A model generated the notes under the pieces. The model made no database searches. It was given only the letters and a program-made list of their open reading frames with translations, and was not told the origin of the DNA. From a virus (lineage: Duplodnaviria; Caudoviricetes), in the IMG/VR virus record IMGVR_UViG_3300042507_002545, positions 33,989 through 97,988 of that record: a DNA stretch of 64,000 bases; one strand, 5' to 3'. Both the position numbers and the translations under genes were made by a program. Position 1 is the first letter of the stretch. Each line of letters starts with the position of its first letter. Positions 1-64,000 of this stretch are shown one piece after another.

Positions 1-1291
1 CAGGACAAGGATTTGCTGCAATACATAAATCACATGATGTTGGTTCAACACCTTCACCTTGATATGGATACACCGTATCTACTTCAATACCGTATATAGT
101 TGGTAACTGACCAGTATCAACCTTAGTTACTCGCCAGCATATACCGTTTGTATCTACAAAGGCATCACCTTCATTTAAGAGATTTGGTACTGCTATAATA
201 CCACCTATTCCTGCACAACACGATTGTACTCCATAAAAATAAGGACATGGGTTTGCTAACTTACATGCTTCACAATCCCCCATAATAATAGTATCTACAG
301 TAATAGATTCTTCTGATATTGGTGCACCTGTTTCTTCAGCTACAGTCCAACATAATCCGTGGTTATCTACAAAAGTATCTCCTACAACTAATCCTGGTAA
401 AGATCCTGTTACATATTCAATACCCTGTACACAACATGAACTAATGATAAGATTAAGTGGACAAGGATTTGCGTCTTGACATTCTAAGCAAGTAGCATAG
501 TTATCTTCAAAAGTTCTAGTGAAGTTAGTCACGTCCGTAGATGTGTCTATTACCTCCCAGCAGTTACCTTCATTATCTACGTGGAAATCACCTACTACTA
601 GACCTGGGATATTTACCAATTCTGTAATAGAACCTTCACAACAGTTTTTAATAATGAAAGATGTGTTAACTGCCTTACAAGGTCTTTCTATATCTAGGGT
701 GTGTGATACTGTTAATATAGTTGGTGAACCTGGTGTTACTGCATCACCTGTAGCATATGTATTATAACCTATAACAATTCTTGTTTTATGAAAATCAAAG
801 CTAGAGTCTAAAGTTACTTCTGCATTAAAACATGCTGTTCCAAACTCATCAAAGTCTGTTAGAGTTACTGGAATAAAAGTAAACAGCTTTGGATTCTCAT
901 CTGAACAATTAAAATAATATACACCTACTATAAGAGTTACTGATGTAAAACCAGAATTTATCCAGTCTTGATAATAAGGATAATAAGCTGTACCTGATAA
1001 AGTTATTTTATCATCAGGTACAAGATTTATAGGTAATACTATTCCTGCACTTTTTTCATCAGCGCTTAAGTTTAAACTACCCGCTGTATAGTTTTGCGGA
1101 AAATTATATTTTGTAGCAGACCATACTGGATACTCTGTACCATTTACAGGATCATAATCACCTGCAAAAAATAACTGATCTATAACTTGAGCACCTCTAA
1201 AAAAATCACCAGTAAAACCAAATGAGTGTGAAGCTATCTTAGTATACTCAGGTTGACAACCATCGCCTTTAATAAATATTTGTGTAAGCAT
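1..1291 (-). CDS. Cys-rich repeat virion protein, 3' end beyond the window (not in the ORF track)
   Basis: ATG at 1291 (MLTQIFIKGDGCQPE...); frame open to base 1; about 70-80-aa repeats CC...GD.xVD..G.CW.V...C..C..ANPCP. Confidence 0.75.
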   Translation of the reverse strand, partial: MLTQIFIKGDGCQPEYTKIASHSFGFTGDFFRGAQVIDQLFFAGDYDPVNGTEYPVWSATKYNFPQNYTAGSLNLSADEKSAGIVLPINLVPDDKITLSGTAYYPYYQDWINSGFTSVTLIVGVYYFNCSDENPKLFTFIPVTLTDFDEFGTACFNAEVTLDSSFDFHKTRIVIGYNTYATGDAVTPGSPTILTVSHTLDIERPCKAVNTSFIIKNCCEGSITELVNIPGLVVGDFHVDNEGNCWEVIDTSTDVTNFTRTFEDNYATCLECQDANPCPLNLIISSCCVQGIEYVTGSLPGLVVGDTFVDNHGLCWTVAEETGAPISEESITVDTIIMGDCEACKLANPCPYFYGVQSCCAGIGGIIAVPNLLNEGDAFVDTNGICWRVTKVDTGQLPTIYGIEVDTVYPYQGEGVEPTSCDLCIAANPCP

Positions 1292-1292
1292 C

Positions 1293-1643
1293 TTATTTTA
1301 CAGTTGTAATTAAGAATTCAGTTCCTGTTGCATTTAATGCTACATAATTTGCAGCAAATACATTATTAGGGCTACCTGCTTCAAGGTTAATAATTTCACC
1401 TGTTTTTAAATCAGTTCCATTAACTGTACCTGTTGCAGTACCTACATTAGCTACTGAGATAGAATATATAGGGGTAGTGTTAGTCCAGATTCCTGTACTT
1501 CTTTGTACTGTAAAAGTTCTAACAACGGGAGTTGCTGTACCAGATAGTACATCCACAATAGCCTGAAGACCTTTTAGCATTTTGAACTGCCAAGGGAAAT
1601 TATTCTTCTTATTTCCTTCTGTGTTTAAGTTACCTACACTCAT
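1293..1643 (-). CDS. small virion/structural protein
   Basis: 116-aa beta-rich ORF in the structural block. Confidence 0.6.
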   Translation of the reverse strand: MSVGNLNTEGNKKNNFPWQFKMLKGLQAIVDVLSGTATPVVRTFTVQRSTGIWTNTTPIYSISVANVGTATGTVNGTDLKTGEIINLEAGSPNNVFAANYVALNATGTEFLITTVK

Positions 1644-1681
1644 TGTATTAGTTTTTTAAATGTTTTATATAATATGAATTT

Positions 1682-2932
1682 TTATCTACTTATTTCTTCC
1701 CAATCCACTGAAACATATGCCCCTAAAGTTCCACCTGTAGCATCTATTGCCATCTCAACTGCTAATTCAAAAGCAGTTCCTGTAAAACTATTTCTTTCAA
1801 GCTGAGTAGCAAACAATGCTTCTTTTAATATATTGATACTTGGAGATCCTTGATTGGATGAATTTACATATCCTTGTGCTAATATTCTACCTCCTGTAAC
1901 AGATGATCCTGTAAGGTTGTATTCTACAGATGAATCAGCACCTGCTGAAACCCAAGATCCTCCTGTTGTTATAGCAGATTGGACAACCCTCCATGCATAG
2001 TTTTTACCGTTACCTAATCCTAATAAAGATATTGCTGTAGTTATAACTATAGCATCTAATGTAGTAGTTTTAAGTCTAATTCCTAGCATTGGATAATACG
2101 TTCCTGCTACAGCAAATGTTTTAGGAGCAGTAATAGATGTGCCAACTGCTTGTTGAGCTCCTCTAAGTTCATAACCACCTTCAGATATTGCACTAGAACA
2201 AACTTGTTTTAGTGTACTTGGACTAGCTGTTACTCCCGTATTAGTTATCTCATATCTAAGTGGTAATGAAGCAGTAGTGATATAAGTAGAAGTAATAAGG
2301 TTAGCATGATTAAACCTATGGCATACAATGAAGTTGCCATCTATAATAAAACCTACTCTTACAGTTCCTTCTCCTAACCACTCAATATCCATGAATAAAA
2401 TCTGAGCCTTAGTAATATCTAAAGTTATTCCCGATGGACCATTACCGTTTAAAGGATCAGCATTCCAAGAAGCTTGGTTAACTACTGATTCTGTAACAAT
2501 ACCTGTGACTAAACTTCTTTCAACAAAACTTAAAGTACTATTATTTAATTGAACATAAATTCCATTATCCGTACCAAAGTATCCTACTCTTTGTCTAAGA
2601 TTAGTTTGAGCAGGAGCCATTACAAATGTGTTCATTACAAGTAATGACTTACCTGGTTGATATGACATTACTTTAAAAGTTTCTCTTAATACTTGAGATC
2701 CGCTTGTTGTATTTACATTTAGATTTACTAGACCTTCATTTGCACTAAATACTGCTGTTCCTCCACTGGCTGTGGAAGTGGCCCAAAGTCCATTATCACG
2801 ATATCTATGTGAAGAATCAAATAGAGTTAATGGGTTTGATACTCTTAGTCTACCAAACGCATCTGCTAACATTGGATCATTAGCAACTATTGATTGATTA
2901 GATATACCAGAAGTAGATATTATTGTACTCAT
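1682..2932 (-). CDS. putative virion structural protein
   Basis: 416 aa, Thr/Ser/Gly-rich, DAFGRLRVS N-terminal motif typical of aquatic phage structural proteins. Confidence 0.6.
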   Translation of the reverse strand: MSTIISTSGISNQSIVANDPMLADAFGRLRVSNPLTLFDSSHRYRDNGLWATSTASGGTAVFSANEGLVNLNVNTTSGSQVLRETFKVMSYQPGKSLLVMNTFVMAPAQTNLRQRVGYFGTDNGIYVQLNNSTLSFVERSLVTGIVTESVVNQASWNADPLNGNGPSGITLDITKAQILFMDIEWLGEGTVRVGFIIDGNFIVCHRFNHANLITSTYITTASLPLRYEITNTGVTASPSTLKQVCSSAISEGGYELRGAQQAVGTSITAPKTFAVAGTYYPMLGIRLKTTTLDAIVITTAISLLGLGNGKNYAWRVVQSAITTGGSWVSAGADSSVEYNLTGSSVTGGRILAQGYVNSSNQGSPSINILKEALFATQLERNSFTGTAFELAVEMAIDATGGTLGAYVSVDWEEISR

Positions 2933-3015
2933 TGCGCAATTGAAATAAGTAGTAACTCTCCACCTACTTTAGAGTATTTATCTCTTTCTTTAGGATTGCC
3001 GTTACCTAGTGCCAT
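2929..3015 (-). pseudogene. 28-aa remnant, probably an internally deleted paralog of 1293..1643
   Basis: MALGNGNPKERDKYSKVGGELLLISIAQ; its ends resemble MSVGNLNTEGNK... and ...GTEFLITTVK; TGA overlaps the next ATG. Confidence 0.45.
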
Positions 3016-3025
3016 AGTGGTATAT

Positions 3026-3664
3026 TTAGAGTAGCTTAGTTATCTGCAAGTATGGTTGATTAAAGAAGGTGTTATCAAACACTGGATATCCTGATGGAAC
3101 AGCACCCGCGTGAAGCACCACGATACCCACATAATCACCAACGTTAAATTTAAAAATACCTGAGCCTTGTTTTGTAGCTTCTCCATTACCAGATGTTCCG
3201 ATATAACCCTGATCTAAATACTCTAACTTAGTTCCTAAGTCATTAGATAGGGCGCTTGTTGTAACCGCTAGTCTCATAAAGTCAGTAGCGCCTGTCATAT
3301 CATATGACGCGTATCTGCCGTGAACAAGATAGTAACCTTCAACATTGATGCGTACTTTAGATCCTATTGGTGTATAAACACCAGTACCCTCATTATAAGC
3401 TAGGTTATTAAAAGGAGCTAAAAAGTCTACACCATTTAGTGTATTACTTAGTCCGCTAGTACCATTAATGTTTATTTTAACTACACTGTTTTCACCAAAT
3501 TGACTGGTAAAATCAGATACGGTCATACCATAAGACTGGTACTTGTCTCCGCGTTTAGCAAATGATGCGTTACTACCAAGAATAACGAGGTCCTGTGTAG
3601 GATCCTGTACTGTAGTTTTTACTAGTTTGTTTTTGGCTAAGTAGAGCCAGTTTAAAATGTCCAT
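3026..3664 (-). CDS. fibre/spike protein with shared N-terminal module and C1q/TNF-like C-terminus
   Basis: MDILNWL...RGDKYQSY N-terminus; C-terminus with 'EGYYLV' and 'FNVGDYVGIVV' jelly-roll-like pattern. Confidence 0.55.
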   Translation of the reverse strand: MDILNWLYLAKNKLVKTTVQDPTQDLVILGSNASFAKRGDKYQSYGMTVSDFTSQFGENSVVKININGTSGLSNTLNGVDFLAPFNNLAYNEGTGVYTPIGSKVRINVEGYYLVHGRYASYDMTGATDFMRLAVTTSALSNDLGTKLEYLDQGYIGTSGNGEATKQGSGIFKFNVGDYVGIVVLHAGAVPSGYPVFDNTFFNQPYLQITKLL

Positions 3665-3665
3665 G

Positions 3666-4301
3666 TTATCCTTTATTTATTGTTACTTCATAATAACTTA
3701 CAACAGTTGAGTCTGCTACACTAACGTTCTGCATATAGAATATAAAGTACTGATCCTGAGCCCAGTTTATATTGTATGTGGAAACTGCTGTAGTAGAAAC
3801 AGAATCATCATCAAAACCACCCGTGTTATAAGGAAATACCTCAGTAGAGGTACTTGACTTTACAACAAGTGTTCTCGATAATTGCCCAAATGCAGCATTA
3901 GCACCTAAAGCAGCAATGGCAATACCACTACCACCTACAGCATCTGATGTATTTACACTTACGTATTGAGCTGTTATTCCAGCTGTACCTGTTTTTCTAC
4001 AACGAGTTCTTACAAAGATGCTATCTCCTGGAGCTACCGTATTAGCAGGTATGAGTACACTTGCAGATTTAGTTGCTGCAGTAACCCCTGTTACAGTAGT
4101 ACCATCAGCAGTTCTAATGAACTGCGGGTTAACACCTATTGCTAATGCAAAGTCTTCAGAAGGCATGGCATAAGATTGATACTTATCACCACGCTTTTGG
4201 AAAGATACATCAGCACCTAACACTACTAAGTCTTGTGGACTATCTAGTTTAGTTCTGATTAAGTTTTGTTTTTTTATGCCAAGCCAGTTTAGGATATCCA
4301 T
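3666..4301 (-). CDS. fibre/spike protein paralog
   Basis: same roughly 50-aa N-terminal module, different beta-rich C-terminus. Confidence 0.55.
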   Translation of the reverse strand: MDILNWLGIKKQNLIRTKLDSPQDLVVLGADVSFQKRGDKYQSYAMPSEDFALAIGVNPQFIRTADGTTVTGVTAATKSASVLIPANTVAPGDSIFVRTRCRKTGTAGITAQYVSVNTSDAVGGSGIAIAALGANAAFGQLSRTLVVKSSTSTEVFPYNTGGFDDDSVSTTAVSTYNINWAQDQYFIFYMQNVSVADSTVVSYYEVTINKG

Positions 4302-4313
4302 TGTGTTTTAATA

Positions 4314-5234
4314 TTAAGATGGGTAAACGCGTACTTCAATTGAACTTCCGTTCATTAAACTATCTGTTAAGGTACCAGATCCATTGTAAGTGTTAATATA
4401 AATTGCTCCAGAATCAAAGCTAGCTGTTGCAATTCCAAAAATGTTGTAATCCTTTGTAAAGAAAACCATAACTCTTGCATTATTTGAACCAATACCTATT
4501 AAAGTTGAATTACCTGCAAAATAATAATACCCTGTATTAAATCTTTGCCAGCTTCCACCAACACCTCCTAGAGTATTTTCTTTTACTGTAACCGTAGGAT
4601 TTCCTGATCCGGATTGTGATATTTTAGCAGAATAAACAAGATATGATCCTCCTGCACTACCTTGGGGAATACCTAAGTTTAAAACTTGAACAGGTGAACT
4701 TCCTGTAAGAGTTGCTGTAGCACTAGAACCTGCAGCCAATGTGGTAACAGTACCTATAGATAATGCATTGCTTGGGCCTGCAGGACCAGTTGGACCTTGT
4801 AATCCAGTAGCACCCGTAGCTCCTGTTGCACCTTGTGCTGCAAGTAATGCCCAGTTAGTAGGGTCAGCATTAGGAGGTGTGGCAGATGGACCTACAGGAT
4901 CTATACAGAACCATGATGCTCCTGCATAACCCACAGCGTCATCTACAACATAAGTTCCTGAAGCAGACCATGATCCTTGCCAATTTAATCCAGCAGGACC
5001 TACAGGACCTGGTGCACCAGCAGGACCGGTTGGACCAGCAACACCCGCTGGACCTTGAGGACCGGCAGGCAATGTAGCAGCAAAGTCGTTAATTTCCATT
5101 GCGTAGTTTTGATAAATATCACCACGCTTATTAGCACCTACTTTAGCACCAAAGATCATTAAATCTTTAGGGTTGTCAATAGAAGTACGTACAAATTTGT
5201 TTTTGGCTAGATAAAGCCAGTTTAGAATGTCCAT
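4314..5234 (-). CDS. collagen-like fibre protein
   Basis: shared N-terminal module plus Gly-X-Y repeats (GPQGPAGVAGPTGPAG) flanking a W/Y-rich WQGSW...Y...DAV...W module. Confidence 0.75.
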   Translation of the reverse strand: MDILNWLYLAKNKFVRTSIDNPKDLMIFGAKVGANKRGDIYQNYAMEINDFAATLPAGPQGPAGVAGPTGPAGAPGPVGPAGLNWQGSWSASGTYVVDDAVGYAGASWFCIDPVGPSATPPNADPTNWALLAAQGATGATGATGLQGPTGPAGPSNALSIGTVTTLAAGSSATATLTGSSPVQVLNLGIPQGSAGGSYLVYSAKISQSGSGNPTVTVKENTLGGVGGSWQRFNTGYYYFAGNSTLIGIGSNNARVMVFFTKDYNIFGIATASFDSGAIYINTYNGSGTLTDSLMNGSSIEVRVYPS

Positions 5235-5265
5235 GAGTTGAGTAGATTAATGGATTAATATATAC

Positions 5266-5297
5266 TATAATATAATAAATATCTGTAGAATAACCAA
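5266..5297 (-). promoter_or_regulatory. putative late promoter TTGG-N19-TATATTATA
   Basis: same geometry as the element at 47153..47184; lies upstream of the fibre genes. Confidence 0.45.
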
Positions 5298-5298
5298 A

Positions 5299-5523
5299 TT
5301 ATAATGATGTTATTGTTTCCCACGCTGTTCCATTATAAACACAAAGTTTATTAAGTGTAGTATCATAAACTACCCATCCTCCTTGAGGCGAAGGGATTGC
5401 GTTCTTTTGTACTGTGGTCATTTGTGGAAAAGGAAATGCTCTCATTGCTGGTCTACCATTAGGACCTGTTATTTCAAGACCTAAAGGACCATATGCATTA
5501 CCATTAGAATCAGTTACTTGCAT
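5299..5523 (-). CDS. small fibre-associated protein
   Basis: P.MTT.QKNAI.SP..G..VYDTTLNKLC.YNGTAW fibre repeat motif. Confidence 0.6.
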   Translation of the reverse strand: MQVTDSNGNAYGPLGLEITGPNGRPAMRAFPFPQMTTVQKNAIPSPQGGWVVYDTTLNKLCVYNGTAWETITSL

Positions 5524-5524
5524 A

Positions 5525-5827
5525 TTACACTTCTTGTATTAATACTACATACTGGGTACCAGGAGCTGTTGTTAATATATATAACTGATCACCTGCATCA
5601 AATGAATATAGATATGCATCTGTTAAAATATCTCCAGCCGCTAAGTTTACGGTATATACTGTAGTTGTTACCGGTCCAACTGCTTTTACTTTTCTTAATG
5701 TAACGGAATTAGCAGCTGGGTTACTCAATCTTATAGATATTGTATTTGCAGCATTTAAACCCCCAGGTCTAGTATAAATAAGATTACTTCCTGCAGGTAA
5801 TGACCCTTCTAATGATATTAGTCCCAT
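5525..5827 (-). CDS. hypothetical virion protein
   Basis: start re-assigned to MGLISLEG (ATG 5827). Confidence 0.55.
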   Translation of the reverse strand: MGLISLEGSLPAGSNLIYTRPGGLNAANTISIRLSNPAANSVTLRKVKAVGPVTTTVYTVNLAAGDILTDAYLYSFDAGDQLYILTTAPGTQYVVLIQEV

Positions 5828-5919
5828 AGTGTAAAGATAATACAAATATAAAAAAATTTCATATAATGTGCTGATTATTAAAATATTTTGCTTAAACTTG
5901 TATAAGATATACACATCTT

Positions 5920-6921
5920 ATGAATAAGATAACCGCTACTGGCAAACTCGCTAAACAGTATCTTAAGAAGTATCCTAGTCTTCCCATCCTTACAATTGCT
6001 AAACTTATGTACGCTGAAAATGATTTGCACTTTAATAGTGTAGATCATGCACGTTCATTACTTAAGCGTCACTCTGGACTAGGTGGTAAAGAAACCAGAA
6101 AGAACGTAGATCCAGAATTACAAAGACCTATAACATATAACTATGCTCCATTTAATGACATACCAAAATCATATAAGTCTGGACCTAATGACTTTGAATT
6201 GCCAAGTGATGCTAATCACATTCTTGCTCTTTCTGATGTTCACTTTCCTTATCACGATGAAGAAGCTCTTGGTGCTGCTATACAATACGGCATTGATCAA
6301 AAGATTAATACGGTTATTCTCAACGGTGATATTTTAGACTTCTACCAGTTGTCACGGTTTGACAAGGACCCTTCTAAACCTAAGATGCAAGTAGAACTTG
6401 AACAAGGTAGATGGTTTATGAAAGCACTACGCACAGCATTCCCTAAAGCGAGAATCTATTACAAGATTGGTAACCACGAAGATAGACTTGAAAAGTGGTT
6501 AAAGATTAAGGCGCCAGAATGGATTGGTATGGAGGAGTTTGAGTTAAAGATGTTACTTCGTTTTGGAGAAAACCAAATACAGCTTATCGATTCAAATGCT
6601 ACAATAAAAGCTGGTAATCTTAACATTATTCACGGTCATGAATATTTAGGTGGAGGTACTATAAATCCAGCAAGAAATTTGTATCTTAAAGCTAAGGCCA
6701 GTACTATTTGCGGACACTTTCATAGAAAATCAGAGTTTGTTACTCGCGATATCAACAACAATATCCAAGGTGCTTGGACTACAGGTTGTTTATGTGAACT
6801 ATACCCAGAGTACATGAAAGGACACAGCGATTGGGTACATGGTTTTGCGGTTATTAAGATAGAGAAGGATGGCACCTTTTCAGTAGATAACAAAATGATT
6901 ATTGACGGAGTAGTATCATAA
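5920..6921 (+). CDS. calcineurin-like metallophosphoesterase
   Basis: motifs SDVH, NGDILD, GNHE, HGHE, GHFH. Confidence 0.85.
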   Translation: MNKITATGKLAKQYLKKYPSLPILTIAKLMYAENDLHFNSVDHARSLLKRHSGLGGKETRKNVDPELQRPITYNYAPFNDIPKSYKSGPNDFELPSDANHILALSDVHFPYHDEEALGAAIQYGIDQKINTVILNGDILDFYQLSRFDKDPSKPKMQVELEQGRWFMKALRTAFPKARIYYKIGNHEDRLEKWLKIKAPEWIGMEEFELKMLLRFGENQIQLIDSNATIKAGNLNIIHGHEYLGGGTINPARNLYLKAKASTICGHFHRKSEFVTRDINNNIQGAWTTGCLCELYPEYMKGHSDWVHGFAVIKIEKDGTFSVDNKMIIDGVVS

Positions 6922-6923
6922 CT

Positions 6924-7145
6924 ATGGCAACAACTATTAGAGCTGGAATTTATATAGACCCACTCAGTGAGGAAGAGTCTACCCCTGAGATCTATATTGA
7001 TCACAGCATGATCCAGATATATAGTCAGGAGGATATCCTTGTTGCCCAAATTAGTTATGAAGAACTCCGCGGTATTTTAGCCATCATGGCGGCGGAACAA
7101 GAAAAGACTCACCTGCGTATTCAGGCTATTGGTCGGAACAACTAG
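6924..7145 (+). CDS. hypothetical protein
   Basis: 73-aa ORF directly after the phosphoesterase. Confidence 0.55.
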   Translation: MATTIRAGIYIDPLSEEESTPEIYIDHSMIQIYSQEDILVAQISYEELRGILAIMAAEQEKTHLRIQAIGRNN

Positions 7146-8120
7146 TCTTGTAACAAATTTAGCGTAAAATTGTTACCACACTAAAGTATGTTTTAGCAGT
7201 CATTAACCCCAGTTTTCTGGATAATGTATAGTATACCATACTATAATGTGGTTTATAAGAAACAAAAAACCTCAGTTTTATACCCTGTAAGGGACATTAT
7301 CATGTATAGAGAGTATACTCCGTACCTCTCCGGGTACGTTTTATAGTATTGATGTCAGGATAAACCTGGCACCATTGATATGAGATAGATGTTATAAACC
7401 ACATCTGTCACAAATATGTTAAACTTTTGTGACAAGCTTGATGGGTACTGGAGGGGTACTTGGGGGAAAGTATAGTAAACTTTTGCGACAGCTATAGTGG
7501 AAAATAATCACCAGAATCAGGCTTTTAGTGGAAAATAATCCCCAACTCCCTTGCGCTAATCCGCCATTACTGGAAAATTTTAGGAGTATTGGCGAACTAT
7601 AGAGTGCCAAACTCTGTAACAAAACATGGACAAACTCGGAAGTTTACCGAGTTACCCCCTATAATTTTGCATGAATTTTTCCAGATTTTGCATGCAGATA
7701 CATATAGTATTGCCACATGAGCCCATATTTATATGTAGGAGCATATAGGGAGAATGTCCAGTTTTTTGCGCAATAAACTTGACACCTTTGGTTCTCCTAC
7801 ATATACCCCCCTAGGGAAGTAGACAATCAACATACCCCCGGTAGTAAGGTTAGGTGGGGACACCCCCGGGAGGATGGTGTAGGGAATTTTTTATGGGGGT
7901 AGGGGATTTATAATGTGGGAGATGATGTGAGGGGTATACAACAAATCAACCCCCGGCTTTAAACTTTTTAGGGGGTACCCCCCATGAAATTTGAAACATT
8001 TCATTTAAAAGTTGAAATCCAAAGAAAACATTTTGCTATGTAGAAAATGTTTATACGTCATATAACTATGACATGCTTGATTTGAGTTGCACAACAAAGA
8101 CTTGAGTTGTTGTGTTGTGC
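7146..8120. repeat. non-coding array of many different imperfect palindromes and G/C tracts
   Basis: e.g. TATAGTAT-ACC-ATACTATA 7227-7245, TGTCACAAA-N11-TTTGTGACA 7406-7434, AACTCGG-N7-CCGAGTT 7633-7653, 30-nt dyad 7755-7784, GGGGGTACCCCC 7971-7982. Confidence 0.75.
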
Positions 8121-8148
8121 CACCCGACCCCGACCACCACCCCTAGAT

Positions 8149-8190
8149 ATGTTGCAAGCAACATCATTGATACAACATATCATTCATAAT
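8149..8190 (+). promoter_or_regulatory. early promoter candidate 1
   Basis: ATGTTGC-AA-GCAACAT dyad followed by ATACAACATATC.TTCATAATC. Confidence 0.55.
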
Positions 8191-8199
8191 CTTAAGATA

Positions 8200-8403
8200 A
8201 TGAATAACTTTTTAAACTCGCTAGTAGGTCATACTGACCTATACCAAGCTAAAAAGCAGGTGATTCGTGAAATCATTGCTTTCACCAAGTTTCCCAAATC
8301 ACGCACAAGCCGTGAATTTCTTTGGGGCAAAGACATTCAAGAGCTTGCGGCAATGCACCGTGAGCTATTGACATACCAAACGGTGCAATTGGAAATCGCT
8401 TAG
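8200..8403 (+). CDS. early hypothetical protein
   Basis: start at MNNFLNS, downstream of the promoter motif. Confidence 0.65.
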   Translation: MNNFLNSLVGHTDLYQAKKQVIREIIAFTKFPKSRTSREFLWGKDIQELAAMHRELLTYQTVQLEIA

Positions 8404-8416
8404 GCGATTTCTTTTT
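8392..8416 (+). terminator. intrinsic terminator
   Basis: GAAATCGC-TTAG-GCGATTTC-TTTTT; the stop codon sits in the loop. Confidence 0.8.
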
Positions 8417-8453
8417 GCTTTGCAATTATTAATACAACATATCTTTCATAATC
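8415..8453 (+). promoter_or_regulatory. early promoter candidate 2
   Basis: TTGC-TTT-GCAA-N6-ATACAACATATCTTTCATAATC. Confidence 0.6.
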
Positions 8454-8459
8454 ATAATT

Positions 8460-8642
8460 ATGAAAAAGTTCATGTTAATCATTACAATTATCGCATGGCT
8501 AGACAGCCTTGCGCTAATCTTCATTACTAACACTTTGCCGCATATTAGCAGTAAACCATTCGTGAATGGCTTCCTGATATTCTGCGCAGGATTCATCTCG
8601 TACTTGATATACTATCAATTACGCGATATGAGAAAGGCTTAG
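8460..8642 (+). CDS. small two-TM membrane protein
   Basis: two hydrophobic stretches in 60 aa. Confidence 0.65.
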   Translation: MKKFMLIITIIAWLDSLALIFITNTLPHISSKPFVNGFLIFCAGFISYLIYYQLRDMRKA

Positions 8643-8660
8643 GCCTTTCTCTTTTCTTTT
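8630..8660 (+). terminator. intrinsic terminator
   Basis: GAGAAAGGC-TTAG-GCCTTTCTC-TTTT. Confidence 0.8.
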
Positions 8661-8688
8661 GCTGCGCAATAGGTAATACACCATATAC
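8659..8688 (+). promoter_or_regulatory. early promoter candidate 3
   Basis: TTGC-TGC-GCAA-N6-ATACACCATAT. Confidence 0.6.
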
Positions 8689-8722
8689 TAATAAAATCAG
8701 TTTCACTTAATTTAAATTTATC

Positions 8723-9094
8723 ATGGTAGAACCAATCAAAATTCAAATCTCGTTATCAGATTTATTAGACGTCATCAACGCAAGCAGCAATCCTATAGTT
8801 GCAGCTGCTGTTCTTGATGGCTCTTATGTAAGCCCACTTCAAGATAAAGATCTTGTAGGTCGCTTTCATAAGAACTTTAACATCAAGAAAGATGACGACA
8901 CGCGTGACCATTATTTGCTCTTGTTCCAAGGCTACAATAAATGGTCTGATGAGGTGACCTTTAAGAAAGATCACCCCAACGCGTGGTCCGGCAACAACAC
9001 CATGTCTTTAGCAGAATGGCGTGCTGCCTATGACTTTGAGCCTTCTACACTTGGCAAGGCTGATACCAAGGCATCAACCGTTGGCCAATTGTAA
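8723..9094 (+). CDS. early hypothetical protein
   Basis: 123-aa ORF inside a promoter/terminator cassette. Confidence 0.7.
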   Translation: MVEPIKIQISLSDLLDVINASSNPIVAAAVLDGSYVSPLQDKDLVGRFHKNFNIKKDDDTRDHYLLLFQGYNKWSDEVTFKKDHPNAWSGNNTMSLAEWRAAYDFEPSTLGKADTKASTVGQL

Positions 9095-9101
9095 GGCTCA
9101 T

Positions 9102-9129
9102 GAAACCCCTTCGGGGGTTTCTTTTTTTT
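9102..9129 (+). terminator. intrinsic terminator (UUCG loop)
   Basis: GAAACCCC-TTCG-GGGGTTTC followed by a T tract. Confidence 0.9.
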
Positions 9130-9157
9130 GCTTCGCAAATAGATAATACTACATATC
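9127..9157 (+). promoter_or_regulatory. early promoter candidate 4
   Basis: TTTGC-TTC-GCAAA then ATACTACATATC. Confidence 0.6.
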
Positions 9158-9181
9158 CTTGAAAATCAATTATCAAATTTT

Positions 9182-9592
9182 ATGAAAAATTTAACAATCA
9201 AATTTCAGCGTTCTTACCGCAAAGCAGGTAAAACGCCCGGCGCCCCTTCTCGCCTAATCTTCGTATATCTTGTAACTGGTACTGCAGAGCAGTTAACCGA
9301 GTTCCGCGATATCCAAAGCGCAAATCTGCGTGAAGATGAAAAGGGAAACCCTTTGTTCTTCACTAGCAGATATGCTGGCGAGACAGCGATGCTCACGCTT
9401 AACCATGCTGGTACTGACTACTATGTAGACAATACCGAGATGGATAAGCAGGCATCACTGGTTGAACAGTTTGGCGGTAATCTTGGTCAGGCAATTGCTA
9501 TGCAGATTGCTGCCCAAGCCACCGGCAAAGTTCAACAGGTCGCCCCCGCTGCGGTACCCGCTGACAAGACACAAGGTCTTGGCACCGTGTAA
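9182..9592 (+). CDS. early hypothetical protein, paralog A
   Basis: similar over its full length to 10030..10422. Confidence 0.8.
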   Translation: MKNLTIKFQRSYRKAGKTPGAPSRLIFVYLVTGTAEQLTEFRDIQSANLREDEKGNPLFFTSRYAGETAMLTLNHAGTDYYVDNTEMDKQASLVEQFGGNLGQAIAMQIAAQATGKVQQVAPAAVPADKTQGLGTV

Positions 9593-9603
9593 CTACGCGG
9601 TAC

Positions 9604-9633
9604 ACCCTACTCTTCGGAGTAGGGTTTTTTTTT
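9604..9633 (+). terminator. intrinsic terminator (UUCG loop)
   Basis: ACCCTACTC-TTCG-GAGTAGGGT followed by a T tract. Confidence 0.9.
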
Positions 9634-9839
9634 GCTCTGCAAGTTTTTATATACAAGTCTTGTCCAGTGTTACTTGTACAATAGTAATCGTATATAATTA
9701 TATCCGTAGGAAGCCGTAAATGTATACACGTATATAGTTATTATTGGATTCCTATGTATATACCTCTCCCGGGACACAGACACACTTATGCACTGATACA
9801 CAAGACATTAGCGTATTTGTATACTTGTATTCCTATTAA

Positions 9840-9955
9840 CGCTCGCGCTTCGCGCTCGCTTTTTAATGCTTCGCATTTATTTTAGCTCGCTTCGCTCGCT
9901 TTATTCGCTACGCGAATTTTTTAGATACTACTCATCTTCGCTGCGCTCGATGAGT
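9840..9955 (-). repeat. cluster of five GC-GNA-GC DNA mini-hairpins
   Basis: minus strand reads GCGAAGC x3, GCGTAGC and GCGCAGC. Confidence 0.7.
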
Positions 9956-10029
9956 TCGCCGAGTACTGAGTACAGGTGAACCGGGTAAGCGTGAATAGTA
10001 ATCAATTTATAATCAATTAATTAGGGCTT

Positions 10030-10422
10030 ATGAGCACACTACAATTGACATTTGCGCGCCAGTATCGCAAGAAAACTACTGGCAAGTTGGTATTCGTGTA
10101 TAACGTGAAGGGCACTGCCGCACAGTTAGATGAGTACCGTGATGCACAGGGAAGTTTCCTTGTGGAAGATGAGAAAGGACAACCATTGTTCTTTACATCT
10201 CGCTATGTGGGTGAGGTTTGCCCGCTTGTTGCTAACCATAACGGGGACGGATTCTATGCCGACACCACGGAGATGGACAAGCAAGCTGCGATGGTGCAGC
10301 AGTTTGGTGGTAATTTGGGCCAAGCGTTGGCTGCACAGATTGCTGCAAGCGTTGCGGGTAAAGGTGCTGCTACCTCACAAGTGGCAAGTGCACCAGTGTC
10401 TAAGGGATTAGGCACAGTTTAA
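10030..10422 (+). CDS. early hypothetical protein, paralog B
   Basis: EDEKG.PLFFTSRY.GE and QFGGNLGQA shared with 9182..9592. Confidence 0.8.
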   Translation: MSTLQLTFARQYRKKTTGKLVFVYNVKGTAAQLDEYRDAQGSFLVEDEKGQPLFFTSRYVGEVCPLVANHNGDGFYADTTEMDKQAAMVQQFGGNLGQALAAQIAASVAGKGAATSQVASAPVSKGLGTV

Positions 10423-10724
10423 TGCTAACTAATTGAGTATCAGTGTGTTTGTGAGTTAATAACACACTGATGCTCTTTCTTATTAGTATTGCAATGTACA
10501 ATGAAGTGCGACAAATGAACGCGCACTAGATAGCTAAGGGATTGTAGTACGAGTACTCTTCCCTGTATTAATGCATCATAACTTACTTCACAAGGGTAAG
10601 CAGTTGTAATAGAATTCCTAATGGAGAACAAGTTTAGATACTTGACGTCTAGTTATCCTACATGGTATTACAACTGAATGCAGAGTGGTACAATAGAATG
10701 TTTAACCCCTTAATCTTTATTACT

Positions 10725-10955
10725 ATGGAGTTTGAATACTCAAGTGTTACAAGTGCAGGTTATATATCGGCCTCTGAAGTTAGTTCTTCCGATGTACTTC
10801 CCGCTAAAGAGTTGCTTATGTCAAACTGCAGGCCTTATAAGTTTTACCAAGTGGTTGAGCATATGGCTAATGGTTCCGTTGCTTGTATAGACCAGGATTG
10901 TAATCCTGTATCTTTATCTATAAATGATGTAGCAATTGTTAATTGGTATGAGTAA
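10725..10955 (+). CDS. hypothetical protein
   Basis: start re-assigned to MEFEY. Confidence 0.5.
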   Translation: MEFEYSSVTSAGYISASEVSSSDVLPAKELLMSNCRPYKFYQVVEHMANGSVACIDQDCNPVSLSINDVAIVNWYE

Positions 10956-11136
10956 GTTGATTTTGTTTTTCTACTTGTTAACCGGGAAGGTTGAGAAGGT
11001 AGACGGATTGTATACGATACATACTACTGAGAGTTCTGTTATTGAGTACGCTTGTGAGGGTGAAGTATTAGAGTATATAGAGACAGGTGTCTTTAGATAT
11101 GATGATAACCTCGCAAAGCCTGGTGAGTTGGAATAG
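10948..11136 (+). CDS. hypothetical protein
   Basis: MSKLILFF...; overlaps the upstream stop. Confidence 0.5.
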   Translation: MSKLILFFYLLTGKVEKVDGLYTIHTTESSVIEYACEGEVLEYIETGVFRYDDNLAKPGELE

Positions 11137-11194
11137 GTAGGAAGCCGGGGTTTTTGATGATGATTTTCCCCGGCGTTCCTATATTTTTGAAAAA

Positions 11195-11590
11195 ATGTTT
11201 AACTTAATACTTAATACCGTGGAAAAGAAAGGTTTTATTATGGGCTTGGTTATAGCCTCATGTGTATGGATTACTACTATTGTATTGATTCTACGCACAC
11301 AAGATAACCCGATAATCATAGAGAAATGTGACTTTACTGAAGATGACATTATAGACACAGAGTTTGAACAACTGATGATTAACACTCGTGTTAATGCTTA
11401 TGCGCATGGTTATTATACCTGTTTACGGGATACAAGACCTGATATACATATGGCATATATGTCTTGTATTGTGCAATTAGAAACAGTACAGGGTGATGAA
11501 GCATTTAACGCTATTGTTGATGCTGAATGTTCAAATCGTGGTCTGAGTGTTGAAGACAAGGAATATTTACGTACTCTATTATTAGATTAA
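11195..11590 (+). CDS. membrane-anchored hypothetical protein
   Basis: N-terminal TM segment. Confidence 0.6.
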   Translation: MFNLILNTVEKKGFIMGLVIASCVWITTIVLILRTQDNPIIIEKCDFTEDDIIDTEFEQLMINTRVNAYAHGYYTCLRDTRPDIHMAYMSCIVQLETVQGDEAFNAIVDAECSNRGLSVEDKEYLRTLLLD

Positions 11591-11591
11591 A

Positions 11592-11810
11592 ATGACAAGA
11601 GAACTTGCTAGAATTAAGACCATACAGAAGTTTACTAACTTACTTGATGGCACGTTGTTACCAGGATATAGTGTGGCTCAAGTAATTAGTTACTATGAGT
11701 CACAGCTTCTTGGTGTCCCTACTGATAATATTAGTAGGGTAGATGGTATCACCGCCAACTTCATGGAGGATTATATAAATAATCTCGATGATGGTGATCA
11801 AATATTGTAA
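11592..11810 (+). CDS. hypothetical protein
   Basis: 72-aa ORF in the operon. Confidence 0.55.
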   Translation: MTRELARIKTIQKFTNLLDGTLLPGYSVAQVISYYESQLLGVPTDNISRVDGITANFMEDYINNLDDGDQIL

Positions 11811-12430
11811 AGCGAAGAATGCATACAGCACTATAAACAAACTATGGTAAAGTTAAAACGCATTCTGTATCTTTACAATCTATTATGTGTTTAGTTGTAG
11901 GTAGCAATACCATTTAAAGATGTGAATACTATATTTAGAGCGGGTGCTTAACACATCCCAAGTATAGTTACAACTAAATGCATAATTATTTATAGCCCAT
12001 AAGGGCAAATTTTAAAATTATATACCTTACATTATTCAATTGAAGTTAAATGGTGACGCCTATAATCTATTAGGCTATGTGTATTTACCCGAAGGTCAGT
12101 CTACCGGGATATTGCAGGAATGTAATAGTTACACAAATGATTGGTAAAAGAACTGTGACAGGTTCTAACCAAAGGTCGTTTGAAAGTTAAGGGTGCATGT
12201 CAAAGCACCGCAAGCTTGTTCTTATGTTAGTGAAGGATAGTTCAGCACTATAAAAACTACAATTATAAGGTTAAACAACTATTCTGTTTAACATAAGAGC
12301 ATTTAGCACATGAAAGAATGAATCAGCACTGTAAAAAAATTACAATGCACGAGACAATAAAAGTCTCAAGGGAAAGGTAGGCCACAACAAGTTAGTTGTT
12401 AGGCTCTCTTCATTCTGTTGTATGTGCAAA
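11804..12430 (+). ncRNA. structured non-coding RNA region with three copies of an AGAAT/AGGAT...CAGCAC...ATTCTGT motif
   Basis: copies at 11804-11879, 12218-12300 and 12306-12427 with covarying inner and outer stems; further long stems between them; no ORF. Confidence 0.65.
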
Positions 12431-12495
12431 AGCCTAGTAGTGATACTCGTGGCCTGCCAATCTTAAATTATTGTTTAACCAAAACCCTTTACGCA

Positions 12496-13884
12496 ATGGA
12501 TAATTTTACCAACGCAATGTTTTCTAATGATAGTCTTACCAATAACGGCGCAGTTACTCATAGTACTGCAGGTAATTACTGTCTTGACCTGTTCTTTTTA
12601 GCAGGTGCGAGCCGTTTTATGTCTGAAGAAGATATCTTAAAAGCATTTATCAAGGCTTATCGTGAAGATAAGTTAACTGCTATTAAGATTCTATTTTGGG
12701 CACGCGATGCACGTGGTGGTGCAGGGGAGAAGAGATTCTTCCAAGTGATAATGAGAAATCTATTAGTAGCAGACCCTGAAGTATATGAGCAAATTGCTAT
12801 ACATATACCAACGTTTGGCTATTGGAAAGATATATTCATCATTGAAAGACCAACTGATAATACCCTTAATTGGTTGAGTATTCAACTGAAAGAGAATGAG
12901 AATGCTAATCTATTGGCTAAATGGTTCCCTCGCAAGGGTGAATGGTTTGTGGCAATGCATAAGTATCTTGGTGTATCAGCAGGTACATTCCGTAGAAGAC
13001 TTACTTCTATGTCTAATACCGTAGAGCAAAAGATGTGTGCTAATGATTGGGAATCTATTTCTTATTCACAAGTACCTTCTGTTGCAGGTAAGAGATATGC
13101 CCAGTCCTTTACTAAACACGATTATGTAAGATACGCCTCTTATATTAGCGATGTTATGGAAGGTAAGGAGAAGATTAATGCTTCAGTATTATTCCCAAGT
13201 GACCTTGTAGCAAAAGTATTTACAGAGCATGATACCTTTGCATACAATGCTATGTGGAAGAATCTTCCTAACTATATGGAAGGTTGTACTGAAAGAATCT
13301 TACCTGTTTGCGATGTTAGTGGTAGTATGACGGGACAACCTATGGAAGTATCTATAGGATTGGGCCTCTATATCAGTGAGCGCAATGAAGGTCCTTTCAA
13401 GGATTTAGTGTTGACATTTAGTGAATCACCGCAATTTCATAAGATAAGCGGTATGACATTAAGTGAGAAAGCACATAATCTTAGACAGGCTGATTGGGGT
13501 ATGAATACGGATTTAACCAAAACATTCACAGTGTTACTAGATCGTGCTGTTGCAGGTAAAGTAGCACAGGAAGATATGCCTACCAAGTTACTGATTATTA
13601 GTGACATGGAGTTTGACCAAGCCTGTGGTAAGCGTACTAACTTTGATACTATCAAGGATATGTATGCACACTGCGGTTATGAGATGCCGGGTATAATCTT
13701 TTGGAATGTTAATGGTCGCCTCGGTAATGTACCTGTGAAGGCTAACACACCAAACACTGCCCTTGTTAGCGGGTATAGTCCAAGTATTATTACAAATATC
13801 TTGGGCGGTAAGGATTTGAGTCCTATAAGTGTGATGATGGAAACTATTGGCAATGTGAGATACAACTGTATCAAACTTGACTAA
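12496..13884 (+). CDS. TROVE/Ro60-like protein with C-terminal vWA domain (DUF2828-like)
   Basis: T.NGA..HST..CLDLFF, FWARDARGGAGE, AKWFPR, MIDAS DVSGSM, ISDMEFD, IFWNV; start at MDNFT. Confidence 0.85.
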   Translation: MDNFTNAMFSNDSLTNNGAVTHSTAGNYCLDLFFLAGASRFMSEEDILKAFIKAYREDKLTAIKILFWARDARGGAGEKRFFQVIMRNLLVADPEVYEQIAIHIPTFGYWKDIFIIERPTDNTLNWLSIQLKENENANLLAKWFPRKGEWFVAMHKYLGVSAGTFRRRLTSMSNTVEQKMCANDWESISYSQVPSVAGKRYAQSFTKHDYVRYASYISDVMEGKEKINASVLFPSDLVAKVFTEHDTFAYNAMWKNLPNYMEGCTERILPVCDVSGSMTGQPMEVSIGLGLYISERNEGPFKDLVLTFSESPQFHKISGMTLSEKAHNLRQADWGMNTDLTKTFTVLLDRAVAGKVAQEDMPTKLLIISDMEFDQACGKRTNFDTIKDMYAHCGYEMPGIIFWNVNGRLGNVPVKANTPNTALVSGYSPSIITNILGGKDLSPISVMMETIGNVRYNCIKLD

Positions 13885-13896
13885 TTATATAATCTT

Positions 13897-13930
13897 AAAA
13901 GGGTGCGGGAACTATCTCGTACCCTTTTTT
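13897..13930 (+). terminator. intrinsic terminator
   Basis: AAAAGGGTGCGGGA-ACTA-TCTCGTACCCTTTTTT. Confidence 0.8.
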
Positions 13931-13964
13931 ATTTCAATAAAGTAAATTTTAAACTGTTATATAT

Positions 13965-14144
13965 ATGAGCAAGATGCTTATTACAATTGAAGTTAGTATG
14001 CAGGATCTCTGGAAGCATACAGCACCACGTGTTGAGAGAAATAAAAAAAAGTATTACCGTAAACGTAAGCACAAAAAGCATGACGACACAAGTAGAAGTG
14101 AAGACAAAAGTTACTCTTATAGAGGACATAAACAAAGGCATTAA
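13965..14144 (+). CDS. small basic protein (59 aa, not in the track)
   Basis: MSKMLITIEV...RVERNKKKYYRKRKHKK. Confidence 0.55.
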   Translation: MSKMLITIEVSMQDLWKHTAPRVERNKKKYYRKRKHKKHDDTSRSEDKSYSYRGHKQRH

Positions 14145-14268
14145 TTTCCTATTTGGTAGGAATATTACTGTGGAGGAGTTCGATACCATATATGATATGA
14201 GTATATTGGAACTTGAGTTAATGATTGAAGATATGCAAAAGCATATAAATTTAGTTATAGGAATATGA
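14080..14268 (+). CDS. hypothetical protein
   Basis: start MTTQVEV. Confidence 0.5.
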   Translation: MTTQVEVKTKVTLIEDINKGINFLFGRNITVEEFDTIYDMSILELELMIEDMQKHINLVIGI

Positions 14269-14573
14269 GTAAGATTAAAAACACCCCGGAATTTGAAGCA
14301 ATGATGAGAGAGCAAGAGTTAGCCGCATCATTTGACTATCAAGAGAAAGAAGCATTAATGCTAGATATTGCAGCACATGAAGCAATAGAAAAAGCATGTG
14401 ATGAGTATATAGAAGCTCAAAAAGTTTTTATAGCTGCACAAAAAAAGTTTGAACAAGCTTTATGTTTATATAAGATGCATAAAAGTGAGCTTACTCCTAA
14501 TGAAGAGCGTTTAGATAATGCTGTTACACAATTAGGTAATATGTTTAAAGGATTTAATCCTAATGATATATGA
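14265..14573 (+). CDS. coiled-coil hypothetical protein
   Basis: ATGA overlap with both neighbours. Confidence 0.6.
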   Translation: MSKIKNTPEFEAMMREQELAASFDYQEKEALMLDIAAHEAIEKACDEYIEAQKVFIAAQKKFEQALCLYKMHKSELTPNEERLDNAVTQLGNMFKGFNPNDI

Positions 14574-14725
14574 AGAAGAGTAATGCCTACATCTTAATGT
14601 ACTTTGTGTTAATCACATTAGTAGCATTAATGACATCTTGTGCAACAACAGCACACAGTTGTGAAGATAGTTTTAAACCAAAGATTCGCGAGAACTACAA
14701 CTCTCGTGGAACTAATTGGTGGTAA
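14570..14725 (+). CDS. small lipoprotein (51 aa, not in the track)
   Basis: MKK + hydrophobic stretch + LMTS-C lipobox. Confidence 0.6.
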   Translation: MKKSNAYILMYFVLITLVALMTSCATTAHSCEDSFKPKIRENYNSRGTNWW

Positions 14726-14729
14726 GATA

Positions 14730-14823
14730 TTGCCTCGCGTCACATACTTTTTTCATCGGGAAGGACAACGGTCCTCTATAAAGTTTAGTTTTTACTGTTA
14801 AATACAACGGTGACGCGGGGCAA
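14730..14823 (+). ncRNA. candidate small structured RNA
   Basis: 14-bp closing stem TTGCCTCGCGTCAC/GTGACGCGGGGCAA with internal AGGAC-AACG-GTCCT hairpin. Confidence 0.45.
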
Positions 14824-14854
14824 CAATATTTTTTTTCAATTAAAAAACCAATTT

Positions 14855-15625
14855 ATGACAAAAGTTTATATTGAAGATGAGCCTAACTTGAATCGTTTAG
14901 ATTGCGAGAAAGTTATGCAGGCTCCATTACCGGAGCAAAGGTTTAAGTTTTTTGGTCAAATGATTTACCCCTATTCTGATATTACTAGGATGGAAACCGA
15001 TACTCATGTGTATTGGGCTAATTGCATGCATATACCTAAATGGAATGAGAAAAGCGGTATTTATCTTAAAAATGACTCAACAGCTGGTTGTAGTTATGAT
15101 AAGACAACTAAGAAGTTTAATTTTTGGTATGGTAAACAAGTTATGTTTCTTAATGACGACATATACAAGGATATGTGTAAGTACTTTGGTGCTGAATGGT
15201 TTATAGAAGAAACTAGCGGTCTTAAGATTAGCACTACTAATTCTGTATTTGTTAGAGTACTGAAAGGTAAGATTACTAATACTGAAGAGTTAGTCAATAG
15301 TATTGTGAAGACTAACCCATTGCTTCGCAGACATAATGTTGATACTAATAAGTTACTGTCTTATGTAACAACTACTAATAATCGTATTCAAACATTAGCA
15401 GAATACGTAGAGGTTGCTCAAGACATTGATGCTTTGTTAGATCATGTATGTAAGTCCGGTTCTATTTTCTCATGGAGGATACATGACCTTATAAAGTATG
15501 CAAGAATGCTTAATAGGAAAATAGATTTCAGTTGGAGTGAGGCTATGATTACTGATAAACGTAATAAGTGGGAAAAAGAAGTAGAGGTTATTAAACAGGA
15601 GTGGATGCCCCTGTTATCGTTTTAA
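14855..15625 (+). CDS. hypothetical protein
   Basis: start MTKVY after an A-rich Bacteroidota-type leader. Confidence 0.65.
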   Translation: MTKVYIEDEPNLNRLDCEKVMQAPLPEQRFKFFGQMIYPYSDITRMETDTHVYWANCMHIPKWNEKSGIYLKNDSTAGCSYDKTTKKFNFWYGKQVMFLNDDIYKDMCKYFGAEWFIEETSGLKISTTNSVFVRVLKGKITNTEELVNSIVKTNPLLRRHNVDTNKLLSYVTTTNNRIQTLAEYVEVAQDIDALLDHVCKSGSIFSWRIHDLIKYARMLNRKIDFSWSEAMITDKRNKWEKEVEVIKQEWMPLLSF

Positions 15626-15715
15626 GGGTGAAGGACCTATGGCATTGCGGGAGTTTATCGATTTCTCCTGCTTTGCTAATAGGGTTAATTATGTATCAAT
15701 TTAAAAACCAATAGA

Positions 15716-16060
15716 ATGGCTAAAGTTACAAAAGAGCGTGTTGCTAATATATGCAAACGTGTGAATGGGGGTATGAAACCCGGGTATGCTACGCATGCTG
15801 AAGGATTAGGTGGTGGGTACCTAGTTGCGTTAAAAGATTCAGGTATTATCTATAAAGATAATGAAGGAAATTGGAAAGGTATGGTGAAGATCCATGCAAC
15901 AAGATTTGATGAGTTTGTCAAACTACGTCAACGCTATGATAAACAAGTGAAAGAAGGTGTTATCAGCGTTAAGTATATTAACAAACGCCCTAATGATACC
16001 CCTGTGGTAGAAAAAGTTAGTTTATTTAGAAGAATTTGGAATAGTATCTTAAAGAAATGA
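15716..16060 (+). CDS. hypothetical protein
   Basis: 114-aa ORF. Confidence 0.6.
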   Translation: MAKVTKERVANICKRVNGGMKPGYATHAEGLGGGYLVALKDSGIIYKDNEGNWKGMVKIHATRFDEFVKLRQRYDKQVKEGVISVKYINKRPNDTPVVEKVSLFRRIWNSILKK

Positions 16061-16242
16061 TAATGAGTGAGCAAGATAAAAGACCCGTGTTTATGGGCAA
16101 TTTTGAACGTTTTAAGAAAGAAACGCAAGTAAAACATGAAGATGTTATGAGACAAGCAAAGAAACTAAATGAAAAAATGACGCTTGCATTAGCTATGGCA
16201 ACAGTTGCTATTATAACAGCTATTGCAGCTTTAGCTATATAA
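16057..16242 (+). CDS. small protein with C-terminal TM helix
   Basis: hydrophobic C-terminus. Confidence 0.55.
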   Translation: MIMSEQDKRPVFMGNFERFKKETQVKHEDVMRQAKKLNEKMTLALAMATVAIITAIAALAI

Positions 16243-16312
16243 TGCCGATTTTTTTCTAGTAATTATTGTATATTAAAGCAATTTGTAGTAAGCAGTTTTA
16301 CCTTTGATATAT

Positions 16313-16585
16313 ATGTATTACCAGCTCCCAAATGGGAAAACAATATGGCTTGACGTTAATGATATTCTTAATCTTACAGATAGGGATATTAGAGAACTCG
16401 TCGCCTGTAATGCTGGTGAACATTTATCCAATCCTTGGCATGGTGCTTCTATAAAAACGCAACAAGATGATGAGGAAGACTTTCAAGATGAGGAAGAACA
16501 AGAGAACTATTATAAAGAGTTCTTTCCTGATGAGTTTCCTGATATAGCAGATGATGCTATAGACTTTGACAATTTAGAAGACTAA
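16313..16585 (+). CDS. acidic hypothetical protein
   Basis: MYYQLPNGK...; D/E-rich tail. Confidence 0.6.
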   Translation: MYYQLPNGKTIWLDVNDILNLTDRDIRELVACNAGEHLSNPWHGASIKTQQDDEEDFQDEEEQENYYKEFFPDEFPDIADDAIDFDNLED

Positions 16586-16598
16586 AAACCAATTATTT

Positions 16599-17054
16599 AT
16601 GAGTTATCGTGTTATAGTATCCTCTAATGAGGATGGCTCGGTTATTTCTTTGAGTAAGAATAACCCCGTATATGGATACATTCGTGTATCACAAAAGCGT
16701 TTAGTTATTAATAGGAAGGGCTGGGTAAATATGAGAGAATTATCCGCACTTGTCCAAGCTGATGTTGAAACACTAAAGCAATTAGATTGGAAAGCAGGTC
16801 AAGAACTTAATGGTCACATTGTGATTAAAGAAAGTGTTGAGCCTTTTTCCCCAGAGAATTCTGATAAAGACCTTAAGATAGCAGGTGACAGCGATGTTAT
16901 TTGTAGCATTAATGGTCAACCAATTTATCGTAAATGTTTTTATGACCCTACTGCTAATGATACCGATGTATTAGTGCAACACGATAATTTGGAAGAAATT
17001 CGTAGTGCTATGGCGGTTGCTAAATTAGCAGAAGCAGACAACTTTACTTTGTAA
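16599..17054 (+). CDS. hypothetical protein (possible OB-fold ssDNA binder)
   Basis: 151 aa beta-rich; followed by a terminator. Confidence 0.55.
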   Translation: MSYRVIVSSNEDGSVISLSKNNPVYGYIRVSQKRLVINRKGWVNMRELSALVQADVETLKQLDWKAGQELNGHIVIKESVEPFSPENSDKDLKIAGDSDVICSINGQPIYRKCFYDPTANDTDVLVQHDNLEEIRSAMAVAKLAEADNFTL

Positions 17055-17079
17055 AGGGGGTAAGTTTACCCTCTTTTTT
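17053..17079 (+). terminator. intrinsic terminator
   Basis: AAAGGGGGTA-AGTT-TACCCTCTTTTTT. Confidence 0.65.
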
Positions 17080-17103
17080 GTATAAAAACCAACTCAAATA
17101 AAT

Positions 17104-17583
17104 ATGAATAACAAGTACACTTTTGCACAAAAGGTAGTTTACAAAGGTAAGATGCAGTCTTACCAGTTGTACGGTAATCCTGGCCGTAAACAGCAGGTGG
17201 TCTATGAAAAAGACGAGTTTAACGCACAACAGAATTTTCTGTATAAGCGTGTGTTGTTCGGATTAAGTGTATACTCCGAAGAAGAATTGACGAAAATGCA
17301 TTGGGATAAGAAAAAGCGTATCCAAAAGGTGCATAGTCGTGCGCAAAACGTTTTAAATATTTGGAAACATCAGCTTACTAATCAATGGACTGCTGACCTA
17401 TTGGGTCACCTGTTTTGGAATAGTAGCTTTGTTAAAGAATATAGTGAAAAATTTGTTAATGATATTGACCCTACGTATATTAGCAATCTAGAATTTAAAT
17501 CTCTAGGCGTTAGTAAGAAGGAAGTAATTAACAAATTGATAGAGGAAAAGGTATTACCTTATAATTTTTATCAACTAAAATAA
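17104..17583 (+). CDS. hypothetical protein
   Basis: 159-aa ORF. Confidence 0.65.
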   Translation: MNNKYTFAQKVVYKGKMQSYQLYGNPGRKQQVVYEKDEFNAQQNFLYKRVLFGLSVYSEEELTKMHWDKKKRIQKVHSRAQNVLNIWKHQLTNQWTADLLGHLFWNSSFVKEYSEKFVNDIDPTYISNLEFKSLGVSKKEVINKLIEEKVLPYNFYQLK

Positions 17584-17588
17584 ACGGC

Positions 17589-17900
17589 ATGAGACTCAGT
17601 GATTTAGATAACCGTGAGATTCTATTTATCTACTTTAGCAATAGAAAATGGTTAGATACCTATGAGGATATATTTGAGTATAAGTCAACAGAGGATGTGT
17701 TAAACATTCTTGACTTTGGTCAAATCCGTATTACTCAACCTCTTACTGATGAGGATATCGTAAAAATACAGGAATCTGATCATTTCATACTTGCTACTAA
17801 TATCAATAGGAAACTTGAGGATATAGTAGATATGATTGAAGAAGCGGATAAAGATCTATACGCTGATGTCAAAGGCTGCTTTGAAAAAGCCAAGATTTAA
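17589..17900 (+). CDS. hypothetical protein
   Basis: 103-aa ORF. Confidence 0.6.
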   Translation: MRLSDLDNREILFIYFSNRKWLDTYEDIFEYKSTEDVLNILDFGQIRITQPLTDEDIVKIQESDHFILATNINRKLEDIVDMIEEADKDLYADVKGCFEKAKI

Positions 17901-17903
17901 TCT

Positions 17904-18113
17904 ATGAAAACAACATTTATAATGAACGGGTCAACAAGACTTGTTCTCACTCCTGAGACGGAAGCCGAGGAGATTATGCTTAAGCAACTAACTAAACAAG
18001 ATAATATTATAACACAAGTAGGAGAGGGTAGTCATATTTCCCTTACCTATGGTAGTAATTCTATTATCATTATGAAGTCTGATAATGTTGCAAGCCAAAG
18101 CGAAGAAGTGTGA
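17904..18113 (+). CDS. hypothetical protein
   Basis: 69-aa ORF. Confidence 0.55.
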   Translation: MKTTFIMNGSTRLVLTPETEAEEIMLKQLTKQDNIITQVGEGSHISLTYGSNSIIIMKSDNVASQSEEV

Positions 18114-18507
18114 TGGGTGTGAAACCACCCAACCTATTTGGAAGAAAGAGGGTAAACAAAGGTTTTGTAAAGCCTGCTGGAGTAAACAATTTAAGGGTTT
18201 ATCTAGTACTAAAAAACCAACGGCAAAGAAACCTTTGTCCCCTCGCTCTTCTAAACAAGAAAAGTTAGATGTACTTTACAGTACTCTGCGTGGTACCTAT
18301 CTAAAAACTAATCCCATGTGTAAAGCTAAGTTGCCCGGTTGTCAGATTAATGCTACAGACGTGCATCATATGGTGGGAAGAATTGGTGAAAGGTTATTAG
18401 ATAGTACCAATTTTCTTGCAGTATGTAGGACTTGTCACAACTGGATTGAAGTTAACCCTAAAGAAGCTAAGTTACTTGGCTTCAGTAAATCAAGAGAGGA
18501 ATCATGA
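18085..18507 (+). CDS. Zn-finger/HNH-like endonuclease
   Basis: CxxC pairs, DVHH...N.LAVCRTCH. Confidence 0.75.
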   Translation: MLQAKAKKCDGCETTQPIWKKEGKQRFCKACWSKQFKGLSSTKKPTAKKPLSPRSSKQEKLDVLYSTLRGTYLKTNPMCKAKLPGCQINATDVHHMVGRIGERLLDSTNFLAVCRTCHNWIEVNPKEAKLLGFSKSREES

Positions 18508-18845
18508 TAATTAAATTTGAAAAAATACCTGATTTTGTTAATCTCAGATTAATAGAACCCACATGGCGTGGGGATAGTGGTGAACTTGTAGTTCATCATG
18601 AACTTACCAATGGTATACTTAAGATATGGGAAGAAGAAGTAAAGGATGGTGATATACTAACCTTTGAGATATCTCCTATACCTATTAACGGTGAGTCCTA
18701 TATATTTACCAAAGAGGGTAGTCCTAAAAGCATTGGTGGTTGTATGTATACAAATCCTAAAATAGGATTGCATTATATATGCGAACTACTACTTATGTAT
18801 GTAGGACCTGAATACCCCGAACATTTTTACATTAAGAAAAAATAA
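18504..18845 (+). CDS. hypothetical protein
   Basis: 113-aa ORF. Confidence 0.55.
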   Translation: MIIKFEKIPDFVNLRLIEPTWRGDSGELVVHHELTNGILKIWEEEVKDGDILTFEISPIPINGESYIFTKEGSPKSIGGCMYTNPKIGLHYICELLLMYVGPEYPEHFYIKKK

Positions 18846-18852
18846 AATAAGT

Positions 18853-19659
18853 ATGAAAAATTCTATAGAATTAGACGAAATAAGACAAGATAATAAGCCT
18901 TTTATTGCAGTTGAAGACAATGTTTTTTACGGCACAGCTGTAAAACAAGATTATACTAAGAACAACCAAGATGCGGTATATGTAGATAGCCAAAATGGTA
19001 TCTACTGTTTAGCAGATGGTATGGGTGGTGAGACTTCACCATTGCTATCACCTGAAGAGATGTCTAAATTTATTGTATCTAAGTTAGCAGGTTTAGAACC
19101 TTACAAAACTAGATTGCATAAAGCAATTGAACTACTAAATGAAAACCCTGAGATAACTGCTGATAATCTTATATCATATAACTTAAGTTCATTTAGTGGT
19201 AGAAATGTTTATTTGATGAGAGAATTACATCGTGCTATTAAAGAAAAAGAATGTCTTTTGCATGTGTATAATCAAAGAGCTGGTGCAACTACACTAATTG
19301 CTAAAAGAGTTAGTGATAACACCTATAACATATCTAAATCAGGTGATACTGTATTCTTTGTCGTAGATTCTAATAAAAATGTTAAGCAAGTACATGGTAT
19401 CTCTACAGATTTTATGACTACAGGTTATTTAGGTAGTGTTAATGACGGTGAGTTTTATTTAGATGAACCAGAGTTAGATGAGTTTACAGTTACTTTAGAA
19501 GAAGGTGATACTTTAGTTTTATCTACAGATTTCATTGAGACTGAAGAAGCAATTAAAGATTTCATTGATACCAACTTTGGTTTTGACATTGACTTTAGAA
19601 ACTTCCAAAGTAAGCATAAAGCAGATGATTCAACGTTTATAACTATCAAGTATGTGTAA
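18853..19659 (+). CDS. PP2C/PPM-family protein phosphatase
   Basis: NQDA, ADGMGG, GATT, GD, LSTD and DDST motifs. Confidence 0.8.
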   Translation: MKNSIELDEIRQDNKPFIAVEDNVFYGTAVKQDYTKNNQDAVYVDSQNGIYCLADGMGGETSPLLSPEEMSKFIVSKLAGLEPYKTRLHKAIELLNENPEITADNLISYNLSSFSGRNVYLMRELHRAIKEKECLLHVYNQRAGATTLIAKRVSDNTYNISKSGDTVFFVVDSNKNVKQVHGISTDFMTTGYLGSVNDGEFYLDEPELDEFTVTLEEGDTLVLSTDFIETEEAIKDFIDTNFGFDIDFRNFQSKHKADDSTFITIKYV

Positions 19660-20035
19660 TTTTAAAAAAGTAATTTTTAGTTTACTATTCTTACTTTTAT
19701 CATTTTGCTTAATAGCTCAAAATAATAGCCACAGTGCACGTGCAATAAGGTTTAGTCATACTGAAGATGATGCTTTTAATTGGGCAGAGTCTGTTAGTGT
19801 AGATATACCTATTATCATAACAGATAATATTCTAAACATATACACTGAAACACCACAAACATTTCGTATTACTGGTGATCCCGTAGATGTTGACAAATTT
19901 AGCAAGCAATGGTCTGCTATAGATGGTAACGATGTAACCTGCAGTATAAAATTTGTGAGTATAAATGCAAAATTCTTCTGCTATATATATTATGCAGATG
20001 TAGCTTATTTTTATCGAATAGCAGAGTATGAATAG
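19652..20035 (+). CDS. secreted hypothetical protein
   Basis: signal peptide ending LIA-Q. Confidence 0.6.
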   Translation: MCNFKKVIFSLLFLLLSFCLIAQNNSHSARAIRFSHTEDDAFNWAESVSVDIPIIITDNILNIYTETPQTFRITGDPVDVDKFSKQWSAIDGNDVTCSIKFVSINAKFFCYIYYADVAYFYRIAEYE

Positions 20036-21119
20036 AGAAGAAATTCAAAAGCAAGCGTTAGATACGTTAATTGCTAATAAAAGATGTGGTATTGCTGTAT
20101 CTATGGGAGTTGGTAAAACTCTCATAGGTCTACAGCATATTGCAACTAACTACTATGAAGAACTCAAAGTGTTAGTTGTAGCACCTAAGAAGTCTATATT
20201 TAAGTCCTGGGTTGAAGAGGCTGATAAGTTTAATATGTCTTATTTGAAAGAGCATATTAAGTTTACCACTTATTTATCTTTAGGGAAACAGGATTTAGAT
20301 TATGATGTCGTGTACTTAGATGAGTGTCATAACCTGTTAGAATCACATGAACCTTGGCTATCTCAGTACAAGGGTACTATTGTAGGTCTTACTGGTACAC
20401 CACCGCGTATTGCAAAGTCTGAGAAAGGACAAATGGTCGCCAAGTATTGTCCTATTAAATACCGTTACATCACTGATGAAGCAGTAGAAGATGGTATTCT
20501 AAATGACTATGAAATTATTATACATTTATTAGATTTAGATAAAAGCTTAACTTATAAGCAAAAAACTAAAAAAGGTTATTTTCCATCTTCAGAGTTAAAG
20601 AACTATAACTACTGGACTGAGAAACTAATGAATGCTAATGGTTTTAAAGAAGAACAAATACTTAGAGTAATGCGTATGAAATCTATGATGGGTTACCCCA
20701 GCAAAGAGCGCTATGCTTTAAAATTGTTCAATGCTATAACTGATAAGGTTATATTGTTTGCTAATACACAAGAGCAAGCAGATAAAATGTGTAAGTATAG
20801 TTATCATAGTGGTAATAAAGGTTCTGAAGTTAATCTCGAGTTGTTTAAGACTGGTGACATTGATAAGTTAAGTTGTGTATTGCAGCTTAATGAAGGTGTA
20901 AACATACCTAATCTTAAACAGGGTATCATTATGCATGCATATGGTAATGAACGCAAGTCTGCTCAAAGACTTGGTCGTATGTTGAGATTAAACCCTAATG
21001 AAAAAGCAGTGATTCACATATTGTGTTATGATAATACAGTGGATACTACATGGGTTCAGAATGCTTTAGAGCAATATGATGACACAAAAATTAAATGGAT
21101 TAAAGCAAATGAACAGTAA
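20028..21119 (+). CDS. superfamily 2 helicase
   Basis: GVGKT, DECH, TGT, EGVNIP, QRLGR. Confidence 0.9.
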   Translation: MNREEIQKQALDTLIANKRCGIAVSMGVGKTLIGLQHIATNYYEELKVLVVAPKKSIFKSWVEEADKFNMSYLKEHIKFTTYLSLGKQDLDYDVVYLDECHNLLESHEPWLSQYKGTIVGLTGTPPRIAKSEKGQMVAKYCPIKYRYITDEAVEDGILNDYEIIIHLLDLDKSLTYKQKTKKGYFPSSELKNYNYWTEKLMNANGFKEEQILRVMRMKSMMGYPSKERYALKLFNAITDKVILFANTQEQADKMCKYSYHSGNKGSEVNLELFKTGDIDKLSCVLQLNEGVNIPNLKQGIIMHAYGNERKSAQRLGRMLRLNPNEKAVIHILCYDNTVDTTWVQNALEQYDDTKIKWIKANEQ

Positions 21120-21348
21120 TTTACCCACTGGTGCAGAACAAGATGTTAATGCACCTTGGAATCAAGTAAGTGATTTATGTAAGAATTGCGACAGAGATAT
21201 TATTAGAGGTATGGCTTATGAGTCAACACCTGATGAGTCCGATGTCGATGAACATTTTGAGGCAATGCTTGAAGAAGCAGATATATGCCGTGATTGTTTT
21301 AAAGAAGAACAAGCAGATGATGATGACTGGTGTAACTGGCGAGACTAA
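21109..21348 (+). CDS. small Zn-binding hypothetical protein
   Basis: P.GA..D..APWN motif, two CxxC. Confidence 0.55.
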   Translation: MNSNLPTGAEQDVNAPWNQVSDLCKNCDRDIIRGMAYESTPDESDVDEHFEAMLEEADICRDCFKEEQADDDDWCNWRD

Positions 21349-21619
21349 AACTGTTGAACTTGAAGATGTAAAGCTTGATCTGTCCTTTATGGAGGACAGC
21401 AAGCTCATCTTGTTCAATGATGACCACAATAGCTTTGATAAAGTTATTATGGCTCTTATTGTATACTGTCAAATCTCTAGTGCTAAGGCTGCAGAGATTA
21501 CTATGAAAGTACACAATGACGGTAAAGCTGTAGCAAAGTATGGTCCTCGTAAAGACCTGGAAGTTATAGCTGGTATATTTGGTGAACTAGATTTAACCTG
21601 TGAAATAGAAGACCCATGA
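21317..21619 (+). CDS. clpS: ClpS-like N-degron adaptor
   Basis: LILFNDDHNSFDKV...AAEITMKVHNDGKAV. Confidence 0.85.
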   Translation: MMMTGVTGETKTVELEDVKLDLSFMEDSKLILFNDDHNSFDKVIMALIVYCQISSAKAAEITMKVHNDGKAVAKYGPRKDLEVIAGIFGELDLTCEIEDP

Positions 21620-21843
21620 AACCAGGAGACTACTACATAGATGATTACTATGAGCCAGATACTATTGTAGTAAAGATTACTGATCAAGATACTGCTGATG
21701 GTTACACATGTAGAGTTGTTTATTCAAGTGATCCTGGCCGTATGAGAATAGGTGAAAAGGTATCACGTTATTCAGATGACGAGGACCTTATACCAGTAGC
21801 TATGATCACCATAGATAATAAAGTAATACTAATTAATTTATGA
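21616..21843 (+). CDS. hypothetical protein
   Basis: 75-aa ORF. Confidence 0.5.
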   Translation: MKPGDYYIDDYYEPDTIVVKITDQDTADGYTCRVVYSSDPGRMRIGEKVSRYSDDEDLIPVAMITIDNKVILINL

Positions 21844-22133
21844 AAAGTAAAAGACTAACTGATGATGAAATGGTGAAAGATATAATCAACACCATGTTTA
21901 TTATAGCTGGTCATGATGTATCCTATGAGGACATTAAAGACCGTAAGGACAAATGGTATGAGCAATGGACCATGACTCCTGAGCAGGAAGAAAAGTGGAC
22001 GGAGTGGATGGTAACCTACTTACGTAAGCATAGAAGGCTCGCTGTTAAGTATGCTCAGAGATCTGCTTCTATGTATAACCTGATGTGGGGCCTTAAGGTC
22101 AACCGTCCTGAACTAGAACAAGAGAATGAGTAA
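21840..22133 (+). CDS. hypothetical protein
   Basis: 97-aa Trp-rich ORF. Confidence 0.6.
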   Translation: MKSKRLTDDEMVKDIINTMFIIAGHDVSYEDIKDRKDKWYEQWTMTPEQEEKWTEWMVTYLRKHRRLAVKYAQRSASMYNLMWGLKVNRPELEQENE

Positions 22134-22335
22134 GTATATCCTATGGGCTATAGCCTTTTTATTATTGCTAGATTGTGCAGGTACAATAGCAATGTATATG
22201 GTCTGGAAAGACAAGCCTCTTGAGAGAGAGGACTACCAAATGTTTAAAGCTGTTTATATACCAAGAGATACCGTATATGTAGATCCTATTACTATAGGTA
22301 CAACTACTGATCCTACGGATGAGGAACTAAACTGA
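22126..22335 (+). CDS. small membrane protein
   Basis: N-terminal TM. Confidence 0.5.
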   Translation: MSKYILWAIAFLLLLDCAGTIAMYMVWKDKPLEREDYQMFKAVYIPRDTVYVDPITIGTTTDPTDEELN

Positions 22336-22370
22336 ATGTGTTGTATATTTGTTAAACTAAAAAACCAATT

Positions 22371-22643
22371 ATGAAATTGCACGGAAAAAGAATTCTCATT
22401 GAGAAGCCTATTAAACCTGAGTCTCAGGTATTGTTAACAGCAGAATCTGAAGCTGCTATGGAACAAGAGTGGATGAAGAGCTGGACTAAGCTTAAGGTAC
22501 ATGCTACCGGATCTGATTGTACTAATGTACAACCAGGAGATTTGGTATATGTAGGAAACGCGTTAGCTAACTCTGAGATTATTGACATTGATGGTAGCTT
22601 ATACTTTCTTGTTAACGAGGCTGCGGTATGCATAACGTGGTAG
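22371..22643 (+). CDS. groES: GroES-like co-chaperonin
   Basis: MKLHGKRILIE...V.A.G.D...VQPGDLVY...I.IDG..Y.LV.E; TATATTTG (Bacteroidota -7 box) at 22344-22351. Confidence 0.75.
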   Translation: MKLHGKRILIEKPIKPESQVLLTAESEAAMEQEWMKSWTKLKVHATGSDCTNVQPGDLVYVGNALANSEIIDIDGSLYFLVNEAAVCITW

Positions 22644-22801
22644 ATACATTAAAGGAACTAATAACGCAGATGGATAATCTACGTAATAATAAAACAGTTC
22701 CTTATCTTAACCCATACAAGGGTATAGATGATTGTGTTGATCTAGTTAACCGTAAAATACGTGAGCTTGAAAGAAAAAAGCCTAATCAAGAAAGTAACTA
22801 G
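22628..22801 (+). CDS. small hypothetical protein (57 aa, not in the track)
   Basis: MHNVVDTLKEL...; fills the gap between GroES and SPL. Confidence 0.45.
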   Translation: MHNVVDTLKELITQMDNLRNNKTVPYLNPYKGIDDCVDLVNRKIRELERKKPNQESN

Positions 22802-23648
22802 AAAGCAATTAAAGATTACTGAATCTGGCCGAAGCACGGACTTCATTGCTCCTAGCTTTGGCCACGGTTGTCTTTATAACTGTAGTTACTGTTATATGAA
22901 ACGCCACCGTCCTACGGGATTACAGGTGGCAGATAATGTAGATGATGTATTACATGCTATAACTGAACACTACTCTGACATAGTTTACTCGCCTTGGTAT
23001 AAACAGAATAAGCCTAACCAAACTGATGATCATGATATAACGTATGATATAGGTAGCAATGAAGATCTTGCTTTACATGCTAAGTACTATGACATAGACC
23101 ATATTTTTAAAACTGTATATGGTAGAACATATCTTAAATTCTCATTTGCTACTAAGTATGTAAACTATGATTTACCTAATGTTTTTCATGGTATTAGAAT
23201 TAGATTTAGTCTTATGCCGCAGAAGTATGCGGATGTGCTAGAGCCCGAAACCAGTTCTATTATAGAAAGGATTCAGGCTATAGATAAGTTTATAGATAAG
23301 GGTTATGAGGTTCACATTAACTTTAGTCCTGTAATTGTAACAGATACTTGGTTAGATGATTACCGAGATTTGTTTATGCTTGTTGATGAGCATGTTACAA
23401 ATAAGGATAAAGTAAAGTGTGAGGTTATATTCCTTACTCACAATGAGAAGAAGCATAACTACAATCTTGCTAATGATATACCCGGCGAGGACATGTTGTG
23501 GAGACCTGAGATTCAAGAAAATAAGATATCAGGTAACGGTGAATTAAATATTCGCTACCAACATAAACTTAAGTCTGAGTATATTTATCAATTCAAAGCA
23601 TTGCATGGTATAATCTTACCGTGGAATACAATACGTTATATTTTTTAA
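22761..23648 (+). CDS. spore photoproduct lyase-like radical SAM protein
   Basis: GCLYNCSYCY (CxxxCxxC), FATKY, RIRFSL.P, ERI.AI, HINFSPVI. Confidence 0.8.
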   Translation: MSLKEKSLIKKVTRKQLKITESGRSTDFIAPSFGHGCLYNCSYCYMKRHRPTGLQVADNVDDVLHAITEHYSDIVYSPWYKQNKPNQTDDHDITYDIGSNEDLALHAKYYDIDHIFKTVYGRTYLKFSFATKYVNYDLPNVFHGIRIRFSLMPQKYADVLEPETSSIIERIQAIDKFIDKGYEVHINFSPVIVTDTWLDDYRDLFMLVDEHVTNKDKVKCEVIFLTHNEKKHNYNLANDIPGEDMLWRPEIQENKISGNGELNIRYQHKLKSEYIYQFKALHGIILPWNTIRYIF

Positions 23649-23649
23649 G

Positions 23650-23958
23650 ATGAAAACACAATATAAAAATCGTTATGGTGATATTATCACCTTTGAAAAA
23701 AAAGATAATGTTATAGAGATGAGTGGGTTTACTGAGCACTACCGTGTAGGTGGGTGGCCTGGTGAGACAGAGATGCCTAACTATAAATTCTCTATGATTG
23801 ACCCTAGTGGTGGACCATACATTACTGCGCAAGCAGAGTGGCATGGTGAAGAGATGAGCGGTACAGATATGGGATCATTTCTATATGATTGGCAAGGGCT
23901 CAAGATAGAGTACATTACAGTAGAAGATGGGCTAGCTAAATTACATTTATGCAATTAA
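23650..23958 (+). CDS. hypothetical protein
   Basis: NRYGD...DPSGGPYI motif. Confidence 0.6.
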   Translation: MKTQYKNRYGDIITFEKKDNVIEMSGFTEHYRVGGWPGETEMPNYKFSMIDPSGGPYITAQAEWHGEEMSGTDMGSFLYDWQGLKIEYITVEDGLAKLHLCN

Positions 23959-24293
23959 CAGAAGAACATTTAGATAGAGTCAAGATTGCTAATCTTGTAG
24001 TGTGGCTACAGATGGCGGTATTTGCCGCAGATGAGACTGCTCATATTAAATGGTTTAATAGGCATAAAACTAAGAATGTTTTAAATAACTTTAATGATAT
24101 CGTGATTAAAGAACATGGTCCATTACTGAAATCATTCTGGGATATACCTGACCAAATAGACATGGTAGAAATGTCTAATAGATTAAGTAAATTTGCAGCC
24201 CTTATAACCGATATGGACTATGAGGACATGCAAGAAAGTATTGAATTAATAGAAAAATATTTAAAAGAAAAAAGAAATGGTAACAGTAATTGA
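23949..24293 (+). CDS. hypothetical protein
   Basis: 114-aa ORF. Confidence 0.6.
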   Translation: MQLTEEHLDRVKIANLVVWLQMAVFAADETAHIKWFNRHKTKNVLNNFNDIVIKEHGPLLKSFWDIPDQIDMVEMSNRLSKFAALITDMDYEDMQESIELIEKYLKEKRNGNSN

Positions 24294-24585
24294 TATTTGT
24301 GTATTAACAGGCGCTGGCCTAGTAGGCGGTATCTGTGTAGGATTGCTTATAAGAGATAAGCAAATTAAAAATCTTAAGGAAGAAGTAGAGTCTGGAGACA
24401 AATCATACATGAACTTAGCAGATAGTTATATGGAGTTGTTCAGCTCACATAGAAATCTTAAGTTAGCTAATGCTAAGAAGGAGGTTGCTAAGCGTGGACC
24501 GGGAAGACCTAAAGGAAGTACTAATAAATCTAAGAAAGATGGCAAACCAACTACCCGTAAGTATACGCGCAAAAGTAGTAAATAA
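24277..24585 (+). CDS. TM + coiled coil + AT-hook protein
   Basis: N-terminal TM; KRGPGRPKGS. Confidence 0.6.
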   Translation: MVTVIDICVLTGAGLVGGICVGLLIRDKQIKNLKEEVESGDKSYMNLADSYMELFSSHRNLKLANAKKEVAKRGPGRPKGSTNKSKKDGKPTTRKYTRKSSK

Positions 24586-24913
24586 GAACTTAGAGATAGA
24601 TCCTTTGGGATCTGCTAAGCTAGGCTTATTTATTAAAGGATTGCAAGATGGTGAAAGAGTTATTATTACCTATGAAGTTCAAACTGAAGATGCTAGCTAT
24701 GCTCAAATAAGCAAAGTACATAAGCACATTAGAGAACTTGCTAACTATACTGGAGATTCATTTGAGGATATGAAATTACAAGTTAAGTTACGTGCAGGAC
24801 TTTGCACTGACACTAATTGTAAGTCATTTTCGGAATGTGATAAAGAAGAATTATCTATGGCTATTCAGGCGTCGATTGAGATTGGGGAGTTGGTGGGGTT
24901 TTCTCTATACTAA
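24539..24913 (+). CDS. hypothetical protein (NinB-like, weak)
   Basis: Q..KVH..IRELA..TG....MK...S....KEEL...I pattern. Confidence 0.5.
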   Translation: MANQLPVSIRAKVVNKNLEIDPLGSAKLGLFIKGLQDGERVIITYEVQTEDASYAQISKVHKHIRELANYTGDSFEDMKLQVKLRAGLCTDTNCKSFSECDKEELSMAIQASIEIGELVGFSLY

Positions 24914-25208
24914 TACGCTCTCCAGTTTCTAAATCTATTTCAATTTCTTCCATTAAACCTTGCTCTTCAGCAAGATCTTCTAGTAGAACTTGAAATGCCA
25001 TGACGGTATATACATGGTAGGCAAGTGGGGTTTCCTGCTTGCCTTCCTTTAAATCCGCCATTATCTGTTTAAAATGTTCCTGGTCTTTGTACTCAAAGTG
25101 TTCAGCAAGCATTTTGTTGAATCTATAATAGAAAATACCCGGTATTTCAGCTTTGATAATTTTATTTTTATCAATGATCTTTACCTTTTGTGTTTTCTTC
25201 TCAGACAT
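24861..25208 (-). CDS. hypothetical protein, only minus-strand gene in the plus block
   Basis: MSEKKTQKV...; fills an otherwise empty 320-bp gap. Confidence 0.65.
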   Translation of the reverse strand: MSEKKTQKVKIIDKNKIIKAEIPGIFYYRFNKMLAEHFEYKDQEHFKQIMADLKEGKQETPLAYHVYTVMAFQVLLEDLAEEQGLMEEIEIDLETGERISIEKTPPTPQSQSTPE

Positions 25209-25230
25209 AGGATTTAATTTATACAAACTT

Positions 25231-25932
25231 ATGACTCAAGAAATTAATATACAAGAAATTAGCCAAAAACTTTATGACAAGGTAAAGGACAAAGGATGGA
25301 ATAAGCTTCGCACTTTTTTGTTATCATCTGATATGGATGATATCTTAGAAAAATTAGTGAAAGAAGTTGAGCAAAATAAACGCTTTACTCCCCCTGTTAA
25401 AAATTTATTTACCGCTTTAGAAAAATGCCCTATAGATAATGTTAGAGTAGTTATTATAGGACAAGATCCCTATCCACAATTAGGTGTTGCGGATGGTATT
25501 GCGTTTAGTTGCAGCAATACAGGTAAGATTGAGAAGTCATTACAGTATATGCATAGTTCAATTAAAGATACTGTTGATGCGGAATATGTAGGAAGTCCTG
25601 ATTTGTCCCCTTGGGCAGAACAAGGCATACTTATGTTAAACTCAGCATTAACCACAACTATTGGCAAACCAGGTACACACCAAGAATTATGGCAGCCGTT
25701 TGTTGCTTACCTCCTAGATATACTAACACATCACAAGGATGGTTTAGTATATGTATTCTTAGGTAAAAAAGCACAAGAATTTGCTGATATGGTACCAGAT
25801 AGTAATCATAAGATTATGGTATCTCATCCTGCTAGTGCTGCATATAGTGGAAGTAAGTGGGACTGCAATAACATGTGGAATAAAATAAACAACTACTTAC
25901 ATGAGAAAGGACGAGAACCCATATCCTGGTAG
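25231..25932 (+). CDS. ung: uracil-DNA glycosylase (family 1)
   Basis: GQDPYP, GIAFS, WAEQGILMLN, SHPAS. Confidence 0.92.
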   Translation: MTQEINIQEISQKLYDKVKDKGWNKLRTFLLSSDMDDILEKLVKEVEQNKRFTPPVKNLFTALEKCPIDNVRVVIIGQDPYPQLGVADGIAFSCSNTGKIEKSLQYMHSSIKDTVDAEYVGSPDLSPWAEQGILMLNSALTTTIGKPGTHQELWQPFVAYLLDILTHHKDGLVYVFLGKKAQEFADMVPDSNHKIMVSHPASAAYSGSKWDCNNMWNKINNYLHEKGREPISW

Positions 25933-26206
25933 AATTAAGATTAAGATTGTACTTGACCCAAACTTTGGCGAGGTGCAATTTGAAATAGAAGAAACTAATA
26001 TTAAGAACAAGTGTCTATTTGATGCATTATCCGAACATGGTATTGAGCTTGAAAGAGCTAAGTATATTGCACAAGATATGGCCAAGTGTACAAACACTGG
26101 TAAGTTTTATCATTTAGAACCAATAGATTATGTAAAATATGGCAGAGAAAGACGTTATGAAGCTGAGGAGCAATATCAGGCAAGATTTGGCCCAGCTAAA
26201 CTATGA
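25901..26206 (+). CDS. hypothetical protein
   Basis: 101-aa ORF. Confidence 0.55.
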   Translation: MRKDENPYPGRIKIKIVLDPNFGEVQFEIEETNIKNKCLFDALSEHGIELERAKYIAQDMAKCTNTGKFYHLEPIDYVKYGRERRYEAEEQYQARFGPAKL

Positions 26207-26660
26207 TCTGAATTTAGTTATCTCTAAGTTCTTTAGTAGTATCCAACAAGATTTGAATAAGTATGATAAATACATAGGTGATTGCCATGCAATTATACCT
26301 GGCATAGATAACTTCAACGTTGTAGTCAACTTAGCTGAAGAACTTTATCCTGATGATAAACCTTTTACTGACAACATGAAAGTTCGTAAACAACAAGTTA
26401 TTATCATAAGACAATGTTGTTACTTGATAGGTAATGAACTTGGTTTAAGTTATTCTCATATGGTAAGAGTTCTTAATGACATGCATAAAGAGAAAGTTAC
26501 ACATCATGCTACTATGTTGCATGGTGCTAAGAAAACTCGTATTGCATTAGAAATCAAAGACAAAAGTGTATTACCTATATGGAGTAACTTAATGTCTAAG
26601 ATGCAAGAGAGAAATTATTCAAAATCATTTGTATCTTTAGAGTCTATAGACAAGTTATGA
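26139..26660 (+). CDS. protein with a DnaA domain IV-like HTH
   Basis: RQCCYL...LSYSHM...HHATMLHG resembles the DnaA C-terminal RQ..MYL...S...IG...DHTTVLH. Confidence 0.55.
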   Translation: MAEKDVMKLRSNIRQDLAQLNYDLNLVISKFFSSIQQDLNKYDKYIGDCHAIIPGIDNFNVVVNLAEELYPDDKPFTDNMKVRKQQVIIIRQCCYLIGNELGLSYSHMVRVLNDMHKEKVTHHATMLHGAKKTRIALEIKDKSVLPIWSNLMSKMQERNYSKSFVSLESIDKL

Positions 26661-27217
26661 AAGAACTATTTGACTTCTTAATAACTAAGGGTTTGTCCCC
26701 TAATAGTTATTATTTATTGTGGTCCATTTACAACGGTACAGCACCTCAAAATATTAAAGTACCTCTAGAAATGAGAACTGTTGCTCAACAAGGGTATATT
26801 GATGAAGAGGGTAAATTAACTTCTAAAGGTTTAGAAATTGTAAGATTTAACTCTAAAGTTGTAAGTGCTTTACCAGATGATGCATCAGATAATATTGATA
26901 AGTATATTTCTATATTTCCTAAAGGTAAACTTCCTAGCGGTAAAGCTGCTAGAGTAAACAAAAAGAATATAGAAGATGCTTTCAAATGGTTCTTTAAAAA
27001 TTATACGTATGATTGGGATACTATTCTACGTGCTACATTTTATTATGTAGAGACATATGAAAAGACTAATTATATGTATATGAAGAATTCACAGTACTTT
27101 ATACGTAAGCAGAACACCGATAAATCTTGGGATTCTGAACTTGCAAACTACTGTGATATAATTATTAATGGAGATGATGAGCCAGAAACTCCTCATTTCA
27201 GCGATAACGTAGTATGA
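26657..27217 (+). CDS. putative replication initiator / helicase loader
   Basis: upstream of DnaB; short HTH-like N-terminus. Confidence 0.45.
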   Translation: MKELFDFLITKGLSPNSYYLLWSIYNGTAPQNIKVPLEMRTVAQQGYIDEEGKLTSKGLEIVRFNSKVVSALPDDASDNIDKYISIFPKGKLPSGKAARVNKKNIEDAFKWFFKNYTYDWDTILRATFYYVETYEKTNYMYMKNSQYFIRKQNTDKSWDSELANYCDIIINGDDEPETPHFSDNVV

Positions 27218-27417
27218 TTATAAATCTTTTCACAAAAGAAAAGGCATTAGCTTTAATTGTTAGTATCTTTTTTTCAGTACTCAGTTGGTTTATAACCAAC
27301 ACGTTAATTATAGAAATAGCCCTGTGGCAGTATTTTCTTATAGAATTACTCTTGCTTTTTCTAAGTTATTTTTATAAATTCGTAGTAGAAAAATTACAGA
27401 TACCTCGTGCCGAATAG
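27214..27417 (+). CDS. small two-TM protein
   Basis: hydrophobic, 67 aa. Confidence 0.55.
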   Translation: MIINLFTKEKALALIVSIFFSVLSWFITNTLIIEIALWQYFLIELLLLFLSYFYKFVVEKLQIPRAE

Positions 27418-27431
27418 GTACGGGGTTTTTT
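27402..27431 (+). terminator. hairpin/terminator
   Basis: ACCTCGTGCC-GAATA-GGTACGGGGT-TTTTT. Confidence 0.65.
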
Positions 27432-27442
27432 ATCCTTAAACA

Positions 27443-28441
27443 ATGACAACAAAGAAAAAAAATACAAGCTGGAATAGCCAGCGGGAAGGATTTCTTGACT
27501 CTTTGAAGTACATGAAGGGACGTCAACAAGGCCAAATCAAAAGCTTAAAGACACCCTGGGATAAGTTTAATGACGCAACAACAAGTGGTTTAGAGTGGAA
27601 CTCAATGACGGTTATAGGCGGAAGACCGGCAAGTGGGAAAACTCTTATTAAAGATCAAATAGTACGTGAAGCTTTTGTTTTGAATAAAGGCGAAAACTTT
27701 AGAGTACTGGAATTTCAGTTTGAGATGATAGCACGTACTTCGGCTATCCGTGAATACTCCAGCGTACTTGGTAAACCTTATAAGTACTTATGCAGTGCTT
27801 CGGGGACACTTACCGATGATGATCTTCAAAAGTGTTATGATTACGCAAAAGAAAGAGTACAATACCCTATAGATATCGTAGAGGATCCTTGTACAGTTAA
27901 TGAATTCAAAGAAATCATTAAGGACTACATGGAATACTATGCTGAATCTGATGAAGATGGGGGAAAGGTATTTACAAAAACAATTGTAACGCTAGACCAT
28001 TCGCTCTTACTCAAAAAGGCACCTTTTGAGAAAGACAAATATGACACGTTGTATAATTTAGGTGAGGCGCTAACGGAACTTAAACGTAAGTATCCAATAG
28101 CATTTATTATCTTAAGTCAGCTTAATAGGAATATTGATAATCCTGAGCGTAGTGAAGACGGTAAGTATGGTAATTACATACTAGAGTCTGACCTATTTGG
28201 AGCTGACGCTTTATTGCAACATGCCGATACACTAGTAGGTATTAACAGACCTGGGAAACAAAAGATACGCTTATACGGTCCCGATAGATTTATTATTGAG
28301 GATGATAAGGTTCTTGTAATGCATTTTATCAAGTGCCGTAATGGCGATGCTAGAATGAGTTTCTTTAAGGCCGAGTTTGAGAAAATGAGGATTGTTGAAA
28401 CCGAAACTCCACCGCAACAAGAAAGAAAACTAAAATTCTAA
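27443..28441 (+). CDS. dnaB: DnaB-like replicative helicase
   Basis: GGRPASGKT, FEM, LSQLNR, IKCRNG. Confidence 0.9.
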   Translation: MTTKKKNTSWNSQREGFLDSLKYMKGRQQGQIKSLKTPWDKFNDATTSGLEWNSMTVIGGRPASGKTLIKDQIVREAFVLNKGENFRVLEFQFEMIARTSAIREYSSVLGKPYKYLCSASGTLTDDDLQKCYDYAKERVQYPIDIVEDPCTVNEFKEIIKDYMEYYAESDEDGGKVFTKTIVTLDHSLLLKKAPFEKDKYDTLYNLGEALTELKRKYPIAFIILSQLNRNIDNPERSEDGKYGNYILESDLFGADALLQHADTLVGINRPGKQKIRLYGPDRFIIEDDKVLVMHFIKCRNGDARMSFFKAEFEKMRIVETETPPQQERKLKF

Positions 28442-28446
28442 GTAAC

Positions 28447-29007
28447 ATGTCAATAAGTACAACACCAAAAGCAGACAATGTAAAGGATAAGCTCCAAGAT
28501 CTTAGACAGTATCATCAGCCAAGCTTTGATGCTCTAGGTATTCCTGATGCACTTTACATCCCTAAGTTAATTTATCGCCCACAAGGTAAAGATGAAATGC
28601 ATTTCAGCATGTTTGTCGGCGAGCTTCGCAAAGAACAAGATGTTTATACCGAAGCTGTAAGCCAAGCAAAAGATCCTGAAGATATTAATCGCACCTTGTA
28701 TGTTTGGCGTTATAATCCACACTGGTTAGAAGAATATGATACCACCGAGCCTATGGCTAATGGTCAAGTAAGATATCTTATTCCAGCTGCTGAATTAGTT
28801 AAAGTTAACATCCCTGGTAAAGAAGACAAAAAAACTATTTCTACTAAAGGTAAATCTCCTGCAGCTCCATTAACTATGGACTTTGATGAGATTTTAGATC
28901 CTAATAGTGACGCACCATTTGACCAATTAACAATTCGCGATTTGGCCGCATTGCTATTAAAGAAGCCTGTAAGTAACAAGAAATGGTTGAATGATTTATT
29001 AAAATAA
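28447..29007 (+). CDS. hypothetical replication-module protein
   Basis: 186 aa; C-terminal LTIRDLAA...KPVS.K.WLN.L. Confidence 0.65.
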   Translation: MSISTTPKADNVKDKLQDLRQYHQPSFDALGIPDALYIPKLIYRPQGKDEMHFSMFVGELRKEQDVYTEAVSQAKDPEDINRTLYVWRYNPHWLEEYDTTEPMANGQVRYLIPAAELVKVNIPGKEDKKTISTKGKSPAAPLTMDFDEILDPNSDAPFDQLTIRDLAALLLKKPVSNKKWLNDLLK

Positions 29008-29008
29008 C

Positions 29009-29752
29009 ATGGAAATTAAATTGCCGTTAGAAAAAGTTAAGGCTGTATCTCAAAGCCCAAGTAACTTGATTGTATTTTCAAAGCCTAAGACTGGTAAAAC
29101 AACTTTGTTTGCCAACTTAGAGAATTGCCTTATTCTAGATTTAGAAAATGGTGCCGATTATATTGACGCTATTAAGATTAAAGCAAGTTCAGTTGAAGAA
29201 ATCAAGCATATTGGTAAAGCTATTAAAGATGCTGGTAACCCATATCAATACGTTGCTGTAGATACTATTACAGCACTAGAGGAGATGTGTGTTCCTTATG
29301 CCGAAGAACTTTATTCTAGAACACCTATGGGTAAAAACTGGTTTACATCAGGTAAGGCACAATATGGTACTATTCTTAGTTTACCTAATGGTGCTGGTTA
29401 TCCATATCTTAGAGAAGCTTTTACAAAGGTTGTTGATTATATCAAGACCTGGGCTCCTAGAACAATATTGGTAGGACACGTAAAAGACACCCTTCTTGAG
29501 AAAAACGGTTCCGAGTTTAACTCTTTAGACTTGGATTTAACCGGTAAACTAAAGAGAATATCTTGTTCTAATTCTGATGCTATAGGTTATCTATACCGAA
29601 AAGGCAAAACTAATATCTTAAGTTTTAAAACTTCTGATGAAATTGCCTGCGGTGCAAGACCTGAGCACTTGAGAAATCAAGAGTTTGTAGTATCTGAATT
29701 AACAGATGAAAACGTAATTAACGTAGATTGGAGTAAAATTTATATCGATTAA
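29009..29752 (+). CDS. AAA_24/Sak4-like ATPase
   Basis: KPKTGKT, LDLENG, VDTIT, VGH. Confidence 0.8.
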   Translation: MEIKLPLEKVKAVSQSPSNLIVFSKPKTGKTTLFANLENCLILDLENGADYIDAIKIKASSVEEIKHIGKAIKDAGNPYQYVAVDTITALEEMCVPYAEELYSRTPMGKNWFTSGKAQYGTILSLPNGAGYPYLREAFTKVVDYIKTWAPRTILVGHVKDTLLEKNGSEFNSLDLDLTGKLKRISCSNSDAIGYLYRKGKTNILSFKTSDEIACGARPEHLRNQEFVVSELTDENVINVDWSKIYID

Positions 29753-29763
29753 CCCTAAGTAAA

Positions 29764-30456
29764 ATGATAAGTACAAAAGATGTAGTAAGTACAACTGGTG
29801 GATCCAGTGTACCTAAAGTAATTCAACCAGGTAATGAAACATGTACAGTGTTGAACATTAAGCTAGAACCAGCTCGCTTTAAAGAAGGTGGTTATGATAT
29901 TATCCTTAACGTTGAAGGTCCAGCAATGGGCGATGACTTTGAAGGCTTTTGGATTAACAAAGACAACCAATCTTTGGGACGCCATTTAGGTCAAGTAGGT
30001 CGCATTCGTGCAAGTGAGTATCCTTATGCTGATGGTACTACTAAAAGTGGTATTGAGGTAAGTCGTGATAAAGAGCTTCTACGTTTCTTGCAATCTTTTT
30101 GTAAGGAAACTAAATCTCTTGAATGGTTTGTGCAGCAAGATAACAAGCATGAAACGATTGAATCTTTATTTGAGGCTTTCAACAATGATAAGCCATTCGC
30201 AGGTAAAGAAATTCGCATGTGTGTTGCGGGTAAAGAGTATGTGAATAAAGAAGGTTATACTAACTATGATTTATTCTTACCTAAGTATTCTCGTGGTCAA
30301 GTACCATTTGAGTCTGCTAGTATTGAAGAAAATTCTAGTAAAATTGTAACTTTTGATGAGCAAATCCACGTTAAGAAACGTAAAGTTGAAAGCGTAAGCT
30401 CATTTGGTGATGATCAGCCTGCAGCTCCAAAAGCTACAGGTGATTTTGAACTATAA
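29764..30456 (+). CDS. putative ssDNA-binding protein
   Basis: follows the Sak4-like gene; acidic/aromatic C-terminus (GDFEL); terminator follows. Confidence 0.55.
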   Translation: MISTKDVVSTTGGSSVPKVIQPGNETCTVLNIKLEPARFKEGGYDIILNVEGPAMGDDFEGFWINKDNQSLGRHLGQVGRIRASEYPYADGTTKSGIEVSRDKELLRFLQSFCKETKSLEWFVQQDNKHETIESLFEAFNNDKPFAGKEIRMCVAGKEYVNKEGYTNYDLFLPKYSRGQVPFESASIEENSSKIVTFDEQIHVKKRKVESVSSFGDDQPAAPKATGDFEL

Positions 30457-30473
30457 TTTTTAATTGAATATGG

Positions 30474-30498
30474 AGGGGAGTGTAATGCTCCCCTTTTT
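30474..30498 (+). terminator. intrinsic terminator
   Basis: AGGGGAG...CTCCCCT-TTTT. Confidence 0.75.
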
Positions 30499-30516
30499 AT
30501 TCTTAATACATTTAAC

Positions 30517-31473
30517 ATGATTAGTACAAAATTACAAGCTACAACTGCTAATAGCATTCCATCTTATTGGGTGTTTGAACATTTTTGCAAATTAGATACT
30601 AAACTTGTTGGTCAAAATATAAAGATTAAATCTCCTTTTAATCCAGCGGAGACTAATCCTAGCTTTTGTATATATGTAAAAGGCAATAAATATTGCTTCA
30701 AAGATTTCTCTACAGATAATGGGGGTAATCATATTGAGTTTGTAAAACTTGTTTATAATTGCGATGCTATGCAGGCTGCAACAATTATGCTTGAGGAGTA
30801 CAACAAAACTATTGGATTAGATGATGAAAGGTTTATTGAACCTGAGGGTCGCTATGAAGTAACTAGCTATCAAGAAAGAAAGTGGACTAACCTAGACGCA
30901 GAATATTGGACGCAATTTAAGATTGATTCTAATACTCTTAACCATTATGATGTAAGACCTATTGAGTCTTATGTTATGGAGAAAGAGAATGCTCCAGATG
31001 TTACTATGAAAAGTGCATATTTCTATGGTTACTTTAGAAGTAGCGGCGAGTTGTATAAAATTTATCAGCCAAAAAATAAAGAGAACAAGTTTATAAAGGT
31101 TAATGGTTATATCCAGGGTACTGATCAATTAAAATTTGATAAACCTAATCTTATAATCTGCAGCTCTCTTAAAGATATTATGGCATTAAGCAAGTTTGGC
31201 TATAACGCTGAATTTGTAGCGCCGGATAGCGAAAATACAATGATTCCTAGCGGGTCAATTGCAATGTATAAAGATCGTTATAAGGCAATATGTACTCTAT
31301 TTGATTATGATGAAGCGGGTATAAGATCTGCAGATAAGTATAAAAAACTATATGGGATAAACAAAGTTATTCTACCTATGTCTAAAGACTTATCCGATTC
31401 TGTACGTGATTTTGGTATTCAAAAGGTACATGAAGAATTATTTCCTTTATTAAAAGAAGCATTAAAGAAATAA
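30517..31473 (+). CDS. DNA primase (TOPRIM)
   Basis: SPF...PSF...FKDF N-domain; SSLKD, FDYDEAG, KDLSD. Confidence 0.85.
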   Translation: MISTKLQATTANSIPSYWVFEHFCKLDTKLVGQNIKIKSPFNPAETNPSFCIYVKGNKYCFKDFSTDNGGNHIEFVKLVYNCDAMQAATIMLEEYNKTIGLDDERFIEPEGRYEVTSYQERKWTNLDAEYWTQFKIDSNTLNHYDVRPIESYVMEKENAPDVTMKSAYFYGYFRSSGELYKIYQPKNKENKFIKVNGYIQGTDQLKFDKPNLIICSSLKDIMALSKFGYNAEFVAPDSENTMIPSGSIAMYKDRYKAICTLFDYDEAGIRSADKYKKLYGINKVILPMSKDLSDSVRDFGIQKVHEELFPLLKEALKK

Positions 31474-31477
31474 AATT

Positions 31478-31750
31478 ATGGGAGAAGAGAATTTAAAATT
31501 AGCACATAGAATTTTACAGAATTCAACATATGGAATTATGCATGATTCGTTACCTGAAACTATACCTGCATATTATAATAATGATTACGAGAAGTTACTT
31601 GATCAGATTAGTCCGCTTTGTTTACCAGATCAAGCAGATAAAGTAATAGTTAAAATGCTTGATATAATTAAAGGTTATGATGCTGATGATACTCACCGGC
31701 ACGTAAATGATTTACTAATGCAAATAGCTAGAAAACATGTGGGTTTATAA
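31478..31750 (+). CDS. hypothetical protein
   Basis: 90 aa; contains RILQNSTYG. Confidence 0.55.
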   Translation: MGEENLKLAHRILQNSTYGIMHDSLPETIPAYYNNDYEKLLDQISPLCLPDQADKVIVKMLDIIKGYDADDTHRHVNDLLMQIARKHVGL

Positions 31751-32153
31751 ATTAAAAGAATTCACCGAGGATATGATTCCTGATGGTGCTGTAGGATTTG
31801 TATACCAAATGGATGTTATCCTAGATGGTGAGCGCAAGTCCTACATTGGCAAGAAGAACTTCTTTGCAGATGTTAAGACTAAGCTTTCTAAGAAGGCATT
31901 GTCTACTGACAAACGTAAGAAGACTTACAAGCGTGTTAGAAAAATTGTATATCAAAATTACTATAGTAGTAATGAGAAACTTAAGGCAGCTCATAAGGCT
32001 GGAGTACAAATCAAAAGGACTATCCTAAAGATATGTTACTCTAAGACAGAGCTCTCTTATCAAGAAGTTAAATACCAATTTATGTGTGAGGTACTAGAGA
32101 AAGACTTCTGGTTAAACGCAAACATACTTGGTAGGTTTTATAAACAAAAGTAA
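31737..32153 (+). CDS. GIY-YIG family nuclease
   Basis: GFVY...YIGKK...YYSS...E...N.NI.G. Confidence 0.8.
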   Translation: MWVYKLKEFTEDMIPDGAVGFVYQMDVILDGERKSYIGKKNFFADVKTKLSKKALSTDKRKKTYKRVRKIVYQNYYSSNEKLKAAHKAGVQIKRTILKICYSKTELSYQEVKYQFMCEVLEKDFWLNANILGRFYKQK

Positions 32154-32154
32154 T

Positions 32155-32514
32155 ATGGCAAGCTTAAAGACAGCAACCTTATTTGCAGCATTAAAAGATG
32201 CTGGTGTAACACATGTAGAAATTAGATATGATGGCGGAGGAGACTCTGGCCAGGTGGAAGATGTAGAATTTTATGGAGCCAATGGAGATAACACTGCTCT
32301 TAATGATATGTATGAGGGAGATCTACAAGACCTAGCTTATCATATACTTGAGGAGCATTATCAGTATGACTGGTATAATAATGATGGTGGTTATGGAACT
32401 ATAGATATTGACTTTGAAGAAGAACCTCCTACTATAAATATTAATGGTTACGTAAGAAATCTTACTGATGCTTATGGTTCAGTTGATCTTACAGATATAA
32501 AGTGGCAAGAGTAA
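32155..32514 (+). CDS. conserved acidic protein (DUF6878-like)
   Basis: YDGGGDSGQVE...DWYNNDGGYG. Confidence 0.65.
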   Translation: MASLKTATLFAALKDAGVTHVEIRYDGGGDSGQVEDVEFYGANGDNTALNDMYEGDLQDLAYHILEEHYQYDWYNNDGGYGTIDIDFEEEPPTININGYVRNLTDAYGSVDLTDIKWQE

Positions 32515-32855
32515 TGGCGCATCCATATGATCATGCTCGCAGCTCTGCTAAGAAGTGGGGCGGTGAACCTGACGAGTACCTCCATATCCATAATTGGTTC
32601 GATGAAACTAAGGCGTGGTATGGTCACAGCATGCATAGATTATTCAGGCATCACAGTGAAGGTATCTTTGAATGTGAAAGGGTCTTCGGACCTTTTTTTG
32701 TTAACTCTAAGGGTAAAAAAGTTATGACTCGCTATGTAGGTGAGCAACATGTAAAAGAAGATTGCAATGGTTATCTACCAAGTGCAAAGGAGTGGATTAC
32801 TAATATGAATAACCCTCCGGTATGGATGTTAAAAACATTAAAAATAGAAGACTAA
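32514..32855 (+). CDS. His-rich conserved protein (DUF6915-like)
   Basis: HPYDHARSSAKKWGG...IH.WFD.TK...HR..RHH.EG...EQHV.ED. Confidence 0.7.
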   Translation: MAHPYDHARSSAKKWGGEPDEYLHIHNWFDETKAWYGHSMHRLFRHHSEGIFECERVFGPFFVNSKGKKVMTRYVGEQHVKEDCNGYLPSAKEWITNMNNPPVWMLKTLKIED

Positions 32856-33262
32856 TGGGAGAAGTATTTAAACTTGATGAGACAACATATAAGAACTTGT
32901 TGTCAATGGCTAAGTCTGTAGATAGAGAGAATCACATTGTGGTTAAGAATCTTATTGACTCCTCAGATATTGAGGCTAACTTACCCTTTGTACTTATGTT
33001 ATATAAGGAAGCTGGGTATAAGAATATAAATCTTGAACAAGATACCATAGAAAAGATAAAGAGCTTTACTGGTATTACTTACGGTAATGCATTAACATGG
33101 AATCATATGTATGAGATTCTTCACAAGAATGTGAATGTTGATCCTATAGCTATGGCGTTCTTTATTAACAGATTTGCAGAAGAGTTAGGGAAGCAATTAG
33201 AAACTGCTGGTTTCACTTTCATGGAGAAGTATCAACTAACATTAATAGCTAAAGGTAAATGA
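32855..33262 (+). CDS. helical protein sharing a motif with 35648 and 36763
   Basis: LDETTYKNLLSMAKSVDRENHIV. Confidence 0.6.
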   Translation: MGEVFKLDETTYKNLLSMAKSVDRENHIVVKNLIDSSDIEANLPFVLMLYKEAGYKNINLEQDTIEKIKSFTGITYGNALTWNHMYEILHKNVNVDPIAMAFFINRFAEELGKQLETAGFTFMEKYQLTLIAKGK

Positions 33263-34452
33263 CAAAACAAGATAGTCTAGCTAAGGCTAGCAAAGAACTA
33301 ATGTTAAAAGAGCCCTTCTATGGGCTCTTTCTCATTGGACTAAATAAACTATGGAGCAATCGTGTTCCTACTGCAGGTGTATGCAAGCATAATATAAACT
33401 TCCAGTTAATGATTAACGAGGAGTTTTGGGAAAGCTTGAGTCCTGAACATCACATAGGTCTACTAAAGCATGAGTTATTGCATATTGCATTCTTTCATCT
33501 TACTATACACAATGATTTCCCAGATAAGAATCTGGCTAACATTGCTATGGACTTGGAGATTAATCAGTATATAGATGCACAGTATCTTCCTGACGGTGGT
33601 TGTACTATTGACAATGAGATGTTTGCACCTATGAATCTTCCTGCTAAGGCTGGCTGTAGAGAGTATTATAAACTACTGCAACAGCAGCTAGATAATGGAG
33701 ATGGTACTAGCAAGTTTGAGCAGATGATGAAAGCTATGGCAGAAGGTCAACCTACTTATGGTAATGGTCAACCTATTCCTGATCATAGCACATGGGATGA
33801 TTTCAAAGACTTAAGTGAAGCTGAACAAAAACTTATACAAAAGCAAGTTGAGCATCAACTTAAGGAGATTGCAGAACAAATAGAAAAGTCTAGAGGTCAT
33901 GTACCTGGAGAACTCAAGGGTTTACTAGACAAGCTTAACAGTAGTGAGCCAGCTAAGTTTGACTGGAAGTCTTATCTTAGAAGGTTTACTGGAGGTAGTC
34001 AGAAAGTATTTACTAAGAAGTTGAGACGTAAGTTTAATAAAAGATTTGAGGATAACCCAGGTCTTAAGATTAAACACCGTAAGCACATCTTAGTTGCTGT
34101 AGATACTAGCGGTTCCGTTAGTGATAAGGAAGTACAAGAGTTCTTCCATGAGATTGATCATATCAATAAGACAGGTGCAGAGATAACTATTGTACAATGT
34201 GATTCAAGAATTCAACATATTGGCAAGTACAAGGCCGGAGATAAGATTGAAATTCATGGACGCGGAGGTACTGAGTTTGACCCTGTATTAGAATTGTATA
34301 ATAATAACCAAGATAAATATACTTGTCTAGTATATCTAACAGATGGTGAATGTAGTTGTAGTGTAAAGCCTGTTGGCAAATTATTGTGGGTAATTTCTAC
34401 CCGTGGAAGTATAAATAAAGACCTACCTGGTCCGCAAATTAAATTAAACTAA
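33259..34452 (+). CDS. metallopeptidase-vWA protein (DUF2201-like)
   Basis: HELLH, NIAMDLEIN, DTSGS MIDAS, GRGGT.F, TDG. Confidence 0.88.
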   Translation: MTKQDSLAKASKELMLKEPFYGLFLIGLNKLWSNRVPTAGVCKHNINFQLMINEEFWESLSPEHHIGLLKHELLHIAFFHLTIHNDFPDKNLANIAMDLEINQYIDAQYLPDGGCTIDNEMFAPMNLPAKAGCREYYKLLQQQLDNGDGTSKFEQMMKAMAEGQPTYGNGQPIPDHSTWDDFKDLSEAEQKLIQKQVEHQLKEIAEQIEKSRGHVPGELKGLLDKLNSSEPAKFDWKSYLRRFTGGSQKVFTKKLRRKFNKRFEDNPGLKIKHRKHILVAVDTSGSVSDKEVQEFFHEIDHINKTGAEITIVQCDSRIQHIGKYKAGDKIEIHGRGGTEFDPVLELYNNNQDKYTCLVYLTDGECSCSVKPVGKLLWVISTRGSINKDLPGPQIKLN

Positions 34453-34457
34453 GCATT

Positions 34458-35648
34458 ATGAGCGCAAATCAAGTTAACTTAAACACAGACGAGTTGAAGA
34501 CCTTTATTGGTCACATTGTAAAGAATAATCAACATATTCAAGCTGACGGGAAGATTCCTGTAGCAGTGAATATTGAAGGTGAGGCCGGTATCGGTAAGAC
34601 AACCACTATTTTGCAGATTGGTAAAGAACTAGGACTAGATGTAGTTAAGTTGAACCTTGCACAGATCGAGGAGTTAGGTGACCTTACAGGTTTTCCTATT
34701 AAGGAGTTTGAAGTAGTTAAGACTACAGATGATGGAAAGAAGGTAGCCAAGTGGGTGCCTGAGAACATCATGCCTATGTATATTCAGAATAAATATGTTC
34801 CTAGTGGAGAAAAGCGTATGGGTTATGCTACTCCAGAATGGATTCAAGGTAAGGAGCAAGGTGGTATCTTAATCTTAGATGACTATAGCCGTGCTGACCA
34901 AAGATTTACCCAAGCGGCGATGGAATTAATTGACCGTCAAAAGTATATCTCATGGGAGTTACCAAAGAACTGGCATATTGTATTGACTAGTAACCCAGAC
35001 AATGGTGACTATCAAGTAACATCTATGGATGCTGCACAAAAGACTCGCTTTATTACAGCTTACTTAAAGTTTGATGTAGATTGCTGGGCTCGTTGGGCAG
35101 AGCAAAATAGTATTGACTCTCGTTGTATTAACTTTTTGTTGATGCATCCTGAGTTGGTTACACAGACAACTAATGCTCGTAGTATTACTACTTTCTTTAA
35201 CAGTATCTCTAGCATAGAGAACTTTGAGCAGGACTTACCGCTTATCCAAATGATTGGTGAGGGTAGTGTAGGAAGCGAGTTCGCTACTCTATTTACTACA
35301 TTCATTAATAACAAGTTGGACAAGTTGATTACTCCTAAAGATATGTTGACTAACAACAGCTGGGAGTATGTTAAGGGTCAGATGAATAACTGTGTTGGTA
35401 AGGATGATGCATACCGTGCAGACATCGCTAGTATTCTAGCATTGCGCTTCACTAACTATGCGGTTCACTATAGCACAGATAACACTGTAGATCAAAAGAT
35501 CATTGACCGTGTTACCAACTTCATCACTGATAAGGACATCTTCACTAATGACTTGAAGTATGCTATTATCAAGGGTATCCTTAATGGAAGTAAGAAGTTC
35601 ACCAAGTTAATGTTAAACGCTAATATCGCTGCTATTGCAGTTAAGTAA
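34458..35648 (+). CDS. MoxR-like AAA+ ATPase
   Basis: GEAGIGKT, GDL.G.P, ILILDDYSRA, D.AQKTRF. Confidence 0.85.
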   Translation: MSANQVNLNTDELKTFIGHIVKNNQHIQADGKIPVAVNIEGEAGIGKTTTILQIGKELGLDVVKLNLAQIEELGDLTGFPIKEFEVVKTTDDGKKVAKWVPENIMPMYIQNKYVPSGEKRMGYATPEWIQGKEQGGILILDDYSRADQRFTQAAMELIDRQKYISWELPKNWHIVLTSNPDNGDYQVTSMDAAQKTRFITAYLKFDVDCWARWAEQNSIDSRCINFLLMHPELVTQTTNARSITTFFNSISSIENFEQDLPLIQMIGEGSVGSEFATLFTTFINNKLDKLITPKDMLTNNSWEYVKGQMNNCVGKDDAYRADIASILALRFTNYAVHYSTDNTVDQKIIDRVTNFITDKDIFTNDLKYAIIKGILNGSKKFTKLMLNANIAAIAVK

Positions 35649-36760
35649 TGAAAATGGATTTGAATCTCGGTAATGTTACAGACACCATGCTGAAGCAGTT
35701 ACCATTTATTAAAGAAAAGGTAAGATATGCCAGTGTAGATAAGAAGCATAAGGCTCTTCCACACACATGGCTATATACTGTAGATGATGATTCAGTAGAA
35801 AAGATTAATGCACTCCTCAAGGGGGGTGCATTAGTTTCTCTTCCCGCTAAATCTAAAGGGTACGTGATACCCGGTTGTAAATATAGTGTTACTCAGTTGA
35901 GAGACATTGCTCGTATAAATAACTGGACCATTACTAATGACGCATCTAAAGCAGATTTCTTTATCGGTCACAGTAATAATGTGAGTAGAGGTAATGCGGA
36001 TCAGCAAGTTCCTAATGCTCTCATAGCTAGCGCCTGTCCTATTATGAAGTATGATATGCCTGATTTTTTTAGTAGGGACAAAGTAAAACTAAAAGGTGGT
36101 GTCTTTAATACTATAACGGATACTGAGAGCTGGATGGCATTTTCTAAATCATACTACCGCTATTATGATTCTTGGTCACCCCTACATAATAATGAATGGA
36201 CATATAACTTCTTACATCCAAGAACTGTAGAGATGTTATACCGCATTCTATCTATGAAGACACCTGTTATAGATGAGGACTTGATCTTCAATTCTATAGA
36301 GCGTATTACCATAGATGATTCTATATACAGAACTTTGACTACAATGTTCAACTCTGATATGGAGAACCGTGCAGTAGCTGCAGAAATGGTGTTCAATTGT
36401 AACTATGATGCCTCTATGTATTACATCTATAAGCTTCTTAAGGAAGATTATTATCAGGTGACTAATGCTATGAGTAATGCTAATATTAAAATCATGCATG
36501 ATAAGTTAGACTTTAACGGTCTTAGATATACTAGTTATCCTGCAGCTATAAAACTATTCCTAAAGAAAGGTTGGTTAACTGAGGAAATCTATGATAATCT
36601 TATTATGGATACCATTGAAGAGAATATTAAAGACAATCTCTCTGATGAGGCAAGAAAGTTTGTAAAACTTACACCTTCCTGGGCCAAGACTTACCAAGAG
36701 TTTATGGAGGAAAATAAACCTAAAGAGGAGCCTAAAACTGAAGCTCCATTACCATTTTAA
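35648..36760 (+). CDS. hypothetical protein with BRCT-like segment (paralog 1)
   Basis: YVIPGC.....L......WTITND.SKADFFI. Confidence 0.6.
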   Translation: MKMDLNLGNVTDTMLKQLPFIKEKVRYASVDKKHKALPHTWLYTVDDDSVEKINALLKGGALVSLPAKSKGYVIPGCKYSVTQLRDIARINNWTITNDASKADFFIGHSNNVSRGNADQQVPNALIASACPIMKYDMPDFFSRDKVKLKGGVFNTITDTESWMAFSKSYYRYYDSWSPLHNNEWTYNFLHPRTVEMLYRILSMKTPVIDEDLIFNSIERITIDDSIYRTLTTMFNSDMENRAVAAEMVFNCNYDASMYYIYKLLKEDYYQVTNAMSNANIKIMHDKLDFNGLRYTSYPAAIKLFLKKGWLTEEIYDNLIMDTIEENIKDNLSDEARKFVKLTPSWAKTYQEFMEENKPKEEPKTEAPLPF

Positions 36761-36762
36761 TT

Positions 36763-37887
36763 ATGATACAAGAACAACTAACACTTACTGTAAGTAATAA
36801 TGAGCTAGTACTTATACCTAGCCGTGTACTAGTAGATGATAAGAAAAAATATCTACATTACCGCTGGAGTGAAAATGAATATATAAAAGTATTCAAGCAG
36901 GCAACTGCTGATAAGAAACTAGATCTTACTAATGTAAAAACAATTTACTTCGCACCTAAGTGCAGTATTCCTAGAGATAAGGCTAAGCCTTTCTTGGAGG
37001 AGAAGAAGATCAAAACTGTTAGAGATAGGGATGCTGCAGATATTATTATTGCAGGTGTAGATTCTATAGAGGCAGGTCTAGACACAAAGCACCTGTATTA
37101 TGTAAAAACTTCTGATATAATACCATTTGCTAATGGTTTTAAAATTGGAGGTAATGTACATAATATTACAGAGCAGCTAGCTACTTACCCAGGCAAGCAT
37201 GTTATTGTAGATAGAAATGTTGTAGCCGCATTTTATATGAGTAATCATGTTAGTCCGCTTAAAAGTCTTTATGGTACGGCATTACAGGGTAAATCATTTA
37301 GAAGCGGAGACTACTATGGTGAGTATATAACAACCGTAATAGATGACTTCTTACTTGATAGTTCAAACCTTAGTAATGTTTATTCACAAGAAGTATTTAA
37401 TAATCTTATTGGTGACACAGTTATTGATAGAGATGCCTTTGAATCTTTGAGAACTATGCTCAATAGTATGGATAAGGATAATCACTTAGTTGCAATGACC
37501 ATTATGGCCGGATGTAACTATGAGAAAAGCTTTGTGTACTTGGCATTGCTGCTTGAGGAATTTGGTAGAAACGCTATCTATAACCACAAGTATAGAAACA
37601 CTGTGGGCTTTAAGTCTTTGACTAACTGGCTTGGTTATAATAAGTACCGTTGGGATAAAGATGCTATCCTAGATGTATCTATAGAGAAAGGGTTACTAAC
37701 TCATGAGCTATTAGATACTGTTAAGGCTAGTGTATTAAATGAGGCTAGAACTTTTAGTAGCAACTTTGAAGTTGTAGATGTTAGATTAACAGCTGATGTG
37801 CAAGCTAAGGTAGATAAACTTTTAAATAAACAAAATGATAGACTTCCAAGCGGAGGAGAACTTCTACAAGAAGAAGTTTTACTTTAG
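36763..37887 (+). CDS. hypothetical protein with BRCT-like segment (paralog 2)
   Basis: YFAPKCSIPRDK......IKTVRD.DAADIII. Confidence 0.6.
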   Translation: MIQEQLTLTVSNNELVLIPSRVLVDDKKKYLHYRWSENEYIKVFKQATADKKLDLTNVKTIYFAPKCSIPRDKAKPFLEEKKIKTVRDRDAADIIIAGVDSIEAGLDTKHLYYVKTSDIIPFANGFKIGGNVHNITEQLATYPGKHVIVDRNVVAAFYMSNHVSPLKSLYGTALQGKSFRSGDYYGEYITTVIDDFLLDSSNLSNVYSQEVFNNLIGDTVIDRDAFESLRTMLNSMDKDNHLVAMTIMAGCNYEKSFVYLALLLEEFGRNAIYNHKYRNTVGFKSLTNWLGYNKYRWDKDAILDVSIEKGLLTHELLDTVKASVLNEARTFSSNFEVVDVRLTADVQAKVDKLLNKQNDRLPSGGELLQEEVLL

Positions 37888-38803
37888 TTATTCCGGGTTC
37901 AACAAGTTGTTGTTTGCCCCAAGTGCATTTTATAAACACTATATCCTGAACCAAAGAGAGGACAAGATGGAGCAGCACCTGATTGAAGGTAGCTTGCTTC
38001 ACTGTCTTCTCCTAGAGGAGGATAAGTTTCATGAGAAGTATGTGGTGTCCCCGGTAAATTTGCCGGGTGACAGCATTAAGAATGTTGTTGACAAGGTATT
38101 CACAAGAGCCTGGGCTAATAACAATCTTGACTTATCTTTGGAGCAGAATGAGTTTGAAATCCTTGAAATATTAAAGGATATAAACTTGTATCAGAGTCTC
38201 AAAACTGATGCACAAAGAGTTGAGAAAGTAATAACTGACGCAAGTATAAGTTACTATAACTTCTTAACTACAAAGGGTGACAAGGCTGTTATAGACGAGG
38301 AAACCCTGAACAAAGTAAAAGGTTATGCTGAGATCGTAAGATCTAATGAGAAGATTACAAACTTACTCAACATAGGGAGCCCCTTTAGTATGAGTGAGGT
38401 GCCGTTTGTAATGGACACACAGTATGCCTTTGGTCTTAGAGGTTTTGTAGATAATGTTAACATTGATCATGGTGCCAAAGTGATTTATATTAATGATCTC
38501 AAGACTAGCGGAAAACTGTTACAAGATTTCCCTGAAACCATAGAGTATTATAAGTACTGGTTGCAAGCTGCAGTGTACTGTAAATTAGTAAGAGCTAACT
38601 ATGGCTTAAGTGATTACAAGATTAAGTTTCATTTCATAGTGGTTGACAAGCTCACCCAGTGTTATGCATTTGAAGTTAGTCAAGTAACTCTTGATAGCTG
38701 GATGGATAGGCTTGATGAAGTAATGAAAATTGCAGACTATCATTACACAAATAGAAAATTTGACTTACCTTATGAATATGAAGTAGGTAATGTAATCTTG
38801 TAA
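37835..38803 (+). CDS. PD-(D/E)XK exonuclease (RecE/RecB-like)
   Basis: FSYS, GSLLH, RGFVD, DLKT, Y.LQAAVY. Confidence 0.85.
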   Translation: MIDFQAEENFYKKKFYFSYSGFNKLLFAPSAFYKHYILNQREDKMEQHLIEGSLLHCLLLEEDKFHEKYVVSPVNLPGDSIKNVVDKVFTRAWANNNLDLSLEQNEFEILEILKDINLYQSLKTDAQRVEKVITDASISYYNFLTTKGDKAVIDEETLNKVKGYAEIVRSNEKITNLLNIGSPFSMSEVPFVMDTQYAFGLRGFVDNVNIDHGAKVIYINDLKTSGKLLQDFPETIEYYKYWLQAAVYCKLVRANYGLSDYKIKFHFIVVDKLTQCYAFEVSQVTLDSWMDRLDEVMKIADYHYTNRKFDLPYEYEVGNVIL

Positions 38804-38816
38804 AACAATCATCTCA

Positions 38817-39386
38817 ATGATTAATAAATTGTATACTGATCATTTCCAAAAGTCACGTGCATTTTTGTACCCACTTTTAGGAATAAGAAGAGGTGCTATT
38901 ATAACTCCTATGGAGACTTATGTCGCATGGGAGGATGAGTTTCTTGCAGAAGATAGGAAACTTATATTAACATATCACCTAAGGGAAGATAAGGAGTTCT
39001 CAGATTTTGAGAAAGCCAAATTACTTGATAACAGTTTATTGTGTGACTTTAGAGAAACAAACCATAAAGTTGGTGTATATATCTTCGACTATGAAGGTTT
39101 TGCCAATGATTGGGATTGTTTCCTTAAAGGTCATTACTCTAAGATGTCTGCTGCTGTTAAACGCAGAATACTAGACTTCTTTAAAAACAATCACAGTAAT
39201 TATAAATACTTAGAAAGTTATCTATACCCTGAAAAGTATTTTAAAACTTATGCAGAACTACTTGATGTACCTATTGAAGTACTACAGGAAGTTGGTGAGC
39301 TTGCTAGTCCACCAGATATTGCTAAAGAAACTTTACGCCTAAAGGCTGAAGAACTAATTAATTTTAATATTTTTGAAAAAAAGTAA
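38817..39386 (+). CDS. hypothetical protein
   Basis: 189 aa; KS..FLYPLLG, F.KG.YSK. Confidence 0.65.
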   Translation: MINKLYTDHFQKSRAFLYPLLGIRRGAIITPMETYVAWEDEFLAEDRKLILTYHLREDKEFSDFEKAKLLDNSLLCDFRETNHKVGVYIFDYEGFANDWDCFLKGHYSKMSAAVKRRILDFFKNNHSNYKYLESYLYPEKYFKTYAELLDVPIEVLQEVGELASPPDIAKETLRLKAEELINFNIFEKK

Positions 39387-39389
39387 TTT

Positions 39390-39764
39390 ATGAATAATAT
39401 GATGTTGATCTCTTCTGGTACTAAAGAAGGAGATAAAACTTTTAAAATGATCCCACTAACTGAGGAATGTGCTTATGTAGAGGGTATTTTCTATCCTGGA
39501 AATAATATCTTAGCGCTTATTGGTGTAAACAAAAAAGATATATTCCATATGATGCCTAAGTTAGATCCTAATGGTGATCCTGAATTCCGTAAGACTCCGT
39601 CTAAAGATGGTGTACCAGTTAAACAAGAGCGCCGTACTATTGAAACTTATCAAGAGTATTATTTAGAAGACCGTGCTGATATTGACGCATTCATTAAGTA
39701 TTTTGCTATTAACGCAGATACTTTTAACTATGGTCAATACTTCAAAGAAGAACCTGCAGCATAA
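39390..39764 (+). CDS. hypothetical protein
   Basis: 124-aa ORF. Confidence 0.65.
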   Translation: MNNMMLISSGTKEGDKTFKMIPLTEECAYVEGIFYPGNNILALIGVNKKDIFHMMPKLDPNGDPEFRKTPSKDGVPVKQERRTIETYQEYYLEDRADIDAFIKYFAINADTFNYGQYFKEEPAA

Positions 39765-39766
39765 AT

Positions 39767-39792
39767 GAGAGGGGGAGAAATCCCCCTTTCTT
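39767..39792 (+). terminator. hairpin/terminator (GAAA loop)
   Basis: GAGAGGGGGA-GAAA-TCCCCCTTTC. Confidence 0.65.
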
Positions 39793-39831
39793 AACTTTAT
39801 ATGGGGGGACAGCTTAACTGAACAAATGTAT

Positions 39832-41823
39832 ATGAGACACTGGGTCATGGATTATGAAACCTTAACGAATTGTTTTGTTGCGGTATTCATACACTATAAA
39901 GAAGAAGAGCAAAGAGTATTTACAATACATAAATCTAAGAATGATTTTTATGCTCTGTGGAATTTCCTACATACATGTAAAGAAGATAATGAATGGCATG
40001 TATCATTTAATGGTTTAGCATTTGACTCCCAAATCACTGAGTATATCCTTAAGCAAGGAGAACAACTTATTGATTTACCTGGGGAAGAAATAGCTAAGGC
40101 TATCTATAGGAAAGCCCAAAATGTAATTGAACGTAGTAATAATAATGAGTTCTCGGAGTATCCTGAGTGGAAGTTATCTATTCCACAAATTGATTTATAT
40201 AAACTAAATCATTGGGATAATGCAGCTAAAAGATCTAGTCTTAAATGGATTGAGTATTCAATGGATTGGCATAACGTACAAGAGATGCCTATACATCATA
40301 CTACAGTTATTGAAACACAAGATCAAATAGATAACATTATATCTTATTGTATTAATGACGTATTAGCAACTAAGAAGATATTACACATATCTAAATCTCA
40401 GATTGGTTTACGGAAAAGTCTTACTGAAGAGTATGGTGTTAATTTATATAGCGCATCTGAACCTAGAATTTCTAAAGAGTTATTTGCTTTATTTTTATGT
40501 GAGGCGCTTGGCATGAAAAAGGCCGAGCTTAAATCACTAAGAACAAGAAGAGGAATAATTGCTGTTAAAGATATCATATTAGATTATGTTAAGTTTGACC
40601 GTAAAGAATTCCAAAATCTTCTTGAGAAGTTTAATAGTCTTAATATTGATGCGAGCAATACCAAAGGTGCCTTCAAGTATACAATGACCCATAAGGGTGT
40701 AAAGACAGATTTTGGTTTTGGTGGTGTTCACGGTGCTACAAAAGCAGGTGTTTATAAAAGCCAAGATGGTATGATAATAATGACGTCTGACGTTACTAGT
40801 TTCTACCCTAATCTTGCTATCCGCAATAAGTGGGCGCCGGCACATTTACCAAAGAAGATTTTTTGTGATCAATATGAGTGGTTCTTTGAAGAAAGAAAAA
40901 AGATACCCAAGAAAGATCCAAAGAATTATGTGTATAAGATTATTCTTAACAGTACTTATGGTTTAAGTAATGATGAGAATAGCTTTCTATATGACCCCGA
41001 GTTTACCATGCGTATTACTATGAACGGACAACTGAGTTTGATGATGTTATATGAAATGTTATCATCGGGTATTCCAGGTAGTATTCCGTTAATGCAAAAC
41101 ACAGATGGTCTAGAAATGATGATTCCTGAAACATATAAGGAAAAGTATCTTGAAATTTGTGCAGAGTGGGAGAAGATAACACAACTTCAACTCGAGCATG
41201 ATCAATATGATAAGATGATTATCGGGGATGTAAATAATTATATTGCTGTACTAAGTGAGAAAGAATTAGATAAGAGTAAATGGGATGAACTTAAAAGTGA
41301 TAAACCACACTATGTATTTAAAGAGCGAGACGGTAAGTATTATTATCAAGCAACAAAATGTAAAGGTAGGTTTGAGTTTACAGACCTAGCGTTACATAAA
41401 AATAAAAGCTTCCTAGTAATACCAAAAGGTATATATAATTATTTTGTCCACGACATTGTTCCTGAGCAGTACATAAAGACCAATAAAAACATATTTGATT
41501 TCTGCGGCGGCGCAAAGATTAAAGGTGATTGGTATTTTATGGAAACATGTTTTAGAAATAATCAACGCTATGATACCGTACTACAACACATTGTAAGGTA
41601 TTATGTCTCTAATAGAGGCTGTAAAATAATTAAGTACAATAAAACAGATAAACGCGAGATCCAGTTAGAAGCTGGCAAGTGGATGCAAACTGTCTTTAAT
41701 GTATATGAAGAAAAACCTTGGGCTCAATATGGTATTAATGAAGACTACTATCTTCAAAATATATACAAGGAAATTGAGCACATAACAAAAGCAAAGCAGA
41801 AATCACAATTAAGTTTATTTTAA
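39832..41823 (+). CDS. family B DNA polymerase
   Basis: exonuclease DYE, FNGLAFD, YC.ND; polymerase DVTSFYP, KIILNSTYG, NTDG. Confidence 0.92.
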   Translation: MRHWVMDYETLTNCFVAVFIHYKEEEQRVFTIHKSKNDFYALWNFLHTCKEDNEWHVSFNGLAFDSQITEYILKQGEQLIDLPGEEIAKAIYRKAQNVIERSNNNEFSEYPEWKLSIPQIDLYKLNHWDNAAKRSSLKWIEYSMDWHNVQEMPIHHTTVIETQDQIDNIISYCINDVLATKKILHISKSQIGLRKSLTEEYGVNLYSASEPRISKELFALFLCEALGMKKAELKSLRTRRGIIAVKDIILDYVKFDRKEFQNLLEKFNSLNIDASNTKGAFKYTMTHKGVKTDFGFGGVHGATKAGVYKSQDGMIIMTSDVTSFYPNLAIRNKWAPAHLPKKIFCDQYEWFFEERKKIPKKDPKNYVYKIILNSTYGLSNDENSFLYDPEFTMRITMNGQLSLMMLYEMLSSGIPGSIPLMQNTDGLEMMIPETYKEKYLEICAEWEKITQLQLEHDQYDKMIIGDVNNYIAVLSEKELDKSKWDELKSDKPHYVFKERDGKYYYQATKCKGRFEFTDLALHKNKSFLVIPKGIYNYFVHDIVPEQYIKTNKNIFDFCGGAKIKGDWYFMETCFRNNQRYDTVLQHIVRYYVSNRGCKIIKYNKTDKREIQLEAGKWMQTVFNVYEEKPWAQYGINEDYYLQNIYKEIEHITKAKQKSQLSLF

Positions 41824-41824
41824 A

Positions 41825-42814
41825 ATGAGTAAAAGAATTCCTACTGGTATTACCAGAGAGTACTTAGAAAGTGTAGCCCTACCTAACCACGGTGGGCGCT
41901 ATACTCCTATTAGCCACAAGTCTATTATAGATAAAGTTCATGAAGAACTTGTTACTCGTGGTTTTAATGTAGAAGCAGAATTATACCGTGCAAGTATTGG
42001 CGGTAATGTTGCAAATGGTATGTATATCCTAGACCAGGGTACAGATCCAGATATGAAGATGATGTTTGTGTGGGGTAACTCTTACGACAAGTCTATGAGA
42101 TTTAAGTGTGGTATCGGTGTATATATACCAAAAACTGGTAACTATATCTTCGCCGGTGACATTTCTAGTTATGCTAGAAAGCACACAGGTAAAGCTGATG
42201 AGGAAGCTATTGCTATGATTCAAACACAATTGAACATGGCTAATGCTCACTATGCTGACTTAGTAGCATCAAGAGATATACTTATTGGTCAAAATGCTAG
42301 CTTACGTACTTATTCAGAATTGGTGGGACGTATGTTTATTGAAAAGCAATGTCTTAATAAGGAGCAGGCCTCTGCAGTACGTGACCGTCTTATTGGAGAA
42401 GTTGCACTATTGGACAACATATCACATGATAATGCATGGAATTTCTACAACTCTGTAGCTACTGCATTACGCATGTCACATCCTAAGAATTGGTTTGAAG
42501 ACCAGGTAGAATGTCACAAACTTATTAACAATTACTTTACGTTAACTACTTTAACTAAGGAAGATTTATTTACGGAACTTGTACAAGAACCTGTACAGGA
42601 AGAAGTACAAGAACCTACTAACCAACTTAATATATTTGATGTTATTGAGGAAGTGGAAGAGGCACCTAAATTAACTTCTCCTACAGATGTCATAGAAGAT
42701 GATTTAAGCTTACTTGTTCAAGAAGAAATTCAAGAAGAAGTGGTAGAACATAAAGAGGAATTCTTTAACTTTGGTGTTGAAGAATTACCGACATTTGAAT
42801 TACCTGACTTATGA
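41825..42814 (+). CDS. DUF932-like protein with acidic tail
   Basis: YTPISH, GNSYDKS, RKHTG, WNFYN..T.AL. Confidence 0.65.
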   Translation: MSKRIPTGITREYLESVALPNHGGRYTPISHKSIIDKVHEELVTRGFNVEAELYRASIGGNVANGMYILDQGTDPDMKMMFVWGNSYDKSMRFKCGIGVYIPKTGNYIFAGDISSYARKHTGKADEEAIAMIQTQLNMANAHYADLVASRDILIGQNASLRTYSELVGRMFIEKQCLNKEQASAVRDRLIGEVALLDNISHDNAWNFYNSVATALRMSHPKNWFEDQVECHKLINNYFTLTTLTKEDLFTELVQEPVQEEVQEPTNQLNIFDVIEEVEEAPKLTSPTDVIEDDLSLLVQEEIQEEVVEHKEEFFNFGVEELPTFELPDL

Positions 42815-43305
42815 CAAGAGAAGATTTTAGCAGAAGAGTAGAGAAGCGGATTGACCTAATCCGCCAGACTCTACTTACTAAGCATAAAGAGTACGCTAAA
42901 GATGATAATGTATTCAGAAACTTTGATGAAGCTGCGGGGGGATTATCCCTCCACAGCACATCAGCTGAAGTTCTTTGGAGCTATATGACTAAGCACTTAG
43001 TTTCTATAAAAGATATAGTGTCTGATAATGTACCTGTTACAAATGAAGTAGTATCTGAAAAGATTGGAGATGTGATTAACTATCTTATCTTACTAGAGGC
43101 TATGTTAAATGAAAAGGGTGAAAGACACTGTAAACTTAAAGAAGCATATGAAAAATATAAGCTTTATAATAAAGCATCTGTAGATAGATTATCAATGTGG
43201 ACTAGTGACTACACTAAGAACACGGACATGCTAGGTCTTGTTAAGATGACTTCTAATGATATAGATAAGATAAAGTATAATACTAACGGAGATAAAGGAT
43301 ATTAA
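42811..43305 (+). CDS. nucleotide-modification-associated / all-alpha NTP-PPase-like protein
   Basis: K.KEYA.DD.VFRNF...KH...EKIGD.INYLILL. Confidence 0.6.
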   Translation: MTREDFSRRVEKRIDLIRQTLLTKHKEYAKDDNVFRNFDEAAGGLSLHSTSAEVLWSYMTKHLVSIKDIVSDNVPVTNEVVSEKIGDVINYLILLEAMLNEKGERHCKLKEAYEKYKLYNKASVDRLSMWTSDYTKNTDMLGLVKMTSNDIDKIKYNTNGDKGY

Positions 43306-43688
43306 TGAAGAAGTTTATAGATATGGTAGCGGAGTTCCATACCGCGTTTAACATGCCTGACCCACAAGATTACAAACAACTAACACAAGAAGAATATGAG
43401 TTACGTCACAGGCTCTTGGAAGAAGAGAATAACGAGTACCTTGAAGCTTGTGGTGATGATGACTTGGTGGGTATTGCGGATGCTCTTGGTGACCAGCTTT
43501 ATATCATTTACGGGACTATTCTTAAGCATGGCTTACAAGACCGGATTGAAGAAGTCTTCACGGAGATCCACAGATCCAACATGAGTAAGCTGGATGAAAA
43601 TGGAAAACCCATCCTCAGAGAAGATGGGAAGATCCTTAAAGGCAAGAATTATTTCAAGCCTGATATCAGTAGGGTGCTAGGGGTTTAA
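43305..43688 (+). CDS. MazG-like NTP pyrophosphohydrolase
   Basis: V.EFH..F, EE..E, DALGD.LY, EIHRSNMSK, DGKILKG. Confidence 0.88.
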   Translation: MKKFIDMVAEFHTAFNMPDPQDYKQLTQEEYELRHRLLEEENNEYLEACGDDDLVGIADALGDQLYIIYGTILKHGLQDRIEEVFTEIHRSNMSKLDENGKPILREDGKILKGKNYFKPDISRVLGV

Positions 43689-43825
43689 CCCTGACCTCTG
43701 TAAGCTTTCTTATAGTTCTTACTAGACTTTAGTCTACTAGTTTTAGTTTTTGCTATTACCCCAGGGCGGCTAACTTTAGTTGCTCTTGGAGCATAGCTGT
43801 TCTTTGCGTTTACTACTTTTGCCAT
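43685..43825 (-). CDS. small basic protein (46 aa, not in the track)
   Basis: MAKVVNAK...KSSKNYKKAYRGQG. Confidence 0.7.
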   Translation of the reverse strand: MAKVVNAKNSYAPRATKVSRPGVIAKTKTSRLKSSKNYKKAYRGQG

Positions 43826-43827
43826 AA

Positions 43828-44106
43828 TTAAAATTCTTTTTTTGTTGCTGCTTCAGCCTCATCAGAGTTTAAAAGATTTGTAATTTTATCTCTAAGTTTA
43901 AACATTTTAGTATCATTACTTTTCATAATAGCCTCAAAGATAGATCTAAATGCTTCCTCATCTTTAGCTGATATTTTAGTAGTGATTGTAGCTACCGTAA
44001 AAGAAATCTCTTTAGCTTCTCTTAGTCTAGCAATAAATGCTGCTGTTGTATTTAAGTCAGCTACTAATGTCTGAACTGTTTTAAGTGTTTCTAAATCTAA
44101 TGCCAT
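43828..44106 (-). CDS. hypothetical protein
   Basis: 92-aa helical ORF. Confidence 0.55.
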   Translation of the reverse strand: MALDLETLKTVQTLVADLNTTAAFIARLREAKEISFTVATITTKISAKDEEAFRSIFEAIMKSNDTKMFKLRDKITNLLNSDEAEAATKKEF

Positions 44107-44396
44107 TATTTTTTACCTTTAAGTAGTTTTGCTTTTTCCATTTTATCTACTTGGTCAAGAGCTGTGATTGGTCCACCTTTTTTGTTTTGGCTTAATTTAT
44201 CTATTTTACTAGTAACTCTATTTAAACGATTTTCGTTTCTAGTATATTTTTTATTAAGCTTATCTCCATATCGCTGTGCAAATGGAGGAAGGACACCCTC
44301 GTCTGGCATATTACTTTTAATATCCGCCATGCGATCTGAGATTTTACTAGCCCTATTGGTAAGTCTATTTATTCTACCACCGTTTTGTTTTTTCAT
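44106..44396 (-). CDS. basic protein with KGG motifs
   Basis: start MKKQNGG. Confidence 0.6.
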   Translation of the reverse strand: MKKQNGGRINRLTNRASKISDRMADIKSNMPDEGVLPPFAQRYGDKLNKKYTRNENRLNRVTSKIDKLSQNKKGGPITALDQVDKMEKAKLLKGKK

Positions 44397-44407
44397 TATT
44401 TTAAGTT

Positions 44408-44554
44408 TTAAGATCCGCAGTATAAACAACCGTCATCAGCATCTTCGCTGTCTCCGGCTAATATTTTTTTGCATTCAGCCTCTATTTGCTCATCTGACCA
44501 CTGTGGATGAAATGCTTTTACTTGAGCTCTAAGAAATTGGTAATCGTTATTCAT
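44408..44554 (-). CDS. 48-aa peptide ending CLYCGS (not in the track)
   Basis: MNNDYQFLRAQVKAFHPQWSDEQIEAECKKILAGDSEDADDGCLYCGS; ATG overlaps the upstream stop. Confidence 0.7.
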   Translation of the reverse strand: MNNDYQFLRAQVKAFHPQWSDEQIEAECKKILAGDSEDADDGCLYCGS

Positions 44555-44820
44555 TAACGTTTTATCTTTGCAATTCTCTTTACCATTTTAGGACGACTTC
44601 CTTCTAGCTTAGCTTCTTTAGCTGCAGCATTTATAGCCATAGCACCTTTAACCATAGCGTTTTTCGCACCAGTAGCTACTGTACCTTTAGATTGATACTT
44701 TGCACCACCTTTTTTCATAATACCTGCTACTTTAGTAGTACCGCCTTTTTTGTAAGTGTTTACACCTGCTCCGCCGCTGCGTGGAGTACGTCCCATCGGC
44801 ATGTAATTGTTTGTTGCCAT
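44554..44820 (-). CDS. basic protein with KKGG repeats
   Basis: YKKGG, MKKGG, YQSKG. Confidence 0.65.
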   Translation of the reverse strand: MATNNYMPMGRTPRSGGAGVNTYKKGGTTKVAGIMKKGGAKYQSKGTVATGAKNAMVKGAMAINAAAKEAKLEGSRPKMVKRIAKIKR

Positions 44821-44832
44821 TATATATAGAAT

Positions 44833-45297
44833 TTAGTTTGTTATAATAAGTATACTTAATAAAAATACGGAGATTCCGCCGAATATCCAATTGTTTCTTT
44901 TAGCCACACCAAGATTACCTTGCGATATATGTAGGGAATCCCTGGTTTCTACCAGGTTTGATTGTAAAACAAAGTTTCTATCAAGGCACTCTGTTGTTCT
45001 TTGGTTTGCTGCATCCATGTATCCAGCCATCTTTTTGATCTCAAACTCCTTATCAAGAATGCGGAGTTCTTGGGTCTTAATGATTTGGTCTTTACCTGCA
45101 ATGCTTTTCTGCAGGTAGTCATAGTCCACAATAGATTTAAGCAAGAGCTCCTCTTGTTTATCTGTGAAGAAGATACCTTTGTCACCATTATAGTTAATCC
45201 TTTGGGGAGTAAGTTGTCCATATACGGTCACGCTGTTCATCAGTTGCGTTAGGGATAATAGCAATAAGTATATCCCGATCACCTTTATCTTTGTCAT
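44833..45297 (-). CDS. putative spanin-like lysis protein
   Basis: signal peptide, coiled coil, C-terminal TM; overlaps the upstream gene. Confidence 0.5.
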   Translation of the reverse strand: MTKIKVIGIYLLLLSLTQLMNSVTVYGQLTPQRINYNGDKGIFFTDKQEELLLKSIVDYDYLQKSIAGKDQIIKTQELRILDKEFEIKKMAGYMDAANQRTTECLDRNFVLQSNLVETRDSLHISQGNLGVAKRNNWIFGGISVFLLSILIITN

Positions 45298-45559
45298 CTT
45301 GTTTGTTTATAGTGTTTATACTGTTAACTCGTTGAATATCAACAATATCCAAACTGTCTTGGAGAATCTTTAGCTTTAAAGAATCTACTAAGATACTATC
45401 TCTTACATCATCGGCATAAGCTTGACGCTTAAGGTCTTCTATCTTAAGATCTTTTACCTTATTCTTATATTGCAATATTGCGATAAAGGCTACAATTGTT
45501 ACTAAGGTTACTGCTACAGCTATATCACTATACAGTTTCTTCAGTTGGCGCTGTGTCAT
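45194..45559 (-). CDS. putative i-spanin-like protein
   Basis: start MTQRQL; N-terminal TM + coiled coil. Confidence 0.5.
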   Translation of the reverse strand: MTQRQLKKLYSDIAVAVTLVTIVAFIAILQYKNKVKDLKIEDLKRQAYADDVRDSILVDSLKLKILQDSLDIVDIQRVNSINTINKQDDKDKGDRDILIAIIPNATDEQRDRIWTTYSPKD

Positions 45560-45839
45560 AAGTAATCTCAGGTTGTGGCTCAGGGGCCGGTTGTACTGGA
45601 GCTGGAATTGGTACCTCTTTTCTTTTATCAAAGATCTTCTCAATAACCGTTAAGCCTAGTCCTCCACCTGCTATTAGACATAGAGCGTCAAACATAAACT
45701 CCGGTGTGATGTGATCATCATTCCTGAAGGTGGCTACGTAAGCTAAGATAATGATATTTAATAATGTAAATGCAGAAAGAACTCTCTTACTTGAAAGAGA
45801 GGATCTGTTACTAAACATGTCATAGAAAAAGTTTTTCAT
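45528..45839 (-). CDS. putative holin
   Basis: SSKRV followed by two TM helices, GLGLTVIEK. Confidence 0.65.
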   Translation of the reverse strand: MKNFFYDMFSNRSSLSSKRVLSAFTLLNIIILAYVATFRNDDHITPEFMFDALCLIAGGGLGLTVIEKIFDKRKEVPIPAPVQPAPEPQPEITYDTAPTEETV

Positions 45840-45851
45840 TTTGTTATTCTT

Positions 45852-46604
45852 TTATTTTTTTTCTTTACTTCCTTCTTGGGTAGCATACTTGATTCCCATG
45901 ATAGTTCCAACTATTGAAAAGGCGTTTGTTAATAAGACACTAAACATATTACTCCAAGTTGAACCAATTATTTGTGTGTCTTTGCTCATAACTATTGCCA
46001 TCCAATATAGTATTGTTGTAATAACCCCAACTCCTACTATAACGGACAACGCAACTTTAACAATGACTTTTATTAACTCACTTTGACTTTTCTTCATTAC
46101 TATATCCAAGTCATTCAAAGCTGCATCCTTTTCTATCTCTATTGAATTTTTAAGATCCTGTGATTTTTTTAACTCAATCTGCAAATCTTTTGAAAGAGCA
46201 TCTACTGTATTTTTACTATTTACCATAGGTGTAATGTCAGTAGCAATCTTCATTATTTTAGTTATAGTACCGCTTTCATCTAAAATAGGATTGTATGTAG
46301 CTTGTAAGTAAATGGGAGCCCCGTCTATTTTTTTTCTTTCAAACTCTCCTTCAAAAAACTTACCCTCTCTTAGTGTGTCCCAGAACTTTTTATACTCCTC
46401 AGATTTTGAATAGTTATAGTCTACAAAAATGCTATGATGCTTACCAATTAGTTGAGCATGCTCATTTTCTTGAAAGCCCATTGCTTTTAAGAATATAGGA
46501 TTCACCCCTAGGATGTATCCATTGAGATCAAAGTAGATAATAGCGTTACTTCTGTTAATTGCTTCTAATCTACTGAGCAGCTCTTCTTTTGATAAGTTTT
46601 TCAC
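45852..46604 (-). CDS. PAS/PAC-domain protein with coiled coil and two C-terminal TM helices
   Basis: AINRSNAII.FDLNG.IL..N..FL..MG...GKHHSIF...FW..LR.G...GEF.R....G....LQATYNPI.D..G...K..K.ATDIT (chemoreceptor-type PAS). Confidence 0.88.
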   Translation of the reverse strand: MKNLSKEELLSRLEAINRSNAIIYFDLNGYILGVNPIFLKAMGFQENEHAQLIGKHHSIFVDYNYSKSEEYKKFWDTLREGKFFEGEFERKKIDGAPIYLQATYNPILDESGTITKIMKIATDITPMVNSKNTVDALSKDLQIELKKSQDLKNSIEIEKDAALNDLDIVMKKSQSELIKVIVKVALSVIVGVGVITTILYWMAIVMSKDTQIIGSTWSNMFSVLLTNAFSIVGTIMGIKYATQEGSKEKK

Positions 46605-47149
46605 TAGAACTCTCTTAATAGGGTATAAGTAAATGCCTTCTTACCTGATGCTTTACAAGCTGCAATCAATGTAGCATATTGCTTAGGATCATTAAGTACT
46701 TGACATCCTGCTGACCACTTATCTATAATGCTAGATACAGCATTAGGATTAGCACGGTGAATGTTAATACCAAATAAACCTGTTTGTTCTGTAGAGGTCT
46801 CTTCAGCTACATCATCCTTGTCACCATCACGGTATACAGTTACAGGTTTACGTTGTACTAACGCTTCATACTTACCTTGGTGTAACCCTAAGTGGTAAGC
46901 ATCTACATACTGTCCTGGTTTAAGTAATGCTGCTCCTTTAGGATTAAGCAAGTTCTTTAACCAGTGTGTACCAGGATTAGTGGTGCAACTAAATGGAGTC
47001 ATGATAAGACCGTTTACAAGATACATAGTATCATCAAACTTGTTCTTCTCATTAGCCTTAGACCTTACTCCAATAAGATGAAGGGTTGGCCATTGGTAAC
47101 CGAATCCAGCAAATTCTGTTTCTAATTCTTTGTATGTGTATTGTTTCAT
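46604..47149 (-). CDS. putative endolysin with L,D-transpeptidase-like catalytic motif
   Basis: GINIH-x14-SAGC; first gene of the lysis cassette. Confidence 0.65.
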   Translation of the reverse strand: MKQYTYKELETEFAGFGYQWPTLHLIGVRSKANEKNKFDDTMYLVNGLIMTPFSCTTNPGTHWLKNLLNPKGAALLKPGQYVDAYHLGLHQGKYEALVQRKPVTVYRDGDKDDVAEETSTEQTGLFGINIHRANPNAVSSIIDKWSAGCQVLNDPKQYATLIAACKASGKKAFTYTLLREF

Positions 47150-47152
47150 ATA

Positions 47153-47184
47153 TATAAGATAATGATAATTATTATTTAAACCAA
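47153..47184 (-). promoter_or_regulatory. putative late promoter TTGG-N19-TATCTTATA
   Basis: same geometry as 5266..5297; ends 4 nt before the endolysin ATG. Confidence 0.45.
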
Positions 47185-47185
47185 C

Positions 47186-50100
47186 TTATTGTTCTACTAC
47201 TATGTTTTTACGTCTTGTTTCCATTGTTTTTTGTCTACCTGCAGGATCTATAAATTGACCACTTAATCCAAAGAATTGACCAAATGTTGAATACCATTTT
47301 GGATCACCAGCTTTTTCCCAAGGATATACACCAGAATCTTTTTGGTAAATACCAGATCTATTATCCGTAATATCTGCTGCAATATAACTAATTAAGTTTA
47401 TTGTACGGTTAAAAGTAGGATTAAGCATTGCACCTGTTTTAAGATTAAATATACTACTAAGATTACTAAGTCCGTATCCAGGTGCTGCTAACCAGTCTTC
47501 TTGGTCATGACCTACACGAGTTGTAATATATAGAGCTTGTAATTTTAACCACTCTTGAGAATCAAATCTTGCAGTTTCTTTTTCAACATCTCCATATAAA
47601 TCACTTTCAACTTCAGCACCTAAAATTGGCAATGGTCCACTTCTTCTATAAAGCTTTTTCCAAGTATCAGGAGTTGGTAATTCTTGTACACCACTTTCTT
47701 CTTTTTTACGCTCTTTAACTTTTCTTTTTAAATAGCTTTCGACATCTCCCGTTACAAGCAATCTTGCTTTAGCTTTAAGATCAGCTTTTCTCTTTTTCTT
47801 GGCTTGTTCTTCTAGTGCTTCTTCTTCATCATCATCTGGGTTATAATCAAGAAGTACAGACTTCATGTAGCCAATAGCCATTAACATACCTATCCACCTT
47901 ACACTTTTCATCATGTATACACCTTCTTCTCTTGAAGGAGATACTAATCCTGAACCATATGTTCTTACAGCTTTAGTTAGATAGTTAGTTACAGCACTGA
48001 AGAATCCCATATGAATATCATCATTACCCCAATCGTATCTTCCACGACCTTCACCCAAAAATATATTACCTTTTGCACCATAGTGATTTATTAACATCCT
48101 TGTAAGGTGCTTTTGAATAAATGATACCACTCTATATAAAGCAAACTTCATTGCTTGTGGTTGGTTGAAATCTCCAAATGCTCCGTTTATGTTAGATATA
48201 ACGGTTTGCATTCTACTTTTTACTTTTAAGAATTCTGGACCATTGATATCATATTTAGGGTCTATACCATCTTTTAATTTTATAAGACCATCTGGACCTT
48301 TCTCCCAAGCTCTTAAGTAATTTATATAGGTTGTTTTATTATTTACTGTAATTGGAACTTTTTGATAATGCATCAATGCACCCATAGTTTGCATTGTTGC
48401 TAACATCTCAAGCCACTTACGTGTATTAGTCATGAAGTTAAGTCTAACAATATCACCTGCAAGATTTCTAGCAAGACCATCATCTAGAGCTCTTTTTTGG
48501 TAATCCTCTCCAGGATCAAAAAGCTCAATAAGCTGACCTGTAACTGACTTAGGACCTGCTTTATAAATCTCTGCGGTTACAGTACTCATAGCAAAAAGAC
48601 CCCAAGCTTTACCAGCTTGTAAGCTTGCTGGGTTTATATATTTAAATCCCCAACCTTCAATTTTTAACTCCATTAAGGCATCATAGTAGTTTACAAGGGC
48701 GCTACTTGGATCTAAAGCAAAGTATCCAAATGACGCTACTTTAGCCATTCCTCCAAATAAATTATTTATTGCTGTAGCACCGGCACCTGTTCCATACTTT
48801 TGACCTTCAAATTCTCTAGCGATAAGATAATCTAATGCTTCATATCTAGGAGTTTCTTTAAAAAAGCCAACTACTTTTTCTTTTTGGGTCTTTTTAGTTT
48901 GTTTCTCAGATGTAATAATTTCACCTAAGTTATCTAACTTATTCTTTTTATAAACTCTTTTTCCACTTTCAGCATCCTTAACATAGTAGAATTCTTTCAT
49001 AGCTTTAGCCATTGGAGATAACTCAACAAGCTTCTGATGCTTTTCTAAAGATGCCATATAACGCATTGTACTTTTTACAAAGTTTCTCGATACGTTATTC
49101 ATTTCAATATTAGACCTACCTTGAATAGGAATTTTTGAATTTTGTTTAGCAAAGAAGCTTAATGATTCTACTTCATAATCTTCTGTAAAGTTTGCATCAC
49201 CTTCTTCAAATGATCCAGGTCTTGGTGTAAAGAATCTTATTGCATTTTCAAACCAGCGACTAAAAACTTTTGGTTTTTTTAAATTACGTTTACCAAATAC
49301 ACTCTTTTTTGCATTTCTTAATACATCTCCTACATCTTCTGCAATATCTGTGGTGTATCTAGGAAGCTCCAAATACATTTTAGTGCTACGGTCTTTGCCT
49401 TCTTGAATACCTATATAAAATTCTTTATACTTTTCAAGTGCGTCAAACATAGCCTTATTGGTGCGACGAAGTTCTGCATAACGACTATTTATAAAACGAC
49501 CATCTGGCGCACCTTGCGTTAAACGTTTAGGTAACCAGTTACCTTTATTGTCTTTGTTAGGTGGAATAATATTACCATTTGCATCCTCTGTGTTAGGTAA
49601 TATTTCTTCAGTTAAAAATTCTGGTTTAACATCAAACGTATAATACTCTAAATTAGGTACTGCAAATAATGTTTCTTTTACAAGATTTCCTGATGCATCT
49701 TTTTCTAAAGTTGCCGTAGGTATTTCAGTGCTTTCAAATAGTTTATTATCTGTAGGCTCGTTATAGTTCCAAACTTGTAGTCTTTGCCAAGAATCTGCCC
49801 AGCCGCCTTTACCATCATAAGTTTTTACTCGTATGTGATTTTTATCAAACCATATTGCAAACTGTGCATTTTGAGATTTTATCTCATCTACAACATCGTC
49901 TAATAAAAAGTACTTATCTGCATTTTCTTGATCTATATAGTTAATACCTAAATCGTCAATAACAAATTGGGTATCTACAAGAGTCAAATAGTTATTGTAT
50001 ATATCTAGGTAGTACGTATTTACTTTTTTCTCACTAAGACTTCTTAATGTTTTATAAGCTGTTGCTAATGCTTTGTTTTCATCTTTAGTTAAACCATTAT

Positions 50101-53100
50101 AAGATTGTTTTTCAAATAGCTCAGCAGCACGGTCTTGTTCATCTTGAGATGGCATTTGACCTAGTCCAACATTAGCCATTGCAAAACGTTCAACATAATC
50201 AAGTAAGAAATCATTTTCTTCTTCAGTAAGATTATTAATCTTACCAGAGTTTTCTTTTGCGTATACAATAACCTCTTGGATATTTTTAATAAGAGCCATA
50301 GCTTCTTCTGTTATTTCAGAAGCTGCTACCATTTTACTCTCATCTCTACTAATAGAAGCAATGTCATTTATAATAGAATATAAATCACCAACTGATTCTA
50401 TTTGATCAATTATATCTTGACTTACATTTCTTTGCGCAAGTTGTTCTTTAAGAACCTTAGCAGTTGCTTCTTTTATTTTTGGATCTTTTTTAGCTTCAAT
50501 TTCTTTGATAGCTTGATAAAGACCGGCCTGTATTTCATAGTATTCTTTTTTTGCACTTACTCTTGTATTATTTCCAAGCCAAGCTTCACGCTCTCTTAAA
50601 AATTCTGGAGAATTTCTATCACCATTTATACTTGGTCTTAATAGTAACTGCTGTTCGTAGTCAGCCAATGCTTTTAAAAATACACCAGGACGTGGTTTAG
50701 ATTCATAGAATCCTGAACTTAAGCTTCTATATTCACGTAATCTTTCAGCAATAAGTTTTTCATCTCCGGTCTTAAGGTTTCCAAATCTGTCTACTAAGCT
50801 ATATAAAAATCTTTTTTCTTCTAGTGCAAGTTTACGTAGCTCAGTTTCATCTTTAATTTCAAAGCCTTGACGCTTCATGTCTTTCCACATTTGAAGCTTT
50901 TCATTAATATCATCAAGTCTTCTTTTAGCTTCTGCACCTATATCATCTCTTTCAAATAGTTCTTGTCTATCATAGAATTCAGGCTTATACTTATTATGAA
51001 AGTATAAACGTCGCATTCTATCATAGTCTTGTTTAACCTTATTATATGCTTTCTTATCGACATCATTTAAGCTTTGGTAATATGTAAAACGAGCTTTCTC
51101 AATATTAAATTGTTCCTGCGCATCCCACCATTCATACCCTACAAATTCATCTAAGAACTTTAATACTTTAAACTCATAAAGATTACCATTTGCATTTTTT
51201 TCAGCAATGCTATCCTCCATTAAGAAAGTATCTGCCATGCTAACCAAATTTCTTGCATTTATACCAGCTTTCTTAAGAGCCGGTACAACTTGTGATGCAA
51301 ACATAACTTTATGCATATGGACTTTTGATTCCATTTCCATATAGTTGTTTCTTAGATACTTAGCAAAAGCTCCTACAACAGGATCTTGGTTAACCAAGTA
51401 ACTTTCAAATAATGCATTTATTTGGCTGGCAAGTCCGTTGTTTACAAGATCGCCATCTACCATTTTCTTAAAAGAATCTTTGGTAAGCTTTATACTATTA
51501 TAAGCAGCTTCTTCTATGGCTAATAATCTTGCATTAGCTAATGGAGAATTTTCTAAAAATGCTTTACGTTTTAGCCAACGCTCATCTATTTTTTTAGCTG
51601 TTGGCTCAACAAATTCCCAAAGAGTGTCTGTTAAGTTTTCACCATATATATATAATGCAGCTTTCTTACCTCTTTTTGAAGCTTTTTCAATTTCTGATAC
51701 AAGCTTTTGAAGATCAGATTCTTCTGTAACACCAATGTTTTCCAAGTCATCGGTGATTTTATTAGCTAACTCTATAAAAGAATCTAGATAATCACTTAGA
51801 TTTTTAACACGGTAAATACTAGTTTCAGACACACCAAGCTCTTTAATTTCTTCAATTCTACCAGCAATCTTTTTAGAAATCATATTTAATTGCTGAAGAC
51901 TATTAACAAAGGCAATAGCAAGTTTTCTATTCTCTTCTACAAGATCTTTAATGTGTCTGGTTCTACTAGACTCATAAGTACTAAGGGTAGATGTAATATA
52001 TGCAATGTCCCTACTATCTTCAGTTGTTAGTAGGAGAGCAAGTTCCTGGTACTCTTCTTTAGTGGTAGCTTGAAGCTGATCACTAAATAGTTTATACATT
52101 GCATCGATAGTATTTTTAAGTTGGGCATGTGTCTTTTTAGCAGTCGCGTCATCTACTGCATTATCCAACTCTTTAATAAAATCATTTATTTCTTTAGCGT
52201 ATTGTACTCTATCATCTTCAATAGATTCTTTACTAGCTATAGATGTGTCTATATTAAACTTCTCAGATAGCATTTCATTTGCTAAATCCATAAAAGAAGT
52301 ATTAACTCCTAGGTCACTAAGTTTAGGTCCAGCACCAAATAGTTTTCTAAAGAACTTTTTGATTTGATAAAGTATATTAGAAACAATTTCGCTAAATGAA
52401 TTTGGCATTGGTGTATTAGAAAGCTGAGCTTGTCCAGCCATAGTTAATACATGCACAATAATCTCTTCTGAAAAGCCTTGTGGATCTCCTTCAAGTTCAG
52501 GGTACAGCTTTAAAAAGTTTTCTTGCAGTCCCATTTTACCTAACTCAGACCAAGCTTTCTTAGCTAGTTTTTGAAATAGCTCTGGGTTTTCTTTTGCCAA
52601 GTACTTTACAAAAGGGTGAGCAAACTCGTGGAATAAAGTCTTTGTACTTAATGCACCATCTACTACATATACTTTTCCATTATAAACAAATGCTGGTTCA
52701 TTATTATAAGGAGCCTTTGTATTCTTAGTAAGTTCTATTGCCTCATCTTTACTAATAAATTGAACCTCAGGTTCACCAAACACATTTAACATGTTCATAC
52801 TAGCTGCTAAGTTTTTTACAACTTGCATTGCTTGAACATGCTCTGATTGCTCTTGAGTCAAAGTATTTGTCAATAGTTCATCTATTGCTTCATTACCCTC
52901 TTCATTGACAAGATTGATCATATCATCAATAGCTTCAATCTCCCTTATAAACCACGCCCTATCTATACCACTCTCCTGAGAATTAGGTGAGTTAGGTTGT
53001 ATAGGTAGCGGAGTCTTGAGCACCTTGATGAAATATTTTTGAGGTCCATTTCTTAAATCATTCTCCTCTTTTACAACATCTAAGTAACGTATATTACCGT

Positions 53101-55405
53101 TAAGTCTATTATACGCGTTAACCTCATTTATAGCATTGTTGTAACCACCTTGTGCTAAATACTTTTTATTATATATATTCTTGTCACCATTCAGTTTCAT
53201 AAGATGTTTTTTAAACTGAGCAGGTGTTAAGTCATATATGTTCTTGTTATACTGTGGAGTATCCGTTGCTATATCTACAATAGCATCATTGCTAAATGCA
53301 ACTAGATACTGACTATCTGAAAACATTGTATAATCAAGACCCTTATAGCCTCTATCTTTAAGAAAGCTAAAGAAACTATTTTGAATAGCTAATCCTTCTG
53401 GAGAATTATCAAGTATATTAAACTCAGCTCCAGCTTGTTTTGCAAACTCAGACCTAAGACTTCTATACTCTTTACTATCTCCTTCTAAAAACCCTTTAGT
53501 GTCTACGCTTACTTGTCTTACATTTTTACCGTAGTCCTTTGCCTCTGCTTTATCAACAGTAAAATAGTTAATATTTCTATTATCTAGAGTATCATACCCT
53601 TGATAAACAGTTTTAACACCATCATTAGTCTCCGCAGTTTCTTGTATTGTATCTTCTATAAAAGAAAAATATCTAAATCCAGGAGTTTTAAATTTATAAA
53701 TGTCACTCTTAAATGGAGCAAAGTATATTAAATCCATAATATCTTTACCACGGCCCATATTTATTTTTGCTTCAAAGATTTGCTTCCAATCTTTCCAGTA
53801 GTTATCAAATATCTCTGGATAGTTACCCTCCGCAGTTCTTAAAAAGAAATCTAAAACGTATCTTTTAGGTCTAGTTTCACCAGTTTCTTCATCAATTTCA
53901 AATGCTGTAGGATGCTCAATGTATCCTGTAATAGTAACGCTTTCACCTTTTTTATGGTCACGTCCTATAAATGCAGTTTGGAATGTCCATGAAGGAAATA
54001 CTTCTTTTAGGTTTTTATACCAAGATTGACCTTCTAAAAGTGGTATAATTTCTTTATTAAATTGATTACGCCCCAAAGCTGAACCAACGGTTGTTTTACG
54101 CTGCATGTAACTTAAACCTTTAGTTTGAATCCAGTCTAAGAATTGCATAGCGTTTGCTTCTTTCATGAAATGCTCAAGTGTAATAACACCGTCAATATCA
54201 TGTAGGTCCTCACTAAAGCTTCTGTATGTAGCTCCATATCTTCTCAATACTTGAGAGCCAGATAGTTTATAAGCTTTACCCTCAGGGTCTAATGAGTTAA
54301 ATAGTTTTTGCAACACATCTGCTGCAAAAGGATCTGCAGATAATGTAGTGTAATAGTTTTTTTGTTCTAGTAGATTACCTTTTTTATCGTAGAGCATACC
54401 ATCTCGGACCTCTATACCACGCATCCACTTTTTGAAATCCTTCTTATAGATATCGTCTACTAGGTCAAAAAGTAAATCGTTAAGCTTTTCAGCATTATAC
54501 TTAGTAAAAGGTTTGCCTTTTATAGCCTTACGAATAAAATTATATAATGCAGCAAAGGCTGTTTTAAGAACTGTTACTGCATAAGGGCTTTTAAAACCTT
54601 TTTCCGCAAAAAAAGATTTATCAATATCTGGATTTTCAAAATCTATCTTTTCACGTAAATCTGGTCTATAGTTAAGTAAACCTTCTGTGATAAACTCAAT
54701 AATAACTTGTTTATGAGCCCAAGCATTTTTAGGTGCCCCCTTACGCTCTGAAGGGTCATCAACTATTTCTTCAATAACATCTAAATCAGCTTGTTGAATA
54801 TTATTGTTTTTAGTTAAAGCATCATACTTATCATACAGCTCCTCATACTTATTCCAAAGCTTAATATTAAACCATAAATCTTTAGCTATTTTAGATTTTC
54901 TACCTAAGAATGTATACGCAATATTAGCAGTTTGTTTTGCTAATCCTCTATCGGAAAGATTTTTTGGTATTGCTAGGAGTTTCTGAAGCATATCAAAAGC
55001 TGCAACTGGGGGACCTAGTTCGCCTTTATCCCATCTTCCTGCAGAGTTCATTTGCTCTGCTAAACCAGTCCACTCTTGACTACCTTCTTCAACAATATCA
55101 ATACGTAGTGATCTTATAAAATCATATAAGGAATCTCTAAACTCTTTTTGTTGACCCTCAAATTTTTGATAAGCCTTAAGATTACCTTTGAAGTTTCTTA
55201 CTTTAAACTTTTTAAGCTCTTGTCGCTTAGCTTTATAATAGTCTTTGCGTTCTGGATAAGCTTCTTGTAAAGTATCTAAAATAGCAAAAGGATCAATTAA
55301 AGAGCCCTTATCTTCAGTAAGTAGTAAATAATTACTTACATCGTAGTCTCCTAACAATCTTCTTGCTGCTTCTAATGAAGGATTAAAAATTTGACAACTA
55401 GCCAT
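47186..55405 (-). CDS. giant virion ejection-type protein (2739 aa) with zincin, NTase-like and ART-like segments
   Basis: adjacent to the vRNAP as in crAss-like phages; HEFAH; SGS...DLHDID; C-terminal hydrophobic helices. Confidence 0.75.
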   Translation of the reverse strand: MASCQIFNPSLEAARRLLGDYDVSNYLLLTEDKGSLIDPFAILDTLQEAYPERKDYYKAKRQELKKFKVRNFKGNLKAYQKFEGQQKEFRDSLYDFIRSLRIDIVEEGSQEWTGLAEQMNSAGRWDKGELGPPVAAFDMLQKLLAIPKNLSDRGLAKQTANIAYTFLGRKSKIAKDLWFNIKLWNKYEELYDKYDALTKNNNIQQADLDVIEEIVDDPSERKGAPKNAWAHKQVIIEFITEGLLNYRPDLREKIDFENPDIDKSFFAEKGFKSPYAVTVLKTAFAALYNFIRKAIKGKPFTKYNAEKLNDLLFDLVDDIYKKDFKKWMRGIEVRDGMLYDKKGNLLEQKNYYTTLSADPFAADVLQKLFNSLDPEGKAYKLSGSQVLRRYGATYRSFSEDLHDIDGVITLEHFMKEANAMQFLDWIQTKGLSYMQRKTTVGSALGRNQFNKEIIPLLEGQSWYKNLKEVFPSWTFQTAFIGRDHKKGESVTITGYIEHPTAFEIDEETGETRPKRYVLDFFLRTAEGNYPEIFDNYWKDWKQIFEAKINMGRGKDIMDLIYFAPFKSDIYKFKTPGFRYFSFIEDTIQETAETNDGVKTVYQGYDTLDNRNINYFTVDKAEAKDYGKNVRQVSVDTKGFLEGDSKEYRSLRSEFAKQAGAEFNILDNSPEGLAIQNSFFSFLKDRGYKGLDYTMFSDSQYLVAFSNDAIVDIATDTPQYNKNIYDLTPAQFKKHLMKLNGDKNIYNKKYLAQGGYNNAINEVNAYNRLNGNIRYLDVVKEENDLRNGPQKYFIKVLKTPLPIQPNSPNSQESGIDRAWFIREIEAIDDMINLVNEEGNEAIDELLTNTLTQEQSEHVQAMQVVKNLAASMNMLNVFGEPEVQFISKDEAIELTKNTKAPYNNEPAFVYNGKVYVVDGALSTKTLFHEFAHPFVKYLAKENPELFQKLAKKAWSELGKMGLQENFLKLYPELEGDPQGFSEEIIVHVLTMAGQAQLSNTPMPNSFSEIVSNILYQIKKFFRKLFGAGPKLSDLGVNTSFMDLANEMLSEKFNIDTSIASKESIEDDRVQYAKEINDFIKELDNAVDDATAKKTHAQLKNTIDAMYKLFSDQLQATTKEEYQELALLLTTEDSRDIAYITSTLSTYESSRTRHIKDLVEENRKLAIAFVNSLQQLNMISKKIAGRIEEIKELGVSETSIYRVKNLSDYLDSFIELANKITDDLENIGVTEESDLQKLVSEIEKASKRGKKAALYIYGENLTDTLWEFVEPTAKKIDERWLKRKAFLENSPLANARLLAIEEAAYNSIKLTKDSFKKMVDGDLVNNGLASQINALFESYLVNQDPVVGAFAKYLRNNYMEMESKVHMHKVMFASQVVPALKKAGINARNLVSMADTFLMEDSIAEKNANGNLYEFKVLKFLDEFVGYEWWDAQEQFNIEKARFTYYQSLNDVDKKAYNKVKQDYDRMRRLYFHNKYKPEFYDRQELFERDDIGAEAKRRLDDINEKLQMWKDMKRQGFEIKDETELRKLALEEKRFLYSLVDRFGNLKTGDEKLIAERLREYRSLSSGFYESKPRPGVFLKALADYEQQLLLRPSINGDRNSPEFLREREAWLGNNTRVSAKKEYYEIQAGLYQAIKEIEAKKDPKIKEATAKVLKEQLAQRNVSQDIIDQIESVGDLYSIINDIASISRDESKMVAASEITEEAMALIKNIQEVIVYAKENSGKINNLTEEENDFLLDYVERFAMANVGLGQMPSQDEQDRAAELFEKQSYNGLTKDENKALATAYKTLRSLSEKKVNTYYLDIYNNYLTLVDTQFVIDDLGINYIDQENADKYFLLDDVVDEIKSQNAQFAIWFDKNHIRVKTYDGKGGWADSWQRLQVWNYNEPTDNKLFESTEIPTATLEKDASGNLVKETLFAVPNLEYYTFDVKPEFLTEEILPNTEDANGNIIPPNKDNKGNWLPKRLTQGAPDGRFINSRYAELRRTNKAMFDALEKYKEFYIGIQEGKDRSTKMYLELPRYTTDIAEDVGDVLRNAKKSVFGKRNLKKPKVFSRWFENAIRFFTPRPGSFEEGDANFTEDYEVESLSFFAKQNSKIPIQGRSNIEMNNVSRNFVKSTMRYMASLEKHQKLVELSPMAKAMKEFYYVKDAESGKRVYKKNKLDNLGEIITSEKQTKKTQKEKVVGFFKETPRYEALDYLIAREFEGQKYGTGAGATAINNLFGGMAKVASFGYFALDPSSALVNYYDALMELKIEGWGFKYINPASLQAGKAWGLFAMSTVTAEIYKAGPKSVTGQLIELFDPGEDYQKRALDDGLARNLAGDIVRLNFMTNTRKWLEMLATMQTMGALMHYQKVPITVNNKTTYINYLRAWEKGPDGLIKLKDGIDPKYDINGPEFLKVKSRMQTVISNINGAFGDFNQPQAMKFALYRVVSFIQKHLTRMLINHYGAKGNIFLGEGRGRYDWGNDDIHMGFFSAVTNYLTKAVRTYGSGLVSPSREEGVYMMKSVRWIGMLMAIGYMKSVLLDYNPDDDEEEALEEQAKKKRKADLKAKARLLVTGDVESYLKRKVKERKKEESGVQELPTPDTWKKLYRRSGPLPILGAEVESDLYGDVEKETARFDSQEWLKLQALYITTRVGHDQEDWLAAPGYGLSNLSSIFNLKTGAMLNPTFNRTINLISYIAADITDNRSGIYQKDSGVYPWEKAGDPKWYSTFGQFFGLSGQFIDPAGRQKTMETRRKNIVVEQ

Positions 55406-55408
55406 CTT

Positions 55409-58400
55409 TTAGCATTTATTGAGTTCTTGTATTTTATTTAAGATATCTTCACGAGTTACTCGTATGAATTTTTTAGGTGCCACAACCTCATAGTTCTTGT
55501 TCTTGTACCCAAATTCTTCGTAAAGCCTCTTAGACAAATATACGAAAGTTTTAGTGGCCTTTGCCTTCTTTTGATTTACATTTTCACCATTAACATCAGC
55601 ACCAATCATGTATTGCCCATATCCAGCAGCATTCCAGAAAATTTTATTATCGTAATCTTTAGCGGCTTTCTTAAGTGCTTGAATACTATTCTCAATAGCT
55701 TTTACATTTAAATCATAGTTATCATCATTCATTTGCTGACTTACAACATCTTGAAAGCCTAGCTTACTTGTTAAGCCAAATGAGTTTGTATGCTCTTTTG
55801 AAAGTGCAAATACTGAGTCATTTGTTTCTAAAGGTTTAGCATTTGGATTAGCTGCCCCATTGTATACAAACAAGTAATTTTTTCTATCTTTAAGAAGCTG
55901 ATCTATAGCTAATTTAAGATCTACTCCTTCAGGTGCTTTTTGTACAATGAAGCTTGGACTTTGGTAGTTATCTCTAAATGTTTGCACTGTACCAAATGAT
56001 CCAGTAAGATCTGCCGCAGGATTTTTAGAAGCTTTCCATAAAGGTTGATCTAGTGTGTAGTTTCTAACCTTATATCTACTAGCAGTATTCTTATATGAAT
56101 TAACTGTACTAAACTTATTAAAGTAACTGTTAACAAGATTCCAAGTCATTAACTTATTGCTTTCCATGTAGTTAAGCATGCTTTCTAAGATTGGAGTTAA
56201 TCTTGTATCCGGCATAATTTGTCCTATACCATATTCCCCTTTGGAGTTAAATCCTGTAGTAAACATCGTATATATAGGTAAGTTGCTAAAGAACTTTGAA
56301 ATCTCCTGAGCCTCACTCGAGGTCATGTTAGCAGTTTCAATTAAGTTATATGGGTCCATTAGCTCAACTAAGTCTTCGTGGAATCTATTTATTCTATCTG
56401 GGTCTAACTTGCTAGACTTAAATTTAATAACACGTTCTTTAGTTTTTGCCTCATCAGCAGTTAGGAAGTCCAATACTTTATACTTCTGTACTAGGTCTGG
56501 GTACTTCTCTTTGATATCAAGAAGTCTTTTTGCATATGATTTAGTAGGACTCTTTAAAATATAGTATTGGTTAAATGTATTATCCAAGGCCATATCTCTT
56601 AGAGTATTCTCATATGCAAAAGTTGTAGCTTCTTTTTCTATATCAGCCTCTGCAAAGTCTTCATACTTAGCAGCTATAAAATCTTTTTTATACTGGATGT
56701 AGTCATCTCGCTTGATGATTTCAGATACTGGTATTGCATTTCTTAAATATTCACGCTCCATTACATATCTACCATATTCACGTATGTTTTGGAACATACT
56801 TGATCTAATTACACCAAATGAAAATGGTAGTTCTGGATTAGTGATATTAATGTTTTCTTTACCGTTATTAGATTGTAAGTTTTCAAACTCCTCTACCAAT
56901 TTTTGTTTATCAAAATACATCATCGGTATAGTTGTCTTGTCTTTTAACTTAACGTTTTTAACAAATACCGATACAGGAGACTTAGTTGTTGGCTTAAGTT
57001 TTACCGACTTAGATGCTACTTGCAAACTCTTATAATACTTAATAGAGTCAAGGTCCAAATTACGCATGTAGTTCTGGAACATAAACATTACTAAGTCATT
57101 TCTAAAGTTAGAAATGAACGTCTCTTGATCACCAAATGTATCAGAAACCGTATCCTTAAAGTCTTTTCTTCCTAACTTTTTAAGTAAATAATCATTTACC
57201 AACTTAGAGTCTCTAATAGTAAATAGATTCTTATAAATATCAGCCATGAACTCTGATATACCAAAGCTTGATATAGATGACTCATCTAAGATTTTATTGA
57301 TAACATCATCACCTAGTCTTTCATCTTCACGTAACTGGTCAGCTTGATATTGTCTTAAGTTAGTTTCAAATAAACTTGCTGCAACTTGGGTATCTAAATT
57401 AGTAGTACGCTTTACTGCAGTAATTACTTTAGACATATCTTCTATATCTAAGAAGTGTAGTAACAATCCCAGCTGCTCAGTGCTTTCAAAATCAAGTTCG
57501 TCTTGTAAATGATCTTCAAAATATTGCTGATTGAAGATTTTATCTTTTAATGATCCTGCAATATCCGTTGCTGCATTTTTAACACTCTTTGTATAAAGCA
57601 TTACCTCACCATCATCATTAGTATCTGTGTAAGGCATCATTTGTGAAAAGTTCATAAGAACTTTTCTACGTGCTTCACTTCTAAAGAAGTTAGGGTTTGA
57701 TAACTCAATACCTAGAGGACCTGCATAAGCAGACTTAGCTTTCTTAACCTCGTTAATGTATTGACGAATAATAGGTTGTGATACAAAGTAAGCAGCTTGT
57801 CTTATAGGTACACCAGCTTGAACCATTAATAATAATGATGGCGCAACAAAGTTATTACCTTGAATATCAAAGATCCACGGATCTTTAGCGATATCTACCC
57901 AACCATTGATAAGTTGAGAAATAACATCTGACACTTTGTTTACACCATCTGCATCATATAAGTTACTTAATGATATAGCAGTACCTTTTGGAGTTAGTAA
58001 TGTATTATGTGGCAAATAAATAGTTTGCTCTTTTTTAATTGGATCACCTTTATCGTCTTCTCCAATTGTATATTCAGGTTGTAAATAAGCACCAACCGTA
58101 TTAAAGATTACACTATAAGTATTGTCTACAGCACCTTGTCCAAGAGTTCTCTTACCAATGCTATTAGAACCATGCTTATAGATATTATATTCTATTTCAA
58201 ATATTCTAGTACCTTTAATTTTATCACCTCTTTCACTAAATACATTTTGTAAAGAGTCGTATGGTCTTACTTTAGAAGCAAGCTCTTGTGCAATAGGTTG
58301 TACAATATCAGTTGCGTTAGGTGTAATAAGATCTACATAGTTACTCTCTAAAGAAAGTATATCTATAATATCTGTAATAACATCATTTTGAAAATCTTCT

Positions 58401-61400
58401 GCTATAGATACAGAACCATCTTCATTTTTGCTAAGCTTATACATTAAAGTAGTAAGCTTATCAATGTCAAAGTCACCTCCTGATTTAGCTACAATTTCTG
58501 CTGGAAGTACAATTTGGTTACTACCTTCTGGTAAGAACTCATATACTTCCATAAACTCCATGGAGTTTAGACCTTGCACAGGAATACGCACACCAGCTAA
58601 AGAAACAAGCTTGCGATTATCATTTTCATTTAGCCAAGTCTCATCTTTAAGAAGTTGGTTAAGAGCTTGAAGACGAGTAAGTGATTCCCCTTTTCTTGCG
58701 GCTTCTTCAATCATCTCAGTAACTTTTGGCAAGTCTAAAAGCTTTTTATACTCTCCCTGAATACCAATCTTAATCTTCATAGCCATTGTCTTACCATCTT
58801 TTTTTCTATAGAACGGTAAATCATTGGTGCCTAAAACTTCCAGGCGCTCTTTAGAGTCTTTGTTAGCATTGAAGAAATCACGACTAGTATAACCAGCACC
58901 TGATACTTGAACAAGAGCCTCTCCTGTAACCTTTTGTTTAATAAGTTTTTTATTAATAATAGATACAAGAACCTTCTCAATCTCAGCCGCCGCTAGAGAT
59001 ACATCAAGAGAAGATTTTAATTTACCTTCTTTATTAAGCTTGACAAAATCTAAGTGGTGCTCAGCAAGTTCACGCTTAGTTAATTGACTTTCTATATAAG
59101 CAAATAACTTATCTAAAGGTCCTGTTGGTTTACCATTTTCATATGTCCAACCTATTTCATCTAATAACTCTTGTTTCTTCTGAGCCATAAGATTTTCAAG
59201 GTTACCTTGGAAACGTTTAATTAAACTATAGTTTTTAGATTCTCTACGTTTAGCTGTGTCATCTCCAATTTCATTCCACCTTGCCATACGTGCTTCTTTA
59301 GGCAAGTTAGGTTCAAAGTCTGTAGGTACACCATTTTCCATTAACCCAGACTCAATAAGTTTACGTAACTGAGTAGGGAATGTGGTTTTACTCTTATACT
59401 TAGGTGCAATCTCTAACTGCTTTTTAAAGTATTTTAAGAATATATCGTTAGGAGTAAACATGTACCCTTCTTCTGTGAATGCTAGCTCACGGTTAGCAGC
59501 ATCTTCTGGATTTTTATAAAATTTATCTGGCTTGCCATTAGGTGTAATAGTAGCAATCTTAGATCCTGATCCAAATAAAGCATAGTCTACCTTTTGCTCA
59601 ACCATCTTATTATGAAGCTTTTCAAGATCGGAGCCTTCAATAGTAGATGGAATTAATGGTACCAATGAGAATTTATGGAATGCTGTAAGTGGCAAACCAT
59701 TTGTTGCAAGTGGTCCCCAGTATTGCATCTTAAGTACAGGGAAGAATTCTTTAATCTTAGTCTGATCAATGTTCTTCTTAGCCAATACATCTCTATATAA
59801 TAACTCTTGTGTATCTGACCATGCACCCATCATAATGCTAAGTGCTTTATAACCATCAAAAGTTATCCAGCCTTGAGCATCCCCTTCTTTCATTTCACGG
59901 TATGGCTTAGCACGTTCTTTAACAATTTTATCAACGTCCTCGTCCGTTAATTTACCATTCTTATAGCCAGGTGAATTTTTGATAGAAGTTCTAATGTCAT
60001 CTTCAATGGCAGCGTAGTATAATGATTTTGTTTCAACATCTTCTAATACAGCACTTCTAAATTGTTCACTATAAGATTTTTCTACACTTTGCCCCGTATA
60101 CCAACTACTTGAACTATAGCTAGCTTTACCAGGAGCAAATACAACACTATTTAAATAACGTAACATTGCAGGATCTGTTCTTGGAATAATACCACCGCTA
60201 TTAATACCGGCGTTACGTTTTTGGAACTCTTCCTTAGCCATGTTATACAATGCTGGATCACCATGATAAAGCAATACGGTTTCTACATTGTGTATAAAGC
60301 TGTTGTAAACATGTGTTTTAATTGCAATATTTCTGGTTTCATTTCTACTTAGCTTCTTAGCTTTTGTATCATCACCTGCATAGATCTCTTGAATTTTATC
60401 ATGCATGGTGTTATCTATATACTCAGCTTCTACTAGTTGTTCAGTAAACTCATTTATCTTGTTTGCAAAATATACTTTTATAACATCATCTGCTATTCTC
60501 TTTCTAAGATCACTTGACTCCGGTAAATCCAAATAATCACGTAATCTACCGCCGTACTCAGCAGGAATATTCATTAACTCTTCTTGAAGTTCAGGTCTAA
60601 TCATGTCTGAGAATATCACAAACTTTTGACCCTCTACCCCATACGTAGATTTACCTACTGGTATCATACGCTCAATAGCATTAGCTGGTAAAGCCTTTAC
60701 TCTATTAATACGATCAAGCTCGGCCTCTAAATAACCAAGTAAGATATTAAAAGCTGCAGCTTCCCCATTGGTACCAAGTGCAAACTCTCTAGGGTTTACA
60801 TAATACTTTCTATTAGATAAGTGATATACAAGTATTGTAGATTTATCTGCAGGAGTAGTTCCCATAGGTAAACCGTGGATAACACTCACGTGAAAATCTG
60901 TAAGGCGCTTTGTAAATTCATCTGAGTCTGATGCTGCAATACCATTATAGGCTTCACCATTAACAGTAAATGAAACACCTGCTAGATTATTAATATCTAT
61001 AGTAATCTTTTCATTAGACCCAACCTCTTCTTTAATAGAACGCTTAGGACCACTAGGCTTTGACATGTCAAAAAGCTCGTGGATTGTAACAAGACGTTTT
61101 CTCTTAGGATCTGGATTATTACTTACAAATGGATTACGTAGTGCAGATAAATGATTCATCTCAGGCTTTGCAGTAAGAGTATTAAAATCAGGTGCTTCCT
61201 GTAATTCTCTAATCTGTTGAGTAATGGTATTGTTTTCCATAAACTCATACTGAGTATCACCTGCTGCATTTAATACCATGAAGTCTGAATAGTCATCAGT
61301 ATATGTAGCTTGAATCTTTTGTAAAGAGTTGTAGAATCCACGCAAGCCTTTTAAAACTTCACCATTGTCCCTAATCTTTTTAGTAGGGTTAATCAAGTCA

Positions 61401-64000
61401 TCAATTTTTCTTACAATGACTATGTTCTTTGGTTTGTTTTCAGCAATAGCTTTATCGTTATGAAGCTTTATAGCCTCAATGCGATCAAAGATTACTTTAG
61501 CTGGATTAGGAATCATCTTATTTAACGCCGCAACAATTTTAGATTTGTTGTCAAAGTAAATTCCTACATCTTGTAAAAACTTAATTCTATTAAGATTGCT
61601 ATATTGTGATACATAGTCGTTATATATAGCATCAATATCTAAGAAGTTATTACCATTTATATCAGGTTTAATATACTTAGTAGTAACTGTTTTAAATCTA
61701 TCATTCCAGTCACGGCCTATTTTAGCATCTGCCGTTGAAGCTCCTCCTACCTTAGCACTATACTCAAACTCAGTTTTAATGATATTACCCTCTTCATCTC
61801 GCTCAAGTACATTAGTTGTTCTATCTACAACTAAAGCAACAAGTGGTACACGAGTTTTATTAAATGCATCATTAAACTGTGTCCATAAGTTTTGAGCATT
61901 AGCCGTCATCTGTGTATCAGGATTGCCAAGTTTAATTAACAATTCTTGTATAAACGGATAGTCTTCTTTTGAATCTTGTAAACGAGTATACATTTCTTGT
62001 GGGCTATTAGCACCCTGAAGTATTCTAGTTATACGATTCCAGGCAATACCAAAATCCATTAATGTATTAAACCCTAGATTGTTCATTGCTTTAGAACCAT
62101 CTGACTCTAAAGCATGTAAGCTTTTAATTAAATAGATTACACTTTCACTAGCAAGATCTAGTAATGATGCTTCATTACCTCTTCTATCATGACCATCTCT
62201 ACTCTTAAATTCACCAGTGTCTTCAAATAATAATACTGCTTTTTCTGCAGCTGTAACAAAATCTGAGAAACGAGACTTCTTATTATAATAAGCAATAATA
62301 CCTTTATCGCTATCAGTATCCCAGTTGTCCGTTGCCCATACTAAAGCATCTTGTTGATTTAATAGTTTTTGCTTTTCACTATCTGTTGTAGCATTTGCTA
62401 TTTGAACATCTAGTGCTTCAATAGCTTCTTCTATTTTAGTCTTAGCGTAAGTTAAAGCTGCTTCTCTACCTTTTGGTATAGATAGGAGAGCCGTTGTGTA
62501 ATATGCTTTATCGCCGGAACCGTCTTCGGTTACACCAATTCTAAGATTAACAAAATCGGATACTAATGAATCTAAAGTATCCACTAATTCCATAGAGTTA
62601 CGCATAGTAAGTAAAGGTGTACTATAGTTTTCATCTATAGACTCAGCACCCTTATTCATTACTTGCTGTCTAATCTCTGCAGGTAAGTTTTGCTCAGAGT
62701 AACTATACTCAGTTAATCTTCCAAACTGCAGCTTATTATAAATATCATTAGCATAAGTCAACGCTTCCTGGTTTAAAACCATGTCGTTGTAACTCTGCAC
62801 TCCAAATAATTCAAAGAAGAAATCAAGAATTTTCCTAAAGATACTACGCTGTGTAACATCTTTAATTTCCATTTTACCACCAGATAGCATGTAAGCTCTA
62901 AACTCTTCAGCTAGGAACTCTTCAAGTTCAAGGTCACTTGCTTTAGAGAAGTCTCTATATACACCTCTGTAAGTTCTAAAGTTACCACTACGCTTTCTAG
63001 TTTTTTCATAAAGCTCTTGTCTTTGAGCATCTGTCATAAACATGCGAGTAAACCCGTGCCATGCTTCGTGGTACAAGTCCGAGTAATTAGCACCTTCAAA
63101 AAGTATAATAGCATTTTGATACCACTTTGCAACTGATGCAGGGTCATAAGTATTAACCTCGTTCATTAAATTTTCAAGTGGAAACTTATCTTTAAATATG
63201 CTATTGTCAAACCACTTCTTAGCCTCTTCAAGTTTAGCTTTTAATTCATTTGGACTAAGTTGTGCAATGTCAAAGCGTAAACCGAATTGTCTAACAAAAT
63301 CTCTAGCTTGTTTTTTATTTCTAGAAAGCCCTTGGAATTCATCATCCTCAAGGCTATCATTCTTAATGATCTCATTTATAACCTCAATAGCTGATGGCTT
63401 AGGTGCTTCCTCAACTTTTTCAACTGGAGTTTCTTCAGTAGTTTTAGCAGCTTTCTTTTTATCAGCCGGTTTAGTAGTAGCTGACTTCTTACCCTTATTT
63501 GTTTTAGCAGGTGTAGCTGCTTTCTTTTTCTCGTAGTTTAAGATCTTCTCAAAAGTTTCTGAGCTAGGGTCAAACTTAATATGACCATTAAGCCCTACTA
63601 TTTGATTGTCTTTATTAAGTGGAATATTAATATAGAAGTTATCTTTAATGTAATCTACATAGTTAACTTCATTTTGTGTTTTAACCCACTCACCATCTTT
63701 TTCATTAATACTAAAATTGTCAAATAAACCACTAATGTTACCAAGTACATTTGACTTAATATGCAGACGTCTTTTATAGACCTTGTAGTAGCCAGTACCT
63801 TTAGTTCTTTTTCTAGCTATAGGGTCTTCAATAATAGTATTCTCATCTAACTTATCCGCATAAGCTTTATCTTTTTGATTATTTATAACAGTTTTACCGT
63901 CAAGAAATCCAGCTTTTATTTCTTTCTCAGTAACCTCAGTTCCTGATACATAAAACTTTTCAAAAAGATGTTTATATATCGCTTCTTCTACAGCAGCTTC
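55409..64000 (-). CDS. virion-packaged double-psi-barrel RNA polymerase (5' end beyond the window)
   Basis: RIPVQG and GGDFDIDK (58460-58480), HEAWH zincin (63056-63070); the frame has no stop from 63166 to 64000, so the protein exceeds 2860 aa. Confidence 0.88.
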   Translation of the reverse strand, partial: EAAVEEAIYKHLFEKFYVSGTEVTEKEIKAGFLDGKTVINNQKDKAYADKLDENTIIEDPIARKRTKGTGYYKVYKRRLHIKSNVLGNISGLFDNFSINEKDGEWVKTQNEVNYVDYIKDNFYINIPLNKDNQIVGLNGHIKFDPSSETFEKILNYEKKKAATPAKTNKGKKSATTKPADKKKAAKTTEETPVEKVEEAPKPSAIEVINEIIKNDSLEDDEFQGLSRNKKQARDFVRQFGLRFDIAQLSPNELKAKLEEAKKWFDNSIFKDKFPLENLMNEVNTYDPASVAKWYQNAIILFEGANYSDLYHEAWHGFTRMFMTDAQRQELYEKTRKRSGNFRTYRGVYRDFSKASDLELEEFLAEEFRAYMLSGGKMEIKDVTQRSIFRKILDFFFELFGVQSYNDMVLNQEALTYANDIYNKLQFGRLTEYSYSEQNLPAEIRQQVMNKGAESIDENYSTPLLTMRNSMELVDTLDSLVSDFVNLRIGVTEDGSGDKAYYTTALLSIPKGREAALTYAKTKIEEAIEALDVQIANATTDSEKQKLLNQQDALVWATDNWDTDSDKGIIAYYNKKSRFSDFVTAAEKAVLLFEDTGEFKSRDGHDRRGNEASLLDLASESVIYLIKSLHALESDGSKAMNNLGFNTLMDFGIAWNRITRILQGANSPQEMYTRLQDSKEDYPFIQELLIKLGNPDTQMTANAQNLWTQFNDAFNKTRVPLVALVVDRTTNVLERDEEGNIIKTEFEYSAKVGGASTADAKIGRDWNDRFKTVTTKYIKPDINGNNFLDIDAIYNDYVSQYSNLNRIKFLQDVGIYFDNKSKIVAALNKMIPNPAKVIFDRIEAIKLHNDKAIAENKPKNIVIVRKIDDLINPTKKIRDNGEVLKGLRGFYNSLQKIQATYTDDYSDFMVLNAAGDTQYEFMENNTITQQIRELQEAPDFNTLTAKPEMNHLSALRNPFVSNNPDPKRKRLVTIHELFDMSKPSGPKRSIKEEVGSNEKITIDINNLAGVSFTVNGEAYNGIAASDSDEFTKRLTDFHVSVIHGLPMGTTPADKSTILVYHLSNRKYYVNPREFALGTNGEAAAFNILLGYLEAELDRINRVKALPANAIERMIPVGKSTYGVEGQKFVIFSDMIRPELQEELMNIPAEYGGRLRDYLDLPESSDLRKRIADDVIKVYFANKINEFTEQLVEAEYIDNTMHDKIQEIYAGDDTKAKKLSRNETRNIAIKTHVYNSFIHNVETVLLYHGDPALYNMAKEEFQKRNAGINSGGIIPRTDPAMLRYLNSVVFAPGKASYSSSSWYTGQSVEKSYSEQFRSAVLEDVETKSLYYAAIEDDIRTSIKNSPGYKNGKLTDEDVDKIVKERAKPYREMKEGDAQGWITFDGYKALSIMMGAWSDTQELLYRDVLAKKNIDQTKIKEFFPVLKMQYWGPLATNGLPLTAFHKFSLVPLIPSTIEGSDLEKLHNKMVEQKVDYALFGSGSKIATITPNGKPDKFYKNPEDAANRELAFTEEGYMFTPNDIFLKYFKKQLEIAPKYKSKTTFPTQLRKLIESGLMENGVPTDFEPNLPKEARMARWNEIGDDTAKRRESKNYSLIKRFQGNLENLMAQKKQELLDEIGWTYENGKPTGPLDKLFAYIESQLTKRELAEHHLDFVKLNKEGKLKSSLDVSLAAAEIEKVLVSIINKKLIKQKVTGEALVQVSGAGYTSRDFFNANKDSKERLEVLGTNDLPFYRKKDGKTMAMKIKIGIQGEYKKLLDLPKVTEMIEEAARKGESLTRLQALNQLLKDETWLNENDNRKLVSLAGVRIPVQGLNSMEFMEVYEFLPEGSNQIVLPAEIVAKSGGDFDIDKLTTLMYKLSKNEDGSVSIAEDFQNDVITDIIDILSLESNYVDLITPNATDIVQPIAQELASKVRPYDSLQNVFSERGDKIKGTRIFEIEYNIYKHGSNSIGKRTLGQGAVDNTYSVIFNTVGAYLQPEYTIGEDDKGDPIKKEQTIYLPHNTLLTPKGTAISLSNLYDADGVNKVSDVISQLINGWVDIAKDPWIFDIQGNNFVAPSLLLMVQAGVPIRQAAYFVSQPIIRQYINEVKKAKSAYAGPLGIELSNPNFFRSEARRKVLMNFSQMMPYTDTNDDGEVMLYTKSVKNAATDIAGSLKDKIFNQQYFEDHLQDELDFESTEQLGLLLHFLDIEDMSKVITAVKRTTNLDTQVAASLFETNLRQYQADQLREDERLGDDVINKILDESSISSFGISEFMADIYKNLFTIRDSKLVNDYLLKKLGRKDFKDTVSDTFGDQETFISNFRNDLVMFMFQNYMRNLDLDSIKYYKSLQVASKSVKLKPTTKSPVSVFVKNVKLKDKTTIPMMYFDKQKLVEEFENLQSNNGKENINITNPELPFSFGVIRSSMFQNIREYGRYVMEREYLRNAIPVSEIIKRDDYIQYKKDFIAAKYEDFAEADIEKEATTFAYENTLRDMALDNTFNQYYILKSPTKSYAKRLLDIKEKYPDLVQKYKVLDFLTADEAKTKERVIKFKSSKLDPDRINRFHEDLVELMDPYNLIETANMTSSEAQEISKFFSNLPIYTMFTTGFNSKGEYGIGQIMPDTRLTPILESMLNYMESNKLMTWNLVNSYFNKFSTVNSYKNTASRYKVRNYTLDQPLWKASKNPAADLTGSFGTVQTFRDNYQSPSFIVQKAPEGVDLKLAIDQLLKDRKNYLFVYNGAANPNAKPLETNDSVFALSKEHTNSFGLTSKLGFQDVVSQQMNDDNYDLNVKAIENSIQALKKAAKDYDNKIFWNAAGYGQYMIGADVNGENVNQKKAKATKTFVYLSKRLYEEFGYKNKNYEVVAPKKFIRVTREDILNKIQELNKC

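Follow-up and report, generated by a model that had tools for sequence, protein, structure and literature searches.

What does a gene-free stretch crowded with palindromes do where the early genes of a bacteriophage begin? The question arises from the window studied here, a 64,000-nt stretch of DNA comprising bases 33989-97988 of a 97,988-nt IMG/VR virus record whose completeness is estimated at 82%. Tail-fibre and other late genes occupy its minus strand up to 5914, a rightward module containing the helicase, primase, and DNA polymerase genes spans 5920-43688, and two giant minus-strand ORFs lie beyond that module. This is the arrangement of a crAss-like phage, and one of the giant ORFs encodes GGDFDIDKL, a motif of the DFDID type described in a preprint for gp66 of phi14:2, the crAss-type virion RNA polymerase (bioRxiv 10.1101/2020.03.07.982082). 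This ORF (55409-64000, minus strand) overruns the contig end and carries DFDID at residue 1843 of the open frame; the adjoining ORF of 2,739 aa has no PHROG match.

Genomic Setting of the Gap

The gap stands at the start of the rightward early module, adjoining the divergent strand switch (5914/5920) and ∼2 kb before the cumulative GC-skew minimum, skew in this genome being confounded with gene orientation. Its left neighbor is a 73-aa ORF (6924-7145) downstream of a metallophosphoesterase gene and its right neighbor is the first small early gene (ATG at 8200).

7146-8199, no strand: ORF-free gap of 1,054 nt, with the conserved element at 7146 to ∼7990

The gap is noncoding. Its longest ORF is at most 67 aa and all frames are broken by indels among relatives, in agreement with the initial annotation, which had described a noncoding span just ahead of small early-type genes. 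A 40-aa frame (7224-7346), open at 38 aa or more in 10 of 16 sequences, was rejected as a small protein gene, with variability of 0.281, 0.194, and 0.207 at codon positions 1, 2, and 3, and thus highest at position 1. A blastn search of 6900-8300 against 50,697 phage records returned no match, and the small proteins neighboring the gap matched no Pfam or PHROG family.

Dyad Density

All 13 dyads listed in the initial annotation were found in place, together with the duplicated AGTGGAAAATAATC, and the 30-nt dyad at 7755-7784 pairs at 13 of 15 positions as claimed. The span 7146-7860, proposed as the array, is indeed denser in dyads than shuffled sequence. Against 300 dinucleotide shuffles it contains 22 perfect dyads (arm at least 5, loop at most 12) versus 9.9±3.2 (z 3.8, p 0.003), 6 with an arm of at least 6 versus 2.9±1.6 (p 0.08), and 2 with an arm of at least 8 versus 0.2 (p 0.013). 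The entire gap (7146-8199) holds 36 dyads versus 14.8±3.8, a count reached by none of the 300 shuffles, and the density is 2.2-2.4 times that of shuffles. Among 973 windows of 715 nt taken across the genome the mean is 13.0±3.9, placing the 22 dyads of 7146-7860 ∼2.3 standard deviations above it; the highest dyad density of the 97,988-nt genome falls in the gap, peaking at ∼7600-8600 and so partly outside 7146-7860. The dyad excess is therefore real and moderate, about two-fold, and reaches past the right boundary at 7860.

The homologous elements of relatives G002, G003, and G004 are also enriched (22 vs. 12.2, 22 vs. 10.4, and 21 vs. 11.8; p at most 0.015). A general trait of crAss-type early gaps was considered and rejected, the excess being absent at two of three comparison gaps: the gap upstream of crAss001 gp104 (10 vs. 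10.4±3.1 shuffled) and the phi14:2 g004-g005 gap (9 vs. 12.1±3.3), the third being the crAss001 gp95-gp96 gap with 25 dyads versus 15.8.

Motif Families within the Gap

The dyads had been described as nearly all different. This does not hold: most derive from some six families of short motifs, each present in direct and inverted copies. The following features were recognized, without strand unless one is given.

7146-7191: 46-nt head, containing the 27-nt palindrome GTAACAA-N13-TTGTTAC (7150-7176)
7150, 7170 (minus), 7616: GTAACAA
7246-7258, plus: copy of ATGTGGTTTATAA (GTGG-WWW-ATAA family)
7248, 7392 (minus), 7497, 7528, 7570, 7684 (minus): GTGG-WWW-ATAA family, six copies or variants
7387-7406: 20-nt imperfect palindrome AGATGT-N8-ACATCT, its loop carrying the GTGG-WWW-ATAA-family motif ATGTGGTTTATAA
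7406 (minus), 7426, 7482: TTTG[TC]GACA family, forming the dyad 7406-7434 and a direct copy at 7482-7490
7443-7465: GGGTACT tandem repeat of ∼11 nt, two copies in the window
7497, 7528, 7570 (within 7495-7580), plus: direct, iteron-like copies of [GC]TGGAAAAT, spaced 31 and 42 nt
7666-7694, plus: two direct copies of TTTGCATG, 21 nt apart
7755-7784: 30-nt imperfect palindrome, 13/15 pairs
7800-7989: G+C-rich core (G+C-rich part from ∼7780), with TACCCC/GGGGTA and C5/G5 sites ∼30 nt apart
7990-8079: A+T-rich tract, GC 23-28%, adjoining the core with GC 43-57%

An inverted copy of [GC]TGGAAAAT lies at 7674-7684, and the two sub-forms of the GTGG-WWW-ATAA family are linked by the 20-mer loops of relatives L105 and L106. 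In the core, C-runs come first and G-runs after, and GGGGGTACCCCCC (7971-7983) terminates it. Copy number and orientation of the motifs differ between close relatives: L011 has four copies of TTTG[TC]GACA, and the GGGTACT tandem has four to five copies in G002 and none in G003, G004, or G001. The families are concentrated in the gap, which is ∼1% of the sequence and contains 11 of the 39 C5/G5 runs of the genome (0.42 expected), 8 of 28 TACCCC copies, 3 of 6 copies of [GC]TGGAAAAT, 3 of 4 of TTTG[TC]GACA, and both copies of TGTGGTTTATAA, all figures that are biased upward because the families were defined on this very gap.

Within a family, direct copies lie roughly a whole number of helical turns apart, with separations of 11, 21, 29-31, and 42 nt and TACCCC/C5 sites 29-30 nt apart. 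Indels of at least 6 nt fall within a quarter turn of whole turns in 13 of 18 cases, a count worked by hand, and helical phasing of indel lengths is only suggestive.

Conservation and the Head Module

The element at 7146 to ∼7990 recurs in 8 viral contigs (probed with its first 41 nt), 12 metagenome contigs (probed with a 29-nt core), and 1 contig of a metagenome-assembled genome (MAG; probed with the 27-nt palindrome), some of the 12 metagenome contigs representing the same phages as the viral contigs. All five complete relatives (113-120 kb) hold it. It is under purifying selection, since its aligned columns are 76-83% identical to the window and thus exceed the fourfold sites of the adjacent phosphoesterase gene (60-65%). 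Its distribution is lineage-specific: searches of five more distant relatives, only one of them at least 90% complete, did not recover it, and the corresponding junction of L012 measures just 32 nt and lacks it. Both flanks are mosaic among relatives, the genes to the right of the gap differ, and insertions occur within the element, comprising whole genes in G005 and long stretches in L105 and L106.

The 46-nt head is almost invariant across all relatives and has a recombination boundary at each side. At least five unrelated left flanks join it at the same nucleotide (±3), and the sequence 3' of it falls into four classes, one of which is a 188-aa ORF in G005; in G002 and G003 a minus-strand ORF begins at the head boundary. 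The arms of the head resemble outward-facing divergent copies of TAnnTTTG, which we take to be the Bacteroidota -7 box: minus-strand TAAATTTG matches it and plus-strand TAAAATTG is one base off. A putative divergent promoter/operator is a reasonable reading of the head. Beyond it, scans for host-type promoters were not informative and were set aside, TAnnTTTG occurring 106 times genome-wide versus ∼124 expected (two in the gap) and sigma-70-like sites 31 times in 5000-13000 versus 27.6±4.9 shuffled.

The best-conserved palindrome, the 27-mer of the head, was searched in 185,579 species genomes and matched none of their bacterial chromosomes, the sole match being a phage-like contig within a MAG. 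That 10.8-kb contig (L113), from a MAG labelled Chthoniobacter, bears this lineage's element along with tail-fibre genes; most likely it belongs to a phage and entered the bacterial MAG through binning, and it is not host evidence.

Recognition as Duplex DNA

Between relatives, the 20-mer (7387-7406) and the 30-mer (7755-7784) occur as exact reverse complements ("flip/flop") with their loop and mismatch positions kept. The 30-mer is flipped in G002, G004, G001, and L102 with both mismatches retained, and all four orientation combinations of the two palindromes are seen. In some genomes the 13-nt motif at 7246 is inverted relative to 7392-7404; in others the two form a direct repeat. Because flipping leaves the double strand unchanged but would turn a transcript into its complement, we read these sites as double-stranded DNA, and their conservation through flips points to recognition in that form.

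In eight sequences (113 pairs in 18 dyads), 85.9% of cells are paired versus 85.0±0.5 in shuffles, and pairs changed on both sides number 9 versus 7.9±1.5, reached by 174 of 500 shuffles, with no compensatory excess; the covariation score of the dyads equals that of a slid control, and RNAalifold on the first 200 nt of 10 sequences gave a covariation term of 0 with 1 of 28 pairs compensated, all of these being tests on 8-10 close relatives with little power. Many dyads that are perfect in the window show one-sided mismatches in relatives. The initial annotation had regarded the dyads as sites for dimeric proteins in preference to terminators; they do behave as protein sites on duplex DNA and not as terminators or RNA stems, as the lack of compensatory evolution and the loops kept through flips indicate. 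Its observation that they have no U-tails applies to 17 of the 18 tabulated dyads but not to 7321-7338, which is followed by TTTTAT and is the only place in the gap having intrinsic-terminator form (a G+C-rich hairpin and a T-run).

These results also bear on whether an early long noncoding RNA or long 5' leader runs rightward from the head with the dyads as its hairpins, as in phi14:2, which we consider unlikely. The preprint on that phage, which is of the same kind as ours, reports that two long intergenic regions heading its rightward early module are transcribed above most genes and persist, and describes the g005-g006 region as an early "long non-coding RNA" that is abundant and has no assigned function (bioRxiv 10.1101/2020.03.07.982082). 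The parallel favors an RNA here, and so do the 188-aa ORF that follows the head in G005 as it would a promoter, folding z-scores of -2.4 to -3.4 in three of five 200-nt windows of 7146-7945, and the T-tail of 7321-7338. Neither strand stands out in the z-scores, however, and two of the windows (7446-7645 and 7746-7945) score close to zero; covariation is absent, and the flips that keep the duplex sequence would complement the RNA loop. A motif pairable over 133 nt in the window is moreover a direct repeat in most relatives. Rfam returned nothing, whether at the gathering score or at E≤5, and searches for tRNA and tmRNA genes in the region were negative; nothing supports an RNA structure for it. 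A tmRNA is predicted in one of the two phi14:2 regions and not in this gap, and the positionally analogous gap in phi14:2, long and gene-free as ours is, shares no sequence similarity with it and lacks the dyad excess (9 vs. 12.1±3.3). In phi14:2 itself (L091, NC_021806), ARAGORN places at 4031-4500 a tmRNA with the tag GSSVQKLAMVA*, in the g005-g006 intergenic region, where the feature table shows none.

A Candidate Cis-Acting Control Region

The gap is probably a cis-acting array, read as duplex DNA, of candidate sites for a few sequence-specific proteins. More specifically, an iteron-type origin of replication is the likeliest, though still tentative, identification. Under this model the array, at the head of the rightward early/replication module, would be loaded on its repeats by initiator or accessory proteins, this loading would open the neighboring A+T-rich tract at 7990-8079, and the invariant palindromic head of 46 nt would act as a divergent promoter/operator. 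The layout is origin-like, a G+C-rich core (7780-7989) being followed by the A+T-rich tract, and the location by the strand divergence, close to the GC-skew minimum, likewise favors an origin. Iteron-type origins and control arrays, such as oriR/incA of plasmid P1 and ori of phage lambda, resemble the gap in having a repeated short motif, direct and inverted, at whole-turn spacing with an A+T-rich tract alongside; [GC]TGGAAAAT and the TACCCC/C5 sites each provide at least three helically phased copies of one short motif, the tract at 7990-8079 is an adjacent candidate for unwinding, and copy number varies between relatives of this phage. The gap differs from them in having about six interleaved families over 850 nt instead of one, and neither an initiator gene nor a DnaA-box cluster was found. 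RepL and ParB_N profiles had no match in the 82%-complete genome, and 1 of 30 near-matches to the DnaA-box consensus in the window falls in the gap. The negative searches in five more distant relatives and the short junction of L012 also count against an origin. An origin has been predicted at the start of the forward-strand module of the prototypic crAssphage (Carjivirus communis), according to a preprint, a placement like that of our gap but one that rests on an adjacent repL, for which no RepL match exists here (PMC10983915, preprint). An origin or packaging scaffold had been the fallback of the initial annotation, and the findings now favor it.

The close rival of the origin reading is a role in packaging. 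The element at 7146 to ∼7990 would then be a short direct terminal repeat (DTR) of a linear virion genome, present as a single collapsed copy in assemblies, with the head as the end or terminase recognition site and the repeated motifs as packaging or end-processing sites. We hold this to be somewhat less likely than an origin, and one region could serve in both ways. Discrete boundaries with unrelated flanks are what is observed: conservation starts at the same nucleotide (±3) beside at least five unrelated left flanks, four classes of sequence follow the head, and both flanks of the element are mosaic, all of which a terminal repeat would explain at least as well as an origin. The element is also noncoding and, over its ∼850 nt, immediately precedes the first early genes. 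In phage T7, a textbook precedent, short repeat arrays adjoin the terminal repeat. Further precedents are the short DTRs reported for crAss001 (PMC8042965), the clear DTRs of DAC15 and DAC17 (bioRxiv 10.1101/2020.03.04.977157), and, for crAss001, early genes at one end of the linear genome, among them that for a TROVE protein resembling the product of 12418-13884 in the window (PMC8375218). The ends of crAss001, DAC15, and T7 resemble the element as noncoding stretches of several hundred nucleotides that lie where modules meet, next to early genes, and combine short repeats and sharp boundaries with variable flanks. The gap upstream of the first early gene of crAss001 differs in lacking a dyad excess (10 vs. 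10.4±3.1), and DAC15 was not among the 25 matches listed for TROVE homologues. Counting against a terminal repeat, no end of the 12 head-bearing metagenome contigs coincides with the boundary (the closest contig begins 31 nt upstream of it), whole genes lie within the element in G005 and long insertions in L105 and L106, L012 has no such region at the junction, and DTRs are not universal in the group, since crAss002 packages by headful (PMC8042965).

Two further proposals give the palindromes a role toward the host or the phage polymerase. The initial annotation favored a decoy array, whose sites would mimic host operators or the targets of DNA-sensing defense and titrate the corresponding proteins early. 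Dense operator-sized sites just ahead of early genes, recognized as duplex DNA, would suit such a role, and the iteron arrays of plasmid P1 incA do titrate protein, yet the gap contains about six repeated families in place of some 20 unrelated operators, the head palindrome is missing from the bacterial chromosomes of the species collection, and the operator resemblances that had been named dissolve on inspection. The operator of HrcA (CIRCE) consists of two 9-nt half-sites in inverted repeat around a 9-nt spacer; the two halves here (7193-7201 and 7602-7610) are separated by ∼400 nt, and relatives do not conserve the first. RcnR/CsoR-type operators are dyads of TAC, a G/C tract, and GTA; a deletion has removed the dyad likened to them (7804-7821) from G003, G001, L097, and G005, and G002 and G004 have it in rearranged form. 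Titration of many host regulators or defense sensors thus seems highly improbable. We give equally little credence to hairpin or cruciform entry sites for an injected virion RNA polymerase, in which the palindromes, extruded when the DNA is supercoiled or single-stranded, would serve as structure-specific promoters. The virion-polymerase promoters of coliphage N4 are short hairpins of fixed geometry. Like N4, our phage has dyads directly upstream of early genes and a giant protein, here bearing the crAss-type DFDID motif, likened to the injected RNA polymerase, and flip/flop of two imperfect palindromes is the expected product of hairpin strand-switching. Unlike in N4, the geometry is heterogeneous with loops of 0-17 nt, compensatory changes do not preserve the stems, relatives carry many of the dyads in imperfect form, and the early genes immediately after the gap have a clear sequence motif of their own. 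The phi14:2 study reports that gp66 transcribes denatured DNA and describes early transcripts sharing no common sequence motif, which again would favor structure-specific entry (bioRxiv 10.1101/2020.03.07.982082). A joint proposal, in which the palindromes extrude in vivo and the array is a landing pad for an injected virion RNA polymerase preferring single strands, with flip/flop and the four orientation combinations as the trace of extrusion, is only slightly less improbable; in a variant, the array would soak up host DNA-structure sensors.

Early Genes beyond the Gap

The right end of the gap is marked by the first copy of a promoter-like motif.

8152 (first copy 8152-8192, plus), 8415, 8659, 9128: promoter-like motif, TTGC-N2-3-GCAA, then 6-7 nt, then ATAC-N-[AC]CATAT

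The four full copies (8152-9128) occur nowhere else in the genome, and a partial copy lies at 9632. Since each copy precedes a small gene ending in a strong terminator (8200-8403, 8460-8642, 8723-9094, and 9182-9592), the gap is predicted to be the head of an immediate-early block, and the motif is a candidate family of immediate-early promoters, possibly for the virion polymerase. The strong intrinsic terminators sit after the genes, at 8391-9625. The motif was not found in the loci of relatives that were scanned.

The block has several properties of its own. The small early genes of 8000-10000 have negative coding-strand GC skew, unlike the rest of the rightward module, and folding of the same span far exceeds that of shuffles, most of all for RNA of the minus strand (z down to -7.6). 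A gene-free gap of 437 nt that follows the fourth small gene holds, at 9604-9925, G+C-rich hairpins each with T-runs, which look like a terminator stack closing the immediate-early block. The ORFs at 9182-9592 and 10030-10422 are paralogues, matching the same L004 and L028 ORF with 33-44% identity. Further on, the gene at 12418-13884 encodes a DUF2828/DUF7788 protein (PHROG "RNA-binding protein"), and the early block of crAss001 has an annotated TROVE domain-containing protein. Two noncoding blocks upstream of the gene (11802-11888 and 12052-12209) are 80-90% conserved in relatives, at least as much as the gene itself; they could hold a partner RNA of the 12418-13884 protein, and an Rfam search of the upstream blocks within 11802-13884 gave nothing meaningful.

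On the left of the gap, the metallophosphoesterase gene and the 73-aa ORF (5920-7145) keep the same place in L008, L010, L011, L012, and L006, and are inverted inside the early module of the close relatives L004, L005, L007, L009, and L028 (equivalents ∼15895-16066); the inverted, displaced arrangement is apparently found in more distant relatives too. The pair forms a mobile cassette of 1.3 kb. Its use as a locus anchor in distant relatives was abandoned, the cassette lying elsewhere and inverted there, and a pile-up of contig ends after it was unconvincing, with 10 of 39 truncations within 600 nt downstream versus 7 of 37 upstream.

Implications for crAss-Like Phages

The crAss-like phages are very abundant and most members are uncultured. 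We know of no origin of replication or early-promoter logic defined for them, and to our knowledge few of them have had their genome ends mapped. If the region is an ordinary origin or terminal repeat, the finding amounts to routine annotation. A landing-pad array, if true, would account for the sequence-independent early promoters of crAss-like phages that have not been found. Beside the gap lies an early-promoter-like motif family, of a kind that the phi14:2 work did not find for its phage (bioRxiv 10.1101/2020.03.07.982082). The element itself offers, in an environmental lineage, a compact, conserved, and well-delimited candidate for an origin, promoter, or genome-end function.

What the first reader, a model, noticed from the sequence alone, without database searches (positions are those of the whole stretch)
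44833..47149. PAS sensor membrane protein inside the lysis cassette
Seen: gene order is endolysin, then PAS/PAC + coiled coil + 2 TM (its GTG start overlaps the endolysin stop), then holin, then two spanin-like genes. The PAS domain is of the type found in soluble chemoreceptors such as BdlA, but no kinase or MCP output domain follows; the only output is a holin-sized TM pair. Inference: a ligand-, redox- or oxygen-gated holin or antiholin coupling lysis timing to host physiology. I know of no characterised example.
Basis: partly seen in the sequence, partly recalled or inferred. Interest (0 to 1): 0.75.

Follow-up and report, generated by a model that had tools for sequence, protein, structure and literature searches.

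The report
Sensor-coupled membrane hairpin in phage lysis cassettes
This phage, and hundreds of uncultured aquatic phages, place a sensor-linked membrane protein between their cell-bursting genes, which suggests they sense the state of the host cell before deciding when to burst it.

Summary
On the minus strand lie a probable endolysin (46604-47149), a 250-aa PAS + long helix + two-TM protein (45852-46604) whose GTG shares one base with the endolysin stop, a small two-TM holin-like gene, and two spanin-like genes.

The PAS-TM gene is no oddity. 288 viral stretches encode relatives. In the 80 loci examined, an endolysin of four unrelated families lies within four genes in 76, while the other neighbours differ. 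Residues 210-242 (loop end plus TM2) are identical in 57 distinct sequences although synonymous sites are saturated. This hairpin module was found only in viral or phage-like contigs.

Elsewhere the module is fused to two PAS domains, another PAS type or GAF. Most often it carries a ~70-aa N-domain and sits directly behind a phage-encoded histidine kinase and a receiver-only protein, again among lysis genes. Linker lengths change in steps of seven residues.

Best reading (inferred, no experiment): a signal-gated, holin-class effector that sets lysis time. The PAS keeps the Trp and His typical of FAD-type redox sensors. Whether it forms holes, triggers holins or inhibits them is open. My literature searches found no description.

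The parts
46604..47149 (-). Probable endolysin, 181 aa, with conserved His131 and Cys149; possibly a YkuD/L,D-transpeptidase-like peptidoglycan peptidase
   Evidence: phrog_33083 'endolysin' 9.4e-13 and phrog_3000 2.2e-33. No Pfam hit. AF2 pLDDT 75. Weak L,D-transpeptidase fold hits, E 2e-3 to 3e-2. Relatives are fused to PG_binding_1. Invariant H131, C149 and others in alignment A5.
45852..46604 (-). PAS-TM gene, 250 aa, GTG start sharing one base with the endolysin stop codon
   Evidence: 80 of 80 viral loci carry a 69-85% identical gene.
46230..46547 (-). PAS domain (residues ~20-125), cytoplasmic. H57 and W75 are invariant.
   Evidence: Pfam PAS_9, PAS, PAS_3 and PAS_4; TIGR00229. PDB sequence hits MmoS 3ewk 2e-9 and Aer 8dik 2e-3, with W75 and H57 aligned to their Trp and His. 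Foldseek top hits are LOV, MmoS, NifL and Aer. Invariant columns in A1.
46080..46229 (-). Helical linker / coiled coil (residues ~126-175) joining the PAS to TM1
   Evidence: AF2 shows a single helix 125-205. No indel between D123 and W217 in 57 distinct sequences. Related subfamilies differ by multiples of 7 residues.
45990..46079 (-). TM1 (residues ~176-205)
   Evidence: Hydropathy; AF2 helix.
45879..45977 (-). Invariant segment T210-T242 (loop end plus TM2): TQIIGSTWSNMFSVLLTNAFSIVGTIMGIKYAT
   Evidence: One amino acid per column in 57 distinct sequences, with 1-6 codons per column. Third-position identity is 0.51 here against 0.49 elsewhere.
45528..45839 (-). Small two-TM holin-like protein (103 aa; my 'C0' family), 12 nt downstream of the PAS-TM gene
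   Evidence: Two TM segments. Own HMM of the C0 family 2.4e-26. A C0 member lies within 4 genes of the PAS-TM gene in 51 of 80 loci. No Pfam or PHROG holin family.
45194..45643 (-). i-spanin-like ORF: one N-terminal TM plus a hydrophilic, probably helical rest. The start is uncertain (TTG 45643 or ATG 45559).
   Evidence: No family hit.
44833..45297 (-). 154-aa ORF with an N-terminal hydrophobic segment and a C-terminal TM, overlapping the previous ORF by ~100 nt. Spanin-like, but without a lipobox cysteine.
   Evidence: No family hit. Lipobox plus C-terminal-TM proteins occupy similar places in other loci.

Best explanation
The 250-aa protein is a signal-gated, holin-class membrane effector that helps decide when the phage lyses its host.

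Shown by computation:
- It consists of a cytoplasmic PAS domain, a rigid continuous helix, and an N-in/C-in two-helix membrane hairpin with a charged tail.
- It is a conserved member of lysis cassettes in many uncultured aquatic phages.
- The same hairpin module is wired elsewhere to other sensors (2xPAS, a second PAS type, GAF), or to a phage-encoded histidine kinase plus a receiver-only protein.

Inferred mechanism:
- The PAS probably binds a flavin, like the NifL/MmoS/Aer class, and so reads redox or energy state.
- A change in that state alters the register of the dimeric coiled coil and moves TM1 against the invariant TM2.
- This switches the hairpins between an inert state and an active, oligomerising state that perturbs the membrane, like a pinholin.
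- The resulting loss of membrane potential triggers the co-encoded canonical holin(s), which release the cytoplasmic endolysin.
- In the kinase/receiver version, the phosphorylated receiver would dock on the ~70-aa N-domain and do the same job.
For: Synteny:
- In 80 viral loci an endolysin (M15_3, GH19, GH24 or window-type, detected with my own HMMs) is adjacent in 54, within 2 genes in 67, and within 4 genes in 76. A holin-like gene lies within 4 genes in 60.
- Cluster representatives were confirmed by Pfam and PHROG: Peptidase_M15_3 7.9e-19, Glyco_hydro_19 1.2e-6 with phrog_181 2e-65, Phage_lysozyme 4e-38, Phage_holin_4_1 8.5e-9.
- The commonest order is small holin-like gene, PAS-TM, endolysin. 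Median gaps are -1 and +2 nt, with many 4-nt overlaps. There are 58 different local architectures.
- Apart from the lysis genes, the neighbours are unrelated to the window's. tblastn with 12 window proteins found the PAS-TM in 80 of 80 loci, the holin in 5, the endolysin in 2, and the other nine in 0.

Selection:
- Residues 210-242 are invariant in 57 distinct sequences with saturated synonymous sites.
- There is no indel in the 95 residues from the end of the PAS to TM2.

Modularity:
- An exhaustive search with residues 128-250 gave 100 cluster representatives. I classified them as 40 with the ~70-aa N-domain, 4 window-type PAS, 2 of another PAS type, 1 GAF, and 53 unclassified, mostly fragments. 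GAF scores 2.5e-17 and the second PAS 1.5e-10.
- N-domain forms lie directly behind a receiver-only protein (Response_reg 1.3e-8) and a membrane histidine kinase (HATPase_c 1.8e-15, some with a PAS).
- Counts: receiver at -1 in 116 of 121 loci, kinase within 4 genes in 112 of 121, endolysin within 4 genes in 79 of 121. In the marine set: receiver within 2 genes in 72 of 80, kinase within 4 in 73 of 80.
- Fused-sensor forms never have a kinase or receiver nearby: 0 of 80 and 0 of 4. The window's own record has none.
- The same PAS types occur either fused to the effector or inside the kinase: 56% identity, E 2e-44; and 39% identity, E 8e-24.

Linker: lengths change in heptad steps. The PAS-to-anchor distance is 42 or 35 residues. 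In N-domain forms the distance modulo 7 is 3 in 56 of 67 and 2 in 7 of 67.

Flavin lead:
- W75 and H57 are invariant and align with the Trp and His of MmoS and Aer.
- A Trp on the F-alpha helix is described as the main FAD determinant, with a His as a secondary one (PMC10468136, passages read).
- All top fold matches are flavin-binding PAS domains.

Need for a holin: the endolysin cluster representatives printed show no N-terminal signal or TM, so a hole-former is needed.
Against: - There is no experiment of any kind, and no cultured phage carries the gene. tblastn against 50,697 phage records gave only 3 PAS-only matches, and none for the N-domain form.
- The hairpin matches no holin family in Pfam, PHROGs, NCBIfam or the PDB. 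Only the weak phrog_1544 (unknown function) appears.
- At 250 aa it is far larger than known holins.
- The loci I inspected contain other holin candidates: the C0 family, Phage_holin_4_1-like genes, or a 55-aa two-TM gene. It is therefore not needed as the hole-former.
- Holins normally diverge fast. An invariant TM2 could instead mean binding to a conserved host membrane target unrelated to lysis.
- FAD binding is inferred from two residues and fold class only. The RHPDMP-type segment of Aer is not present (alignment).
- The 80- and 130-locus sets contain related phages and are not independent samples.
- Endolysins were assigned by my own HMMs built from the same loci.
Confidence: 0.4

Rival explanations
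1. Classical antiholin. The hairpin binds the neighbouring holin in the membrane and holds it inactive. The PAS (or the kinase/receiver pair) releases this block when its signal changes, so lysis is delayed or advanced according to host state.
For: The gene usually sits directly between a small two-TM holin-like gene and the endolysin, often with 4-nt overlaps. The C0 holin-like family lies within 4 genes in 51 of 80 loci. The sensor-plus-membrane-anchor design recalls T4 RI (recalled knowledge).
Against: TM2 is invariant while the neighbouring holin candidates differ. C0 members are only 28-29% identical to the window's. Some loci have Phage_holin_4_1-like or other small TM genes instead. The hairpin shows no sequence similarity to C0. 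A conserved internal start that would give a holin/antiholin pair is absent: Met occurs near the juxtamembrane motif in 19 of 64 and 42 of 147 sequences.
Confidence: 0.25
2. A membrane function that is not lysis and merely travels with late membrane-protein genes. Examples: superinfection exclusion, or modulation of a conserved host membrane complex (respiration, transport or envelope synthesis) in response to the sensed signal.
For: Absolute conservation of TM2 across phages with different lysis genes is what binding to a conserved host target would predict. The module was found only in viral or phage-like contigs and belongs to no known family. In the marine set, endolysins are less tightly linked: 11 of 80 within 4 genes and 23 of 80 within 8 genes.
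Against: The position between holin-like and endolysin genes is kept although endolysin families are swapped. The kinase-receiver-effector block is flanked on both sides by endolysins in many freshwater loci, for example L245 and L258. A random gene of a ~100-gene phage would lie within 4 genes of the endolysin about 8% of the time (my estimate, not computed).
Confidence: 0.2
3. A captured host chemoreceptor or PAS protein fragment, as the public label 'methyl-accepting chemotaxis protein' implies, with a taxis-related function or none.
For: JGI names many of the 371-aa relatives 'methyl-accepting chemotaxis protein'. Cellular PAS domains are 40-50% identical.
Against: There is no MCP signalling domain. 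The hairpin has no cellular relative: of the best 80 genome loci, only 3 cover it, and all 3 are phage-like lysis cassettes in MAG contigs. Strong purifying selection acts on the whole protein. The closest Bacteroidota PAS domains I inspected are in hybrid histidine kinases, not MCPs.
Confidence: 0.03

Closest known systems
Class II holins / pinholin-antiholin pairs (phage 21 S68/S71; lambda S105/S107). Recalled knowledge.
   Same: Two-TM hairpin predicted N-in/C-in with a charged C-terminal tail. TM2 is rich in small and polar residues. The gene lies next to the endolysin.
   Different: No sequence similarity to any holin family. Three times larger, because of a cytoplasmic sensor and coiled coil. 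No conserved dual start. TM2 is invariant, whereas holins are usually highly variable.
T4 lysis inhibition (holin T with antiholins RI and RIII). Recalled knowledge.
   Same: Lysis timing is coupled to a sensed signal by a dedicated phage protein acting at the membrane.
   Different: RI senses in the periplasm and is secreted and unstable. Here the sensor is a cytoplasmic PAS (or GAF, or a kinase/receiver pair) hard-wired by a helix to the membrane segment. The sequences are unrelated.
FAD-binding PAS redox/energy sensors: NifL, MmoS, Aer, AerC
   Same: The PAS fold and best sequence and fold matches (3ewk 2e-9, 8dik 2e-3, 2gj3). The Trp on F-alpha and the His are both conserved (PMC10468136, passages). 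The signal leaves through a C-terminal helix.
   Different: The output is a two-helix membrane hairpin rather than a kinase, HAMP/MCP or NifA-binding domain. The cofactor is not shown. The Aer-type RHPDMP stretch is absent.
BdlA/McpS-type PAS-PAS soluble chemoreceptors
   Same: PAS of the same broad type. The 371-aa relatives also have two tandem PAS domains. BdlA PAS domains are predicted FAD binders in PMC8694187 (passages).
   Different: No MCP signalling domain. I did not align BdlA itself. The nearest cellular PAS domains I inspected are in Bacteroidota hybrid kinases.
LytSR two-component control of LrgAB/CidAB holin-like proteins in Staphylococcus. Recalled knowledge.
   Same: A two-component system linked to holin/antiholin-like membrane proteins, as in the kinase-receiver-effector relatives.
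   Different: That system is cellular and works through a DNA-binding regulator on transcription. Here it is phage-encoded, the receiver has no output domain, and it presumably acts directly on the effector (inferred).

Membership tests
PAS domain (Pfam PF13426/PF00989; TIGR00229) | Profile score above the curated cut-off | tested here: met
   PAS_9 43.1 bits (cut-off 27), PAS 34.4 (22.6), PAS_3 34.4 (25.6), PAS_4 30.4 (23.1). TIGR00229 46.7 bits (22.9).
PAS domain | Five-stranded antiparallel sheet with flanking helices | tested here: met
   AF2 model, strands 21-25, 30-34, 84-91, 97-108, 114-123. Foldseek probability 1.0 to many PAS/LOV structures.
FAD-binding PAS clade (NifL/MmoS/Aer/AerC) | Conserved Trp on helix F-alpha (the primary FAD determinant according to PMC10468136) | tested here: met
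   W75 aligns with the Trp of MmoS (3ewk) and Aer (8dik) and is invariant in 17 of 17 sequences.
FAD-binding PAS clade | Secondary His and/or Asn FAD contacts | tested here: inconclusive
   H57 aligns with the His of MmoS and Aer and is invariant. The position of the Asn was not checked against a structure.
FAD-binding PAS clade | Bound flavin | not testable with these tools
   Needs spectroscopy of purified PAS.
LOV photosensor | Photoactive Cys in the GXNCRFLQ motif | tested here: not met
   In the alignment to phototropin-2 (2z6d), the Cys position is occupied by H57.
Methyl-accepting chemotaxis protein (the public label of relatives) | MCP signalling domain | tested here: not met
   Only PAS families were found in Pfam and NCBIfam.
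Class II holin | Two TM domains, N-in/C-in, with a charged C-terminal tail | tested here: met
   Hydropathy. AF2 helices 125-205 and 211-246. Lys-rich flanks before TM1 and after TM2 (sequence). The topology is predicted, not measured.
Class II holin | Small size (about 60-150 aa) and membership of a described holin family | tested here: not met
   250 aa. No holin family in Pfam, PHROGs or NCBIfam.
Class II holin | Forms lethal membrane lesions at a programmed time | not testable with these tools
   Needs expression and depolarisation assays.
Antiholin | Encoded with, and physically inhibits, a cognate holin | tested here: inconclusive
   A holin-like gene lies within 4 genes in 60 of 80 loci. 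Binding was not tested.
Antiholin (dual-start type) | Same reading frame as the holin, from an alternative start | tested here: not met
   An internal Met near the juxtamembrane motif occurs in only 19 of 64 and 42 of 147 sequences.
Two-component system (related loci, not the window) | Histidine kinase ATPase domain and a receiver domain with acidic pocket, phospho-acceptor Asp and conserved Lys | tested here: met
   HATPase_c 57.8 bits (cut-off 26.4) and Response_reg 35.4 bits (30.2) in L170. D9, D10, D63 and K116 are invariant in 24 receiver sequences. The assignment of these residues to receiver roles is from recalled knowledge. Both domains are absent from the window's record.

The most novel reading that the evidence does not exclude
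Abundant uncultured aquatic phages, probably of Bacteroidota, carry their own signal-transduction pathways inside the lysis cassette. These are one-component forms (PAS, 2xPAS or GAF fused) and two-component forms (membrane histidine kinase, then a receiver-only protein, then a docking N-domain). All converge on one invariant, apparently virus-specific membrane hairpin. If so, lysis timing in these phages is not only a holin clock but a sensed decision, for example on host redox or energy state. The window's protein would be the one-component, probably flavin-based version.
Probability: 0.45. Interest if true: 0.9.

Novelty: new variant of a known kind. Interest (0 to 1): 0.8.

Why it matters
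Holin timing is the textbook example of a simple protein clock. Apart from T4 lysis inhibition, little is known about phages adjusting the lysis moment to cell state.

Here a large membrane module, found only in viral and phage-like contigs, is wired to classical bacterial sensor domains and even to a phage-encoded two-component system, always among lysis genes. If it gates lysis, it would show that environmental phages read host physiology (redox, oxygen, small ligands) to choose burst time. That bears on models of viral lysis in lakes and oceans. It would also offer a compact, natural sensor-to-membrane switch for engineered lysis.

The case also corrects a widespread automatic label: thousands of database entries are called 'methyl-accepting chemotaxis protein'.

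Tried and rejected
- DNA-level search of 44500-47500 against 50,697 phage records: no match.
- Protein search in the same collection: 3 records, PAS only. The N-domain form P0139 gave no match. So there is no cultured representative.
- Complex prediction of the receiver protein (A3) with the N-domain of the effector (A4, residues 1-85): no verdict (score 0.25, mark 0.32). This says nothing either way.
- Internal-start (lambda-like dual start) idea: a Met near the juxtamembrane motif is not conserved, 19 of 64 and 42 of 147. Dropped.
- Idea that a sensorless ~97-aa form exists (P0157): the matching viral loci encode 224-225-aa N-domain forms behind kinase and receiver genes. The short entry is probably a truncated gene call.
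- Idea that the effector is the only possible holin in some loci: each locus I inspected closely had another small TM candidate or was cut by a contig end.
- PADLOC: nothing for the window proteins. Two weak coiled-coil-type hits (E ~3e-3) for the L170 effector were disregarded.
- PDB sequence search with the hairpin alone: nothing up to E 10.
- ESM Atlas with residues 160-250: nearest clusters are 100% viral hypothetical proteins, with scores 0.89, 0.77 and 0.77. These are leads only.
- One paper on pelagiphage kinases (PMC9599517, passages) concerns curli secretion genes, not this system.
- One search was a script error and was rerun.
- Supplementary files of papers were not consulted. The supplementary figures and tables of PMC10468136 could show which PAS cluster this domain falls in.
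Full report
WHAT IS IN THE WINDOW

The window is part of a 97,988-bp IMG/VR virus record estimated 82% complete. Its GC content is about 35%. Shine-Dalgarno-like motifs are almost absent: 3 of 69 ORFs, against 8% background. From recalled knowledge, this suits a Bacteroidota host.

Downstream of two giant ORFs on the minus strand lie five genes:
- a 181-aa ORF (46604-47149);
- a 250-aa ORF (45852-46604);
- a 103-aa two-TM ORF (45528-45839);
- a 149/121-aa ORF with one N-terminal TM (45194-45643);
- an overlapping 154-aa ORF with hydrophobic segments at both ends (44833-45297).

The 250-aa ORF starts with a GTG that shares its G with the TAG stop of the 181-aa ORF.

The PAS domain is solid. It passes four Pfam PAS models above their cut-offs over residues ~20-125 and TIGR00229. 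Nothing else is recognised in the protein. The AF2 model (pLDDT 71) shows a PAS fold, then one unbroken helix 125-205, a five-residue loop, and a second helix 211-246. Lys-rich flanks on the N-side of TM1 and after TM2 predict an N-in/C-in hairpin with a cytoplasmic PAS.

The 181-aa protein is a probable endolysin:
- it matches the C-terminal half of the two-domain endolysin family phrog_33083 (9e-13) and phrog_3000 (2e-33);
- its model gives weak but uniform L,D-transpeptidase/YkuD matches;
- His131 and Cys149 are invariant;
- the relative tested with Pfam (L083) carries an N-terminal PG_binding_1 domain.

The holin and spanin labels rest on topology only.

THE GENE IS A CONSERVED LYSIS-CASSETTE MEMBER, NOT A ONE-OFF

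A word-indexed protein search found 5301 proteins at E <= 1e-3, many of them PAS-only. The best 120 are all 367-375 aa, 69-75% identical over 93-96% of the query. They carry a second PAS copy, and JGI often labels them 'methyl-accepting chemotaxis protein'.

In IMG/VR, 288 of 313 candidate stretches encode a relative. The 80 loci kept are 69-85% identical.

The neighbours are not the window's neighbours. tblastn with 12 window proteins found the PAS-TM in 80 of 80 loci, the holin-like protein in 5, the endolysin in 2, and the other nine proteins in none.

Clustering the flanking ORFs and checking representatives with Pfam and PHROGs showed what the neighbours are:
- Peptidase_M15_3, GH19 and GH24 endolysins;
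- a small two-TM family related to the window's 103-aa protein;
- Phage_holin_4_1 proteins;
- lipobox-plus-C-terminal-TM proteins that look like unimolecular spanins.

With HMMs built from these clusters, an endolysin is the immediate neighbour in 54 of 80 loci, within two genes in 67, and within four in 76. A holin-like gene is within four genes in 60. Of the four loci without an endolysin, three are cut by a contig end next to the gene (L027, L079, L080) and one (L024) has only small TM neighbours.

There are 58 different local gene orders. The commonest is holin-like gene, PAS-TM, endolysin, with median gaps of -1 and +2 nt.

The loci are not independent samples: 65 distinct protein sequences occur among 81. 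However, linkage to four unrelated endolysin families is hard to explain by shared descent of one block.

In GTDB genomes, only 3 of the best 80 loci cover the hairpin. All three are phage-type lysis cassettes on MAG contigs. The other 77 loci match only within residues 1-187. Those I inspected are tandem PAS domains of large Bacteroidota hybrid histidine kinases next to CheR/CheB-like genes.

AN INVARIANT MEMBRANE SEGMENT

Among 57 distinct 240-265-aa sequences, every residue from T210 to T242 (TQIIGSTWSNMFSVLLTNAFSIVGTIMGIKYAT) is identical. The same codons show up to six synonymous variants, and third-position identity is 0.51, against 0.49 in the rest of the gene. This is protein-level selection, not a DNA element or recent spread.

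The segment is rich in Ser, Thr, Asn and Gly spaced along one helix face. No indel occurs anywhere between the end of the PAS and TM2.

THE HAIRPIN IS A MODULE WITH INTERCHANGEABLE INPUTS

An exhaustive phmmer search with residues 128-250 returned 100 cluster representatives. My classification:
- 40 carry a ~70-aa N-terminal domain, which I call LEGN after a motif;
- 4 carry the window-type PAS;
- 2 carry a different PAS;
- 1 carries GAF;
- 53 are unclassified, mostly fragments or odd gene calls.

GAF (2.5e-17) and the second PAS (1.5e-10) were confirmed with Pfam. The nearest ESM-Atlas clusters are entirely viral (a lead only).

It sits directly behind a 145-aa receiver-only protein and a membrane histidine kinase, some of which contain a PAS.

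In the marine-type set:
- the receiver is within two genes in 72 of 80 loci;
- the kinase is within four genes in 73 of 80;
- a holin-like gene is within four genes in 44 of 80;
- a recognised endolysin is within eight genes in only 23 of 80.

In a second, mostly freshwater set of 121 LEGN loci:
- the receiver is at -1 in 116;
- the kinase is within four genes in 112;
- an endolysin is within four genes in 79, typically in the order window-type endolysin, kinase, receiver, effector, GH19 endolysin.

Three GAF-fused loci have an endolysin within four genes in 2 of 3.

Fused-sensor forms never have a receiver or kinase nearby: 0 of 80 and 0 of 4. The window's record has neither domain.

The same PAS types appear either fused to the effector or inside the kinase: 56% identity, E 2e-44; and 39% identity, E 8e-24.

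Linker lengths differ by heptads. The PAS-to-anchor distance is 42 or 35 residues. In LEGN forms the distance from the N-domain motif to the TM2 Trp is congruent to 3 modulo 7 in 56 of 67 sequences and to 2 in 7 of 67. That is the signature of a register-sensitive coiled coil, as in sensor kinases.

WHAT THE PAS MAY SENSE

The best sequence matches among solved structures are the FAD-PAS of MmoS (2e-9), the Aer PAS (2e-3) and a LOV domain. The top fold matches are LOV, MmoS, NifL and Aer.

W75 and H57, both invariant, align with the Trp and His of MmoS and Aer. According to passages of PMC10468136, a Trp on F-alpha is the primary FAD determinant in these clusters and a His is a secondary one. 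The LOV cysteine is replaced by H57, so this is not a LOV photocycle. Passages of PMC8694187 list both BdlA PAS domains as predicted FAD binders.

Flavin-based redox or energy sensing is therefore the leading guess (my estimate about 0.35). It rests on two residues and a fold class.

HOW IT MOST LIKELY WORKS

Shown: the architecture, the conservation, the linkage to lysis genes, and the modular inputs.

Inferred: the sensor changes coiled-coil register, and this switches the hairpin between an inert and an active membrane state that sets the time of lysis.

I favour a holin-class trigger (pinholin-like depolarisation that fires the co-encoded holins; confidence 0.40) over a holin-specific antiholin (0.25). 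The reason is that TM2 is invariant while the neighbouring holin candidates vary. A non-lysis membrane role aimed at a conserved host target remains possible (0.20).

Points against my reading:
- the hairpin has no homology to any holin family;
- it is large for a holin;
- the loci I inspected contain other holin candidates;
- there is no cultured phage or experiment.

NOVELTY

Five full-text searches found no paper describing a PAS protein or a two-component system in a phage lysis cassette:
- PAS domain + holin + endolysin + bacteriophage;
- phage-encoded + histidine kinase + response regulator + lysis + viral contigs, with at least four of the five terms required;
- PAS domain + antiholin;
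- five phrasings of 'phage/viral histidine kinase' or 'phage/virus two-component'; 0 papers;
- PAS domain + lysis cassette.

For some searches I saw only listings and abstract openings. The library lacks most subscription journals.

I file the protein as a new variant of a known kind (regulated holin/antiholin systems). If the wider reading holds, it would be close to a new kind: phage-encoded one- and two-component signalling converging on one membrane effector.

Noticed in passing
related loci, e.g. L170:3302-5597, L203:3329-5573, L245:2510-5234: A phage-encoded two-component set: a membrane histidine kinase (298-539 aa, some with a PAS, sometimes two kinases), a 145-aa receiver-only protein, and the hairpin effector with a ~70-aa N-domain. 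It is found in hundreds of viral contigs, often flanked by endolysins.
   Followed up: partly
window 47186-55405 and 55409-64000 (minus strand): Two giant ORFs (2739 aa, and more than 2863 aa running off the window) lie directly upstream of the lysis genes. The 2739-aa protein has no PHROG hit at E <= 1e-3. They are presumably virion or injected proteins.
   Followed up: partly
window 46604-47149; L083:7407-8216; L074, L077, L228 and others: The window's endolysin type (invariant His and Cys, weak YkuD/L,D-transpeptidase-like fold) has no Pfam family. It occurs alone, fused to PG_binding_1, or, in PHROG 33083, behind a GH24 lysozyme. It may be an undescribed endolysin catalytic domain.
   Followed up: partly
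window 43685-43825 (minus strand); L015:7470-7607 and two other loci: A 45-46-aa very basic protein is conserved near the lysis genes of several otherwise different phage contigs (cluster C31). It has no PHROG hit.
   Followed up: no
window ~43688/43685: Convergent transcription units meet here. The replication genes on the plus strand (DNA polymerase 39826-41823, phrog_1252 2e-133; MazG-like pyrophosphohydrolase 43305-43688) end where the minus-strand late and lysis genes end. GC skew changes sign at the same place.
   Followed up: no
L086:5416-9021, L098:5410-8655, L087, L095, L121: In Bacteroidota genomes the closest cellular PAS domains are tandem copies inside 1080-1290-aa hybrid histidine kinases (by my reading of the sequences: GAF-like region, PAS-PAS, coiled coil, kinase, several receivers). 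CheR- and CheB-like genes sit next to them in organisms generally regarded as non-flagellated. This is the likely source of the phage PAS.
   Followed up: no
public protein databases: Many of the 371-aa phage proteins are labelled 'methyl-accepting chemotaxis protein' by an automatic pipeline although they lack the MCP domain.
   Followed up: yes
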